A stretch of DNA of 63,471 nucleotides, the filler included, from Folioceros fuciformis (lineage: Eukaryota): assembly GCA_049999805.1 (NCBI GenBank). It is 14 parts of 14 records of this genome, joined end to end, with 100 filler letters (N's around TTAATTAATTAA, not from the genome) between each part and the next. Parts side by side here need not be neighbours in the genome. Positions count along the whole stretch, not along the records: positions 18,969 to 27,579 come from JBNGIO010003050.1; 13 more parts are not named here. The stretch is one strand, 5' to 3'. Numbering within the stretch: the stretch's first letter is position 1; every line of letters begins with the position of its first letter. Shown piece after piece: positions 1 through 63,471 of this stretch. The notes below the pieces were generated by a model. The model saw only the letters and a list, made by a program, of their open reading frames with translations, was not told the origin of the DNA and made no database searches. A program made the translations under genes and the position numbers.

Positions 1-775
1 GCGGGGAAGAAACATGTCAACGCGGACTTCCTTTCAAGACTTAAGACGAGCGGAAGGGTGCGAGAGATGGATGACCGTTTCCCCGACGAAGAACTAGTGG
101 CATTAATCAACGACGAGAACAAACCTACTTAGGTGGGTCCTCAATGGAGTTCGACATAAGTACCCAATGCTCAGGCTTGTGGAGAATCACCGCCTCAAGG
201 AGAGACACAAGCCGCCGTGATAGGAGATCCCCCGACCGCCCATCAACGCCAGGAAAAAGTCGCGGAGCCACCCGTGCTCAACGATGCGCCCGGGAGGAAC
301 GAATTGGTCGTTCGGGCGTCGGGCCGCCCACCTATCAGGAAGTTCATCAATTCCTGGCTCATGGGGTCATTCCCACTGACCTGAGCAGGGAAGGGCGAGC
401 CGTTTTTCTACAGAAGGTAGGACCCTATTGCCTGAAGCACAAGATATTGTACAAGATGGGCCCCGATGGAAAAATTCGCAGGTGTTTGGAGCCAGCGGAG
501 GCCATGTTAGTAGTCGAGGCCTTGCATGTTGAAGAGGCTGGCGGTCACTACTCAGTCCAGGTGACTGCCAAGAAGATCTTGGATACAGGATTTTGGTGGA
601 CGACCCTGCATAGAGACGTATGGGAGTACATCAAGCATTGTGATGCTTGTAAGCGGGTTGGGAGACCGACCCTAGGCACGCAATGGCCCCTAACCTATAT
701 TCTGCCCTTGGCACCCTTTGAAAAATGGGAAATAGACTTCGTCGGACCCATACGTCCTCCAACGCAGCGGCTAAA
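1..775 (+). mobile_element. Ty3/Gypsy pol remnant (RNase H end, integrase zinc-binding domain, start of integrase core)
   Basis: Frame 1 begins GKKHVNADFLSRL, a Gypsy RNase H C-terminal motif. ORF 144..890 contains H..AGGHY...GFWWTTLHRDVWEYIKHCDACKR (HHCC) and PFEKWEIDFVGP. The RH-before-INT order is Gypsy. Confidence 0.9.
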
Positions 776-3107
776 GGGAAGCCCCCAGGATTTTTCCACC
801 ACAGAAATTTTGTCTCATAGATACGAAAAATTACAGGAATGCAATTCCACTTCTATAGCCATAAGCAAATTAAAGAAATTCAGAAGCTAAAGGAGCAGAT
901 GTCTGCTCTAACTGCTTCTGCTCCTACTTCTTGAGAATTGCTATCCGACATCATGGCAGACAACGATAGATTACAAGAGAAAGATCGTCTCACGTCTGCC
1001 AATTATGATGCTTGGAGTTGGAGGATAAGAACTATCCTAGAGGAGAAGCAATTAATGGATGTCGTTGATGGAACACTTCATGAACGATTGGCTGGATAGC
1101 CTTCGGGCTCAACTACACCTTGTGATACAAATGTTCTCTGGACACAAAAGGAAGACGAAACATGGCTCAAGTCAGACCGGAAAGCCAAAACAATTCTGAT
1201 TTCATCAATTTCTCAAGAGATGATTCCGCATGTCAAGTTAACAAAACATTCCAATGAAGTCTGGTCCTTATTTGCTAAGACATATGAAGCAAAGGATATG
1301 ATGACAGAAGTTGCGGCAACTCTTAATATTCAGAATTTGAGGATGAAAGAAAGTGATTCCGTTGAATCTCATGTGGCCAAGTTTGGAGCTGCTCGCGCCA
1401 AACTCGCATCTTGTGGAGTTCTTCTCTCTAAGTCCAGAGCTGCAGTTTAGTTGTTTGCATCTCTGCCACCTAGCTACGAGCAATGGAGCTCGAGCCAATA
1501 GGCTACAGCAATAGTTATTCCAGCCACAGCGACTACTCCTGCAACCACGAATTTGACAGTTCAGAGGTTAGTAGGAGCTCTATTACAAGCATAAGCTTAT
1601 AGAAAACATCGGAAAGCAGGATCTAGTGGAGGGGGCTCATCTCACAAACAATCCGACACTGCTCTTTATTCCAGTCGTGGAAGAGGAAGAGGGAGGGGTC
1701 GAGGGCGTGGAGGATTTGGACGTGGTCGTGGTGGCCAGTCCTCAAATCAGTCTTCCAATCATGGAAACAACTCTAGCTCTCATGGTGGGAAGAAGCCCGG
1801 ACGGTGCAACTACTATAACATACCAGGCCACTGGATCAAGGACTGTAGGAAGAGAAAAGCTAACGAGGCTGCGAAGGGAAAGCAGGCAAAAGGGCATGTA
1901 GCAAGGGCCTCCACACCGGGGCTATTGGTGGCGTGTCTGTATTTTGCTGCTCGTGCTACACATGACTGGTTTCTCGACAGTGGAGCGTCTAACCATATGT
2001 GTGCACAACGGAAGCAGTTTGTGACTTACCTGCCTGCACCAACTTGTCACAAATTAGCGGTGTCATTAGGAGACAATTCAAAATTCCCCATCAAAGGAGC
2101 TTGGATGGGTGTCAAGCCAGATCTGGATCATCTTCGTGTTTTTGGGAGCATTGCATATGCTCATATTCTTGACAAATTGCGACAAAAGTTTTCTTATAAA
2201 TCCAAGAGACACATCTTCATTGGCTACACAGCTGGAATTCATGGATACGAATTGTTTGATCCTACCTCTCGCAGAGTAGTTCATGCTAGGACTGTTGTTT
2301 TTGATGAACGTCCAGTGTTGCAGGCTGTAGACTTAGTTGATCTGGCTGAATCCGAATCTCCAGCTCTAGGACCTGCCCCAGATGTAGAACCCAAGTTAGA
2401 AGGTGATTTAGACGTTGCTGAATTCCCTACCTTTGATCCTTCCTTTGTCCCGGCTATTGCTCCCCATGCTAATCCTGATTTAGTAGATGATGATGTTGCT
2501 GATCCTCCCCAGCCGGATTTCGTTGTTGATCAACCCCTTAGCCCTGTTCCGGATCTTCCTCACGCTCTTGACCCTCCTCTAGAAGATTTTGGAGTTGATG
2601 ATCATGTCGAGTATGTCATGCCTCTTCCTAAGTCTCCAGCTCTTCTTCGCCATTCTGCACGCACCCACAGACCTCGGGATCAGTGGCTGGAGCAACCTTA
2701 CAAACCTGAAGATTGGATTGGTCTTCGGGATCAGGCCCTTGTCCCTCATCCCATGGGTTCTGATGCTGGAAACTTGGCAGTTGAGACTGTTCATCTTGCC
2801 GTCAGTCCTGGTTGCGAGCCACAATCTTATCAGGAGGCTGTTCAAGGGGCTGAATCTCAGCAGTGGCAGGAAGCAATCAAACCTGAGTATGATTCACTTC
2901 TCACTAATGGAACTTGGGAGCTTTGCAGACCCCCTCTGGATAGGAAAATTGTGAGTAGCAAGTGGGTCTTCAAGCTCAAGTATCGGGCAGATGGGTCAAT
3001 TGCTCGCTATAAGGCACGACTTGTTGCTCGAGGTTTTTCTCAAGTTCCTGGCTTGGACTATCATAACACCTTTTCTCCTGTAGTCAACGCTCAGTCCCGT
3101 AGAGTGC
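776..3107 (+). mobile_element. Degenerate, internally deleted Ty1/Copia element (lineage B): gag, protease, post-integrase region, RT start
   Basis: Gag starts at ATG 953 (MADNDRLQEKDRLTSANYDAWSWRI) with a knuckle CNYYNIPGHWIKDC. It also shows protease WFLDSGAS, HLRVFG and [21 protein letters not shown]. Several stops and frameshifts are present. Confidence 0.9.
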
Positions 3108-3421
3108 TGTTGGTTGGGGGCAACTCCATCACTCTCACTCTCTTTCGAATCAGATAAGGGTATGGGCTCACTTGAGGTACCAATGGCTACTACGCTTCTC
3201 GATGTCATCTTGTGCAGAGTGGAGCTCACGAATTCCTCCTCTCAGGCTGAGCACAAGCAAGTTTTGAAGGCGCTGCTTTGAAGTCTGCACGCACTGAGGA
3301 TGACGGGAGTAACCCGTGGTTTTTGGGCAGCGTGCAATCATGATGATGTGTGTGCTAGGGTTTAAGCTTGGGGTTATCAAAAATAATAATGCAGTTTAAT
3401 TACTATGAGTAATGTATGTAC

Positions 3422-3521
3422 NNNNNNNNNNNNNNNNNNNNNNNNNNNNNNNNNNNNNNNNNNNNTTAATTAATTAANNNNNNNNNNNNNNNNNNNNNNN
3501 NNNNNNNNNNNNNNNNNNNNN
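3422..3521. other. Artificial contig spacer N44-TTAATTAATTAA-N44 (first of 13)
   Basis: Identical 100-nt spacers also lie at 7509-7608, 12204-12303, 18869-18968, 27580-27679, 30205-30304, 38360-38459, 39542-39641, 51296-51395, 55268-55367, 57944-58043, 59992-60091 and 62224-62323. The core gives stops in all six frames. Confidence 0.98.
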
Positions 3522-6500
3522 AGTCAGGATCTCGATCAGACGTAGGAGGACATTCCTGTTATGAGCGACAGAGGTCCAAGTTGTGGACATACGATTCGGA
3601 AGAAGTTGTGAGGGTAACCTGTAGAATCTACATTTCATTTCGACCAATTTCAAACTAGCTTTTTGGTTGATTTGGATCGATTTTGAAGCATGACGTCTTT
3701 AGAAAACGTCATGTTCAATATCGAGAAGTTAGATGGTACTAACTTCCCATTCTGGAAAGAACAAGTGTATAATGTTCTAGTACAGAAGAAGCAGATCAAG
3801 CCCATCAAGCTGCTAGGAGTGAAACCTGTTAGCATGACTCAGGATGAGTGGCAGGATCTAGATGAGCTTGCCAGGTCTACCATCATGCTAACAGTGTCGA
3901 AGTCGGTCTACTTCAACGTGAAAGACAAGACCACAAGTTTCGAGCTATGGCAGAAGCTGTGTGACTTGTATAAGAAGCAAAGTGCGGCTTCTCAGGTGTA
4001 TTGGTTGAAACAGCTGGTGGACTTGAAGATGAAGGAAGGGACGAGGATGTCTGATCATCTGAATGAGTTCAATACCATTTTCAGCCAGCTCTCATCTCAA
4101 GGTATCTCGTTCCCAGATTCCGTGAGAGCTATGTTTCTATTGGTCACATTACCAGAGAGCTGGGACACCTTCCGTACGGCTCTGAGTAATTCCGCTCCTG
4201 CCAGTGGTCTTACCGTTGTAAATGTAGAAGGTAGCCTGTTAACAGAGGAGGTGAACAGGAAGAATATGGAACCTTCGAAAGGTTCTAATGCCCTCATGGT
4301 GAGAGGAAGGTCCACTTCAAAGGGGAAGTACAAGGAGCGAAATTCTTCCCGTAGCAAATCTCGTAGTCGTAACAATGTTGAGTGTTACCATTGTCACAAG
4401 AAGGGTCACATCAGAAGGGACTGCGACAAGTTCAAGAAGGAAAAAGGCAAGGAGAAGAAGCAGAGCGACAACAAGTCAGATTCGAGTATCGAGCGTGATG
4501 AGGTGAACTTTGTTGACGATGAAGATGTTCTTATCTCTTCTTCTTTTGGTTCTGCACAACTGACAGCCATGGAGAGTCACTTATTCTCTAATTGGATAAT
4601 TGACTCTGGAGCATCTTTCCATGTTACTCCGCATAGGGAGTGGTTTAGCACTTATGATGCTACTAGGAAAGGATGTGTTCGGCTTGGAAATAACTACGCG
4701 TGCGAGATAGCAGGCGTTGGTGATGTGTAGCTGAAGTTCGACAACGGATCTTCATTCACACTAAAGGATGTCAGGCATGTTCCGAAGTTGACCAAAAGCA
4801 TGATTAGCGCAGGGCAGTTGGATGACGCTCAGCGGGCTACCACTGTTGGTTTGGAGATCGTTCTTGGAAGATCTCCAAAGGTTCTCTTGTGATAGCTCAT
4901 GGATCGAAGTGTGGCACTTTGTACTCACTTCAGGTAACCACTGTCAAGGATCATGTGATTTGTGTAGCGGAATAGCCAAGTGTTTGTTTCCTTGTGGCAT
5001 AGTCGGTTAGGACATATGTCTCAGAAAGGAATGAAGATCTTATCTCGTTTTGGTTACGTCCCTGCTCTTGACTTCTCCGATTTCTCCGTGTGTGAGCACT
5101 GTTTGTATGGAAAAGAGACGAAGTCACCACATGGAGCAAGAGGTAAACACAAAAGGTGAGGTGTTTACCTCTTGCAAGAGGTAAACACACCGTATACTCC
5201 TCCCCAGAATGGTGTGGCTGAGCGGATGAACAGGACCATCCAGGAGAGGATGCGTAGTTTGTTGTCAAACTTTGGATTGCCTAACGGATTTTGGGCAGAA
5301 GCGGTGGTTACGGCAGTGCATCTTATTAACAGATCTCCTAATAGGGCTGTGGATGAACAGGTTCCAGAGGAGATGTGGTCTGGAAAGAAACCGTCATACA
5401 AACATCTTCGAGTGTTTGGCTGCGAGGCATACTACCATGTTCCGAAGGAGTTTCGCGACAAGTTGGCTCCTAAGTCAAGAAAATGTATTTTTCTTGGCTA
5501 TGGTGAATCTGGTGAGATGGGATACCGTCTGTGGGATCCAGAAGCCAAGAGGATGGTTCGCAGCAATGATGTGTTCTTCAATGAGACCAAGATGCACAAG
5601 AAGCCTACTCCAACTGTGGAGGTGCGACGGGTGGTCTTCCAAGAAGATGGACTTGACCGTCCCGCGCAGGCTGAACATCGTGATGTGCAGGAACAAGTTC
5701 CTCCACTTGTAGACGAGGAGAGAGTGCAACCAGCTCCGGTCGAGGCGCCAGTGCTTCGTAGGTCAGAAAGGATCTCACGTCCTCCTGACAGGTATGTTGC
5801 ATCTCTTGATTATGTCATGCTGACGGATTGTGGGGAGCCCTCTTGTTACCAAGAGGCCATGTCAGTGACTGACAAAAACAAGTGGGAGAAGGCGATGCAT
5901 TCGCAGATGGATTCGCTCCATAAGAACCAAACTTGGGAGTTGGTTCGGTTGCCTAAGGGCAAGAAGGCGTTGCCATGCAAATGGGTGTATAAGATGAAGG
6001 ACATACCCCATTATGGCAAACCCAAGTACAAGGCACGATTGGTTGCTAAAGGTTTTAAGCAACAGCAAGGTATTGACTTTGATGAGATTTTCTCACCAGT
6101 TGTCAAAATGACTACCTTGAGATGTGTTCTTGGTGTGGTTGCGAGGAACGACATGGAACTTGTCCAGATGGATGTGAAGTCGGCATTTCTGCATGGTGAT
6201 CTCCAAGAAGAGGTATACATGCAGTAACCAGAGGGTTTCATTGAGAAGGGCAAAGAGAGTCTGGTGTGCAAGTTAAAGAAGAGCCTTTATGGTTTGAAGC
6301 AGGCACCCAGGGAGCGGTATTTCAAGTTCCACTCATTTATGCTTTCTCAAGGCTACAAGCGTAGCGATATGGATCATTGCCTCTATACAAAGCAAGCTAA
6401 GGATGGAAGCTTGCTCATTCTAGTCCTCTATGTGGATGATATGCTAATTGCTGGGACTAACAGTGATGAGATTTCAGCTTTGCAGTCAAAGTTGAATGGT

Positions 6501-7508
6501 CGCTTTGACATGACAGACTTGGGGGAGGCAAGCCATATTCTTTGCATGCGTATTCGTCGAGACAGACAGAAGCGTTTGATGTACTTGTCTCAGACAGAAT
6601 ACATTAACAAGGTGCTTCAACGTTTCAATATGGAGAAGGGGAAGGTCTTAAGTACTCCTTTGCCTCCATATGTGAAACTTTCGAGCAAGGATTTCCCAAG
6701 TTCTGCGGAGGATAAAGCTGAAATGGAGAAGGTTCCATACTCATCAGCTGTAGGGAGTTTGATGTATGCAATGATTGCTACACGTCCTGACATTGCTTTT
6801 GCAGTGGGAGTGGTTAGCAGGTTCAAGTCAAACCCTGGCAGGAAGCATTGGGAGGCAGTGAAAGGAGTTATGAGGTATTTGAATGGTACAAAAGCTTTGT
6901 GCTTATGTTTTGGTAGTGAAGATGCATCTGTAGTGGGATATACGGATGCTGATTATGCAGGGGATATGGACAAAAGGAGGTCCACATCAGGTTATGTCTT
7001 CATATGCACTGGAGGGGCAGTCTCATGGCGATCTCGTTTGCAATCGTGCATAACGCTATCTACCACAGAGGCCGAGTATGTTGCAGCGACTGAGGCTTGC
7101 AAGGAAGCCATGTGGCTTACTCGTTTAGTGAGAGATTTGGGGATCAAGGGTGAGCTGCCAGTGTTGCATTGTGATAGCCAGAGTGCTATCCAGTTGGCGA
7201 AGAATCCAGTGTTTCATGCGAAGACCAAACATGTGGAAGTGAAGTATCACTTCATTCGAGAGGTGTTGGAAGACAAGAGGGTACAGCTTGTCAAAGTTCA
7301 CACCAGTCAGAACCCTGCAGATGTTCTTACCAAGGGGCTCTCTACGGAGCAATTCGCACAAGCTCGGACACTCATGGGCATGAGCTAGACCACTCTCTTA
7401 TGAAGGTAAATTGGCCTTTAAGTGGGAGGTTGTAGGGTTATTAAAGCCCAATGTGCTTAGGCTAATGTGTTTAGTCTAAGATTAGTGTCTAGTTAATGTG
7501 CTTAGACT
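3522..7508 (+). mobile_element. Ty1/Copia family A (Tnt1/Tork-like), nearly full internal region plus start of 3' LTR
   Basis: Contains leader, gag-pol 3690-7388, PPT AAGTGGGAGG at ~7420-7429 and an LTR starting TGTAGGGTTATTAAAGCCC at 7431. Confidence 0.93.
3690..7388 (+). pseudogene. Copia gag-pol polyprotein, disrupted
   Basis: Motifs: IEKLDGTNF, knuckle [61 protein letters not shown] and ADVLTK. Stops occur at 4728 and 6225, and the integrase core is partly deleted near 5150-5190. Confidence 0.92.
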
Positions 7509-7608
7509 NNNNNNNNNNNNNNNNNNNNNNNNNNNNNNNNNNNNNNNNNNNNTTAATTAATTAANNNNNNNNNNNNNNNNNNNNNNNNNNNNNNNNNNNN
7601 NNNNNNNN

Positions 7609-9723
7609 CTAATTGACTCAAGTATCGGGGGTTCATATGACCTGCCCTGCAGTGCCAGAGCAGTGACTCCTTGTATGAGCTGGAGAGGATGGCAGACCAT
7701 GGGCAAGGGCAGTGCTACATGGATCGGCAGAGTGGTGAATGGTGCAGTGGTTACCTTGGAAAATGATAACCAGACTGTGTTCAGTGGCTAGCTTCCTGAC
7801 GGAGAGTAAATTTTTGGTCATTGTAGGGACGTGGAGCACCCCGTTGATGGTGAGTGTTTCGCCATTAGATAGTCGAAGTTGTACTTCGCCGGTGCCGATG
7901 ATGGAAAGAGGGCTGTCATCTCCCAGCAGCACGTGTTGGTCAAAGGGCACGTCGTGATACGTGCTAAACATGTCTCTACTGCTACAAATGTGAGTTGTAG
8001 CGCCGGAGTCGAGAAACCATCTGGTCTTGTCGGTCCTCGTGAGGGTGAGGCAAATGGCCAGGATGAAACTTGTCGGGGTGGTCCTTGAAGTAGTGAGGTG
8101 AGACTCATTCTAGGGTGTGTCCCTCCTTGGCTCTCCGCTCTGCTTCTTCCTGCACTCGTGCTCAAAGTGGCCTGGTATTTTACACCAGTTGCAGATGCCC
8201 TTTTGAAATGATCTGTTAACTGGGCGATTGCTGGGAGCAAAATTGCCTTGTGTTGCTTGCCTAGGTTGTCTGCGAGTCAAGAGATTGTTGCGGAAACCTC
8301 CTCTACGAGCTCCACGACCCCTCGATGTGAAAAGCGCATGGTTGGGTCCAGTTGCAGGCTTATGTATAGTTGATCGACTAGCTTCTTCCTCCAGAAGGGC
8401 TCCGAGAACTTCTGCGAATGTGTACGCAGGTATTGATCCTGCTTGAGCTGCACTTTGTGCCTGGCGAAGGGCTGAACTTTGTGAGCTCACGAAGGTTCTG
8501 TATGAAGCAGGAAGAGAGGTTAGTAGGGCGACCGCCGCCTGGTACTCGTTCAGTGGGCTTCCACTTGATGCAAGTCTTGCTCTTGCTGCTCTGAAGGTGT
8601 GTACATGTTGTTCGACTGTTTCGCTCTCCTTCATTCTTAGCTGATAAAATTGCCGTGTGGCATTTACGATAGACATGGAGATTTGCGCTGCGAACATGTC
8701 TTTAAACACTCTCCAGATCTCGTGGGCAGTCTTCTGACTTGAGTATGTTGGGGCATGTTTTTGTCGAGTGCTGAGAATAGGATGCTAATGGCTCGTTTAT
8801 CTTTCTTTGCCCAGGCTGCAATGTCATTGGCGGTGGCGCCTCCTGCAGCTGTGGGTTGATGAACTGTGCCGTCCACGATCCCCATAAGGTCGTGCTCTTC
8901 CAATAATGCAGTGACTCGCATTTGCCAGGTGTCGTAGTCGCTGCCGGTGAACCTGTCTCGGTCCCTGAACTCAATCTTTGTTGTGTTGACAATTGATGTG
9001 CTGGTAGCTGGGTGTGTTGTCATTGCTCTTGTCTCCTACCTCCTGGTGCCGCGATTTTGCAAGGGGTCAAAAGGGAGCATGCGCGGTGCGCTAATTATTG
9101 ACGCCGGGTTGTGAACAAGTCACGCATCAAAGCGGTTATGATTTCCATCTGAGATTCGAGACGAATTATCTGGATTCGGAGATGATCTTCAGAGAGAGAA
9201 TCGCGCGGGCGGTCCTGTTCATTAGCAGGTGAGTGTAGTGGAAGGAAGATTGTTCTGGTTCGGTCGGATTCACAGAATTCGGTACGCTTATTGCAGTTGC
9301 TGCAGGGTGCGTTGGGAAAGCGCGGTGGCCGCGCATGCGATGCGCGAACGGGCTGCACCTTACTCCGAGGCATCTCGCAGATTCAGGGTCAGACGTCCGA
9401 GTTGCCGTGCTTGGCACCCTGAGTCATAAAAACCTGGTTGTCGCTGCGTGCGGGCGTAGGTCACACGGGGCATCGAGGCTAATCTGCACGCCAAAGAACC
9501 ATATGGCTCTGATACCATAAAGCGGCAATGTATATGGTGCAAAGATGCGCGTACTGACTGATTAAGTTCGGGGTCTTATATACACGTTACCGTATTTAGT
9601 TGAACTGTAATTAACTGTTTTATAGTTTGTAACTATGCGAACCGCTAATTCTCATAACTAGACGAACCGTGCCCTAATCCCGTCGAGTCTTCGTTCCGTC
9701 AACGTGTCGCTATTGTCACAACA
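7609..9723 (-). mobile_element. Copia lineage B, 5' half (5' LTR, PBS, upstream ORF, gag, protease)
   Basis: LTR ~9518-9723 and tRNA-iMet PBS (TGGTATCAGAGC on the minus strand) at 9506-9517. Gag starts at 9023 (KIEFRDRDRFTGSDY) with knuckle CNWCKIPGHFEHEC. The protease region contains VLHVPTMTKNLLSV. Confidence 0.9.
9095..9373 (-). CDS. Putative extra ORF upstream of gag (CxxC plus coiled-coil-like C-terminus)
   Basis: 92-aa ATG-initiated ORF between PBS and gag, with CSNC and a heptad-like LRIQIIRLESQMEIITAL. Confidence 0.45.
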   Translation of the reverse strand: MPRSKVQPVRASHARPPRFPNAPCSNCNKRTEFCESDRTRTIFLPLHSPANEQDRPRDSLSEDHLRIQIIRLESQMEIITALMRDLFTTRRQ

Positions 9724-11520
9724 TTGTTGACACAAGAAGAGTTGGAGGAGGCGGAACAACCTTTTGCAGTTGACCCATTGCAGGGGGAGGCTTTCATCTC
9801 CGGTGGAGTGTCGACCCCTCTTACGGATGAGGAGTCCCCACTTGATTCCGAATTAGCTATGGCAGCCTATGATGAGTCTGATGAGATGATAACACCCCGT
9901 TGATATAGAGACCTAGGGAGCAGCAAAGGGACTGAAGGCTACCATCAATCTCCACCCCAACTGAGATGGAGAGAGTGAGGGATCCTGGACCAAGCCAGCC
10001 AATAGTTGAAGTAGGGTACCAGGGAGGAGATTTGGCGATGACACCAGTAGTGCAAGCACATAGTGGAGCACCAGATTTGGGGTGAAGGAGCCCATTGAAT
10101 TGGGAGGCAACCCGGGGAGCACACGCCACAAGCCAAGGTAACGACACTTCATTGGGAGTGTGGGGCAACATCATTTGATGTGGCCAACAGCTACAAAACA
10201 TCAATTGGGGAGAGGCCCGTGCAATGATTGCAGCCCTACTACAGGAGGACATAAGTCGGGATGCAGACCAGGCACGACTAGAATCCCAAGTGCAGGAATT
10301 GGAGAAGGAGTGAGGACAGTATCTCCTCAAGGATGGTGAGCAAAGGCAAGAACTAGAAAAGTTGACCCAGCAGGTGACCAAGTTGCAGACTTCTCAACAA
10401 GGTTTATCACATGAAATCATTGCATGTCGAAGGGACCTCGCCTAGTCTGAAAAAACTAGGAAGGTGGTGGAGGAAGAGATACGGGAACAAGTCTACCTTG
10501 CAAAGGATTTACAAGGCAAGCTAGATGAGTTGGAGGCACAAAATGCTAAAGGAACCAGGAACTCCAGCAATGCCTTGAAGTAGGGCAACGAGAGCGAGTG
10601 GAGAGAGAACAATTGACCATCCAATTAGAAGACCTTCGGCAGGAGAAAGCACAACAAGAAGCTGAGCACCAGACCAAGATTCACAGGATGCTGGTGGTTT
10701 GAGCTTGTAGGTTTTGTGCTGACTATGCCTACTTGATGGGGTGCATGACCAAGCTTCATGCAACTCATCAAGAAAACCTTGACCTACAGTTGAAGGTAGG
10801 GGCAATTGAGGCTGAACGGGATATCTACAAGAGTAGATGCGAGGGTGGGGATTGGGTTGTCGACATAGATACCATAGATCTAGCTCAACAAAATGACAAC
10901 CTCCACCTACACCAACGTCTACTTGCTCATCACAAAGAACTGGCAGCATTGGCAAGGCGAAGGTATCTTGGGCCACATGATGACGGCCGTGAGGCCCTGG
11001 AGGCAGTGCCCCTACCAACTGACTTTCAAGAGGATAGCAATATGGACCTAGAGAGCTCGCAATGGGAACCTAAGGAGCTGTTATGGGCCAGGAAGAGCAT
11101 GCAACAAGAAGGACCTACTCCCATAGGGAACCTACCTACGAGAGGAGAGGTAGGGAACCTACCTATGAGAGGAGGGGAAGGAATGGTAGGGACCCTACCT
11201 ACGAGAGGAGGGGAAGGAATGGTAGGGACCCTACCTACAAGAGGAGGGGAAGGAATGGTAGGGACCCTACCTACGGAGGGAACATTCCCACCCTACGTAG
11301 GGAAGGAGCCTCAAGTTGTAGGTGGTGGTGAAGGGACAACCCAAGAGATCCACATAGAGGAAGGTACGGTGGAAGCTCGTGGATCCAAAAGAAGACGAAT
11401 CCCAATAATGGAGGGGGGCCCGGTGGCTCAGCCTTCAGACTCTGCCTTCCTTCAGGAGCCATCCTAGCTACACCTTTTTGAAAAGGGGGTCAACGAATCT
11501 TTTATGGCGGCACCGACAGT
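9724..11520 (+). pseudogene. Degenerate coiled-coil accessory ORF of a probable Gypsy (Tat-like) element
   Basis: Long E/Q/K/L-rich frame broken by stops. The 3' part (11140-11520) is clearly homologous to ~35100-35520 on the minus strand. Confidence 0.5.
11125..11280 (+). repeat. 36-bp tandem repeat (MVGTLPTRGGEG units) with palindromic core GTAGGGACCCTAC
   Basis: About three full units plus shorter variants are read directly. Related units lie at 35400-35520 on the minus strand. Confidence 0.85.
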
Positions 11521-12583
11521 CCTAATCTTCTACATTCATCTTGGTCTGCGTAGCGTGCTTACCAAGCTCAACAAGTAGAGTCGTGTAGTAGTGTGTTGGT
11601 GGCACTGCGCCTTAGCGCTTCCGCCTTGCACTCCTCGTGCACAAGCCCTACAGCGGTGGCATGGCATTAAGGTGCTCTTCTTAACTCTAGCTCATGCTCT
11701 CGGCTAGTAGCCCTCAATTGCTAATCCAATTGGCTAGCCTTCTTAGTTTAGAAGGCAAGAAAGCAATTTTTCCTTGACAACTTGGCCCCCAAACCTGGGC
11801 AAGCTTCCAACCAAGCCCTAAAAAGTGGCATGAGGGAAACCAACTTTTTGAGGGAAAAAATGTCTTTTATAGGGGAAGGGTGAGGGTAAGGGGAAGGGAA
11901 TGGCTTCATGGCTTTTTTTTTTTGTACATATATATTTATGCGTATATTTGTAGATAGAATCTACAAGTTTTAAATGCATGTATCTACAAGCTTTCTGGCG
12001 CCCTTGTGTTTCATGTATCATTTTAGGGTGCTCAATGCCATCTATTACTAAACCCCTTGGATTGGAGGATGTCAAAGCAATGAAGTTTTGGCAAGGGAAC
12101 TCAAGCAATAGAGAAAGGGATGGGAGTTGTATCTAGGAAAGCATCCATGGATTTAATACGATGCTAAGACAAAGATGGTTTGGTATAAAATTTGGAGGCA
12201 ATANNNNNNNNNNNNNNNNNNNNNNNNNNNNNNNNNNNNNNNNNNNNTTAATTAATTAANNNNNNNNNNNNNNNNNNNNNNNNNNNNNNNNNNNNNNNNN
12301 NNNTTTTTAATCAAGTTTAGTCGAACCAACTGCTCCCCGCATAATTCACACAAGAACCTGATCTCCATGATCTAGCTGCTAAAGTAAGGCAATCTTAAGA
12401 TGCTTGCCTCAAGGGGGTCATGCTACCTTTTCAGGACCACAAATCCTGACCAGTGCCTTTTCAATGCCGTACCTCAAGACAGCATGTATAGGCTCTCATT
12501 AGCCTTCAGAGGGAGCACATCAAAGAGGAGCATCACGCTCCATGGGAGATAGCCTCCACCACTGGTCAGGTTACGTTCAGCTT

Positions 12584-12852
12584 AAGAGGGAGTGTTACGG
12601 AATAGATAATCTGCCCGTAACCCTGTTGACTAGCTAGTTACCATAAACTGTAATTAATAGTATTTAATAATTACGAACGGGTGTGCCTCTTTGGAAGAGA
12701 CACCTAGTGACGCTATTTAAGACACACTTTGTATACACTCTTTGGAGACTAACACGAAATATCTCTCTTAGCATTGCATCTTGATCATATTGGACTAGAT
12801 GCAATCCTAATCATGCTAGATTAGATGCAATCCTACTGCTTGGATTTCAACA
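12584..12852 (+). mobile_element. PPT plus putative 3' LTR (~260 bp)
   Basis: AAGAGGGAG is followed directly by TGTTA at 12593. The segment is AT-rich with a TATA-like motif and ends TTCAACA at 12852. Confidence 0.6.
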
Positions 12853-13012
12853 CTCCTTTCAGCTGCTAAGATGGCTAAGACATGGAGCTGAGAGTTGGAG
12901 GCTGGGCCTAGGCCGGAGCCTCCTTCTGGCTGCTGAGGTGGCTGGTACTTGGAGCTGAGCGTGGAGGTTGGAGCTGATGCTAGAGTTTCCCTTCAGCTGC
13001 AGAGGTGGCTGG

Positions 13013-13251
13013 TGTCAGGAATAGATCTACAAGGTCTGACCTAACCCATGTAGCCCTGTTAAGGTTAGGTAAGTGCAGATATATAGGATTAGGTTAGTGC
13101 ATTAGGGAAGGATAGTAGATTGCCTTGACACTATTTTCACTCCCTTGGGAGCGGACCCTAGGACTACAACGACGTTAAGGGTTAATGTGGCCTTTTTAGT
13201 GGTTCTTGGTTGCAAGAATCGCTCCACAGCGGGTTTGATCCCTAGCAACGC
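13013..13251 (+). mobile_element. LTR fragment related to the 3' end of the LTR at 33496-34464
   Basis: Shares CCTTGACACTA..TTCACTCCCTTGGGAGCG..GTGGTTCTTGG..CTCCACA with 34340-34450. Confidence 0.55.
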
Positions 13252-15860
13252 TGTTAAGATAACAAGCCCTGTCATACTTAGGGTTGTATGTATTTAATTT
13301 AGATTAAATATGTTTAGTTAAAGTGAAACAACATGACTCTAGGTCATGAATATTTAAACACATGTTTTGTAAACATTTTGTATTAATTATTTTATTCATT
13401 CAATTTTGGCAACAATTGTTTGCACAACTTTCACAAATGCACACCGCGCTACTCCTGTTGGAAAACAGTGAGTCCCAAGATCAATCTCTGGTTCAATACA
13501 TTTAGATTGATAGCCTATACATACATATATAGCATTCAAGCATGACAATAACTTGATGTGGATAAACAATATCTTGACCATGGTATTATCCTATATATCC
13601 TGGGATATACTTACGACATTCTAGTCTAGATGTGTTGCCACAAAATCCTATGGATTTCTAACACCTCCCACTCAACATATCGACGATCCAACCTATAAGA
13701 CTTACTCAATTAACCCTAACATCTTGCTAAACTTCATATGATTCTCTAAGGGTAGACCTTTGGTAAGAACATCAGCCAACATGTCTTGTGTAAGACAGTA
13801 AGCTAATTTTATTTCTTTAGATTGGACTTTCTCCCTAATGAAGTGATGCTTAACTTCAATGTGTTTCATCCTTGCATGAAAAATAGCATTCTTGGCCAAA
13901 TAAATGCGGCCTTGATTGTCATTGAAGATGAGGGTTGCACCCTTCTGCTTGAATCTCGTCTCTTCGAGCAATCTACGAAGCCATATGGCTTCCACTGTTG
14001 CAGCTGAGGTTGCTATGTACTTTGCTTCTATAGAGGATAGTGCTACTATGGGTTGACGTCTACTACTCCATGAGATGGCTCCCCCAAATAGCATGAAGGC
14101 ATATCCAATGGTAAACTGGCGGGTATCAACGTCTCCAACCCAATCTGAATCACAAAATCCAACAACCTGGGCTTCTTCATTTTGCTTTTGGTAAGTCAAT
14201 TTCCAGTGCTTTGTACCCTGCAAATACATGAAAATTCTCTTGACTACTTGATAATGTTGTTGTTGAGGATTGACCAATAATTGACTCACAATCCCCATTG
14301 CCTTTGCGATGTCTGGCCTTTTTCTTGTTGCCAAATAGGTGAGATAGCCAACGGCACACTTGTAAAGATTTTTGTCTATTTTTTCTGTCACGTTTTTGTT
14401 TGTAGGATTTGCTTCCTTTGATAGTTTCTCGTTGAGGATCATTGGCGTTCTTGTCGGTTTACAATCTTGCATTCCAAAACGCTCCAGTATGTTCTCCACA
14501 TATGTTTGCTGACTTAAGGAGATTACTCTATTGATCCTTTGTCTTTCCACCTTTATTCCTAAGAAATAATGGATCTCGCCCATGTCTCACATATCACTTT
14601 CTTTGAGATTCCTCTTAATTGAGTTTGAAAGTTCCACATCGTTGCTAGCAATGATGAAGTCATCCATGTACACAAGAATGATAACAAAAGATTCTCCCAC
14701 TTGCTTCACATATATATTCCAATAAGCACTAGTTCTCTTGAAATCTTTAGACTGTAAGTGATTATCGAGCTTACGATACCAAGCAAGGGCTCATTGTTTA
14801 AGACCATATAGAACCTTCTGCAGCTTACAAACTTTGACTTCTTGTCCTGGTACCTCAAACCCTTCTGTTTGTTCCATATATATTTCTTCGTATGGGTCAC
14901 CATTCAAAAAAGTGGTTTGGACATCCATATGATGTATCTCCATATTGAAAGCAGCTGCGATAGCGAGAAGGGCTCGGATAGATGCTATCTTAGCAATAGG
15001 AAAGAAAGTGTTGGTATAGTCCACATCGAGGGCTTGTGTATACCCTTTCCCCACTAACCTCGCCTTATATTATTCTATGCCACCATCAGCCTTTCGCTTA
15101 GTCTTGAAGGTCCATTTAGACCCTATGCTTTTCCTTCCAAGAGGTAGAGTAGTGTTTGTCCATGTTCTATTTTTGATAAGTGAGTTATACTCGTTGTCCA
15201 CAGCTTTTCTCCATTCCTTTGCTTTTGGACCTTGTAATGCTTTTGTCAGGCTTTGGGGTTCTTCAATATCTATAAAACATGCTAGCTCCTCCTATACTTA
15301 TCCATTGATAGAGTCTAAAAGCTTTCGTGAAGGTTTCCTTTCTCAAGTTGATCTTCTTAAGATTGGTTGCGTCTCTGGAATACTTAGTTCTGCATTTTCA
15401 TCGTCAATTGTGACAATTCCTAGAGGTGTATTCGCTTCTTCAACTGCAATGACAATAGGAGTGTCTCTCTCTCCCCCCTCTATGTCAGAAAGTTGAGAAG
15501 GTGCAACAGACAATGGGGTAAATTGTCTAGGGCTGTCAAGAGATGTAGAATCCCCGGTGTCGTCTATGTCAGACGACAATGAATCTTGCGAGATAAAGGA
15601 TGAAGAAGTGGGGTCTCCCGTTCCACTAGTAGGTTCAAAAACCTCATGAAAAACAACATCCTTGCTAAAAAATATCTTCTTTGTGGTAGGATAGTATTAT
15701 CAATAACCTTTAACCTCATTGGAATAACCAAACATAAGGCATTTGATGCCTTGTGGATCCCGCTTGGTCCAGTTGGTCTTTGGCACATGAGCATAAACCG
15801 TGGATCCAAAGATCCGTAGATGACTAATGTCAGGAATTATGCCATGTTAGGGTTATTTGG
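13252..15860 (-). mobile_element. Copia 3' half (post-integrase, RT, RNase H, PPT, 412-bp 3' LTR)
   Basis: RT HHMDVQTTFLNG and RNase H FCDSDWVGD...ADVLTKGL. The PPT AGTGGGAGG lies at 13664-13672, and the LTR 13252-13663 has TGTTA...TAACA ends. Confidence 0.9.
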
Positions 15861-15889
15861 GTACCTATGAATAGATTGCTTCTTGGATA

Positions 15890-18294
15890 CCTATGGTGCA
15901 ACGCCAGACAGGTCACTTGGTGAAGTGCTTTAGGACTAATAATGGAGGAGAGTTTATAGGCCAGAAGTTTGATGACCTCTTCCAGCAGTTTGGAATTATT
16001 CGCCAACTCTCCGTGCCCTGCATGCAGCAACAAAATGGTGTGGCTGAGAGGAAAAATCAAACACTTATGGGAATGACTAGATGTATGTTATCCTGTGCAA
16101 GGGCTTCACAAGAGTTACTGGGCAGAAGCAGTTGTGACGGCAACTTACTTGTTGAATAGAGTCGTCACATCTGCTTTACCTAGAAAAACGCCTTATGAAG
16201 CCTTGTGGGGAAGGAAGCCAAGCCTTTCCCATCTCAAGGTCTTTGGGTCACCAACCTTTGCCTTCATACCTGAGGCAAAGCGTAAGAAGTTAGATGACAG
16301 AGCTAAACAGTTAGTATTTGTTGGATACTCAAAGGAATCAAAGGCCTACAAACTGTTTGATCTAGGAACTTCCAAAATAACTCTATCTAGAAGTGCAACT
16401 TTCAAGGAGCTTGTTCTCCCATAGGCTGATGTGGACTCTGGAGGTCCAGGCAGTTCGACTCGTTCCAAATCACTGCTGGACGAGCAATCTCTTACAGACC
16501 CAGTTCACTATCCTCAGTCTAATGGAGAGTCACCACAAGCTGATGATTTTGCAGCTATGGATGGTATCTTAAGTCCTCCTTTGCCAGCTGCTCAGCCTGA
16601 ACAAATTATCCCTCAACAGGTCGTTGCTGATGATTCTTCAGTTAGCGTAGATCATTCCGAGCATGAGGACAAAGAAGATGAATCACTTGCAGATGCTGCT
16701 TACCTTGAATCAGATATGGATGCACATGCTGCAAGTGTTGTCAGCCATAGTTATGCTGGCTCTCTTGGATCTCTTGGTTCGGATGACCCCCTGAATACAG
16801 ATCATACAGTTGAAGAGGGAGCACCTCTTGCCACTGCAGTGGGGGATACCTCTTCTCGATATCCTACTGATGAATGCCGTCCAAGGGTAGAGTGGCAGGA
16901 ACCCCTTTATCAGGCTATTGATTTTCGCAGACCAACAACTCATGTGGCAGATCTGCATGTACCTGAAGTTAGGCCTAATCCTCATAGTTATAAAGAGGCA
17001 CTGGAAGGGCATGATGCTAATCATTGGAGGACTTCAATTGATGATGAATATAACTCGTTGGTGAAGAATAATACTTGGGAACTTGCAGACTTGCCTCCTG
17101 GCCGGAAACCTATCACCTGCAAGTGGGTTTTCAAAACTAAGTTAAAGGCAGGTGGCACAATTGCTGGGTATAAACCACGACTAGTAGCTCGGGGTTTCTC
17201 ACAAATACCTGGAATTGATTATGGAGACACCTTTTCTCTTGTGGTTAAGCCTCCATCTGTTCGGATTATGTTGCCCATGGCTGCTCATTTTGACCTTGAA
17301 CTCCACTAGATGGATGTTTGTACAGCCTTTCTTCATGGGGAACTTGAGGAGGTTTTATATATGGATCAGCCTGAAGGGTTCGTTGATAAACAATTTCCTA
17401 ACAAAGTCTGCAAGTTGTTAAAAACCATTTATGGGCTCAAACAGAGCCCTCGTGCTTGGTACAAAAGGATCATGAAGTTTCTCAAAAAGCATGGCTTTGT
17501 ACAATCTCCAGCAGATTCCAATGTTTTTTACCTCGATTCTGACGGGTTGTTCGTCATTCTTGCTCTTTATGTCGATGATGCAATTTTATTGAGCAATCAC
17601 CCTGAGCAGCTTGACGTAGTGAAAGCCCTTCTTCGGTCTGAGTTTGAAATGACAAATCAGCGACCTCTTGCTTTCTGTCTCGGGATCCAAATTCTCAGGG
17701 ATAGGTCACATGGGACCATCATTTTACACCAAACCAAATACATCAAAGAAATTCTTAAGAGGTTTAATCTGGATTCTGCAAAGCCTATTTTAACACCTAC
17801 AACTGTGGGGGAAAAGCTTACCTCGGCCCAATCACCACATGATGCTATTGATGAGGCTATGATGACTGGAGTCCCGTATGCTGAGGCTGTAGGTTGTTTA
17901 ATTTTTCTAGCCAATTGGACTCGCCTTGATATTTGCAACTCTATTAGTGTGGTCTCACAGTTCATGAAGGCACATGGCAAAGCACATTGGGGTGCTGATA
18001 AACGTATCTATCGCTATCTCCAAGAGACAATGCAATATGGCCTACACTACACCAGAACTAACAAGCTTGAGTTTGACTTATCTGCATTCGCTGATGCTGA
18101 TTGGGCGTCTGATGTGGATACTAGGAAAAGCCTATTAGCTCATGTTTTCTTGTTGGCACAAGGTGCTGTTAACTGGTCTTGTAAGAAGCAGACCTCTCTT
18201 GCACTGTCCTCGACTGAAGCTGAGTATAAGGCCTTGACAGATGCATGTAAGGAGTTAGAATGGGAACGACAATTTCTAGATGCTGTACACTTAC
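15890..18294 (+). mobile_element. Copia integrase-RT-RNase H fragment, degenerate, interrupted by a family A insertion
   Basis: Motifs RTNNGGEF, QQNGVAERKN, HLKVFG, LYVDD, FADADWASD and SSTEAEY. It is cut at 18294 by an LTR. Confidence 0.92.
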
Positions 18295-18868
18295 TGTAGG
18301 GTTATTAAAGCCCAATGTGCCTAGACTAATGTGTTTAGTCTAAGATTAGTGTCTAGTTAAGTATCATTAGTTGAGATTAGCTTAAGCTAATCTCTAGGAA
18401 GCTTCTTGTGCAGCTTCCTGTGGGCTTCTTGTGAAGCTTCCTAGGGAGCTCTTCTAGAGGGTATAAATACCCCCTTGAGCTCCCTTGTACGTGGGACTCT
18501 ATTGTGAGAGTGTGACCTCTCTTTCTCCTCTCCTCCTTGCCTCCTCCTCTCCTCTCCTTCACCATGTAGCTCCTAGAGCGTTCCTTCAAGTGGTATCAGA
18601 GCTTGGGTGTGGAGCAAGGGTGATGGTGCGCTGAGGCTTTGGAGTGATGGCAGCATCGGAGTGAACTGGACCTTGTGCGACACAAAGGAGGAGTACGGGA
18701 CGCTCAGAGCGCCGGTGAAAAGGGGGCACGAGCGTAGAGGGCGATTCGATTCGGCCAGCCCCGGCAGCGGGCGCGAGATCACGACCAGCCCCGGCCGCGG
18801 GCACCGGATGGGGGGCTAGGCCCCGGCCGCGGGCACCGGATGGGGGGCTAGGCCCCGGCCGCGTGCGT
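18295..18868 (+). mobile_element. Copia family A 5' end: 294-bp LTR (18295-18588), PBS (18591-18602), GC-rich leader
   Basis: TGTAGGG...TTCA LTR with TATAAAT at 18462 and PBS TGGTATCAGAGC. A 32-bp GC tandem repeat lies at ~18789-18868. Confidence 0.92.
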
Positions 18869-18968
18869 NNNNNNNNNNNNNNNNNNNNNNNNNNNNNNNN
18901 NNNNNNNNNNNNTTAATTAATTAANNNNNNNNNNNNNNNNNNNNNNNNNNNNNNNNNNNNNNNNNNNN

Positions 18969-19429
18969 ATCCGGCGCCCGTGGCCGGGGCTGGCGGCGAT
19001 TCGGCGCCCTCTACGCCCGTGCCCCGTTTGCACCGGCGCTCCGAGCGTCCTGTGCTCCTCCTAAATGTCGTACAAGGTCCAGTTCAGTCCGATGCTGCCA
19101 TCACTCCAAAGCCTCAGCGCACCATCACCCTTGCTCCACACCCAAGCTCTGATACCACTTGAAGGAACACTCTAGGAGCTACATGGTGAAGGAGAGGATA
19201 GGAGGAGGCAAGGAGGAGAAGAAAGAGAGGTCACACTCTCACAATAGAGTCACACAAGAAAGGGAGCTCAAGGGGGTATTTATACCGTCTAGAAGAGCTC
19301 CCTAGGAAGCTTCACAAGAAGCGCACAGGAAGCTGCGCAAGAAGCTTCCTAAAATAATGGTACTTAACTAGACACTAATCTTAGACTAAACACATTAGTC
19401 TAGGCACATTGGGCTTTAATAACCCTACA
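18969..19429 (-). mobile_element. Copia family A 5' end, second insertion: 270-bp LTR (19160-19429), PBS 19146-19157
   Basis: Reverse-complement match to 18295-18780 with a different flanking sequence. Confidence 0.92.
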
Positions 19430-20313
19430 CCATACAACTAGACCTTGAACCAGATCAGCATTTGGAAATACCTGAAGTCCTATATGTACCAGGACTAGCC
19501 AAGAATCTCGTCTCTGTGAGAAAAATTGATGAATTTGGCTATTTCATCTGCTTTGGTGGTCGCAAGTGTGTTGTGGAGACACCTGATGGAATGTTGATGG
19601 CCACTGGAGATTTACAAGCTGATGAACTATACCACCTTGATGTCAAGAAGGACCAGGCAAACTCTGCCACATCATTAGCTCATATGGTTAGGCCCTCACT
19701 CACATATCTGTGGCACCTGAGGCTAGGACATCTCAACTTCTAGAAACTTCACCACTGTGCATCTTTTCTAACTGAACCAACTGAGAGAGCAACCAGGGTG
19801 CTTGGGCTGGTGCAAAGTGACCTTTGTGGGCCTCTTCCCACTTCTCTTGGAGGCAAAAACTACTTCATCACATTTATTGATGACTTCTCTTGATTCACCG
19901 TCGTATGTAACATGAGGCTCAAGTCCTCCACCTTGGAGTGCTTCAATGAATACAAGGCATGGGCAGAGAAACAAATTGAGCAGACCTTGTAGACCTTGTG
20001 TACAGATAACGGAGGTGAGTACATTTTCGGAGAATTCCAAGCCTTTTGCACCCAGCATGGAATTGCTAGACAGCTTACCAATGCAAGGACTCCTCAGCAA
20101 AATGGAGTTGCAGAAAACAAAAACACAGCATTGGAAACTTCAACGTCTAGCATGCTAGCATATGCAAATTTACCTAAATGCTATTGGGCGGAAGCCGTGG
20201 CTTATGCCACATATATTCAAAATTGAATTGAACACTCAGCTGTCAAGGGCAAGACTCCATTTGAAGTCTTGACCAGAACCAAGCCTGATATCTCACATAT
20301 GCGAGTTTTTGGG
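19430..20313 (+). mobile_element. Copia protease-end, GAG-pre-integrase and integrase fragment
   Basis: Motifs VLYVPGLAKNLVSV, LWHLRLGH, TDNGGEY, TPQQNGVAE and HMRVFG. Confidence 0.88.
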
Positions 20314-23300
20314 TAATCCTTGCCTAGCTTTAGACAATGTGCTGAAATGGATTTCCTGCTGTCCGTGTCTGATGCCCAATCGGCATCACAGAAACAGGTT
20401 AGCAAAAGTCTTTCAGGCCTCTTGGTGTACATGAGTCCCATGTTTGGGGTCCCTCCCAAATAGCGGAGAATACGTTGTGCAGCATGCCAGTGAGCTGTTC
20501 CATAATTACTCAGGAACTAGGATGTGATGCCGATAGAGTGTGCTAACTCCGATCTCGTCCAGTTTCGGAAATATATGCATACTCCCACTGCCAACATGTA
20601 CGGTATTTTCTCCATCTCTAGCCTTACTTGTTATGTTTTAGGACACTACTCAAGGGACAACTTGTCTCCCACTACCATAGGAGTTGCAGCAGGTTTTGCA
20701 TTTTCCAGTCTAAACCTTGCTAGCACTTGCCTGACAAACTGAGCCCGGTGCAGGAAAATGTTGTGTCTTGACAGATTCTGGACGATCTGTATGCCTAGGA
20801 AGAATGTCAGCTGTCCAAGTTCAGACATGTCAAACTCGGCAGTCAGGAAACCTTTGACTCTAGCCATGAGCTGAGGGCGGCTAGCAACTATGACGGCATC
20901 GTCCACATACAAAGCTAAGTAAACGACCCCACTTTTATCATGTAGCATATAGACATTGCTATTGGCTTCACTATGAACAAAGCCACAACTTCTCAAATAG
21001 TTGTCTATGCGATTATACCACTCACGTGGTGATTGTTTGAGACCGTAAATGGTTTTTACCAGTCTGCAAACCTTGTTGGGGTGTTTTGTGTTGATGTAGC
21101 CCTCAGGCTGTCTCATGTAGATATTTTCCTCAAGCTTGCCATTAAGAAACGGCGGCTTGACGTCCATGTGCTGCAGGTTGTAGTCATACTAGGCAGCTAA
21201 AGCAAGCAAGGTGCGGATGGAGGTAGCTCGGACTACGGGGAGAATGTCTCCGTGTAGTCCAGCCCTTCGACTTGGCTGTAGCCTTTCGCCACCAATCTGG
21301 CTTTATAGCGTGCTACTGATCCATCTGGGTTCAACTTTTTCTTGAAGACCCACTTGCACATTATTGCTTTCCTTTCAGGAGGTAGGTCTTCGAGGACCCA
21401 AGTCTTGTTGTCAACCAATGACTTGTACTCTTAATTTATTCCTTCCATCCACTGCTTGCCTTTTGTTGGATGATTGATTGCTTCTTGGCAAGAAAGAGGC
21501 TCGCTCATGTCAAGTGGTGTGCTCCCATCGTGAACCATGAAGGTGGCAGGTGAGAATGGTGGCTGCAGCCATTCCGACCGTGATGACGTCCGCCTCCTTG
21601 TGCCAAGGTCTGTCCCTCGTCGTAGGGTTTCTGAAGGAGCTGCAGCATCTTCTTGTGGTGAAACATCAGAGGGACCAGGTGAGTCAGCACGGTCCAGATC
21701 CTCTTGCATTTGTTCAGCTGTTTCTGCTGACCCAATTGGCTGTCCATCCAGGTCATCTCTTAGGAAAGTGCTGAGCTCATCAGGCGGTGGAGGTGGTGTG
21801 ACAGGGACAGCTGGCTGAGAAGCTATAGGTAGGTATGGCTGTGACCCAAGTTCTTCTACAGATGGCTGATTGTAGGTCTCACTAGAGGACATCTCTTCTA
21901 CTGACTTATTAGTGGGATGCAGAAGGATGTGCTCATTGGAAATGACACTACGAGCATGTGTGATGAATCTAGTGTCTGGGTCAAACAACTTGTAGCCTTT
22001 TATACCTTCAGTGTACCCTATGAAGACAAACTTGTGGGCTTTGTAGTCTAGTTTAACCCTTTGATATTCTGAGAGATGTGCATATGCTGGGCACCCGAAG
22101 ATTCTAAGGTGATTAATTCTTGGTTTATGTGATGTCCATCTCTCAAATGGGGTGGTTCCCTTGGACACACTTGTGGGCAGTCTGTTGATCACATAGACTG
22201 CTATAGAGACTGCCTCTCCCCAGTAACCACGTGACAGGCCTGACAATTTCAGCATGGACTTTGCAGTCTCCTGTAGGCATCGATTGGTCAGTTCAACAAT
22301 TGGATTCTGTGAAGATGTGTAAGGTACGGTAAGTTGCCTTAATATCCCCAGCTCTTTGCAGTAATCCATAAATGCCTCTGAACAGTACTCCCCTCCATTG
22401 TCGCTGCCCAGGATTTTTATGAGCTCCCCAGTCTGGTGTTGGGCGAAGCTCACGTACTCTTAGAAGCAGCCCAAAGTCTGGCTCTTCAGCTTAAGAAGGT
22501 ACACGACCACATACCTGCTCCAGCCGTTAATAAATGTAAGAATGTATTTAGCCCCGCCGAAGGTGTTTGTGGACATGGGACCACATATGTCTGAGTGCAC
22601 AAGCTCCAGTATCTTGTTGGCTCTTGTAGGATTAGCATCTATGAATGGCTGGCTGTGATGTTTGCCGAAAATGTAGGCCTCACAGAACCGTTTGTCGGCA
22701 CACTACAGCACAAACTTTTCTCGGTACAGGTTGTTGGCATTCACCATGTCCTTCAGCTTGTCAAAATTTACATGACCAAGTTGGTAGTGCCAAAGCATGG
22801 CATCTTGTTTTTGGAGGTCAGCTTGACTGACATTGACGAGTGGCTGACACAGCTTAGAGGCAAAGTCTAGCTTATAGATGTCATTAATAGGTGTTCCTAC
22901 AGCTTTGACCTTGTTGTTTGACTTAGGGTCTGTAATGATGCAGGTGTCGCCATTGAAGAAGATATTTAGCTATGTGTGTTTGGAAAATCTGAGAAGAGCC
23001 ACTAAGTTCTTTACGACACATGGGACATGAAGGACGTCCCGAAGCTGTATGGTAGTTTTATCTTGCAGCAGCACTGCTACTATTCCCATCCCAACTATGG
23101 GGCATGCTCTCTCATCTCCCATAAGCACAATCTGACTAGGTGGTAGTTTTGTGTATTCACTGAAGGCTTCCTTAGTGTGACAGCAGTGTGCAGAGGCTCT
23201 TGAATCTAGGAACCATGCATCTCTGTCTAATTTTGATGACACTAAACACACAACTAGCAAGGTGTTGGACTTACGTTGTGCGATGTTCATCTCTGCAGGT

Positions 23301-25540
23301 GGGGCAGTCCTCCGGGGCTCCCCAGCTTTTTCTTTCTACACTCAGCTTCAAAGTGGCATGGTATCATGCACCAGTTACATGGGCCTTTTTTCTTTGAGCC
23401 AGGAGCTGCAGGTCGTCTTTTGTAAGCAGTGTTGTTGGTTGATGGCCAAGGCTGACGTGGTAGCAGCTTCCTAGGGCCTCTGTTAACATAGAGCACCCTA
23501 TTTGAGGCCTCTCCCCATGGGAGGAACCACCCCTGCTTGCCTTATGTGTGGACTCTTCTTCCTGAAGAGCTCCGATCAAGTCAGACAGGGAGATTCATGG
23601 TGGCTGACCTGCAGCTTTTGCAGTTGCTGCTGCTCAAAGGTTTGAGCTATGATTGCTTACAAAAGTACGGTAGCTTTCTGGCAAAGAGAGAAGGAGGGCA
23701 ACCGATGCTTGCAGCTCATCAATTTTCGTGCCACTTGAAGTAAGCCTCGCCCTGAGTACCCTGAATTTAGCAACGTGTTGCTCCACTGTCTCATGTTCTT
23801 TCATTTGGCAGTTGTAGAAAGCTCTTGTGGACTGAACAATGGAGCTGCCGTTCGTTACTTGGTATATCTGGGTTAATGAGTCCCAAACTGCCTTCGTGGA
23901 TTCTGCATCTTGAGTATGCAACATCATTGACATGTCAAGTGCAGACTGAATAACCACTAGTGCCTGTAGGTCACACTTAGCCCATGCATCCTGGTCAGCT
24001 TGGCTGGCAGTTTGTGGAGGTTTGGGAGCTTGCCCACTTACAACCTCCCAAAGACCGTTCTCCCGCAGGATTGTTTTGACCCTCATTGCCCAGATATCAA
24101 AGCAAGAACCTGAAAACCTATCTTTTTTCTTTAAAGTCAATTTTCACGTTGTGGACTGTTGTGTTGTTTGATACAGCCCCGCCTGGATTTGCCATGTTGT
24201 GCACTATGCTAGCAGCTAGTGCAGCCCTTGTGGCTTGTTCTACTTGTGCTAACTGAGCAAGCTGTGCGAGTTGTGCTGCAGACAAGGCTGGACGTGTGCT
24301 AGACTCTACAGTATTGTGTGAAAAGGTGAGGGGGTCGAAGTAGTCTTCGGTTAAATTTGAATCATCTGTGTCTTCAGTACTTCTACTTCGTTCAGTTCCT
24401 CTACCTCTGCCAGGTCTTCGAGGGTTTCTATGTGTTTTGCTGCCTCGACCACCACGACCTCCATATGACATGTACCCTTTTACTGTGGGTGAACCGGTGA
24501 GGGTTCAATTGCTTCCTCCCTTTGCAGTTCGTTCTCGAAGACTTTCTCCATACTTAGCATGTTCCCGACCACTGGTGGAATTGATTCTTGTAAGGTACTT
24601 GACCCACAATGCACACTAGCAGGTTGTATTGTTTTAGGGATTGACAGGGCAGATACTTGTGAGATTAGAGTGTCTAATTTGAGGTTGGTGTTGCTGAATC
24701 TAGAGGTTAACTCTACAATGTGATTGCGCAAGATTACTACTAATTCATACACCTCGACCAGAAGCTGTGTTGCAGGTGAAGGATAGGAATTTATATCATT
24801 TGTGCAATCTTGACAAAGTAAGGTGCGATTACTTGCCAACCTGCGTGCAGAGTGAGCAGAGATTTCACGCGCCTGTGCAATTTCTTGCCGGATTTGTGTG
24901 TGTAAAGAATGTAGTGGATCAGGTTTGTGACGAACGGACTGATTGACAGTGCGTCTATGCTGGTGCAGGTTCTTGCAGTGTGAATTGAAGAAATGGGTGA
25001 GTCTTCGACACAAGAGTTCGACGGAGTCTCCTGGCGCACCCGCGAATGGATCGACCAACTGCTGTTTGTCTTTTCCTCTAAATCTCGGCATAGCGACGCG
25101 CACTAGCTATAGTAGTGCTCAACGGCGCTTGCAAGAAAGGAGTCAGCCATCTCCCCTAAGCGGCTTAGCGATTTCTTGAGTGCGGCGATCACTGCCCTGA
25201 AATGTAAGTGAGGTAGGTTTTTGATGCAGTTTGTGCTTCTGTAGATCGCGCAAACGCTAGGGGAGGCTGAGTCCATCCTGCTCTGATACCATGAAGCGGA
25301 TTGCAGGATCGAACGAGGAGGAGATGGAAGCAAGAAGAGAAGAAAAGAAGAATGCTTGATTGAGGGCCGTGTGGCCTTGAAAGGTGTGTGGGCACCTGTT
25401 CGTGGTGACCCGTGAGCATGGCATTTAATATTTAGGACACGACCTTGAGACGCGTCTATAGCTATCCATCGTTTGGACTTAATTAATAAACACTGGCTAT
25501 TTATATAATTATGCGACCCTAACCCTAACTTTATTATATG
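20314..25540 (-). mobile_element. Copia lineage B, near-complete degenerate element (LTR from 25292, PBS 25280-25291, upstream ORF, gag-pol to RNase H start)
   Basis: PBS, RG-rich Gag N-terminus from 24471, KIDFKEK/DRFSG and knuckle CNWCMIPCHFEAEC. Pol motifs are WFLDSRAS, SDNGGEY, LYVDD and FCDADWASD. Confidence 0.9.
24480..25091 (-). CDS. Putative extra ORF upstream of gag (~203 aa, His-rich, CQDC, coiled coil)
   Basis: Uninterrupted ORF from ATG 25091 that stops 9 nt before the Gag ATG at 24471. Confidence 0.55.
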   Translation of the reverse strand: MPRFRGKDKQQLVDPFAGAPGDSVELLCRRLTHFFNSHCKNLHQHRRTVNQSVRHKPDPLHSLHTQIRQEIAQAREISAHSARRLASNRTLLCQDCTNDINSYPSPATQLLVEVYELVVILRNHIVELTSRFSNTNLKLDTLISQVSALSIPKTIQPASVHCGSSTLQESIPPVVGNMLSMEKVFENELQREEAIEPSPVHPQ

Positions 25541-25544
25541 TATA

Positions 25545-27579
25545 GTGAGGAGGAAGGCCTAAACTTGGCAAACAGTGTTCTGTTTTTTTTGAAAGCTTGA
25601 GCAAAGGCTGTTTTTGCTTAGCGAAGAGTCAGCTGCACATTCAGGAATTGTTGAGATCTAATTGGGGCTTGTGGAGTGCTAGAGCTCTACAGTAGTGCGG
25701 GGAGTTGCACTCAAGATTGTCAAAAACATATGTTGGAAGATGCATGAAAGTGTTTTGACAATCTGTCCACAAGGGACTTGGTGGCACGGCAAGCAAGAGA
25801 AGGCAACTGAACTGAGGTGCAGGACAAGTGTTGGTGCGTAAAGGAGCCTGAATCATGGCTAACGTGCAGGGATCAGACAATATCTCTCAGGTTGTGGGAG
25901 AGAAGTTGGATAACAAGAATTTTGCTTTGTGGAAGTTCAGGATGAATAACTTCTTGGTAGGTAGAGGCTATTGGGACCTCTGCACAAGTGATGAGAGTGA
26001 ACCAGAGATGGATCGTACTCCATCACAGGAGCAAAAGACTGCTCACAAGCATTGGACTGAGAGAGCATGTAAAGTGTTACACTAGCTCTCCTTAAGTATT
26101 TTAGATGCTATGGTCATACAGATCACGGAATGTGAGTCTTCGAAGGATGCATGGAACATACTCATGAGGAACTATGGGAATGTCACACATGCTAGGAAAA
26201 TCCAGTTGAAGTAGCAGTTAAACAACTTGTCACGAGGTAGCAGATCCATACTCGTGTATACAATAGAGGTGAAGACCATAGCTGATCAACTTGCTACAAT
26301 CGGTGCAAGTGTGACAGAAGATGACATGGTTGCAATTACTCTAAACGGACTTGGCAAGGAATACAAGTCCTTTGACACATCAATCTCTGTGAGAGCTGAG
26401 TCCCCAAGTTGGGATGAATTGGTTGCTTTGTTGCTGCATGAGGAAGTTAAGCTTGGTATGAACACAGGTTCAGGTATGTCTCAATGGAGAGACACTATTT
26501 TGTTTTCTAACCAGCGTGGGAGAGGCCACAGAGGTCGTGGTTCATTCCGAGGACGGGGTGATGCTCGGAACACGTAGAATCAGCAAGACAATTGGCGTGG
26601 AGGAAATGCGCAAGGCCGGAGAGGATCTGGAAGTTTTAGAGGCGCAGGTAGAGCCACAAGAGGAAGAGATGGTTCCTTTCAATCTCATGACCATTCCAAT
26701 AGAGACAATGAGTGTTACTACTGTGGAAAAGGTTGGTCATATTGCTAAGGACTACTATAAGCAGCAAGCAGACATGAGAGGAAAAGGAAGGCAGCATGGG
26801 AACTATGCCTCCTCTAGTAATGCTGGAAATGACCAGGGTAGGTTGTTTGCGATGCAACATCTTTCTGAACAGGATGGCAGAATGATGAGAGATGGTACAT
26901 TGATTCAGGAGCATCAAACCACATGACTCTGCATGACAAGTGGTTAACAAGATGGATGCAGGTCCCCATGGTCCTGTGTGTGCAGGAGATGACACACAAC
27001 ATGACATAAAGCACAGAGGAATTGTTCCTCTTAGTATACCGAATGGTCAGCAGAAGAGTCTCCAAGATGTGCTGCATGTTCCAACCATTATGAAGAACTT
27101 GTTGTTTGTTGGACAGATGGCTGAACAAAATTTGTAGGTTCGATTCAATAAGGATGGATGCTTTTTTGAAGAATATGATAGAGGGCGCAAACTGATTGCT
27201 AAAGGTAGTAGGAATGGACGGATATTCACTCTGGATGCATCCATTCCAGAGCTAAATGCAGCAATGTTTACAAATGATGCAGGTGCCATATGTGATGTTG
27301 AAATATAGCATAAGAGGATTGGGCATGTGAACATAGAGAAGTTGAAATCTATGCAACAGAAAAGCGTGGTGGAAGGATTGCCCAAGTTCAAGTACGGTGA
27401 TCTTGGTCATGGGTGTTCTACATGTCAATTTGGAAAACAGTCAAGGTTTCCATTTGTGCGACACGTGCAGAACAGCTCAAGACCTTTGCAATTGATACAC
27501 TCTAATGTATGGGGTCCTTCACAGAATGCATAGTTTGGAGGAGCCCACTACTATGTCTCCTTCATTGATGATTTCAGCA
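25545..27579 (+). mobile_element. Different Copia element: gag, protease, GAG-pre-integrase, degenerate
   Basis: GEKLDNKNFALWKFRM, RG-rich linker, knuckle, WYIDSGAS-like motif, VLHVPTIMKNLL and CSTCQFGKQ. Confidence 0.88.
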
Positions 27580-28423
27580 NNNNNNNNNNNNNNNNNNNNN
27601 NNNNNNNNNNNNNNNNNNNNNNNTTAATTAATTAANNNNNNNNNNNNNNNNNNNNNNNNNNNNNNNNNNNNNNNNNNNNCCTCCACACCAGCCACAGCCC
27701 GCACTAAGCCGTGGAGCCAGGCAACATCCGAGCTCGACCTCTCCATTCAGGATGAAAAGTCCGCGCGGCAGCTGTAAACCGCGGGGTAGGACTCCGGGAT
27801 CCGGGATCTCCCAGCCAGCCAGGAACGCGCTGCCATTGGCGCGATCTTTCCTTTGAAAGTATCCACGCTACTGCCAGTCCCACCAGGTCGACGTTGACAA
27901 TTCCTTCCTCACTGTTCGCAGCCTGTGTTCACACGTGATACCAGGAACACAACGGACGGGATATTTTCCTCTATCCTAACCATGATCCATCAATCGATAT
28001 CTGACCCCTATGAACAAGATGGTGCCACGCATCAAGTTATCGCAGACATATAAATCGTACATAAACACGAGTTTCAAGATACGCTGAATAGTTTAAATTT
28101 TATCCATCATTTCAATTAATATTAAAAATTATAATTATATATGTATTGACTCATGTGTCTTTTCACAAGAGATATAAAGGTTGTACATTTTGTAAGAAGG
28201 ATAGGTGTATAGTCAAGAAGTGATGATATACATGTTGTGGTCAATATAAAGGAATGTGCATATATTGCTTGGCAAACCGGGATGTTTCTCACTTTAATTT
28301 AAATCATTTGAAATCCTCTCATTCTTTTCAAATTAATCCATTAGTTGAGCATGGAAATAATAAATCTTGTACACCAAGTGACCCCTTGAGAAATCATCAA
28401 GTTTCATTAGAGGTTATCTTGCA

Positions 28424-28560
28424 TGTGTTACAAGATAGACTACTTGCTCATTAGACTATTTTAGAACTATTTTAGGAACATCCTGTGTTACAAGATAGAC
28501 CACTTGCTCATTAGACTATTTTAGAACTATTTTAGGAACATCACTATTTTAGGAACATGA
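28424..28560 (+). repeat. 60-bp tandem duplication
   Basis: TGTGTTACAAGATAGAC...TTTTAGGAACATC occurs at 28424 and 28484, followed by a partial copy. Confidence 0.85.
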
Positions 28561-28739
28561 TACTTAGCTCCACAAGCTATACACCTTTTCAAATGATACG
28601 TTACAAAGTAATGAATGCAATGTCCAACTTTGTGAAAGACAAAATTGTGAACAAAAGTTTGATCTATCCTACTGCTAAGACATAGCATAGTGTAGTGAGG
28701 TTTAGAATTAGTTATGTTAAAGGGCAACTTCAACCAACT

Positions 28740-29730
28740 TAGACATTTGGGTCTACCACATAGAAGGAATTCAAACAAAGGATGGAAAACATGCAAATGA
28801 AGTCTTCTACACTATAATTGCTCTAAAACTTGTTTCACACTCATTCCTTCCATTTTAGCCATAGTTGAATGGCTACCAATCGAATGCTAAGTCTTTCAAC
28901 TTTTGTGAATGAGGTTAAAGAGGTTTGAGCTAGCCCACGTGTGCTTATTTGTGCTCCATCGCATGCTAATATTGTTTAAGGACTAAACAAGCTAGCGTCA
29001 CACAAATACTCGCAAATACTTGCAATTATAGTGGCCGATTCTTTTGCTAGTAGAGTCAATTTTGCTAGTAGAGTCAATAGTAGTCCTTGTTCGATGTTGT
29101 AGCCAAACCTTGTTTGATATTGCAACAATTTAATGGTGTTTCGGCATGTTTTTGTGAAGTTGAGCCATTTGGAAGGTAACTATTTCTTCTACAGATTTTT
29201 AAGATGAGACCATATGAGCGCTTGTTCAGAACACACCCTTGTTTTTTGAATCCTCAAATTATCTATATAGAGTAGTCTTCACTTCTTAGGAGACCTTTAT
29301 TCATAGTGTAGCAAAGAGCTATTGTGATGGTGGGAGTGAATGAAGAAGATCTTTGCAACTTAAGAGGGGCGAACAAGATTTTTTCATCAAAGGAAGTAGA
29401 TGCTACCACAATGTAGCGAGATGAAGACAACGACATGTTTTTCAGGGTAGTTGTCCTCAAGCATGGATGGAAGGAGAAGATGCAACTCGAAGCATTCTCT
29501 ATCTTTACAAAGAATGCCTCTTCATCACATAAGATAAAATAACTGTCTTGTTACTTATATTTGCCTGTATAGCTTTACATTCGATATATTCCCTAATCTA
29601 AGGTCGGATATATCTTTTGTAGATGATCGTGAATTGTGCCATGGCTTTTTGGGATTGAGTCAAACATATCTTGTAAATATGATATACATGATATTCTGAG
29701 TTATCCAATTCAACTTTCTCCACTTATCTA
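28740..29730 (+). pseudogene. Possible highly decayed SF1 (Upf1/Sen1-like) helicase relic
   Basis: RVLICAPSHANI at 28938 resembles motif Ia, FVDD at ~29616 resembles motif II, and ILSYPIQLSP at 29693 resembles GDPxQLPP. They occur in the expected order. Confidence 0.3.
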
Positions 29731-29968
29731 TGTAAGTGCTTAATCTACATAATTTGCCTCACCACCAAAAGAACGAGGAAGAAACCTAATATGTAGCAAA
29801 ATAGGCACCTTGGGTTCGTTAAGATTCTAGGAGGTCTTGAAATATCGCGGCTGCCAACGGCTGGCGAAAGTACAGCGATCCAAGCTAGGAGAAAAGGGAT
29901 AAGGGCTGAATAGTAGGCGCCATTCTCCATCAGACTGGGAATACACGAAGACGCTGTTCATAGGGCTT

Positions 29969-30204
29969 TCACCGGGCCGAAGGCCCATCATAGCTGTAGA
30001 AGATTTGGGAGGGCATCTCGACCCCGTAGCGGTTTGCCTGCGACCGGTCGGAGGGCGGTTTGGTGCTGCTGCCGCTGTGTCCAGAGCTTTTCCCAAGCGC
30101 TTGGGGACCGAATTCCATTTCTAGGGACTGACCAATGTCGGACACCACCTTGTTCATCGGGGGCCTATCGTCGCTGGAGGCAGCCACGCACGACATGGCC
30201 ACTT
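29969..30204 (-). CDS. Receptor-like kinase, C-terminal end (partial, 5' part lost in gap)
   Basis: VAMSCVAASSDDRPPMNKVVSDI matches RLK subdomain XI. It is followed by a Ser/Pro tail ending PSAR-stop. Confidence 0.75.
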
Positions 30205-30304
30205 NNNNNNNNNNNNNNNNNNNNNNNNNNNNNNNNNNNNNNNNNNNNTTAATTAATTAANNNNNNNNNNNNNNNNNNNNNNNNNNNNNNNNNNNNNNNN
30301 NNNN

Positions 30305-31035
30305 ATGCCCGAGGGCTGGCCGTCAGCGCACCCGCCTACGCTCGAGGTCAGGCCGCCGCGCACCCGCGCCTCGCGGGCCTGGCGCCCCTGCAGCGGGGCG
30401 CCCTGGTCAGGCCGCCAGCTTGGGCCGGGCTGGTGCCCCAGCGCCCCTTGAGGTCAAGCACCCTTGGTGGGGGCGCTCCCAAGGCCTGCCTGCGCCTTGT
30501 TGGGCAGCTTGATCGGGGCTTGACGGCCCGCGCAGCCGGGGTCAGGCACCCCGCCCAGGGTGTCCGTGGCACGCCCTGGCGCCCTTGTGGGCTGGGCGCC
30601 CGTGCGGGATGGCAGCCCCTTCTATCCTCGACAGCGGGTTGTTGCTCACAGCTCCCACTCACTTCGATGCCTTTCTTGTAGAGCACTTGCAACCATCACC
30701 TATCCAGCTTCACACCCAAGCTCCACAACCTAGCTCTGATACCACTTGTAAGATCACTAGAGAAGCTACATGGTGAAGGAGAGAGAAAGAGGCAAGGAGG
30801 AGGAAAACGAGAGGTCACACTCTCACAATAGAGTCTCACTAGCAAGGGAGCTCAGGGGGGTATTTATACCCTCTAGGAGAGCTCTCTAGGAAGCTTCACA
30901 AGAAGCGCATAGGAAGCTGTGCAAGAAGCTTCATACAGATTAGCTTAAGCTAATCTAAACTAATGGTACTTAACTAGACACTAATCTTAGACTAAACACA
31001 TTAGTCTAAGCACATTGGGCTTTAATAACCCAATA
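30305..31035 (-). mobile_element. Copia family A-related 5' end: LTR 30747-31035, PBS 30733-30744, GC-rich leader
   Basis: The LTR is homologous to 18295-18588; the leader is diverged but again very GC-rich. Confidence 0.88.
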
Positions 31036-32381
31036 GGGCTGGTAGACGGATCTGGTCGGGGGCGGATATGCTAAATGGTAGAGGCTGGCTGGCTGGTCAT
31101 GGGTGCTAGGCAGCCAGGCTTGCAGGCTACCGGCAAGCTGGGGAGCAGCTTGGCCAGGTAGGGGGCTTGGCTGGAGGTGGTCGTTCAGCGGGAGGCCGCC
31201 AGCTGAGAAGCCAATGGCGGCGCTTAACCTAAGCCAAGCAGGCCTCGGGCTGATCCTAGCCGGGTTGGTTGCGGCTGATTGAGGCCAGTTTGCAAGCGGC
31301 TGAGCAAGGAGGCGGCCAGCCAAATAGCCCGAGGACTAGCAGAGATTAGGCAGATGGCCTCGCTGGTCGATGAGCAGGTGGGCTACTAGCAGATGCGGGA
31401 AGCCTGGCTGATTGTCTAGCCGGGTTGATAGGAGCGGATTGGGGCCGAGTCTTGGCGGCATGGATAGGGCTGGCTGTCGCTGCTCACGACTGGAGCCAAG
31501 CAGCCTGGAGTACAGAGGGTAGCCAGCTGGCTAATTTGGGAGGCTGGCTGGTCGGGCTAGCCGTGCTGGCTGGTGGAGTGGCGGCAGATAGACCTTGCCT
31601 GCCAACAAGCGGTCAGCTAGCCGCCTGGCGGCTGGCTGGGACGGATCTGGATGGCTAGCAGGTAAGGCTGGCAGGTGATGCTTTGGTCAAGCGGTCGCTG
31701 GCCAGCTGTAGGAGCAGATCGAGCCGCAAGAGGTTGGCTGTCCGATTCGGAAGCTAGGCAGGTGGGTGGCCTGGGCGAATCGGCCAGGAGGGGGCTGCAG
31801 AGGCTGGCTAGCTGGCCCAGTTGACCTGGCTGGATAGACGACTAGTGGCGGCTGTCTGAAGAGCCTAGCCGGCAACCCATCCTACACCGGCCGCTGAGGT
31901 CCAGGCAGGTAGCCACTGCAAGCAGACAGATCTGACCAGGCCATCTGGCTGGAGCTAGAGGGCAAAGGTCGGCTAGGGGCAGTCGGATTCCCAAGGCAAG
32001 CAGTCGGCTAGAGCTGGTGGCTATTCGGGTTGGATCCGGATGGAAGGCCAGCTAGGGGCCTCTGGCCAGATAGCCGGGCAGGCGGATCGAAGTGGATCCA
32101 TCCAGCTGGGCAGGTGGCCTGATCGGGGTAGGGCGGCAACGGATCCAACCAAGCCAGGCAGACTAGGGCGGATCAGGCAGGGTGTTCCTGCTAGAGGCTG
32201 GGTCGCCAAGTGAGAGGAGGCCGGCTGCGTGGAGGAAATCCAGGCAAGCGGCCCGGCAGGGCATATGGCAGGTGCTAGCTGGATTGGCTGCAGGTGGTTG
32301 GCAGCAGCGCGGAGACTCCTGCTGCTCGTGGTGGCCTGGAGTAGCGGTCCGAACTGATCCGGGCATGGCGGGGTGTCAAAG

Positions 32382-32552
32382 TTGGATCTTCTGATGTGAG
32401 TGCAAATTGCGTTGGGGAGCACACTGGGGATTGCGTACCTGCACCACGAGGCAAGCCCGTCGATTTTCCACAAAGCCATCAAGGCTAACAACATTCGGCT
32501 GGATGGAAAGCGAAATGCTAAGGTTGCAAATTTCGGGCGGTCAAAGCTAGGC
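32382..32552 (+). pseudogene. Receptor-like kinase fragment (subdomains VIa-VII)
   Basis: [49 protein letters not shown] is a degenerate version of IALG.ARG.AYLH...PPI.HRDIK..NILLD....AKVADFGLSKL. Confidence 0.8.
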
Positions 32553-33480
32553 CGATGCGGAGTAGGAGGGGTTGAGTCCCGGGCATGGGTTGACGGTGGT
32601 GAAGATCTTGAAGAAGCATGATAACTAGATCGGGGGTGTCCTTTGCATGTCTTATATCCTGACTATCCTGCACCAGCCTTCTACACGATAGAGCTACGGC
32701 TTCAGCTGGTGAAAGACTGTAAGGGGACTTGTCTGACTTCTTTTCTACGCCACCCATTTTCCAGCAGTAGCCTGCTGTGGAAGTCTTCCTATTTGATGAG
32801 GGTGAAAATAGTGTGGGCTCCGTAAAGCTCCGAGGATGATGTTGAGCGGACGGATGCTTGTGAGGAGGTTGAGGAGGATCGAAGCCATGAGTGCGAGAAA
32901 TGGGCAGTTGGTGGCGCATCCCTCCCCGAAGTAGCCGGGCTTGCCGAAGGCTCTTGCTAAACATCTTGGAGGATCTCCAAAGGTGCGGATTACGGGTACG
33001 GTATGCTAATGAGTTGCTACACTTTGGCTTGAACCCTGACGAGAAAGTCAAAGGAACTGGATGATTGCTCAGTCAGGTTGTAGCCAGTCTCAGGATCCAT
33101 TTCCAATTCAAGGGGGTTACGGTGGCCTAGACAAGGGGGACTGACAAACTGACCATCCAAATATTGGAGTGTGGTCAACCAAAGGACATAAGTGGCATTC
33201 TACTTGCCATCCGCAAGCAGCATGCCAGGTTGTCTGAAGGTGGAAAGCCCTGAGTACAGGCGTGCTGCTAGTGGGTGGGAAGCCCAGTGATGGTTATGTT
33301 GGCAGGAATGGTGGGTTGTCATCTCCAGTGCCAAGCTTGCAAGGTGCTCATTCAAGGGCGCTGGATGGGTAGTTTTGCCGGGTCATGGGTCTTAGCCAAC
33401 ATAATGGAGGGGGGGACCTGAAGACGAGGGTCTTTGAAGGGTTGCAATATGCTCTTAAGGAAAGGGTTGATCTGAGCTGA

Positions 33481-34464
33481 GAGGGGAGAGGAGAGTGTTG
33501 AGAGGCACTAACAATTTTGGTAGTCTTGAGAGGTTGGTCAATTTTGGTAAGGGTACCCAGTGGTGTCCAAGGGACACAACCCCTATTAGGTCGGGGTTAG
33601 GATTAGGTAGGATAAGGGTTAGGTCAGAGTTAGGATTAAGATTAGGTCAGACTTAGGGTTAGGTTTAGGTCAGACTTAGGTGTGGCTTAGGTCAGAGAGA
33701 GATTGTTAGGTGGTGATTGGGGTAGACAGAGATGAAGGGTTGGGCCAAGGCAGTATAAGAGGGCAGACCTGCCATTGAGAGGGGGTGGTCCTATGGTGTG
33801 ATTCCCCTTGACCTTGTGTGCAGGCTACCGAATTAGAGTGGCTGATCCGGTTTGAGACTAACCAAGGGCTTGATTCCCTTTGCCATTAGGGGGACGTGGT
33901 GGATCCCTAGACTACCGAGATCCGTGTGGCCAGATCCGCAACAGCTGATCATTTTGTAGGTTGGCCGAGGTGAGGTAGCAGGGCCGTGAGCCAGGTTGGC
34001 TATCCAGTCCTAATTCCCATACCACTGTCTTGAAGACTACAAGGGGAGAAGTTGTTGTGCCCCAAATTCCAGGAGTGAATTGAGGAGAAGTGTGCAGGTG
34101 TTGGGGTGAGGTGAAGTGAAGTGAGAGCTGCTAGGGTGCAAAGGAGTGAAGGATTGAAGTGAAGAAGTGAAGGACTGAAGTGGAAAAGTAAAGGACTGAA
34201 GTGGAAAAGTGAAGGACTGAAATGCTGGAGGGTAGAATTTGTGTGTTGAGCTAAAGATAGCTAGGGATTTGGACTTTTTACTGGAGTACGGTTAGGGCTA
34301 GGATCCGGCTGATAGATAGAATGAGAGTAGGGAATTGTAGGTATCCTTGACACTAGTTCACTCCCTTGGGAGCGAATCATAAGACTGCAACGACAATAAG
34401 GGGAAGTGTGGCCCTTTGGTGGTTCTTGGGAGTAGGAAATCACTCCACACACGTACCTTCAACA
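33481..34464 (+). mobile_element. Purine tract plus putative ~970-bp 3' LTR
   Basis: GAGGGGAGAGGAGAG precedes TGTTGA at 33496, and the segment ends TCAACA at 34464 (inverted termini). The 3' end is homologous to 13110-13230. Confidence 0.55.
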
Positions 34465-34959
34465 CGTCTAGTCAATAGGAAGCCACCATTCCTTCACTTG
34501 GAAGGGCCCGAGTACCTCCCCCTACCGATTTCTGACTACCTACACCCAATACCCCTTTCCTCACAAGTCTCCTTACAACACCTTCCACAACAATCCAACT
34601 GCTCGTCTCCCTATGTCCAACAACCAACAAGTTTTTCCTTGGGATGGTTGCTGCGTGTTTATGCCTGTTAGCGAGAACTTCAAGGGAGTCTTTCCCTAGA
34701 GTCTACCCTCAAGCCAACAGTCACACAAGTATTGCCACACACCTACAATTGCACAACATCCATTCACAAGGGAAGCAACTTGTAGGGGTGCCCATGGAAG
34801 AATATGAGCCCTCCGCCAAGCACTTCGACCACTGCAACTCTAGCCACAACCATGCGCTATGATGGCACACATCCGGCAATGAGATTCCTATACTTTGTTG
34901 AGCATGAGGACTCGCCATGAAAAGAGTGCAGAATGTGGTGGTTCATTTCTTTGTGTAGC

Positions 34960-37900
34960 CTCTCCTTATAGGAGAGATTGACACATGAACCCTCTCCTAC
35001 ATGTAGGTGGTAGGCCACCCTTCTCTCACACTAGGCGCCACCAACTTAACTATGCACACCTACCAAGAGGCCAAGACCTACCAATAATTGCTCGGGCAGT
35101 GCGCGCCGCTGAAGATTATGATTGTCGGCGCTGCCATAGAAGATTTGTTGACCCTCTCTCCAAAAAGGTGTGGCTAGGACTGCTCCTGAAGGGAGGCAGA
35201 GTCTGAAGGTTGAGCTACTGGGCCCCCCTCCATTATTGGGATCCATCTTCTCTTCAATCCACGAGCTTCCATTGTACCTTCCTCTGTGTGGATCTCTTGG
35301 GACATCCCTTCACCACCACCTACAGGTGTGGTAGGGAAGGGATCCACTTGTTCTTCAACTTGAGGTTCCTACCCTACATAGGGTGAGGATGTCCACTTCG
35401 TAGGTAGGGTCCCTGTTGCTCCCTTTGTAGGTAGGTCCCCTACCCCTCCTCTCATGGGTAGGTTCCCTACCCCTCCTCTCGTAGGTAGGTTCCCTACCAT
35501 TCCCACCCATTGTCGTAGGTAGGCTACTGTGGAGGAAAATCTTGTGCCTTGGGGCACCGCGAGGTCCACACAAACCCTCTATGTCCTTGTATCCGTGGGA
35601 TTCAATCCCAAGGGAATGCCCTTTGCCCTTTTGTGCCAAATAACACAGATTTCTTCTAAAAGTTGGCTCTTACCTAGGTCAAGTCTTACCTACCTCCAGT
35701 TCCACTTCCTACAGGTTCCACTACCACTACTCCTCAGATGGCCTAACTACCACAACTCAACTCTACGGCTGCAAGACTCATTTTGCCACTGAGGTAGGGG
35801 CCTCCACAACTAGTAGCGGGTTCTAATACCACGGTGGGTCCCACCTAATGTCCTAACTATCCCACGTTGTTGCTGGTATTCCGCGGATTTCTACTCGGGG
35901 GTGTCTGCCCGATTTCCCAGAGTAGCTGGTTGAAGTTACTTAACACTCCACAGTCACATGTTTGTACAGTCTGATCCACGGGTGTACACACCTTACACCT
36001 CACACACACACAGCACTTCCACACAAGCCGATTTCTCCATAGTCACTCCTCACAGCACACACTTATCCCCAGCAACATCCATGATCTCTCAAGCAGCCTT
36101 CCGATAGTCCCGCCTACCATAGACTTCGGGTAGTATTTCCCACACTTCAAAGTTCCTTCAATGATTTTAGGGTTTAGGGTTAGATCCTCTGCCTACAGCC
36201 TGGTCACCAGAGGAACGCCCCCGAAAATCCCTTTCCATCCTGGAAGGGGTTCCTCCTCCTGCAGTTGCCCTAACTCACCCGCCACCTCAGCCGGGCCCGC
36301 TTCCTCTCCTGGCACCTTTTCCTGAGGTGCCTCCAGTGCTTTTTTGACCAGCTCTTGGACGACTTCCTGCTGCGTTGATTCCCCGAAACTTTGGTGACTC
36401 GCCCACCAACCTTCCTCTTCTTGACAGGGGTCTTCCGCCCTGCTCGTGTCTTCCACTTCCTACTAGTCGGGGCTTCCTCCTCTGAGTTTCCCGTGGCTCC
36501 TGATTCCCAACTACTAGAGTCAGCCTCTTCCTTTGGTTCCTCCGGCTTCCACTTTACTTCCTTGATTGGCTTCCACATATGCAACGAGGCAACCACCTCA
36601 ATCTCAAGTAAGCTGTTAGAATGACAATACAAGTGAACAAGGAATGGGGAGATCATCGACAGTCGGGGAGAGGGGGAGGTTAGGTTCTGCCTCTCCTCGT
36701 TTAGCCTGTCATACAGGATTTTCCCCCAATCAACCCGACTGCCCTTAACCACCTCATGCAGGAATAAAAGCATCTGGTCAAAGAGGTAGTCCCGCTTCCT
36801 ATTCTGGAGGAAGCACAGGAGCCACCTTGCCAGCCCCATGAGCTGGGCAGACGCCATCTCGCTTGCCAACCAACCGTTGGCTTCTCTCCCGATTCCTGAC
36901 TTGAATAGCGTTATCGCTGCTGCTGTGGTGCTGCGTTTCTTCAACGACTCGAGGACCAATCCTCTTGGCTGCGCCCATACACTGTCCGCACCAAGTACAC
37001 TCCCCAGTCCTGTGGGTTTCCTTGAATTCCCTCCTCCTTCGCCGGGTTTCTCAGTCGCTGAGCGCACTCCTGCACCAGGCTAGGAGTTGCGTGATTCCAG
37101 CGCTAGGCCATGGACCCGAGGCCTAGCTCCTCCACCAGCCCTCCGGCTCTAGCCCGCCAGTGGTCCATGTTTGGCCAAAAGGCGACTTCGACTCGCGGCA
37201 CAAGGGCCTATTCCTCATCCCTGGCTGCACCCGCCAACACCAGCTTCACAGCAACTCTCTCCCTCTTCATACTGCCCTGTCTCTTCTTTGACTCCACGTC
37301 TTCCCCTTGGTTGATCGACACCTGCGCTGCCCCTATCTCGCTCAACAGCTGTTGTGCCTATCCGCTCTTTGCCGAGGCTGCACTTCTCCACTCACAACCC
37401 GTCCACCACTTCCGCTCCCCGACTCCTCAATTGCGCTCCCTTTCAAAATCACGTCTCGACCCTTCTACCTCTTACTTAGGGTTTTAATCCTGTCGGGTCG
37501 TCCTGGTTCCGCCACCGCTTGGAGCACTACCGCCGGTTGTCCTTCCTGACAGTGGTTTGCCTTCCACCACCATTGTTGAGTCACGACGTCCTTATTTTCT
37601 AGCCTAAGTCCATGACCTGCCTTACCGAGCGGTCAGTTCTTATTTCTAATATCAGGGGGGGGGTCTACATATATAGACTCCCTAGCGACCATTCCACTAC
37701 CAAGACCCAAGGACTACCCAGCTACCCAGACACCTGGTTCGGCTACTAGTTCACTCCAAAACCCCACGGTCCAAGGAGATCTTGGGTATAAATACCCCAG
37801 GTTTATTCTCAACCTAAGCCACTTTCTCCTCCACTTTACCAAAAAAAAAATCAAAGTCTACCAGATCTGTCACTCAAAAAAGGGTTCATGAATATGTTTT

Positions 37901-38358
37901 TCCTCTACAGCTGCCTACCCCATTGCCATAGGTGGGGTGTCTACCGTATAAGTACCTTCCCTACCTATGTAGGTATCTTCCATTTTCCCCACGTAAGTAC
38001 TCTCTCTACGTATGTAGATAGACATCCTACTATGTAGGTATCTTCTTATCCTAACCTACGAGAATAGAACTAAAAAAAATCATAAAAACCTACACCAGTC
38101 GCTCACCACCTACCATGGGCACTTGCCCAGAAACCTACCTTCCACATGCCTCTGTCGCGCAGCAGCCGCATAGCTGCATGCCTACCTAGCCTGTCTACCA
38201 AGCTAGGTCACTAAGCTTCCGCCTGCCTGCGATCTCCTTGGCCTTCGGCCCAGGAGCAACAATCCTAGCCTTAATTTGTCCTTGGCCTATGGCCAAGAGC
38301 AAGGCTACAAAAAGAGACTAGGTTTGCCTAAGAGAGGCAGACCCGGGACCCGTCAACA
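34960..38358 (+). mobile_element. Probable Gypsy (Tat/Retand-like) 3' region with antisense accessory ORF and LTR ~37670-38358
   Basis: Minus-strand ORF 36270-37067 has VDWGKILYDRL...MISPFLVHLYC, resembling plant-transposon accessory domains. A G-run PPT-like site lies at 37655-37663, GGGTATAAATACCC at ~37783, and the end reads GTCAACA at 38358. Confidence 0.45.
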
Positions 38359-38459
38359 GNNNNNNNNNNNNNNNNNNNNNNNNNNNNNNNNNNNNNNNNN
38401 NNNTTAATTAATTAANNNNNNNNNNNNNNNNNNNNNNNNNNNNNNNNNNNNNNNNNNNN

Positions 38460-38597
38460 GACGCAGAAATCCTGCAACGGGTCGGCGTCGTTGGCCAGGA
38501 TGAAACGTGGCGCAGAAGCAAGGAAGAAGAGCACGGCAGCTGCGGCCGCCACCTTAATCTGCATTCCTGTCCCTGATGGCTTCGTATATGCCGCCAT
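38460..38597 (-). CDS. Germin-like protein, N-terminal part (signal peptide plus box A), truncated by gap
   Basis: A hydrophobic signal peptide is followed by DADPLQDFCV, the germin box A signature. Confidence 0.85.
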
Positions 38598-39724
38598 CGC
38601 CAAAGGCTCTGGAACGTTCCAGTGTTGAGATTGATGGTCGACGGAAAGTGAGATTGCTCGTTGCCGATGAGACCAGTGAGACAGAAGTTGTGAGCAAGCC
38701 TGAATTTGTGAAGCAGCTATAGCTTGGTGGCATGCTGGGCTCCGGCTACCTCTTTTATAGTGCTCGAAGACACGTCTGCAGTTGCGACTCAACATCCCAG
38801 CCTCCAGGTGCTTCACTGCAAAAGTCACATCTTCCACGACTTGAGTCACCTGCAATCAAGTCAAGCTGAGCACGCCATCTTTCCGACATTTGACTCGAGC
38901 AGGATAAAATGTGTAGACTGCTCCCAGCCCCAACGGTCCCACGCAGTCCCACCTGGCGCCTTTAGCAGTGCAAGTAAGGAACGACTGGCGTCACGTCCCA
39001 CTAGGAGCCTGACAGGACATGCAGCACACGAATCAGGTCACGAGCAGCAACTCTTTGGTTACAGGGTAGAGTCCTAATCAGGTTGGCAACATGGTATCCA
39101 TCGGTAGGCCATAACCGTAAACCCTTGAACATAATATGGACATGTGTCCGCGCATTGCGCAAGCACGTTTGCCTCCAATTCGCAAAGGCATCCACGGATG
39201 CAGCTAGCGATTGGAATCTCTGCGAACCAATCAAACACCTTGGTTACATGACGATTCCGTGATCAAAACACCTTGGTTACATGTGTGAAACAGACCCGTA
39301 TCCGCTGCTGACATACCGACCAGATGCGGTATACTCCACAGATGCCTAAGAATGGACGGCTTGAAGATGGATTGACTTTATCCCGCGTCCACTCGACGGT
39401 GACTGGACCCAGAGAAGGGTCGTGGATAAGCGCTGCACCCGGCCCTGCCCCCCCCCCTCGTAGGAAGGATCCTTGGTGTCACCAAGCGAGGGTGGGCAGG
39501 AAGCTGCACGAGGTAACGAATGCCGCGTATTTGACTTCTTTNNNNNNNNNNNNNNNNNNNNNNNNNNNNNNNNNNNNNNNNNNNNTTAATTAATTAANNN
39601 NNNNNNNNNNNNNNNNNNNNNNNNNNNNNNNNNNNNNNNNNAGGAGAGATGGAGCGGGAAGGGGAGGGAAGGGAAGGAGGAACGGGGAGTGGCACACCAC
39701 ACTCTCCGATCCGATCAGGTGGCG

Positions 39725-39820
39725 ATGCTGCTTCTGCTGCTGCTGCTGCTGCTGTTACTACTACTGCTACTGCCTGCTGCTGCTGCTGTGGCTGCTGCGG
39801 CTGCGGCTGCGGCTGCTGCG
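39725..39820. repeat. (CTG)n-type microsatellite
   Basis: Imperfect GCT/CTG/CTA runs read directly. Confidence 0.85.
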
Positions 39821-40234
39821 CATCATTGCTCCTCGGAGTCCCAGCTGACAGCAGACTCCGTCGGTGCGGCTCCTTCTTGAGGTAAAGCAGCGGCTTGGAC
39901 TTGGCCGATTTTACCTCTCACCTCACTCACCGCACCGCACCGCACCGCACCTCACCACCGAGTAGAAGGCGCCATGGGAACAGCCTGGTGCCCGCTACCG
40001 TCACGTTGGCAGGCTGGAGCCCGTCGTGCAGCTGTAACCGGATGTGCAAGTCGGGCACAGCGAGCCGGACCGACACGCGGCGGGCACAAAAAACGCGGCT
40101 AGACCGTCACGCTCGCGGCTCCGTGCGACAACATTACCTATCACTCTCGTCCCGCTACCCCCACGTACGCTCCACGTACAGTCTCTTCTTTCTTTCTTGG
40201 CATCACCGCGTTCACACTTTTGGCAACTTCTGTG

Positions 40235-40330
40235 CCTGGCTCCGGCTCTGGCTCTCGATCTGGCTCTGGCTCTGGCTCTCGATCTGGCTCTGGCTCTGGC
40301 TCTGGCTATGGCTATGGCTATGGCTGGGAC
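40235..40330. repeat. (TCTGGC)n hexamer microsatellite
   Basis: TCTGGC/TATGGC runs read directly. Confidence 0.85.
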
Positions 40331-42050
40331 TCCAGTTCCAGCTCCAGGGACAAGGAGCATAATCCATTCCCTCGGAATCCTAACACAACCGGATGGCCCG
40401 GTGGGGCGCATCATCGCTGGGTACTACGTAATGCAATCAAACTTATGAGCGTTTACGGTAGGTTTTACTCTGGGGTCTTCAGGCATGAGTGGGCCGGTCC
40501 GACCCAGTCCTTTGGCCCTGGCCTGGCCTGCCCTTGCAAGGGCACCCCATCTCCACAGGGACCCACTTGTTCACAACCCTCCTTTCGCTCGCACATTTCA
40601 TCGTTCATCACAAACTGCTCAGACTCCTTTCCTCCATTCCTGGGGGAACGGGGCTCCCTTTTCTTCGGGATGCAAAGCAAGGGGCTGCCATTTATGTATC
40701 TACAGTACGTCTCTTGGGGTGGATTCAATGACAACAGCCTTGATTGTCCCGGTTGAACTAACTGTCCCGACTTGGCTGCTGCGGCCATGCACCAAAATTG
40801 GGTGACAAGAGCTCGCTTGCTAGACCCAGTCACACCCTATGCACATCCGGAGGCAGAGAGTCGGGAGGGAGCCAAAGACTGATTCCATGCAGCGATCAAC
40901 TACATATGTCTAATGGAGCCCATACGGCAAGTGAGGGATACCGGAGGTAAGATGATGGGTTGACGCCACTGTGGTTAACGGAATGGAGCATGACACTCAC
41001 AGCCACCAATGGCGCCCCTAGGCAGCAGGCATTCGGCGACACAGGTGTCCTTTCGGCTTTTCGGACATTTGGCGTCAGCAACTCAGCACACCAGCCTCAT
41101 GCATGGGATTTACTGCTCGTCTAGCGAGCAACTCCACTTCACTGCCACACACCACGATATGGGCTGTATCTTCCGTTCCACAACTTCCTGACACTACTGC
41201 AAAATATCTAGTAACTCCTGCCATGATCTGTTTCGTTCACAAGGCCACAGTATCGTTCAGAATTGCAGCCGACACTAAAGGGTACGTAAGCGGAGGTCCT
41301 TCTGCCTCAGAGACGGTAGGGTTTCACAACTGTGGCCTCGTGTTTGCACGAGACGGTACGCAAATAAATGTTACATGGTTTTCGTTATCACACCTATTCG
41401 GCGGTTGAATCCGTGGAAGGAAGTGCTCATGCACCAAACGAGAACTTGTGAATCACAACTCAGTGCCGTTACCCCCTGTGCATGGGTAATCAATCTAGCA
41501 AAAACCCTAGCTGGAGAATCACATGATTGCCTGCAAAGCTAGTCGTCTAGCTACAGTCCCACGTCGCAGCATGCAATCTCTACAAACGTCATAGCCTCAG
41601 AAACATGCCCACGCCGTCAACCTTCCTGCTCGATTGCAAGAAAACACCACTGCTGCCACCTACAAAGACCGGCTACCCTCATGCTTACGTAGGCTCTGCT
41701 AGGAGTGACTCACCAGCCTGTCCATCCTTCGAACTATTTCAGCAACACCTCCCAGACTTCATACCACATACCGAAAGCACGCAAAAAGTGGGTAGTATCC
41801 TTACCTTCCTCCTGTCGCACCGCGCAGCCTAAGAGCTCAGCCAGAAGTGTTTCCGCACTACAAGGTTAGTCATGCCCAGCCACACACCTTTCCATGACAG
41901 CATAACAGGCAACATGTCGCGTGCAGAGACCAGCAAACACCGAATCACAGTACAAAGGGTATCTGCTCAACAGTGAGACCCATGCTGAAACGTGCCCAGA
42001 CGCTAACCAGCGTAGGCGGTTCCCCACAAAATACTAAACTCAGGGATACT

Positions 42051-43180
42051 TTATCCGCTGGCCACAGCGCCAACATCTGCAACACGGGTCTTTTTACTCC
42101 TGGGAGATTCCTCTGATAATGCAAACCTACACACATTCACCGCAATGAAACACCATCAGTCACACAATCACCAATCCTGGGTCAATCGATGCCTTTATTT
42201 GGGCCTGGCACTCATGACTAGTGAGCGCATACTTACATGCCCTGTCCTACGGACTAGCAAGCCTCACCTTTCAGCTCGTGCCTTCCTCTTTTGAACTTCT
42301 GCGGAATCAGATTTTACTCCCAGGCCAAACCTTGCCGCACGAGCTTTCTTCTTTTCATCATCCAGAGCGGATGATGTTCTCTTCAGATCTTTTCCTTGAT
42401 CAGTACCAAACCTGTACCACATGGAAGCACATTTTAGAATTCCAGCCTTCAACCCTAATACATTTCGCGACTGAGAACCAGGACAACAGCACAGGGATCA
42501 GGCATGGAGTAACCAAGCACACACACACTGTACCTTGCAGCTCGTGCTTTTCTCTTCTCCGACTCCGCTTCCTTCGATGCAGGACTGCTGCTCTTTACAC
42601 CTTCCTCCGTGCCACCGCTATTACCCCCAAATCTGTACGCGAAGTGAATTCTGTCAGCGTATCGACACGGACCACACCAACAAAGCAAAGACGCGGAACC
42701 AATAAGCCAGGGGGAGGAGGCGGGAAATACGACAGCCGACCTTGCTGCTCGGATGTTACGCTTCTCAGACTCGGAAATCTGCAACTCTAGGCCAAACCGT
42801 TCCGCACGACGTTGTTTCTTCTCCAGATCGGAAGAGGGAGTAACGGCAGAAGGGCTCGTTCGTGTATCTTCATGTGGTGCAGCAACCTCTGCTGAGGCAC
42901 CGGTGCACGGTTCGGCGGCCTTATCCGATGGGGCAGCAGCAGTAGCGTCCGCCAGTGTGCCCCCTGCAATGCTAGACTCGACGGGTTGATTTTCACCTGC
43001 CTCCGCAGCTCCTATTCTTGCAAGGACCAACTTCTTGGTCTTAAGGCTGATTTTCCTTTTGTCCAGATCCAATGGTATCGCAGGAACCCCTTCTTCCAAA
43101 GACTTGCTAGCCTTCTCTTGCGCCACCTCTGTAGAGGCAGGTTTGGTGCCTCCGGACTCCAACCCTACCGTGGTAGCCAT
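42051..43180 (-). CDS. MOS11: MOS11/Tho1/CIP29-like mRNA export factor; exons 43180-42741, 42632-42534, 42411-42268, 42126-42051
   Basis: Five EK(K/R)xxRA(A/E)RF(G/A)-type repeats. Three GT-AG introns join in frame (exons of 440, 99, 144 and 76 nt), ending at TAA 42053-42051. Confidence 0.85.
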
Positions 43181-44199
43181 AAAACCGTGTCCCACGAGGA
43201 CACCACAAAACCCAAACCAAGCCAACAAGTATCGGCACAAACAAGCGCAACGCACCACGCTCCTCCTTCCCGCCCCCGTCAGAGGCACCTCACGGCGTCA
43301 GTGGGCAGTCAGCCAGGGTACACCCTCACCCAGCTCACCTTCTAACCCTAATCTTGACAGCGAGAAACAGCAGACCTCCTCTCGTCGTCGCACCCTTCAG
43401 GTACCACAGAACGTTTGCTTACAAGATCGAAATTACCGCAAGGCAGTAATACCCCAATATCAATGGCCTTCACCACTAGGCCGTTGTGTGCTGTGCGGTA
43501 GGCAACTTTTGAATTACATTTCTGCCACTACCTTCTACGTACCTCACTTACGTAGCTCCACGACTTGTGTCACTTTCGCCTTTGAGATTTTCCACTGTTT
43601 AGTTTAAAATATTTTATACTGTATAATTCACCATCCCGATTGCGTTAAATAGGTGGTTGGAGCGCACCGGCGAGTACGAAGACGCCGCGACGTTACGTAT
43701 GACGTCGATTCAATCCACGATGATGATTGAGATGCAACCAACGTTGGCAGTTCGGACGGATTGGAAGGGCCTTGACTAAAATGAAAGGACAGGGTGGGAC
43801 ATTTTGCTCATTATTAAGAATCGTATTTATGAATTAAATGGTTGTTTGTGCGGAGCCTCAGTTGGAATGGAGCATAGGATGGCTAATGCATAGAGACCAA
43901 GATGGCATGAAGCATAAAAAGGCTAATGTGGAAATGGAGCAAGATAGGATGATTGTTGTGTGAAGGCAAGGTGGGCATGGAACAAAGCATGGAGCATACA
44001 ATAGAAGGTTGTTGTGTAGGGCGGCTTTTGTACTTGGATTTTCAAAATATAATGAATGCACTTGAAAAATCAATTGTCTAAAATATAATAAGAGTTCTTA
44101 AAATTAAGGTCATCCATCGAAATGGTGATGGGGCCCTTAATCAAGTTCTAATATCTTGAAAACCCTAGACACCCTAGATTGGAACATTGAACACGTTTA

Positions 44200-46280
44200 A
44201 AACATGTCCTAAGATATTATTTGAAAGGCACATTCAACAAGGGCATACAATATAAGTAAGCGCAAGCATGGTGAAGAACTTACCTTGGCAGTATACACCG
44301 ATTCATACTATGCTGGGGACGTTGACACCAGAAAGTCTGTATCTGACTATGTGGTTAGCATTGCTAGAGGACCTATCAGCTGGTCCAGCAAAAAGCAACC
44401 TATAGTTGCACTATCTAGCACTGAAGCAGAATATAGAGTACATACAGCAGCCGCTAAAGAAGAGATCTGGTGCAAATTATTATTCAAGGAACTTGGCCTA
44501 TCCTTTCCTACCTACACAAAAATCAGGATTGATAACCAAGGGGCAATAGCGTTAGCTCAAAACCCATTCTTTCACTCACGCACAAAACATGTGGAAGTTG
44601 AGTATCATTTTATAAGAGACCTAGTCTCAGCTAGACAGTTAATATAAGAGTACGTTCCTACACAAGATAATCCTGCAGATGTCCTTACAAAGCCACTGAG
44701 TAAAGAGCTACATGAAAAGCATGTCCAAGCTCTAGGTCTAGGGGAGTATGCAAGCTCGTCTATTAAAAATTCTCATATGTAGAATTAGAGACAGACCAGT
44801 GATCACGGTCGCGGGGTGAGTAAGGTGAATCTTTAGAAGTTTCCTCTTCGTCTACCATGTCATTGGTTTCTCGATCCTTACTCTCAAATTTTGATTTTGA
44901 TGTAGAAGGGTAAAAAGAGAGTCTGTCTTTGTGTTGAAGATCTCGTTCATGGTTCAACTATTGTTTAGATCCTGCACAAAGAGTGGGAGTTTGAACGTGA
45001 GAGTTAGAACAGAATCAAGAGTAAAAACCAGAAGTCATAACACTTTTCAAATGCGCGATTCTGCACAATCACCCGAGCAAGTTTGTTATGGTGCATGCAA
45101 TCTGAAAAATCAGCGCGCGGCACCAACAGCAAAGGCGTGCGTGATAGGAGGGATATTTTGCTATGTCAGCACAAAATTAGACACGATTTTATGTGCAGAA
45201 ACCTTATTGCGGTAGTAACCTATGTAGACATCAAGATTACAAACAGCCAGAGTTGTGGAGCTTACTGTAAAAACTAATGACATGATACTCCAGCTTGTGA
45301 CTGTCCCTAGCCCTTATACAAACCATCTTCAGGCCTGTGATTTTGCACTTGTACCAACGTGCCTGGATTTGAGACTGTCCTTAGGGACACAATCTTGGTC
45401 TCCTTCCACACCATACCACGTAGGAAGATGGCAGGAGCAGAAGGAGCATTAGCCTGTGCAAGATGCTTGTAGTTTGGCTTTGCAGGAGTCGAGCGCGGGG
45501 CTGTGCTTGTGGCCGCGTCTTTGGAAGCAGATCGCCTATTTGGACCAGCTATTAGTTGTGCCTTCTTCACAATTCTCCTCACCATTTGGCACGCCGCCAG
45601 TTTGGTAGCTCTAGCAGGACGCCCGCGAGGTTTCTTCCCAAGCTTGTTCCTCCTTTCTGCAGATGTGCCGCTTGCCGATGCTGGCTTGGCAATTGTCCTA
45701 GATAAGAACCTGCCACGCTCATTCCGCGATAGGATGCGCCTCTGCCTAGGACGAGGATCACCATGAGTGCCAAGCTCCATGTTTAGTGCGCCTGTGCAAA
45801 CTGACAACCACTCTTGGCACAGTATGCAAATAACATAAATAAACAAGTGCATCGCAGTTAACCAAGCCTCTTGTGGTGCTCGCAATTTCATCATGTTCTC
45901 CAAGCCCTCAAGCAGCGTAATCACAACACTAGTTGTACAGAGACAATCTGCGAGCTACAATGATTCTAAAAGATGAAGCTCTGCCACAAGGAACACACAT
46001 TGTAATGGATACGGCAACAAGTGGGAGTGTTGAAGTAATGTCGCTTTAGGTGTTGCCAATATCAACTAGGGTTAGGGTTTGTTTCATTAAATGATATATA
46101 TGGGTGTAATTTATGAAAAGGTACACCCATTAGTGGAAAGGTGTAGCCCTAGTCTAAAAGTCATCTCCATTCGTTAAAACTGTTTTATAACATATTTATT
46201 ATGGTTGTTGTATTATTATGTAAGTTCAATGTTATATTCTTAAGAGCATATATATAGATGTTTTCTTCTTAATTAAATGT
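44200..46280 (+). mobile_element. Copia 3' end: RNase H, ~1.2-kb 3' region, PPT and LTR start at 46028
   Basis: YTDSYYAGDVDTRKS, SSTEAEY and ADVLTKPL (ending ~44781). AAGTGGGAG is followed by TGTTG at 46019-46032. Confidence 0.75.
45307..45780 (-). CDS. Basic antisense ORF with AT-hook motif
   Basis: KKPRGRPAR at ~45610-45636 lies within a K/R/A-rich open frame. Confidence 0.35.
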   Translation of the reverse strand: MELGTHGDPRPRQRRILSRNERGRFLSRTIAKPASASGTSAERRNKLGKKPRGRPARATKLAACQMVRRIVKKAQLIAGPNRRSASKDAATSTAPRSTPAKPNYKHLAQANAPSAPAIFLRGMVWKETKIVSLRTVSNPGTLVQVQNHRPEDGLYKG

Positions 46281-47002
46281 TTAGATCATAGCAATCCCAA
46301 AATTAAAATCATTGTCTTGAGTTCTTCATGCACAAATTGCTGTGAAGCTGCGCATTTGGCATCCACAGAGGTGGAGGCTCTTTGCATGATGTCATCCCGT
46401 AATATGGAACATCCTTGAGCATACACTCTGCCGACAACTCCTTCTTCACAAAGTCTATAATGCCCTCCCGCAATTCTGGGATGTCCGTCTTGGGCATATA
46501 AGTTGTGGACAAGTCGTTTTGAAGGCAATTCATTCATCTGTTCCTGGTGATGTTTCCATAAATTGGATCAAATTTGAGGGGGATGAAGCTTGGGAACAAA
46601 TGTTGGCAGCTGCTTCTGGATAGATTTATTCTAGTACCTATGTTGCGTGATATCAGCTCCTATTATTGGGAATTCCACTACAAGCACTTGCCTCAAGTCA
46701 TCAATCTCTTTCTATTGCGATTGAATTTTATCCTCATACTGTTGCTTCGAATTCTAAAATGTCGACCGGAGTTTTTGAAATTCATCATGAGAGGTCTTTA
46801 GGTCACATTAAAGCTGCTTGATGTCTACCACCAAGGACTTGAACATTCCCTTCAGCTTATATTTGGTCCTTGCCAATTTGGATATCGGGGCTTGTGACTC
46901 AGAGCATGATGGGGAATCTGTAGATACGAAATCCTGCCCAATCGCCTAGGGTCCTGAAGTACTTGCCTTTAACTCGGCAGTCGACATATTGAAAAACAAA
47001 AT

Positions 47003-47137
47003 TCCTGGATAGCACGAGAAAATCCCAGATCCTGGATAGGATGAGAAAATCCCACGTCTTGGAGAGCACGAGAAAATCCCATGACCTGGATAGAACGTGA
47101 AAATCCCACGTCCTGGATAGGACAAGAAAATCCCACG
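47003..47137 (+). repeat. 27-bp tandem repeat, 5 units
   Basis: Consensus TCCTGGATAG.A.GAGAAAATCCCACG, arranged head to tail. Confidence 0.9.
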
Positions 47138-48669
47138 TCCCACATCGAGGAGTATACGAAAAAAAAATTGGCTAAAAAAAAGATAGACGATATGCAAATT
47201 AATAAAGTCAAATCAAATTCAAAGCTGACGACACCGGAAGGTTGCGAACGGTCTAGCAATTTGTTGCCCCTACCTCTGAGCCCTACAATATTGTTAGCCC
47301 GCCGCCCCTCGGATCTCAGCCCCAGAATCCAGCGAGCCCACCGTTTTGCAGCTCGAACCCCCACAATCCAACAAGCCCACTGGCCCATGGCTCCGAGCAC
47401 AACGTGGTGACCACAATGTTTGGAGTTTGCTGCCCACAGACTTGGATTGCCACCCCACGCTCCGAGTGTTCCCAATGAGCATGGCTCCGCAATCCATGAA
47501 CTTCCTGCCCCCAACCTACCTCAACCTTGCCCTTTTGAAGTGAAAAATCCAAGTCCTAATCCTTTCTGTAAGAAACTGCAAACTCCTCCAAATTTTGCAG
47601 GTTGTGCAGACATCACTACCAAGCCAATGTTAGCTCAAGGGAGCAGGCGGTCCAAGATTGCCTGTGGAGAAAGCAAGAAACATAGGTGCCAGTTTTTGTT
47701 ATTTGTAACACAGCTGAAGATGTTTTCTGAGGTTGCTGAACTCAAACTACATCAAAGGGAGCACATTGACGCAATGAGAGAGCATTGTTATGGTTTGTTA
47801 GCGAGTGATTCAACTTCAAATTGTATCCTTGCTCCTTACCTATCCACAGCTAAGAAGGAGTGGATGAAGTATAAGTTGCTCCGCAAGACGACTGCTTTTC
47901 AGATCCTGATTAGCCATGAGTCTGAGGTGTTTTTAAGGAAGCATCGTGATGTGCAAGCGGTCCTTGAGCGGGATGATTTTTTGCTGCTTAGAGATAAGGA
48001 ATTTGCAGGTAGAGTTCGATTCTAGGGTGTGGCGATTCCATGTAAATGATGAGGTGAGTGTCAACCTATAAATAGATGTCCATAGGGAGGAGGTATTTTT
48101 CCCTTTGCCAGGAGAAGAATTACATGCCAAGGATTTTAAATTAGGCATCCAAACCGATTTTCAGTTACAATCCATATAAGATATCAATTGAAAACCAATT
48201 GTACGAAGCACTTTGTAATTTACGTTGGATAGCTTGTGTCTTTGACTGCTTACAAAAGATTAAATACTCTAATTGCTCCAAGAGAAAGTACGAGATATAT
48301 CGCAGCAAGACTCTTTGCTGGAAGTGAAACCAACACAATGGTTACAACTATAAACAGAGAACAACAAACGACAAGAGGCACAACAATTGACAAAGGCTTG
48401 TTCACATGTTTGCTCACAAGGTCTTGACAGGCTCTGCATTCATTTGTGTTCACATGAAAAGCTGAAATTGTTTGCGCGAGAGGCATCTGAGCAACTGTGC
48501 AAAAATGTGGCAAATTATTAGCTCTGTTGTTCATCACACCAAGGTCAGGAAACAATTCCTAAACGTAGACTACATCAGCCCTTAGAATGATGATGTTGGA
48601 AGGGTGTCGCCTTGATGCCTTTTTGATGAAGAAGCACAGGAAACTCTAGTGCAACAACCGGTCCAAGAC

Positions 48670-48920
48670 TTATGTACCTTCTCCATGTAATTCCTTCAAG
48701 CTAAACTCTTCAGGGGTGAGCCTCATAAAATCTCTACTAGCAGTGAATGCCGTCGCCCATGCCTTACATCTGGAATCAGCAAGGAGGAGTCGTAGGCGGT
48801 ATTGCATTTGCCCATTCACTACAACCTTACATTTTTTACACCACCCTCTTGGCGAAATACCAATGAAACATTTCACGCATTCTCTATAGACATGTGAGCC
48901 TATGTACAGTGATGCACAAA
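48670..48920 (-). pseudogene. RPA70 C-terminal (zinc-ribbon OB fold)-like fragment
   Basis: YRECVKC...WCKKC...QYRLRLLLADSRCKAWATAF...FMRLTPEEF matches the RPA1 DBD-C pattern. Confidence 0.6.
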
Positions 48921-49324
48921 GGCACAAAGCTAAGCTGGTAGGCTCGTCCTCCTCCAACTGAGTGCACAAAGCTAAGCTGGTAGGCTCGTCCTCCTCCAAC
49001 TGAGCGACCACCGTGTTCAAGTCGAGCTTCAATGCTAACAAACAGGTTTTACTTAATGGTAGAGGGTACGAAGGAGTAGGTATCAGACATAATGATAGCA
49101 AGCCTAGGAGAGAGGTCTTGAGTGATTCCAATGACAAGTAGATATTTTCAACTCCATATAAGATAGATACTTTCAACTTTATACTAGAGTATTATCTTCT
49201 ATTATTGAAAAAGAAATGAAAAGTCCTATGTACTCCAAAGATAGGAGAGCAACCCGAGCCGGGCCAAAAGGGGTTCTAGCCTCCTTCAAACATCATTCTC
49301 AAAAACTACCTACCGCTCCCAAAA

Positions 49325-51295
49325 TGTTGTGATGTGATGTGGAATAACAAACGGTATTAAGAAATAATTATTTTCGGTTCATTAAACAGCCTTTACTAGC
49401 TTTAAACCTAGTTCGTAGATTGGTTAATTATTTATTATATTTATTAGGGTTATGAAACGGTTATGCATCTCTTGCTCATATGCACACACACTGATACGAA
49501 ACGTTATTCCTTAATCGATGTTTTCTTCTTGCTCTTCCCGTCGCACTCAGCGATGCACATCTGGTCTCGTTGATTTCGTTTATGGTATCAGAGCTCTATT
49601 TCTAATGTCTGGAAGCATCTAGTGAAATATATAACTGGGCACAAGATCCAGTGCTCATCATCCTGATGGCCACTGCATCCCGCGCCCACAATATGCCACA
49701 CTACCTGAAGACAAACATTATATCAACGGCTTCCTGGAAGAATCAATGGCTATTCTCTTCTACTCTAATAGAAGAGGCCTACCCTACTTGCAGCAGCGAC
49801 CACAACCTGGTCTGACGCCAGACACCTCTTCTCCTGCTGCATCAAGCCGAAAGGAGCGAAGTCAAGGACTTTGGAAATGACAAGAAGTCATAAATCGCAA
49901 ATCTGCAGATGCAATTTACCTCAGGCACCAATTTGTTGTTCAAAATGCTGTAGTCTCCATGTAGGGTGTGTCAGCACTCGTTTTTCCTGCACCTCCCGTC
50001 ATTCTGAACCACCTGTTTCATGCTCTCCGCACTTTTGTAAACAGCACGACTGCCAACCTCGCTTCACTAAGCATAAACACGATTTGCCGCCTATTTACAT
50101 TCAGCGATTGGAATCCACTCTCCACAAACTCAGGGTCTTAGAGAAAGATGTCCATAAACATCTCTGCAAATCCAAATAAGAGAACATCTCATTTAGGCAG
50201 CAATTAGGTCGGTTAGAAAAGCGAGTCCAACAATTGACAATTACATTGCAGGAATCCTCTCAAGAAACATATGCATATTCCCTTTCGACCCCACCTGTCT
50301 CAAGCGTAGATCCAGTGGTGTCCCTTGTTCATGATCTGCAACATGAGTCATCAAAAATGCAAAGGCCCTATACGCCACTGCCAGAACCAGCCATGCTTGG
50401 ATCCTGCACCCCAATTCCAGAACCCATAGAGTTCATACTTGAAGGTATTGCCTCCCACTTGCGCAATACCACTGCCGTCCAGTGAGATGGTGCATCTGCA
50501 ACCTGGTTCCTGCACCCAATCACCACGTTGCGTTAGGATCTAAACAACGCAATAAGAATGTCAATCAAAATCGAGTTCAAGGACAGGGACAGGTTCAATG
50601 GATCAGACTTTGCAGTCTGGCAGATGCGGATGATAGCAATTTTTGAAGAGCACGAGCTTATGAACATCGTAGATGGCTCACTTGGACTTCCTTCGTCCAA
50701 CCCAATACCACCTGCAGGACAACCTGTAGTCGATGTTATTTCAGCCTGGCATAAAAAGGACAAGAAAGCCAGAAATATCTTACTTTCAGCACTCGACAGA
50801 AATATGATTCAGCACACGCAGGGACAAACGACTGCGCATGATGTCTGGAAAGTTTTTCTTGATATGTTTGCGGCCAAGGACTCTATGTCTCTTATAAACT
50901 GTACACGTATGTTTTACTCACTTCGAATGAAAGAAACTGAAACAGTGGAACATCATCTCCACCGTTTTCGTACCTTGCGGGCTCGTTTGGCTGCAGCAGG
51001 AGAAATCTTGACCGAGTTGAAGGCAGCTACTGTTCTGTTGACGTCCTTACCACCAAGTTTCAAGACGTTTATTAGTTCACAATCAACCTTGTTAAGACAA
51101 CTGGGTTCATCTGTAACTCTGTCAGAGGTCATCGGAGCCCTACTGGAAGAGGAATCCAGTAGGATTGATACTGATAGACCGTCTACATCAAATCAACAGC
51201 ATGTGTTATATACCTCTCGCAATTGAGGGAGAGGTAAAGGACGAGGATAGAATTTTGCTCCTCGACGTCCATATCTAGGACACCAAAACACTTAT
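49325..51295 (+). mobile_element. Copia lineage B 5' end: LTR ~49325-49582, PBS 49583-49594, upstream coding region, gag
   Basis: PBS TGGTATCAGAGC. Gag at 50558 (KIEFKDRDRFNGSDF) is closely similar to the Gag at 9023. Confidence 0.88.
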
Positions 51296-52279
51296 NNNNN
51301 NNNNNNNNNNNNNNNNNNNNNNNNNNNNNNNNNNNNNNNTTAATTAATTAANNNNNNNNNNNNNNNNNNNNNNNNNNNNNNNNNNNNNNNNNNNNGTTGC
51401 TTGGTTGGTGAGCGCAGTGGCTTGATGAAGGTCATTACGAGTATGAGTATAGGTCTGTGAAAGGAGAGGGTTGGTCGGTGAACGTTCCTGAGGTGAAACG
51501 ATATCCCTGAAATCTTGCTGGCTATAGCCAGACTTTGAATGGCCATACAAGTCGCAGCGGCTTCGTTTAAGGCTCGCATCCAGAACTGCCCTAAGAGCAG
51601 GAGGATGGCTATTAAGGAGATGCATTATATACAAGCAAGCACCTGTGTGCGCCTAGCTACAGGAAGTTATGTACTAAAGAAAATGTGCGTGTTTGTCGTT
51701 TGTCGACCAGTGACGTCAGTGTCATGTGTACCAAAGCGGAGCCGTGCCGTGAAATACAAGGCTTGAGCTTGTCATGTTTGGATGCAACTGAGATACGCAC
51801 CTGGGAACCAGTCGACTGCGTGCGCAGTATTCTGCAAGAAGAGCAAAGCTCAAGGTGCAAGGGAGGGCGATGTAGGAGCACATTCTCTGCGATCTCTTCT
51901 GCGCTCCGTTCCGCTCCACCAGGAAATGGAATGCCACCTCAGCGGTGGAGACAACAACTTGCTTTCCCTGATGTAGGACGGGGATGGATGGACTTCACCA
52001 CGCGCATACAACCTAAAAGCAAAAGCAATAGCAGTGCTGTCTGTCGTCCACCACACTTAAGCACTGCCCACTGCTTGTTTGTTTCTCACGGTCGACTCTT
52101 ACAACTGCAACTACCAGCTTCCAATGGATGCAAACGGTACCCATTCCTTACAACATTGTCTCTGGTCGACCCTCGACATGATCTCCGTGGAATTGTGGCA
52201 GTACCTGTGCACGCGTGAATTGTTGGTTGTCTCCCTAGGAGTATTGAGAAGACCAAACGCCTAGAGCTAGCATCTCTAG

Positions 52280-54356
52280 CATGACAAGCCCATCACATTA
52301 CTGTGTGGTCCTCACATGACAACAGCATCTTCTCGGCCTCATCTCAATGGCGTGCGCGACCAAGAAGATCAATCATGCAATTTGCAATGCTCAAGAGTGT
52401 CCTTGATGCCATTCTGTTCAGCCATGGAATCAAAGTGCTTGCGACCCGTTCATCACGCTAGTGCTCAACACTACGTTATCCAGCGGTCCGCTGTCAACCA
52501 TCTGTGAGCGTGGTGGCTGCATGCCCCTCTATAAAGCACCAGTGGTTGCACAGGCCTTCAGAAGGCAAGCAAAAGTAACATCAGCAGCCAAAATGAGGCC
52601 GGCCTCCTCCACTCATCCATACAAGCGCCTCATGACCTATTCCTTGCTGTGCATGCCCAGGAATCAGGGCATTCCATGTCACTACATTCTTTGTGGCCAA
52701 GCTGTCGAGTACCTGCCGTGCATCCCCGAGGTCTCCACATTTTGCATACATGTCCACCAAGCATTGGCCCACTACTGCGTCATCCACGATTCCTCTTTCC
52801 ACAACCTGCGTCTGCACCTGCACTTGCCTGCCCTTCTGTAGGTCACCAGCGCTTCCACAGCCCTTCAGAAGGCAGGCAGGAGTAAGAGGTCCATGTTACC
52901 ACATCCTTCGTGGTCAAGCTGTAGAAAGCATGACGTGCGTCTTTCAGTTCACAACACTTTGCATACATGTCAACGATGGCATTGCCCAACACTGCGTCAT
53001 CCAGCAGTCCTCTTCGGAGAATCTGTAAGTGCAGCTGCCTGCCCTTCTGTAAGGCACCAGTGCTCCCACAGGCTTTCAGAACACAAGTAGAAGTAACAGA
53101 GTCAAACAAAAACAGGCCCTCCTGCTCCCTTTGTCCATACGGAACAAGGACCTCATGTCCCAGTCGTTGCTGGACATACCCAGTTAGCAGGGCTTTCCTT
53201 GTCACCACATTCTTCGTGACCATGCTGTCAAAAACCTGGCGTGCATCTTTTATGAAGTTCACCACATTTTGCACATCCAGATATCAGAGCATTTTTTGTC
53301 ACTTCATCCTTCGTGGCCATGCTGTCAACAACCTGCCGTTCCTCTCCCAGTTCGCCACATTTTGCGTACATGCCCACCAGGCAGTTGCCAACAAACAAGT
53401 CAGCAGGAATGCCACTGTGCAGCACATCACTGTGCACTTTTCTGCTAGAATCCAAGTCGCCGGCAAATGCACAAGCTTGAAGGGAAGATACGAAGACGTG
53501 AGCAACCGTTACGGCCTTCAGTCTTGACCTATGCATCTCATAGTACAATTGTATGGCCTCCTTAGGTTTCCCACGCTGAGCATGTGCAGAGACTATGGAA
53601 CACTACATGAAGAGATCTGGTTTGCCCAACCTGGTGACCACATCCATGGCCTCCTGCAGACTACCTCGACATGCATACATGCGCAAAATATGGTTCCCCA
53701 AGTACTCATCCGACTCGTATCCAAGTTTGATAGAGAGGTCATGAACTCTTCGCCCCACAACCAAGTCCTTCTTAGCTGTACACATAACAAAAGTCTCTTT
53801 CCGCCCGAGATTCCAGGGCTTTAACAGCCTCGGAAATTTTACTCTGCTGACACAACGCCATCGCCGTTACAACCTTTACGACGCCCACTTGTTATCCTGC
53901 ACTCGTGCCAGGTTCAAGATTATCCGGAGAGCCCGACTTGGAAGGAGGGACACCATGGCCCATCTGAAAATCCAAAGAAACGAGCTGCTCATTCACCCAA
54001 CCTGGCTTAATCATGCTATTTAGCCACACGACTTCGCCAGACCCCTTACGACGGACATCAGGAGAACTCGAGCACCTCTCTTCTCGTATGTTGTCCCACC
54101 ACATCGTAGGATTCTGAAAAAATTCATGCCACATGTGGTCCAGCCCCTTGCGACGACCATCGTTGGAGAATCCGTCCCCACTCAGACATTGTTTCGGAAG
54201 TGGAAGTGCTGGGATCCTTAAACTGCTGTGCCTGGAGGATTTGTTGGCCAGGTGCCAACTCCCTGAGACTAGGTGAGAGGGAACTCCTCGTAGAATCCCT
54301 GTACACACTCTAATTTCGTGGGTGCACAACGGATCTGGCTGCCATACAGTGGACAT
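52280..54356 (-). pseudogene. PDF-motif plus PLS-class PPR pseudogene, paralog of 55368-57192
   Basis: Homologous presequence and WHEFFQNPTMWWDN...PD..RKGSGEVVWLN..KPGWVNEQL (53982-54134). P/L/S motifs are broken by frameshifts and stops, with L2/S2 remnants near 52300-52450. Confidence 0.88.
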
Positions 54357-54910
54357 AATTCCGAGACGCTATGGGAAGATGAGTCTAATACAAACAGGCC
54401 ACGGAAGGATCCCATGGTACTTTGCTTGTCATCCACACCATACGAGCTGCCTCCGATGATCCCGAACTTGGAGAACTTGATTGAAGCAACACTGTATATC
54501 CGGACTGCCTGCTAAGCACTTCGATGCAAGCAAGCAGATTATCTGAGGACTGTGTCCCGTAACATGCATGCTATGGCCGCAGATGAAAGCTATGTAGTAA
54601 ACCCTTAATGAAAAGAATATAGTTTTTCTACCACAGAGACTGCTCCACAGCGGCAGGTCTTCATCACAAGCTTTTTGTTTCGTTCTCCATGCTAGGCGCT
54701 GCTTGCCGAGTCCCGCAACTGAATGCGAAAACGGGAGGAGAGAATAGCAGTGTCACTGCGACCGAGCCGCTTGTTGGCCGCAGGGGTCAAAGGATCCTGC
54801 GCACCACGTTTCAGAAGTAGCAGGCTAACAAAAACGAGCGACTAAGCGGACGAGTACGCAGGAATCTGCAGACGCTGCTGTTTGTGACGGGACGATCGCC
54901 TTGGAGCGGG

Positions 54911-55267
54911 ATGTTCAACAAGAAGGAGATTTTGAAGTTGGCCAAGGGCTTCAGAGGAAGGTCCAAAAATTGTATCCGGGCGGCGAGGGATCGTGTGGAG
55001 AAAGCGCTGCAGTATGCCTACAGAGATCGGCGCAACAAGAAGAGGGACATGAGAGGTTTGTGGATTCAGCGGATCAATGCCGGGAGTCGACAGTACGGGG
55101 TAAGGCTGCTGGCTTGTAGAGCTGGGAAATCGTGTTGCTGAAATACCTTGGCCGTAACTTGGCGTGTGCCTTTCAATTTGCTCCAGGTGAACTATGGGCA
55201 GCTCATGTGCGGCTTGAACAAGGAGAACATTCAGCTTAACAGGAAGGTTCTTTCTGAGCTTGCTATG
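54911..55267 (+). CDS. rpl20: Nuclear-encoded mitochondrial ribosomal protein L20 (partial); exon 54911-55099, intron 55100-55186, exon 55187 to gap
   Basis: [21 protein letters not shown]...[25 protein letters not shown] splices (GT..AG, phase 0) to [27 protein letters not shown]. Confidence 0.92.
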
Positions 55268-55367
55268 NNNNNNNNNNNNNNNNNNNNNNNNNNNNNNNNN
55301 NNNNNNNNNNNTTAATTAATTAANNNNNNNNNNNNNNNNNNNNNNNNNNNNNNNNNNNNNNNNNNNN

Positions 55368-57192
55368 GCACATATGCAGGCGCCTGCTGAGGATCCAGCC
55401 TAACAATCCTTTCAAAACACCACATTCCCCTCGCTATATCACCATGGATTTTACAAGCGTTCAGCAACGAGACATATCCAACGACGTCACTTTGGCCGTC
55501 ACAGGACAAAAGCATCTTTTGTGCCTCATCTAAAAGACCCGCGCGCCCAAGAAGATCAACCATACAATTGCGATGTTCAATTGAAGGTCTGATGCCATGC
55601 TGTTCAGTCATGGAATGAAAGTGCTTGCGGCCCTCATCCACCAGTCCCTCATGACTGCATGCCACTAGAACGCAAGCAAAAGTAGCACCATCAGGCTGAA
55701 TACCCGCAGCTAACATCTCTTTAAAACAGGCTAGTGCCTTGTGACCTTCATCACAATTACCATACCCGGATATCAGGGCATTCCAGGTCACCACATCCTT
55801 TGTGGCCATGCTGTCAAAAACCTGGCGTGCATCTTTCACCTCACCACATTTTGCATACATGTCCACCAGGGAGGTGCACAACACTACGTTATCGAGCATT
55901 GCTTTTTTGACAAGAAGTGAGTGCAGCCGTCTACCTTTTTGTAAAGCACCAGTGCTTCCACAGGCATTCAGAAGACAAACATAAGTAACATGGTTAGCCA
56001 AGAGCAGGCCCTCCTGCTCCATTTGTGCATACACACCAAGAGCCTCATGTCCAAGACCTTGCTGGGAATACCCAGCTATAAGGGCGTTCCATGTCGCCAC
56101 GTTCTTTACTGGCATGCTGTCAAAAACCTTGCTTGCACCTTTCAGTTCACCGCATTTTGCATACATGTCCACAAGGCAGGTGCTAACAAACAAGTCAGGA
56201 GGAATGCCACTGTGCAACACATCACAGTGCACCTTTCTCCCAGATTCCAAGTCGCCCGCAAATGCACAAGCTTGAAGGACAGCCACAAAGACGTGAGCAT
56301 CGGCCTTCACTCCTGACCTACGCATCTCATGGTACAGTTGTATGGCCACCTCAGGTTTCCCATGCTTGGCATACGCAGAGATTATGGAAGACCACATGAA
56401 GGCATCTGGTTTGCTCACCCTGGTCAGCACGTCCATGGCCTCTTCTAGCCTACCTCCACATGCATACATGCGCAAGAGATGGTTCCCCAGGTATGCGTTC
56501 GACTCGTACCGAAGTTTGACACAGAGATCATGAACTCGTAGCCCCAAAACCAAATCCTTCTTAGCTGCACACAGTTTCAGCACAGTTCCAAACAGGGACA
56601 CAGAAATAGGAGAGTGTGTCTGCGCCAGATATTCCAGGGCTCCAACGGCCTCAGAAAGCTTCCCCTGCTGGCACAACGTGCTCACGGTCACAGTCGTTAC
56701 GGCTCGGCTTTCCGATCCTGCACACCTGCCAGATTCAGCCCTGTACGAAGCGCTGGACCCGGAAGAAGAGGCACCGTGAGCCCCCCTTTGCATATCCAAG
56801 GAAACGAGCTGCTCATCAACCCAAGCTGGCTTGAACGCGTCGTTCAACCATAGCACCTCCCCGGACCCCTTACGCTGAAAGTCAGGGGAACCGGAACTCC
56901 TCTTATCTTGTCTGTTGTCCCACCATAAGGTAGGGTCCAGAAAAAACTGTTGCCACAAGTACTGCTGCTCTTGCTCTTGCCCCTGCCTCTGACGACAACC
57001 ATGGCTGGATAACCCGTCCACACCCACACAATTCCTCGAAAGTGGAAGCGCTTGGCTCCTGACACTGCTGCACCTGAACGCTTGCTTGAATGCCGGGGAA
57101 TGACTCCCTAGGGTGCCGTGAAAAGGAATTCCTCGTAATATCCTTAAGGTGCACTCACAAATTTGTTGGGTCCCCAATAATCGTCGCCGCAT
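55368..57192 (-). CDS. Organelle-targeted PLS-E class PPR protein with N-terminal OSB-type PDF motif (3' end lost in gap)
   Basis: Intronless open frame with an R/S-rich presequence from ATG 57192 and a PDF motif at ~56806-56958. It continues L-S-P-L-S-P-L-S-P2-L2-S2-E1 and the start of E2. Confidence 0.9.
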
Positions 57193-58043
57193 CGCCGTAG
57201 AATGAGAACAAATCTTGTCCCGAGTCTGTCCCGAGTCTGTCCCGAGTCTGTCCCGAATCGAGTCTCGTACTCGTACATCTGGCGTGGAACACGAACCAGA
57301 ACGGCGAACGCATACAGCATCCGCCAAAGGGATGCGGAGTGTGAAGCTCTGAACATGGGCGTGGTGTTGCTTCACAACAAGTAACACCCCCTTACAACGG
57401 GGGTGGGGCAGAACCAGAAGCCAAAACAAGGGTCAGGTTTAAACACCGGACGCAGCACTAGGCCTCCAAGTAGCCCGCCCTCCTCTTCTAGGAGGACTCG
57501 CAGCCAGCACCCTTGCTGCTGCTGCTCTTTATTTAAAATCACGAGTCAACAAGAACATACAGAGCTAGAGGGTTAGAGAGAACTCCCCATCTTTGCCTAA
57601 GCTAGGAGTTTAGCTCTCCCTCCTCTTGGCCTCCTCCCACAGCTCCTTCACAGCACCTTTCATGTGCTCTCACAGCCCAAGCAACACATGCTCTCAAGGC
57701 ATAGCCCAAGCACCCAGTGCTCTCAAGGCTTTGAGGAGATACTCATCTCAACTCCACTGAACTTCCCTTAGCCCTTGGCTAGGTCCCCTTTTTATACACA
57801 AGCTCAAGTCACTAACTTAGCAACTACTTACTTAAGCACTTACTTAAGCCTTAAGCTATTATTCGCTACCACACACTTTTTCCTAGGGCTGCATGCTTCT
57901 CATGCTTTTAGTAACCTGCTCTCTACTAAACATGCCTTTGCATNNNNNNNNNNNNNNNNNNNNNNNNNNNNNNNNNNNNNNNNNNNNTTAATTAATTAAN
58001 NNNNNNNNNNNNNNNNNNNNNNNNNNNNNNNNNNNNNNNNNNN

Positions 58044-58713
58044 GGTCAGATTGTTTATGCTCATCTTGTAGCGGATAGGGTTTGCAGCATCTGCAGATTC
58101 CAGATGATTGTGATGTATAATTTGATGATTTTGTCTGAATCTACAGGCCTGATTTAGCAGATGGATACACCTCCATTTGATTAACGCCGTAAGATTCAAG
58201 AAAAGTCTTCAAGAACCTGGTTCTCTCCTATTGCTAAGCCGAAGATAGAACGTTATTGAAATATAATCTTTCAAATTGTGCCCCAAAATCATGTAATTCA
58301 AAAATAAGGACCTGCTGCGCTTTTCCCTGTTTATGGGCAGATGGCCAATTCTGCCTACAGATGCCTTTTCTCGGCATCATGCATCCGCTACAAAAATCCG
58401 TGTCTATTCTGCATTTTGTAAAAATGAATATAATCCATTTTTCAAGAACTTCAATTGTATGAAGTTCTGAATCAAAAATGAAAACAGAAAGACACAGATA
58501 AGAGATGGCTCTGATACCATGTTCACATATTAAAATCTATTCTACACCCACATCCAGGAAGAATAGAATTGAAAAAGAAAGGATAGTATCTAGGTCTTAC
58601 CCGAGTCTCTAAATAGCACAGGTAGTTATAACTGTCAACTTAACCTAACTACCTAAGGTTCTAACCCTAAGCACAGTAGCAATGTAAGTTAACCACTAAT
58701 TAACTACTCAACA
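58044..58713 (-). mobile_element. 5' end of an LTR element: 194-bp LTR (58520-58713), PBS 58508-58519
   Basis: TG...CA ends with an adjacent iMet PBS. It abuts the family A RT mid-motif. Confidence 0.8.
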
Positions 58714-59836
58714 GTTCGGTTGCCTAGGGGCAAGAAGGCGCTGCCCTGCAAATGGGTGTATAAGATGAAGGACATACCCCATTATGGCAAACCCAAGTAC
58801 AAGGCACGATTGGTTGCTAAGGGTTTTAAGCACCAGCAAGGTATTCACTTTGATGAGATTTTCTCACCAATTGTCAAAATGACCACCTTGCGATGTGTTC
58901 TTGGTCTGGTTGCGAGGCACGACATATAACTTGTTTAGATGGATGTGAAGTCGGCATTTTTGCATGGTGATCTCCAAGAAGAGGTATACATGCAGCAACC
59001 AGAGGGTTTCATTGAGAAGGGCAAAGAGAATCTGGTGTGCAGGTTAATGAAGAGACTTTATGGTTTGAAGCAGGCACCCAGAGAGTGGTATTTCAAGTTC
59101 CACTCATTTATGCTTTCTCAAGGCTACAAACGTAGTGAGGAGGATCATTGCCTCTATACAAAGCAAGCTAAGGACGAAAGCTTGCTCATTCTGGTCCTCT
59201 ATGTGGATGATATGCTAATTGCTGGGACTAACAGTGATGAGATTTCAGCCTTGAAGTCAAAGTTGAATGCTCGCTTTGATATGATAGACTTGGGAGAGGC
59301 AAGCCATATTTCTTGGCATGCGTATTCGTCGAGACAGACAGAAGCATTTGTTTTACTTGTCTCAGACTGAGTACATTAACAAGGTGCTTCAACGTTTCCA
59401 TATGGAGAAGGGGAAGGTATTGAGTACTCCGTTGCCTCCATATGTGAAACTGTCGAGCAAGGATTGCCCAAGTTCTGCGGAGGACAAAGCTGAAATGGAG
59501 AAGGTTCCATACTCATCAGCTGTAGGGAGTTTGATGTCTGCAATGATTGCTACACGTCCTGACATTGTCTTTGCAGACGGAGTGGTGAGCAGGTTTATGT
59601 CAAACCTTGGCAGGAAGCATTGGGAGGCAGTGAAAGGAGTTATGAGGTACTTGAATGGTACGAAAGCTTTGTGCTTATGTTTTGGTAGTGAAGATGCATC
59701 TGTAGTGGGATATACGGATGCTGATTATGTAGGGGATATGGACAAAAGGAGGTCCACATCAAGTTATGTCTTCATGCGCACTGGAGGGGCAGTCTCATGC
59801 CGATCGCATCTGCAATCGTGCATAACGCTATCTACC
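58714..59836 (+). mobile_element. Copia family A RT-RNase H, second copy
   Basis: Near-colinear nucleotide match to ~5943-7063. Confidence 0.93.
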
Positions 59837-59991
59837 TGTGAACCTCCAAAGTTTGGGGTAGTAGTTTGTTTTGGTTGAAAAAGGGTTAATAGTGGTATGG
59901 TTTGGTTTTCTTTTTCAACTTATTTTCCCTAATTTTCCTTGATTTTCTGGTCATTTTTCCTATTTTTCTTTGTGTTGATTAGGTTAATTGA
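59837..59991. mobile_element. Probable LTR edge inserted into RNase H
   Basis: Homology to family A stops at ITLST and a new sequence starts with TG. Confidence 0.5.
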
Positions 59992-60091
59992 NNNNNNNNN
60001 NNNNNNNNNNNNNNNNNNNNNNNNNNNNNNNNNNNTTAATTAATTAANNNNNNNNNNNNNNNNNNNNNNNNNNNNNNNNNNNNNNNNNNNN

Positions 60092-61839
60092 TGAAAAAGT
60101 AGCGAGAGCCTCCAAGGGAGGGCTCATGGATTTTTCCAGATATATCGGCATGCACTAATTCCAGCACTTCTGTGGCTCTGTGTGCAGAGGCATTCGGAAA
60201 AGGTGACTCCTTTTGTTTGGCCAGTATGACGACTCGCAGACAAGTAAATGCTTGAAGCATTTAGGAAGAGGCTCCTTGTGACATTCGGTGACAGACATAT
60301 CAATGAGCTTAGCCCTATTAACGTGACCTAGTCTAGCGTGCCATAACACTGCCTCCTGTTGTGCACTAACTGTATTCAGTGTGGTTGAGTGAGCGACAGG
60401 CTGGGGAACGACACCAGGGCCGCAACTGATGTTCAACTGATACAGATCGTGATCTAAAAATACCTTTGAAGACTCATGTATCTGGGTATGCCTTTCTGTA
60501 GAAGGAGCAGTGGCTAGAATCAGCACGCATACATAAGGTGCGAAGGCGGAGGAGCTGGCTCATGGACATGAGATTTTTAGCCATACTTGGGACATACAAG
60601 ACATCACTCAAACTAAGGTGTGTACCATCTTGCAGCCGAAATATGCAAGTACCTTTGCCATCAATGCGCAGACTGGTTGTACTTTGCTCATCTCCGAGTA
60701 GCACCTTGTCACTAACATGACTAAGGTTAAGGGTAGTAAACAACTCCCTGTCCTTGCAGATATGAGTCGTGGCTCCGGAATCCAAGTACCAGCTGCCATC
60801 ATCGTTTAAGGAACTGGACAAGCACGCAGTAAGAATCTTAACTGGCGCCTTTGTTTCTCCAGAGTTCTTTTCCTTGACAGCAGAGTTTGCCTTTGGCTGT
60901 CGCTGTGGCTCACCTGCCTTCTTTCTTCGGCATTCTCTTGCCCAGTGGCCAGGGGTGCCACACCAGTTGCACAATCCTGGTCTCTTAGCTGAACTGCTGG
61001 ATGGAATAGTCCGCCCAAAAAAAGCCTCCAGGTCCAGCCTGGTTACTTTCCCCTTTGAATTTCCCCTTTCCTTTGAGAAAACGAGAATTCACAGCTAACA
61101 CTCGCTCTGCCTTGTTCTTAGGAACATGACCAGAGAGAGTGCGTGCCTGTTCTTCCTGGTAGAGAGCGCCAATGATGTCCTCAACAGTGGGGGCAGCAGT
61201 AGCGACAGCTCCAGCAGCAGCAGGCTTAACAGGGCCATTCTGGGCTGTGACGAAATTCTGATATGAGGGTGGGAGGCTAATAAGGAGCTGGGATACAGCT
61301 TCGACTTCCGGCATCTTATTTCCAGTCAGCGACGTGATCTGGGCACGCAGATGTCGGAACTTGCTGGTATGGACAGCAGTCTTCTCTCCCTCCTTCATTT
61401 TCAAGGCGTAAAATTCCATTCTTACAGCAGATAGGGACATCATGTTAGTTGAGTGATAAGTGGTTTCTAACTGATGCCATACGGCCTCTGCTGTGTCCAA
61501 GAACTCAATATCAGGCACAAGATCTGCATCCAGGCCATTGATAAGGATAGCCATGGCAATTCCATTGTGATGTAGCCACTTGGCGTGGTTGTCAGGGTCT
61601 GTGGTCGGATCAGGTTTCTTGAATGTGCCATCTAGGACTGGCCAGAAGCCATGAGCCGACATTATGGCTTTCATGCGCACTCTCCATATAAGGTAACCAC
61701 TTCCCTTGAAGCGATCCTTCTCTTTTAACTCAGAAGTAAAAGTTAATGTAGGACTTGTAGGGCTTGGAGCAGCCATCACAGATAAAGGGGAATACAACCA
61801 GGAAAAGTAGTCGTCAATGTCAAAATCACTAAAGGACAT
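60092..61839 (-). mobile_element. Copia (lineage B-like) gag, protease, GAG-pre-integrase, integrase start
   Basis: ELKEKDRFKGSGY, CNWCGTPGHWAREC, WYLDSGAT, LWHARLGH and LELVHADISG, with frameshifts. Confidence 0.9.
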
Positions 61840-62499
61840 ATGTGACTACCTTGCAGAGAAGAATCCTAACATGATCCTGCCCTGCATTGTCCTATTTTAT
61901 GCAATAATCTGAAGATCTGATTAGTGTAGTGTAGGAGAGGAGGTTGGAGGGTTTAACAAGAGGCAGGGGATAGTAAGAAGTTATGTCCTCCTAATGTTAA
62001 ACTCCTCAACTTCTTTTCAGACACTAGTAAACTGTTGTGCTTATAGGCATAACCCTAAAAACATGTCGTTTCAAGAAACTAAAATGAAAAATTAGGGTTC
62101 AAGCTAACCGCCACATCTTTGTCAGATGAACGGACACCTACAGGTGGACAAATCAAGAAACAAGCAAGCACAGTCCGTGAGGAGGCGCGTTTCACATCGT
62201 GCCTCTTCAGATCCTGGTTGGAGNNNNNNNNNNNNNNNNNNNNNNNNNNNNNNNNNNNNNNNNNNNNTTAATTAATTAANNNNNNNNNNNNNNNNNNNNN
62301 NNNNNNNNNNNNNNNNNNNNNNNTGCCTACGCCTATCGGCCTTCCGCGCGTACTCGACACTTGTCAGGGGCCACACAAGTCAGAGTGAACTAATTCAAGC
62401 AAAGCCTTAGCTCAAGTATGATCCTTATCTATATGTGGCAGCTTGTGATGCTTGCCATAGATACATGATTCACAGAAAAGCTTGGGTTGTGGCATATAT

Positions 62500-63060
62500 G
62501 ATCTTCAGTGGTTCCCTGTACAAATTTCCTTCAGCTGCTTGCTTCTTCATACACCAAAAAGAATGGCACATGCTTTGTCGTCACTTTGTAGCAAGTTCGA
62601 TTGGAACAAATATTGATCCCATTCTTGCTACCTCTTAAACAACTGATGCTTGATATTCCTCACTAGGATCTTGTTGGAAATCTCAACTTGACCATAGGTG
62701 TCAATGTCATAGGATGCTTAAAATCACCTGGCTAACCTACCCTTTGACATGAGTCACAAGTCCTAACATATTTATGGGCATCCTTAAATAAAGTTGGCCA
62801 CCAATACCCCACAAATTAAAAAATTGCTTGTTATACTCTATCCTGCAAAATGCCCACCTTAAGCATCATCATGGCAACACTCCAACATTAATTACACCTC
62901 TTTTGCCGTGATGCAACACCTTAGCATGCCATTTGCTCCAAGTTTGTACAACACCTTATCCAATATCATATAAGGGGCTCCTTTGAAAGGAGTCTCTTGC
63001 ACTATGCCTTACTGAATTCCTTCGGGCAACTTCTTTATTGTAAATACTTGTCGTGCTTCT
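62500..63060 (-). mobile_element. Decayed Gypsy integrase zinc-binding region
   Basis: Minus strand reads VLYKLGANGMLRCC...CH..GGHF...GYWWPTLFKDAHKYVRTCDSCQRVG, related to 430-660. Confidence 0.75.
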
Positions 63061-63211
63061 AGAGATCTCGCCTTTCAACATCTGAATATACAAAACTCCA
63101 GACCATTCAAACTTATATATTTTATATATATATTTAGCATACATTCAAGTATATATGGGGTGGCTAGCCCCTATATTGACATATGCGTATATTCTTGCAA
63201 CAGTGCACATC

Positions 63212-63471
63212 GATGCCTCCCCTTGGGTGCTTCCTCCCCATCGTGCACACCAAGGCTGCTGGTCATCTTTCCACTCTTTGGTGGCTCACTTCACATGAGA
63301 TTGATGAAAGGAGCAGCTTCTCTGCCCCCCCTCTCTCAATGTGAGTGGGTGATCACAGTTCACAATACATAGATACCTCCCCTTAGGTCCTTCCTCCCCA
63401 TCGTGCACACCAAGGCAGCTGGTTATCTTTCCACTCTTTGGTGGCTCACTTCACATGAGATCGATGAAAGG
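63212..63471 (+). repeat. 160-bp period tandem duplication running off the window end
   Basis: 63212-63311 is repeated at 63372-63471 with few substitutions. Confidence 0.85.

Follow-up and report, generated by a model that had tools for sequence, protein, structure and literature searches.

A decayed Ty1/copia copy and its leader

The window analysed here is the whole 63,471-nt stretch of Folioceros fuciformis DNA, made of 14 joined genomic parts. One 8.6-kb contig piece in it carries on the minus strand a damaged retrotransposon in which a leader of ~1.1 kb separates the primer-binding site (PBS) from the canonical gag start. Its features, in sense order, are as follows.

25292..25572, minus: putative 5' LTR; end firm (...CA just before the PBS), start presumed
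25280..25291, minus: PBS TGGTATCAGAGC, exact 12-mer match directly after ...CA
25103..25276, minus: upstream ORF, 57 codons, first AUG after the PBS (ATG 25276, strong context AGCAGGATGG)
24480..25091, minus: ORF0, 203 aa plus stop (ATG 25091); basic N-terminal half, hydrophobic helical middle, acidic tail
24118..24504, minus: RG-rich frame, -1 relative to ORF0 (translation)
23634..24143, minus: gag core, Retrotran_gag_2 (E 1.7e-30) and DUF4219 (E 2.8e-06)
23287..23541, minus: C-terminal part of gag in another frame, with a CNWC...H....C knuckle (translation; tblastn frame change)
22460..23335, minus: protease and N-terminal part of integrase, three stop-separated ORFs in one frame
21431..22459, minus: integrase core (rve, E 1.2e-4) and SH3-like domain (SH3_retrovirus, E 8.6e-24)
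20232..21188, minus: reverse transcriptase (RVT_2, E 2e-44), cut off at ~20232

By sequence reading, the putative LTR starts with TG at 25572 and has a TATAAATA box near 25505. Because self-comparison found no second LTR anywhere in the window, this outer boundary is only presumptive. The PBS is of the tRNA-Met 3' end type, which agrees with the PBS table in supplementary file 3 of PMC6317226.

The element combines a copia-type Gag, whose CCHC knuckle reads CNWCMIPCHFEAEC in translation, with the protease-integrase-RT order and the tRNA-Met PBS, as expected of Ty1/copia; on the sense strand the integrase (22345-21236) lies ahead of RVT_2 (21188-20232). Self-comparison found no two LTRs with a target-site duplication around it in its contig piece, which marks a truncated copy and is no argument against Ty1/copia membership. 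A plus-strand integrase fragment (20062-20313) abuts the point where the RT is cut off. The many gag-pol lesions mentioned in the preliminary description were recovered as at least four frame changes and six in-frame stops between 24143 and 20232. The closest outside relative of the integrase in a database protein search was P0002, an unnamed polyprotein (55% identity), which gives no leader comparison because it starts in the protease. Scanning metagenomes with the gag profile brought up two loci that fall outside this gag group (26-28% identity). Viral contig scans with the same profile gave no match; a weak search at an overly strict cut-off of 1e-10 returned no longer proteins matching the gag core.

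The uninterrupted ORF of ~203 aa reported earlier between PBS (25291-25280) and gag core (24143-23634) is indeed present on the minus strand at 25091-24480, and its translation contains the CQDC and LVVILRNHIVELTSRFSNTNLKLDTLISQVSAL motifs quoted for it. From stop to stop the frame runs over 208 uninterrupted codons (25106-24480), and the N-terminal half of the product has a pI of 10.1. It is preceded by the upstream ORF, which stops 12 nt before the ORF0 ATG and has a codon score that is not frame-specific. The RG-rich frame that follows ORF0, also as first described, spans 24504-24118; it has an ATG in weak context at 24471, 9 nt past the ORF0 stop, and another in strong context at 24195, 17 codons ahead of the KIDFKEK gag motif.

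Other copies and related elements

We compared assembled contigs of organism A (runs X1 and X2) and organism B (run X3). Those of X1 and X2 covered 30 of 30 bins and those of X3 28 of 30, examples being 24560-24828 in X1, 24509-24792 and 23833-24237 in X2, and 24985-25212 in X3; 298 of 1401 placed X1 contigs were at least 99% alike. The leader is covered by contigs assembled for both organisms and therefore belongs to a multi-copy family. The focal stretch is the 5' leader of one copy of this Ty1/copia family, decayed and lacking its 3' end. Most of the X1 and X3 contig depth shows a one-base length difference from the window copy where the RG-rich and gag frames overlap, and the RG-rich stretch is for this reason probably part of Gag in other copies. 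One X2 contig spans 23833-24237 and shows 6 differences. The substitutions seen in ORF0 fell at codon positions 2, 2 and 3 (n = 3, far too few to judge; 40 of 897 differences). From X6, a run guessed to be RNA, five contigs were placed, none of them over the leader.

The preliminary description had also proposed a Copia lineage marked out by an Ogre-like ORF ahead of gag, with comparable frames in three further elements. The translations do show the features on which this grouping drew, a shared motif where gag starts and a CN(W/Y) knuckle. Gag identity among the elements is only 31-56% (40% between the focal gag and that at 50537-51226), and the RT is missing in three of the four. The comparable frames themselves did not hold up, having chance-level lengths and no mutual similarity: the E9 leader frame (49772-50179, 135 codons) has a length P of 0.07 and the E3 leader (9095-9373 region) one of 0.4. 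The third region, 782-952, is not a Copia leader, because a Ty3/gypsy Integrase_H2C2 ORF (75-887, E 1.8e-10) ends there and no PBS was found near it. Upstream of a fifth gag (61735-62223), the open-frame P was 0.86. Comparison of the leaders by blastn and tblastx revealed nothing in common beyond PBS and gag start, and no profile similarity was found among the four regions, one of the points on which the proposal had been staked beforehand. With three regions at chance level and dissimilar in sequence and profile, one of them no Copia leader, the four-element lineage is not supported. No ORF0 counterpart was detectable in relatives with 40-56% gag identity, and the ORF0 leader is a trait of the focal family, not one common to the four elements. 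What stands of the earlier claim is a coding region before gag within this family, moderately supported through ORF length, leader openness, codon pattern and contig coverage in two organisms, and not lineage-wide.

Possible coding signal in the leader and competing readings

ORF0 may be open by chance alone, the leader being a long, non-coding 5' untranslated region with nothing translated before gag, a reading that we consider somewhat unlikely. Its length argues against this, as dinucleotide shuffles of the leader contained an ORF of at least 208 codons in 10 of 5000 cases (6 of 2000 in a repeat), giving P ~0.002-0.003 within the leader. So does the openness of the whole leader: traversing it takes 2 frame changes, where shuffled versions need 9.95 on average and 1 of 2000 manages with as few (P 0.0005). 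The base composition of the leader is ordinary (T 22-24%) and there is thus no general shortage of stop codons; nor does the leader contain a tandem repeat that would account for the open frame. A third argument comes from codon usage: ORF0 scores 0.074, compared with a mean of 0.010 (sd 0.034) for chance ORFs of at least 140 codons with matched dinucleotide content, ~22 of 958 of which scored as high (P 0.023), placing it above ~98% of them. When E6 was excluded from training the score was 0.057, and frame 0 scored highest in each half; the focal element's own decayed coding pieces, likewise scored with E6 excluded, reached 0.045-0.14, and the RG-rich frame scored 0.102. Among true coding windows, which average 0.187, 3% score as low as ORF0, which puts it at the bottom edge of their range. 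The codon pattern of ORF0 is intermediate, with chance ORFs on one side and genuine Copia coding sequence on the other.

Several observations nevertheless favour a chance frame. By our arithmetic, ~0.2-0.3 chance ORFs of this length are expected per 63-kb window in six frames, and ORF0 had been picked as the best of several leaders. The strong-context AUG upstream opens the 57-codon ORF ahead of it. Related leaders are also long, ~0.96 kb (PBS 49583-49594) and ~0.48 kb (PBS 9517-9506), with frames at chance level. In organism B, moreover, one contig (among the 15 of 27 joints listed) connects 24571 with 24841 and passes over 269 bases, a number not divisible by 3, and the leader is more diverged there: the one X3 leader piece among the matches listed, 228 long, has 22 differences and 1 gap, and the X3 gag-pol pieces among the same matches have 3/192, 8/312 and 7/259 differences. 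In favour of the coding reading, an intact ORF0 in a decayed copy fits descent from a real ORF, since ~10 lesions per 3.9 kb of gag-pol would lead one to expect ~1.6 in ORF0, with a chance of ~0.2 of it staying intact. RNA structure is not the cause of the leader's length, because it is not unusual (z -0.58), and an Rfam search of the leader gave no match.

The lack of any homologue in all searches, and the low scores of the predicted protein, also speak for a chance frame. A phmmer search against 1.84 billion representative proteins, plant proteomes included, gave no convincing homologue of ORF0; PDB and a word-indexed search, scans of metagenome and viral contigs, and self-comparison with the rest of the window gave no match. 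The one hit among these representatives, P0001 at E 3.8e-6, was discarded as a tandem-repeat protein whose score comes from four copies of one match of 40-50 residues. The AlphaFold2 single-sequence model has a pLDDT of 41.8, that is, no reliable fold, and the atlas 'recognition' of 1934 is below the 2300 reached by 91 of 100 proteins of known families. An atlas feature search ranked helical C1orf109-like, CINP and plant DUF7795 clusters first (0.89-0.92; 199-204 of 256 features). This ranking is weak because of the low recognition and serves only as a lead; a C1orf109-like or DUF7795 identity was rejected, no Pfam model, PF15011 and PF25071 included, matching ORF0 at E up to 10.

A partial duplication of gag was likewise rejected as the source of ORF0 (hhalign Probab=0.07, i.e. 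0.07%; Smith-Waterman z at most 1.8 against nine gag pieces). By eye, the C-terminal half of ORF0 has some likeness to the gag series MKE..E.V..H / SLP.SY / LLEEE / SRGRG, which hhalign and shuffled Smith-Waterman comparisons do not support.

Alternatively, the leader may be a former single giant N-terminal Gag extension starting at AUG 25276 and broken by frameshifts into three frames. The tiling of the leader by three successive open frames would fit such a history, as would the break between the RG-rich and gag frames, which looks private to some copies, and the element at 49583-51226, whose longest leader frame is in the gag frame (7 stops there versus 13 in each other frame, P 0.08). The junctions make it improbable, however: the frames overlap by only ~4 nt (upstream ORF and ORF0) and 25 nt (ORF0 and RG-rich frame), where a simple indel would leave ~50 codons on average, as estimated from stop density. 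Among the best-supported 12 of 36 indel places, none lies within 24480-25106 or at the ORF0/RG junction, though weaker ones appear elsewhere, and by sequence reading the 25-nt overlap has no canonical slippery heptamer for -1 frameshifting. A decaying piece of a host gene or other mobile element, captured (transduced) into the leader, would explain a coding-like codon pattern with no role required, would suit the top atlas clusters, and has precedent in gene capture by LTR retrotransposons (PMC7264820), but is more improbable still, given that neither phmmer, Pfam nor the rest of the window offers a source and that the atlas ranking is weak.

A possible pre-gag cistron in Ty1/copia

With moderate confidence, we read the ~1.1-kb PBS-to-gag leader of the focal family as protein-coding, or recently so, and as specific to that family. 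The 57-codon upstream ORF would be followed by a separate ORF0 of 203 codons and then by the RG-rich extension; the ORF0 product would be an orphan, basic in its N-terminal half and probably helical in its body, and the AUG 9 nt past its stop would open the RG-rich extension, continuous with Gag in other copies. Translation of ORF0 would use the full-length RNA, on which it would form a cistron preceding Gag. We propose that Gag may then be reached through reinitiation or leaky scanning, because the stop-to-AUG gaps measure 12 and 9 nt and only four AUGs lie in the 620 nt between them; splicing would be an alternative route. The basic ORF0 protein and the RGG-type Gag extension might together help to package or chaperone the RNA of the element, which is a guess, as are the oligomerisation, nucleic-acid binding and anti-silencing roles suggested earlier; the two-copy self-association score of ORF0 residues 60-160 is 0.09 against a mark of 0.32. 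The strongest version, in which a Ty1/copia family common to two plant species has in ORF0 a functional accessory gene, placed first on a polycistronic genomic RNA whose Gag is made by termination-reinitiation or leaky scanning, and its basic helical product serves RNA handling or counters host silencing, seems to us rather unlikely.

Additional genes in LTR retrotransposons may have functions beyond replication, cell-to-cell spread, chaperoning and counter-silencing among them. In plants, extra ORFs have been described mainly in Ty3/gypsy and, within Ty1/copia, as the 3' ORF of SIRE. A Copia family keeping a sense ORF before gag would be a new arrangement, and one would have to ask how ribosomes reach Gag downstream of ORF0; a pre-gag accessory gene would be new for a superfamily for which the REXdb survey lists none as characteristic (PMC6317226). 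A literature search (bioRxiv supplements and subscription journals lying outside its scope) found no Copia lineage described with such an ORF. With one decayed copy and statistical support, the present case is a lead for a genome-wide check.

The nearest described category is the eORF-5'F of plant LTR retrotransposons, as defined in PMC6317226. ORF0 resembles it in position between 5' LTR/PBS and gag, in sense orientation and in orphan sequence, and lies upstream of the polyprotein, forward and outside tandem repeats; at 208 codons from stop to stop, it is shorter than the at least 250 codons demanded there. According to the same survey, eORF proteins are highly heterogeneous, 21.4% resembling a known domain, and eORF-5'F occur in the Ty3/gypsy groups Tekay (33%), TatII (23%) and Ogre (21%) and are characteristic of no Ty1/copia lineage, entries for Bianca and Ikeros being 2-6% with uncertain column assignment (PMC6317226). 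The likeness of ORF0 to the Ogre-type ORF1 is positional only: in the survey, those elements belong to Ty3/gypsy Tat, with RT-RH-INT order, aRH and a tRNA-Arg PBS, whereas the focal element has the copia order and a tRNA-Met PBS; Bryco is listed there with a half-tRNA-Met PBS, unlike the full one seen here (PMC6317226).

SIRE-clade Ty1/copia elements carry an extra, fast-evolving orphan sense ORF, like ORF0, but their eORF-3'F ('env-like') lies between pol and the 3' LTR (PMC6317226, PMC7264820), and ORF0 lies before gag; the 3' part of the focal element is missing. A parallel in layout is the MDG1 group of Drosophila Ty3/gypsy (PMC11952523), of another superfamily and kingdom, in which two small sense ORFs, sORF1 and sORF2, lie between LTR and gag and depend on the start site of the element itself, much as two successive small ORFs precede gag here. 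The sORF2 of MDG1 encodes a membrane-anchored FAST-like protein (PMC11952523), whereas the best 19-residue Kyte-Doolittle mean of ORF0, 1.37, is too low for a membrane span.

Organisation of the focal leader

A preliminary description of the sequence had proposed a Copia lineage with an additional frame between a primer-binding site (PBS) and gag, here called ORF0. In the focal element, a Ty1/copia copy lying on the minus strand within the piece 18969-27579, the 203-codon pre-gag frame was borne out, as were the lesions claimed for gag-pol, since protease, integrase and reverse transcriptase (RT) downstream of gag carry at least four frame changes and six in-frame stops.

25291-25280 (-): PBS, exact TGGTATCAGAGC, immediately 3' of an LTR-like end ...CA
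25276-25103 (-): upstream ORF of 57 codons, from an AUG at 25276 (strong context, first after the PBS) to a stop at 25103
25091-24480 (-): ORF0, 203 codons, its AUG (25091) 12 bases past the upstream-ORF stop and its own stop at 24482-24480
24504-24118 (-): RG-rich frame, open over this interval
24143-23634 (-): gag core (Retrotran_gag_2, E 1.7e-30), in a frame that differs again from the RG frame
20062-20313 (+): plus-strand integrase fragment adjoining the end of the focal element at ~20232

Given these lesions, the end at ~20232 and the lack of a second LTR within the window, the supposed 'best copy' is both truncated and decayed. The RG frame has an AUG at 24471, in weak context and nine bases past the ORF0 stop, and a second one at 24195, in strong context and 17 codons ahead of the conserved KIDFKEK... 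motif, at a position approximately matching the start of a related gag (8664-9035).

We consider the chances about evenly balanced that this is a family-specific coding leader, in which ORF0 stands as a separate orphan frame ahead of an RG-extended Gag. The two would be read from one polycistronic RNA; the translation mechanism, like any function of ORF0, is something we infer.

Coding signal and likeness of ORF0

The main rival, to which we assign a clearly smaller though still appreciable probability, holds that ORF0 is a chance frame inside a long untranslated leader. The leader has an unremarkable base composition (A 30%, C 27%, T 22%, G 21%). When the 1136-base leader was dinucleotide-shuffled 5000 times, 10 shuffles gave an ORF of at least 208 codons, as did 6 of 2000 on repeat, figures to be read knowing that the preliminary description picked the best among several leaders; by arithmetic, chance alone should put a few tenths of such an ORF in a 63-kb window over six frames. 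A stop-free path through the entire leader needs two frame changes, against a shuffle mean of 9.95, and was equalled by one shuffle in 2000. No tandem repeat was found beneath the ORF0 frame, the leader RNA folded no better than shuffles (z -0.58), and an Rfam search of the leader gave no match. The intactness of ORF0 beside a broken gag-pol carries little information, because at the gag-pol damage rate it would be left intact about one time in five.

Codon usage was scored with a model trained on those Copia ORFs of the window that have homology support. With the focal element omitted from training, ORF0 scored 0.057 and its own frame topped the three frames in each half; with the element included it scored 0.074, a value reached by ~22 of 958 chance ORFs of at least 140 codons from shuffles (mean 0.010, sd 0.034). 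Decayed coding pieces of the focal element scored 0.045-0.14 when it was omitted, and the RG frame scored 0.102. True 200-codon coding windows averaged 0.187, 3% of them being as low as the 0.074 of ORF0.

Judged from database comparisons, the predicted ORF0 protein appears to resemble nothing convincingly. No Pfam family was found at E up to 10, PDB sequences and a word-indexed protein search gave no match, and metagenome and viral contigs likewise yielded no relative when scanned. A phmmer search of 1.84 billion representatives returned a single match, a 289-residue database protein (P0001) with four 64-residue repeats, which we did not count as a homologue: one 40-50 residue match (ORF0 residues about 78-121, about 40% identity in each repeat), occurring four times, adds up to its E-value of 3.8e-6. 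P0001 may represent a translated satellite that arose from a related leader, or the match may be due to chance. An atlas feature search placed helical C1orf109-like, CINP and plant DUF7795 clusters at the top (0.89-0.92); its recognition value of 1934 lies under the 2300 mark, and Pfam gave these families no confirmation. A resemblance noticed by eye between ORF0 and gag's C-terminal two-thirds was upheld by neither a profile test nor a shuffle test. The predicted protein is basic over residues 1-100 (pI 10.1, 8 His, 4 Cys), hydrophobic-helical over ~105-150 and acidic at its end, with no stretch resembling a membrane span; AlphaFold2, run on the single sequence, gave an all-helical model that is unreliable (mean pLDDT 41.8).

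The accessible text of a REXdb survey that scored extra ORFs of at least 250 codons by position and orientation (PMC6317226) reports sense ORFs 5' of gag in Tekay (33%), TatII (23%) and Ogre (21%), all Ty3/gypsy, and within Ty1/copia a characteristic extra ORF in SIRE only, 3' of pol (74%). Extra-ORF proteins are described there as heterogeneous and mostly without known domains (PMC6317226), so that orphan status alone would be no argument against ORF0. A review has ORFs between pol and the 3' LTR as its main subject, as far as its accessible part goes (PMC7264820). The nearest analogue of the focal layout in the texts available appears to be the MDG1 group of Drosophila gypsy elements, with two small expressed ORFs ahead of gag (PMC11952523). 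No description of a Copia lineage with a pre-gag sense ORF was found in the literature, subscription journals and preprint supplements aside.

Leaders of related elements in the window

Compared with the focal gag and among themselves, the gags at 50537-51226, 8113-9035 and 60988-61845 share 37-56% identity, and that at 1100-1450 shows about 31% identity. An exact PBS is present in two comparator elements, at 49583-49594 (+) and 9517-9506 (-). Measured up to the AUG preceding the gag motif, their leaders span ~0.96 kb and ~0.48 kb, respectively, and the focal one ~1.08 kb; a long leader is thus common to at least three of these elements.

The pre-gag ORF of the preliminary description held for the focal copy and failed for the three regions thought to carry comparable frames (9095-9373, 49871-50557 and 782-952). 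Frames in the leaders ahead of the gags at 50537-51226, 8113-9035 and 60988-61845 are indistinguishable from chance, by longest ORF (P 0.07, 0.42 and 0.86) and by frame switches (P 0.06, 0.66 and 0.75), and a 135-codon frame at 49772-50179 scores as non-coding (-0.028). The region 782-952 lies where a gypsy-type integrase ORF ends (75-887, Integrase_H2C2) and has no PBS. Similarity among the pre-gag regions was likewise not found: blastn and tblastx between any two leaders detected only the PBS and the gag start in common, even for the pair of elements with 56% gag identity. RT is absent from three of the four elements, leaving a common RT lineage without support. In the leader 49595-50563 (+), ~0.96 kb, the gag frame contains 7 stops and either of the other frames 13 (P 0.08), which hints weakly at an in-frame extension that has decayed.

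Copies in two organisms and other contents of the window

Sampled words of 23634-25291 were present in two DNA runs of organism A (X1, 0.67; X2, 0.54) and one of organism B (X3, 0.21). Contigs placed on 19000-25900 at 80% likeness or more numbered 1401 in X1 (298 at 99% or more), 1428 in X2 and 333 in X3, covering 30/30, 30/30 and 28/30 bins. The leader thus belongs to a multi-copy family in both organisms. Among the pieces listed, ORF0 is touched by 24560-24828 (X1, 46 differences), 24509-24792 (X2, 48 differences) and 24985-25212 (X3, 22 differences and one gap); an X2 piece at 23833-24237 spans the RG frame and gag core with 6 differences.

Over the 26 bases shared by the RG and gag frames, most X1 and X3 depth differs by one base in length from the window copy, and because of this we take the RG stretch to be, in other copies, the putative N-terminal part of Gag. 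No length difference was seen at the ORF0/RG junction among the best 12 of 36 indel places. Three observations count against constraint: in one X3 contig 24571 is joined to 24841, an apparent skip of 269 bases; a second X3 contig has matches confined to conserved patches of gag and to the side of the PBS; and among the pieces listed, the one from X3 in the leader diverges more than those in gag-pol. The ORF0 substitutions among the differences listed are three (codon positions 2, 2 and 3), too few to judge selection.

The window consists of 14 short pieces joined by 13 linkers of the form N44-TTAATTAATTAA-N44 (3422-3521, 7509-7608, 12204-12303, 18869-18968, 27580-27679 and eight others), so that adjacency across a linker is meaningless; the focal ORF0 leader lies within 18969-27579. 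The sequence has the look of plant genomic DNA with abundant Ty1/copia elements. Copia gag, integrase and RT frames are numerous, and the named relatives of the focal integrase are plant proteins.

75-887 (+): Ty3/gypsy-type integrase fragment (Integrase_H2C2, E 1.8e-10), a Copia gag fragment directly downstream
3687-7388 (+): nearly intact Copia gag-pol with three long ORFs
58714-59836 (+): partial copy, 94% identical to the gag-pol at 3687-7388, in a different piece
25852-27533 (+): Copia gag-pol fragment, opposite in orientation to the focal element, beginning ~280 bases past its inferred outer LTR end
55315-57432 (-): PPR protein frame, 706 aa, extending into a linker
18295-18774 (+), 18974-19429 (-), 30713-31031 (-): three repeat copies, 84-90% alike

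Diverged partial PPR copies (72-83% identical) occupy 52306-54133, in the piece adjoining the PPR frame. The three repeat copies, probably LTR/PBS fragments of a very abundant family, each bear their own exact TGGTATCAGAGC site (18591, 19146 and 30733), and two of them face one another over a linker. Summed word depth at the bin 19231-19461 exceeds 44,000 in both X1 and X2, well over that of the other bins.

Follow-up and report, generated by a model that had tools for sequence, protein, structure and literature searches.

A PDF motif of the type found in OSB proteins was identified at the N-terminus of a PLS-class PPR protein, encoded in a stretch of 63,471 nucleotides from Folioceros fuciformis (assembly GCA_049999805.1), here called the window. 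The combination is real, old, common and apparently undescribed, both of its modules being known already. PDF-PPR proteins are a widespread subfamily in non-seed land plants and not an oddity of one locus.

The window is composed of 14 short contigs (1.1–11.7 kb), joined by an N run, TTAATTAATTAA and another N run. Between N runs, TTAATTAATTAA is present in 13 copies in the window, with 0 expected by chance. The PDF-PPR frame is located on a contig of 2,576 bases (55368-57943). On the minus strand, starting with the ATG at 57192, it reaches the first N (55367) after 608 stop-free codons plus one base, which bears out the single open frame, with PDF motif and PLS-class PPR array, that the initial annotation had placed at 55368-57192. 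The frame stops at a contig joint, making its E1 ‘end’ an assembly artefact without a stop codon, and an intronless nuclear gene is represented here by its 5' three quarters. The surroundings are a bin of repetitive, unplaced contigs. All ten of the other large frames scanned in the window were fragments of Ty1/copia gag, RT or integrase, and no further PPR sequence was found in the window beyond the contigs at 51396-55267 and 55368-57943. The following features were located.

52311-54356, minus strand: pseudogene from the same PDF-PPR family, diverged in sequence (tblastn), with a PDF-like motif at 53961-54146
55268-55367, no strand: assembly joint, non-biological (N run, TTAATTAATTAA, N run)
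55368-57192, minus strand: partial coding sequence of the PDF-PLS PPR protein, bounded by the ATG at 57192 and the N run, 3' end missing
55369-55485, minus strand: E1 motif (residues 570-603) and the first 5 residues of E2, cut, by alignment to relative P0116
55486-56700, minus strand: PPR array of 12 motifs, residues 165-569 (segmentation, Pfam, helix pairs)
56701-56787, minus strand: Ser/Gly-rich linker from the PDF domain to the PPR array, residues 136-164 (low pLDDT)
56788-56979, minus strand: PDF motif domain, residues 72-135, with core residues 79-129 at 56806-56958 (OSB-only HMM, AlphaFold)
56980-57192, minus strand: presequence-like N-terminus, residues 1-71 (composition, low pLDDT)

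When residues 1-154 were searched by phmmer against 1.84 billion representative sequences, 543 matches reached E≤1e-3, of which 132 had E≤1e-10 and 14 had E≤1e-30. For the best 150 of these 543, query residues ~29-153 always contained the best match, and the motif was often repeated within single proteins, in up to 13 copies. One match, P0023, is named ‘protein OSB1, mitochondrial-like [Populus nigra]’ (E 3.5e-24 to the window N-terminus) and has a weak Pfam SSB match followed by two copies of the PDF motif. Sorted by architecture (phmmer/HMM classification, with a Pfam scan on 10 proteins), the best 150 of the 543 comprised 77 proteins with an OB-fold region like that of P0023, 13 with a PPR array and 60 with neither. 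As a check put forward with the initial annotation, an OSB-only PDF profile was prepared, for which the 77 OB-fold-bearing proteins alone supplied the 181 PDF segments. It matched the window motif with 75.2 bits (E 2.3e-16, library size 1.84e9), and all 17 strongly conserved PDF positions (17/17) are present. Together with the Populus OSB1-like match, this identifies the segment as a true homologue of the OSB motif, as had been claimed. In a six-frame scan of the window, the signature WW[DE]N occurred at two sites only, one in the PDF-PPR frame and one at 54101.

A Pfam scan of the window protein returned PPR/TPR families only, all downstream of residue 165; the N-terminus is left blank since a PDF model is lacking in Pfam. 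Two word-index searches for homologues of the N-terminus, one among longer proteins and one with region 60-140, gave no match, a limit of the method since HMMER gave 543 matches. An ESM Atlas search with residues 60-140 returned no usable match, and among PDB sequences the N-terminus obtained nothing better than a chance match (E 1.1). Taking the blanks at the motif in Pfam, two word-index searches and the Atlas search as signs of chance resemblance or a low-complexity artefact is refuted by the 543 phmmer matches, the OSB-only profile and a high-confidence predicted fold, and that reading can be dismissed. The window protein is itself not an OSB, because the defining OB fold was sought and not found: an OB HMM (67 OSB-type sequences, 151 positions) gave no match in it with --max at E≤10, and Pfam SSB was absent from it. 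Ahead of the PDF motif there are only ~70 residues, which are disordered.

These first residues (1-70) contain 11 R+K, 2 D+E and 11 S+T, and both AlphaFold models give mostly pLDDT values under 50 for about residues 1-60/66. By composition and predicted disorder, residues 1-71 are probably an organelle transit peptide. No further Met occurs before residue 134, and a protein with the PDF motif therefore requires the annotated start. Modelled with AlphaFold2 on a 66-row alignment, residues 71-140 reached a pLDDT of 91–98 per 10-residue block, and the predicted PDF domain (~65-145) consists of a helix (65-85), a small sheet and a second helix (124-145). The model of the full-length protein has a mean pLDDT of 86, with high confidence for PDF domain and PPR solenoid alike and values below 50 for the linker at residues 141-161. 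From these models, the PDF module looks like a separately folding domain on a flexible, disordered tether of about 25 residues. A Foldseek search of the PDF model against the PDB gave 0 matches at E≤0.001.

The window protein is a PLS-class PPR protein. Its array runs as a degenerate P-like motif, L1-S1, P1-L1-S1, P1-L1-S1 and P2-L2-S2, with motif lengths of 33/35/31/35/35/31/36/35/31/35/36/32, typical of the PLS class. Pfam recognised PPR, PPR_1, PPR_2 and PPR_3 in it with E values from 1e-28 to 1e-58 (PPR 7.9e-58), and in the full-length model the array is a solenoid of helix pairs with pLDDT above 90. The E1 motif and the start of E2 align to residues 553-591 of P0116, in which the Pfam E motif lies at 566-628; on the window protein, where E2 ends after 5 residues at the contig end, Pfam E_motif stayed below threshold. 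The P2-L2-S2-E1 order given in the initial annotation is therefore present, but the ‘PLS-E’ subclass does not follow from it, because the contig end cuts the gene within E2 and P0116 runs further. This relative (753 aa) is collinear with the window protein, 292 of 535 positions being identical (55%) between window residues 76-608 and its residues 81-591, and it extends 162 residues beyond it with a Pfam E motif and DYW_deaminase. Both P0116 and P0097 combine a PDF motif with PPR, E and DYW_deaminase by Pfam.

A tree was calculated with IQ-TREE (quick mode) from 38 rows and 440 PPR columns, PDF columns being excluded. The window protein grouped with P0116, P0183, P0233 and P0210 (SH-aLRT 97), and a wider clade of 7 rows added P0238 and P0209 (SH-aLRT 100). 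The four closest relatives have a DYW-family deaminase domain with the HxE...CxxC zinc site, in which HxE is HAE, not HSE, and KPA.A in place of the PG box, and they end in GRP, the last residues reading GGRP. The box of DYW:KP proteins has the sequence KPAxA. Alanine in HxE is described as typical of DYW:KP proteins, GRP as one of their two variants in hornworts, and designer GRP proteins as reaching 22–26% U-to-C editing in E. coli (PMC9478123). We infer from the relatives that the missing ~160 residues would comprise E2 and a DYW:KP deaminase-family domain of the GRP variant; the catalytic class of the window copy is derived in this way because its C-terminus lies beyond the window, and membership of the DYW:KP GRP group follows from tree position and relatives, not from a catalytic domain of its own. 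By this homology, the gene product is probably a site-specific organellar pyrimidine-editing factor of the U-to-C kind, and its GRP-type relatives point to a hornwort as the likely source.

The architecture is common in mosses, lycophytes and ferns. A PPR array stood behind one to three N-terminal PDF motifs in 13 of the best 150 of 543 PDF matches, and 22 of the 120 closest PPR relatives had a full N-terminal PDF motif, with 2 more cut at the N-terminus. These 22 comprised 12 from Diphasiastrum complanatum, 4 from Adiantum capillus-veneris, 4 from Sphagnum, 1 cluster containing Sphagnum magellanicum and 1 unnamed entry. Further fusions came from Selaginella, Ceratopteris, Sphagnum compactum and Pteridium aquilinum. 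Database fusions are annotated as PPR or hypothetical proteins only, that of Selaginella as ‘PPR-containing protein At3g09040-like’. In 36 of 36 database fusions the PDF motif lay N-terminal to the array. Each of the three Pteridium fusions is an ORF within one transcriptome contig, which places motif and array on a single assembled transcript in this fern. The fusion is found with a DYW-ended HSE deaminase (P0097, P0249 and P0276, among others) and with a GRP-ended HAE deaminase (P0116 and P0183, among others). Seed plants contributed 12 of the 120 closest PPR relatives (7 species-named, 5 ‘Gb_’), all of them without the motif; the absence from seed plants applies to sampled proteins, the best 150 of 543 PDF matches having been inspected.

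In full-text searches of openly readable papers no link between the PDF motif and PPR proteins was found, the relevant papers that name the ‘PDF motif’ all dealing with DNA maintenance; an earlier mention elsewhere is possible. The initial annotation likewise knew of no functional description, and none was found in these searches.

Within PPR proteins the PDF core is well kept. Of its 17 positions, 15 were conserved as well or better in 41 PPR-linked segments than in 181 OSB PDF segments. Conservation in the PPR-linked set was 1.00 at D23, K28, D35, F36, W54 and V55, 0.98 at W11, W21, R25, L45, W46 and P52, and 0.93 at F15, and the columns adjoining the core, the flanks and the linker varied freely. 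On the question of a single origin for the PPR-linked motifs, a FastTree of 421 PDF segments required 12 label changes between architectures, compared with about 37–41 in five of 200 shuffles, and 29–30 of the 41 PPR-linked segments fell in one nearly pure group with weak support (34–73).

The decay of the second copy in the window contrasts with this pattern. The initial annotation had described it as a second copy with the same fusion; it does belong to the same PDF-PPR family, but it is a frameshifted pseudogene on another contig (51396-55267). The tblastn pieces, from 54329 to 52311, lie in frames −3, −1, −2, −3 and −1, with at least 4 frame changes and in-frame stops, and DNA identity to the intact copy is 72–80%. 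Its PDF-like motif still matched the OSB-only HMM (59.7 bits, E 1.6e-11), with 4 of 17 conserved positions changed, including the F of ‘PDF’. The closeness of the two copies is uninformative because the contigs were joined artificially. Core conservation together with this decay argues for purifying selection on the PDF module within PPR proteins, the lack of which the initial annotation had named as a ground against its proposal.

PLS-DYW proteins bind RNA with their array and edit with their C-terminal domain; as specificity and catalytic factors of plant organelle editing, PPR-DYW proteins have also been engineered as programmable C-to-U and U-to-C editors. For the window protein, the PDF module may be an additional, sequence-independent grip on single-stranded nucleic acid that helps editing in cis, with RNA as the favoured ligand because this substrate is already at hand; we give this reading an even chance. 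The array would recognise the RNA on the 5' side of the target base, with the chemistry left to the C-terminal domain. On its flexible tether at the array end facing the 5' side of the bound RNA, the PDF module would hold the RNA upstream of the cis-element irrespective of sequence, and this grip would strengthen binding or prevent folding of the site. Such a module would be the in-cis equivalent of the trans-acting RNA-binding helpers of flowering plants. In the closest clade the module looks dispensable because it is missing, decayed or weak in close paralogues: it is absent from the N-termini of P0210 and P0238, P0233 starts past the expected PDF position, the copy in P0209 has decayed, and the motif of P0116 reached only 49.8 bits against the OSB-only HMM.

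A tether to nucleoid DNA, the idea of the initial annotation, is the best of the other explanations, although it seems unlikely. The PDF module would here bind the ssDNA of a transcription bubble (its non-template strand), R-loop or replication/recombination intermediate and so enrich the editing factor at sites of nascent RNA, leading to co-transcriptional editing. According to reviews, AtOSB1 needs no more than its PDF motif to bind ssDNA (PMC6963530, PMC6451138), and OSB1 and OSB2 are reported to favour ssDNA over dsDNA and RNA (PMC4166229), a preference which a DNA tether fits better than an RNA grip. This ssDNA binding, known for AtOSB1 and AtOSB2 only, is the sole established biochemistry of the motif, its conserved positions are the same in the PPR fusions as in OSB proteins, and a flexible linker would permit simultaneous contact with DNA and nascent RNA. 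A single PDF motif, however, may bind weakly, the number being one to four in OSB proteins and as high as 10 in many PDF-only proteins, and the loss or decay in close paralogues also speaks against it. Broader still, and rather improbable, is the view that PDF-PPR proteins constitute an ancient class of editing factors anchored to nucleoid ssDNA and apparently absent from sampled seed-plant proteins. If it held, pyrimidine editing in hornworts, mosses, lycophytes and ferns, the poorly understood U-to-C reaction included, would be physically coupled to transcription or recombination intermediates, and in an extreme version some PDF-PPR enzymes would also touch ssDNA itself.

The state of this particular copy is a separate matter. 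Contigs from four public runs were placed on the 2.6-kb contig at ≥90% identity, with 1362, 2024, 1821 and 5726 attached pieces per run. Summed depth, which adds up paralogous contigs and does not give copy numbers, was similar in PDF-coding and PPR bins; it fell to single-contig level in the bins at 57088-57345, upstream of about codon 35. Many related-copy contigs part from the window sequence precisely at 56789, where the PDF motif ends on its C-terminal side. We interpret these results to mean that numerous paralogues have the PDF-coding part in common, both in the source species and in another one. Such a highly multi-copy family, the pseudogene on the neighbouring contig and the copia retrotransposon fragments on unplaced contigs that fill the rest of the window would suit a dead or dying locus, one of many recently amplified paralogues and perhaps broken past the contig end, which would be compatible with the other readings. 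With 608 open codons, 17/17 PDF positions and PPR motifs of regular length, however, this copy is unlike the pseudogene, and identical contigs cover most of 55368-57494 in run X1, which like the other runs can only be guessed to represent RNA or DNA. A dead copy is on balance quite unlikely.

Least convincing among the functional readings is a module for protein-protein contact or oligomerisation, by which the PDF domain would recruit OSB, other PDF-bearing or editing partners, or multimerise. Tandem PDF motifs of up to 13 copies and the occurrence of the motif in three architectures (with an OB fold, alone, with PPR) would suit a general-purpose module, and AtOSB2 is reported to be tetrameric (PMC6963530). 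Published work nevertheless assigns ssDNA binding to the PDF motif itself, and its invariant Trp/Phe and Arg/Lys positions are, in our interpretation, typical of base stacking and phosphate contacts, which makes this explanation highly improbable.

Compared with OSB proteins, the window protein has the same motif of ~50-60 residues with positions W, F, P, WWD.R, K, PDF, K, LW and P.WV, and a likely organelle presequence. It differs in lacking the SSB-like OB fold, in having a single, N-terminal motif where OSB proteins have one to four at the C-terminus, and in consisting otherwise of an RNA-binding PPR array. The PDF-only repeat proteins (60 of the best 150 of 543 matches, 1 to 10 copies each) share the motif but are without PPR array, and some short ones may be fragments of OSB-type or PPR-fused proteins. 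With the DYW:KP GRP factors the window protein shares P-L-S triplets, P2-L2-S2-E1, collinear relatives with HAE, KPA.A and GRP, and a common clade, whereas the catalytic domain of this copy lies beyond the window. It adds to PPR editing factors an N-terminal PDF domain that goes unmentioned in the literature consulted on them. In flowering plants, PPR editing factors are assisted by MORF/RIP and by ORRM proteins with RRM domains (PMC5295000). The likeness to these is a functional analogy only, in that less specific extra binding modules would aid PPR editing; MORF/RIP and ORRM are trans-acting and unrelated in sequence, while the PDF module is fused in cis.

Given that descriptions of MORF and ORRM helpers concern flowering plants, the high editing efficiency in early-diverging land plants is puzzling, and the fused PDF module is a candidate for part of the answer. 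The role of the PDF motif is also widened beyond mitochondrial and plastid DNA maintenance, to a mobile module with at least three architectures. The PPR-code residues of the window array are ND (S1), SD (P1), TN (S1), NN (P1), TD (S1), ND (P2) and ND (S2), which presumably reads roughly U-G-n-A-Y-n-G-U-n-U upstream of the editing site.

Among the top 150 PDF matches (the best 150 of 543 phmmer matches to the first 154 residues of the window protein), 60 contain neither an OB fold nor PPR repeats; the database proteins P0004, P0013, P0014 and P0018 belong to this group, in which several members consist of 7–10 PDF motifs in tandem. On predicted domain content, PDF proteins with neither partner are a third PDF architecture, of which no mention was found in the surveyed PDF-motif literature. 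Repetition of the motif was also observed in some of the PPR fusions: P0005 (1371 aa), P0055 and P0265 carry two or three tandem N-terminal PDF motifs followed by the PPR array.

In P0209 (797 aa), a close relative of the window protein, the N-terminal PDF motif is visibly decayed, its start being retained and the PDF...K part gone. Because of this decay, the comparison suggests an ongoing loss of the PDF module within the clade of the window protein.

The whole window consists of 14 short contigs, concatenated by N-run/TTAATTAATTAA/N-run spacers, in which TTAATTAATTAA is a six-frame stop linker (window positions 3466, 7553, 12248, 18913, 27624, 30249, 38404, 39586, 51340, 55312, 57988, 60036 and 62268). 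Across these joints, neighbourhood and gene order are artificial. Outside the PPR contigs, all ten large ORFs scanned were pieces of Ty1/copia retrotransposons (gag, RVT_2, SH3-like integrase domain and Pol beta-barrel), located at:

1997-7388, Ty1/copia
13702-14583, Ty1/copia
16557-18299, Ty1/copia
21431-22369, Ty1/copia
50558-51226, Ty1/copia
60985-61839, Ty1/copia

A perfect 11-base tandem repeat of 3.7 copies (57216-57256) lies 24 bases upstream of the PPR start codon, and more short tandem repeats are present at 57638-57853 of the same contig. The upstream part of this contig (57346-57943) is repeated in both DNA-like runs sharing one organism label, with a depth of ~170-1800 versus ~13 for single contigs, summed over paralogous contigs and not a copy number. 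It was not found in X12, a public run of a second species guessed to be RNA, and was far less repeated in X1, likewise guessed to be RNA, than in the two DNA-like runs. This segment is probably a lineage-specific dispersed repeat.
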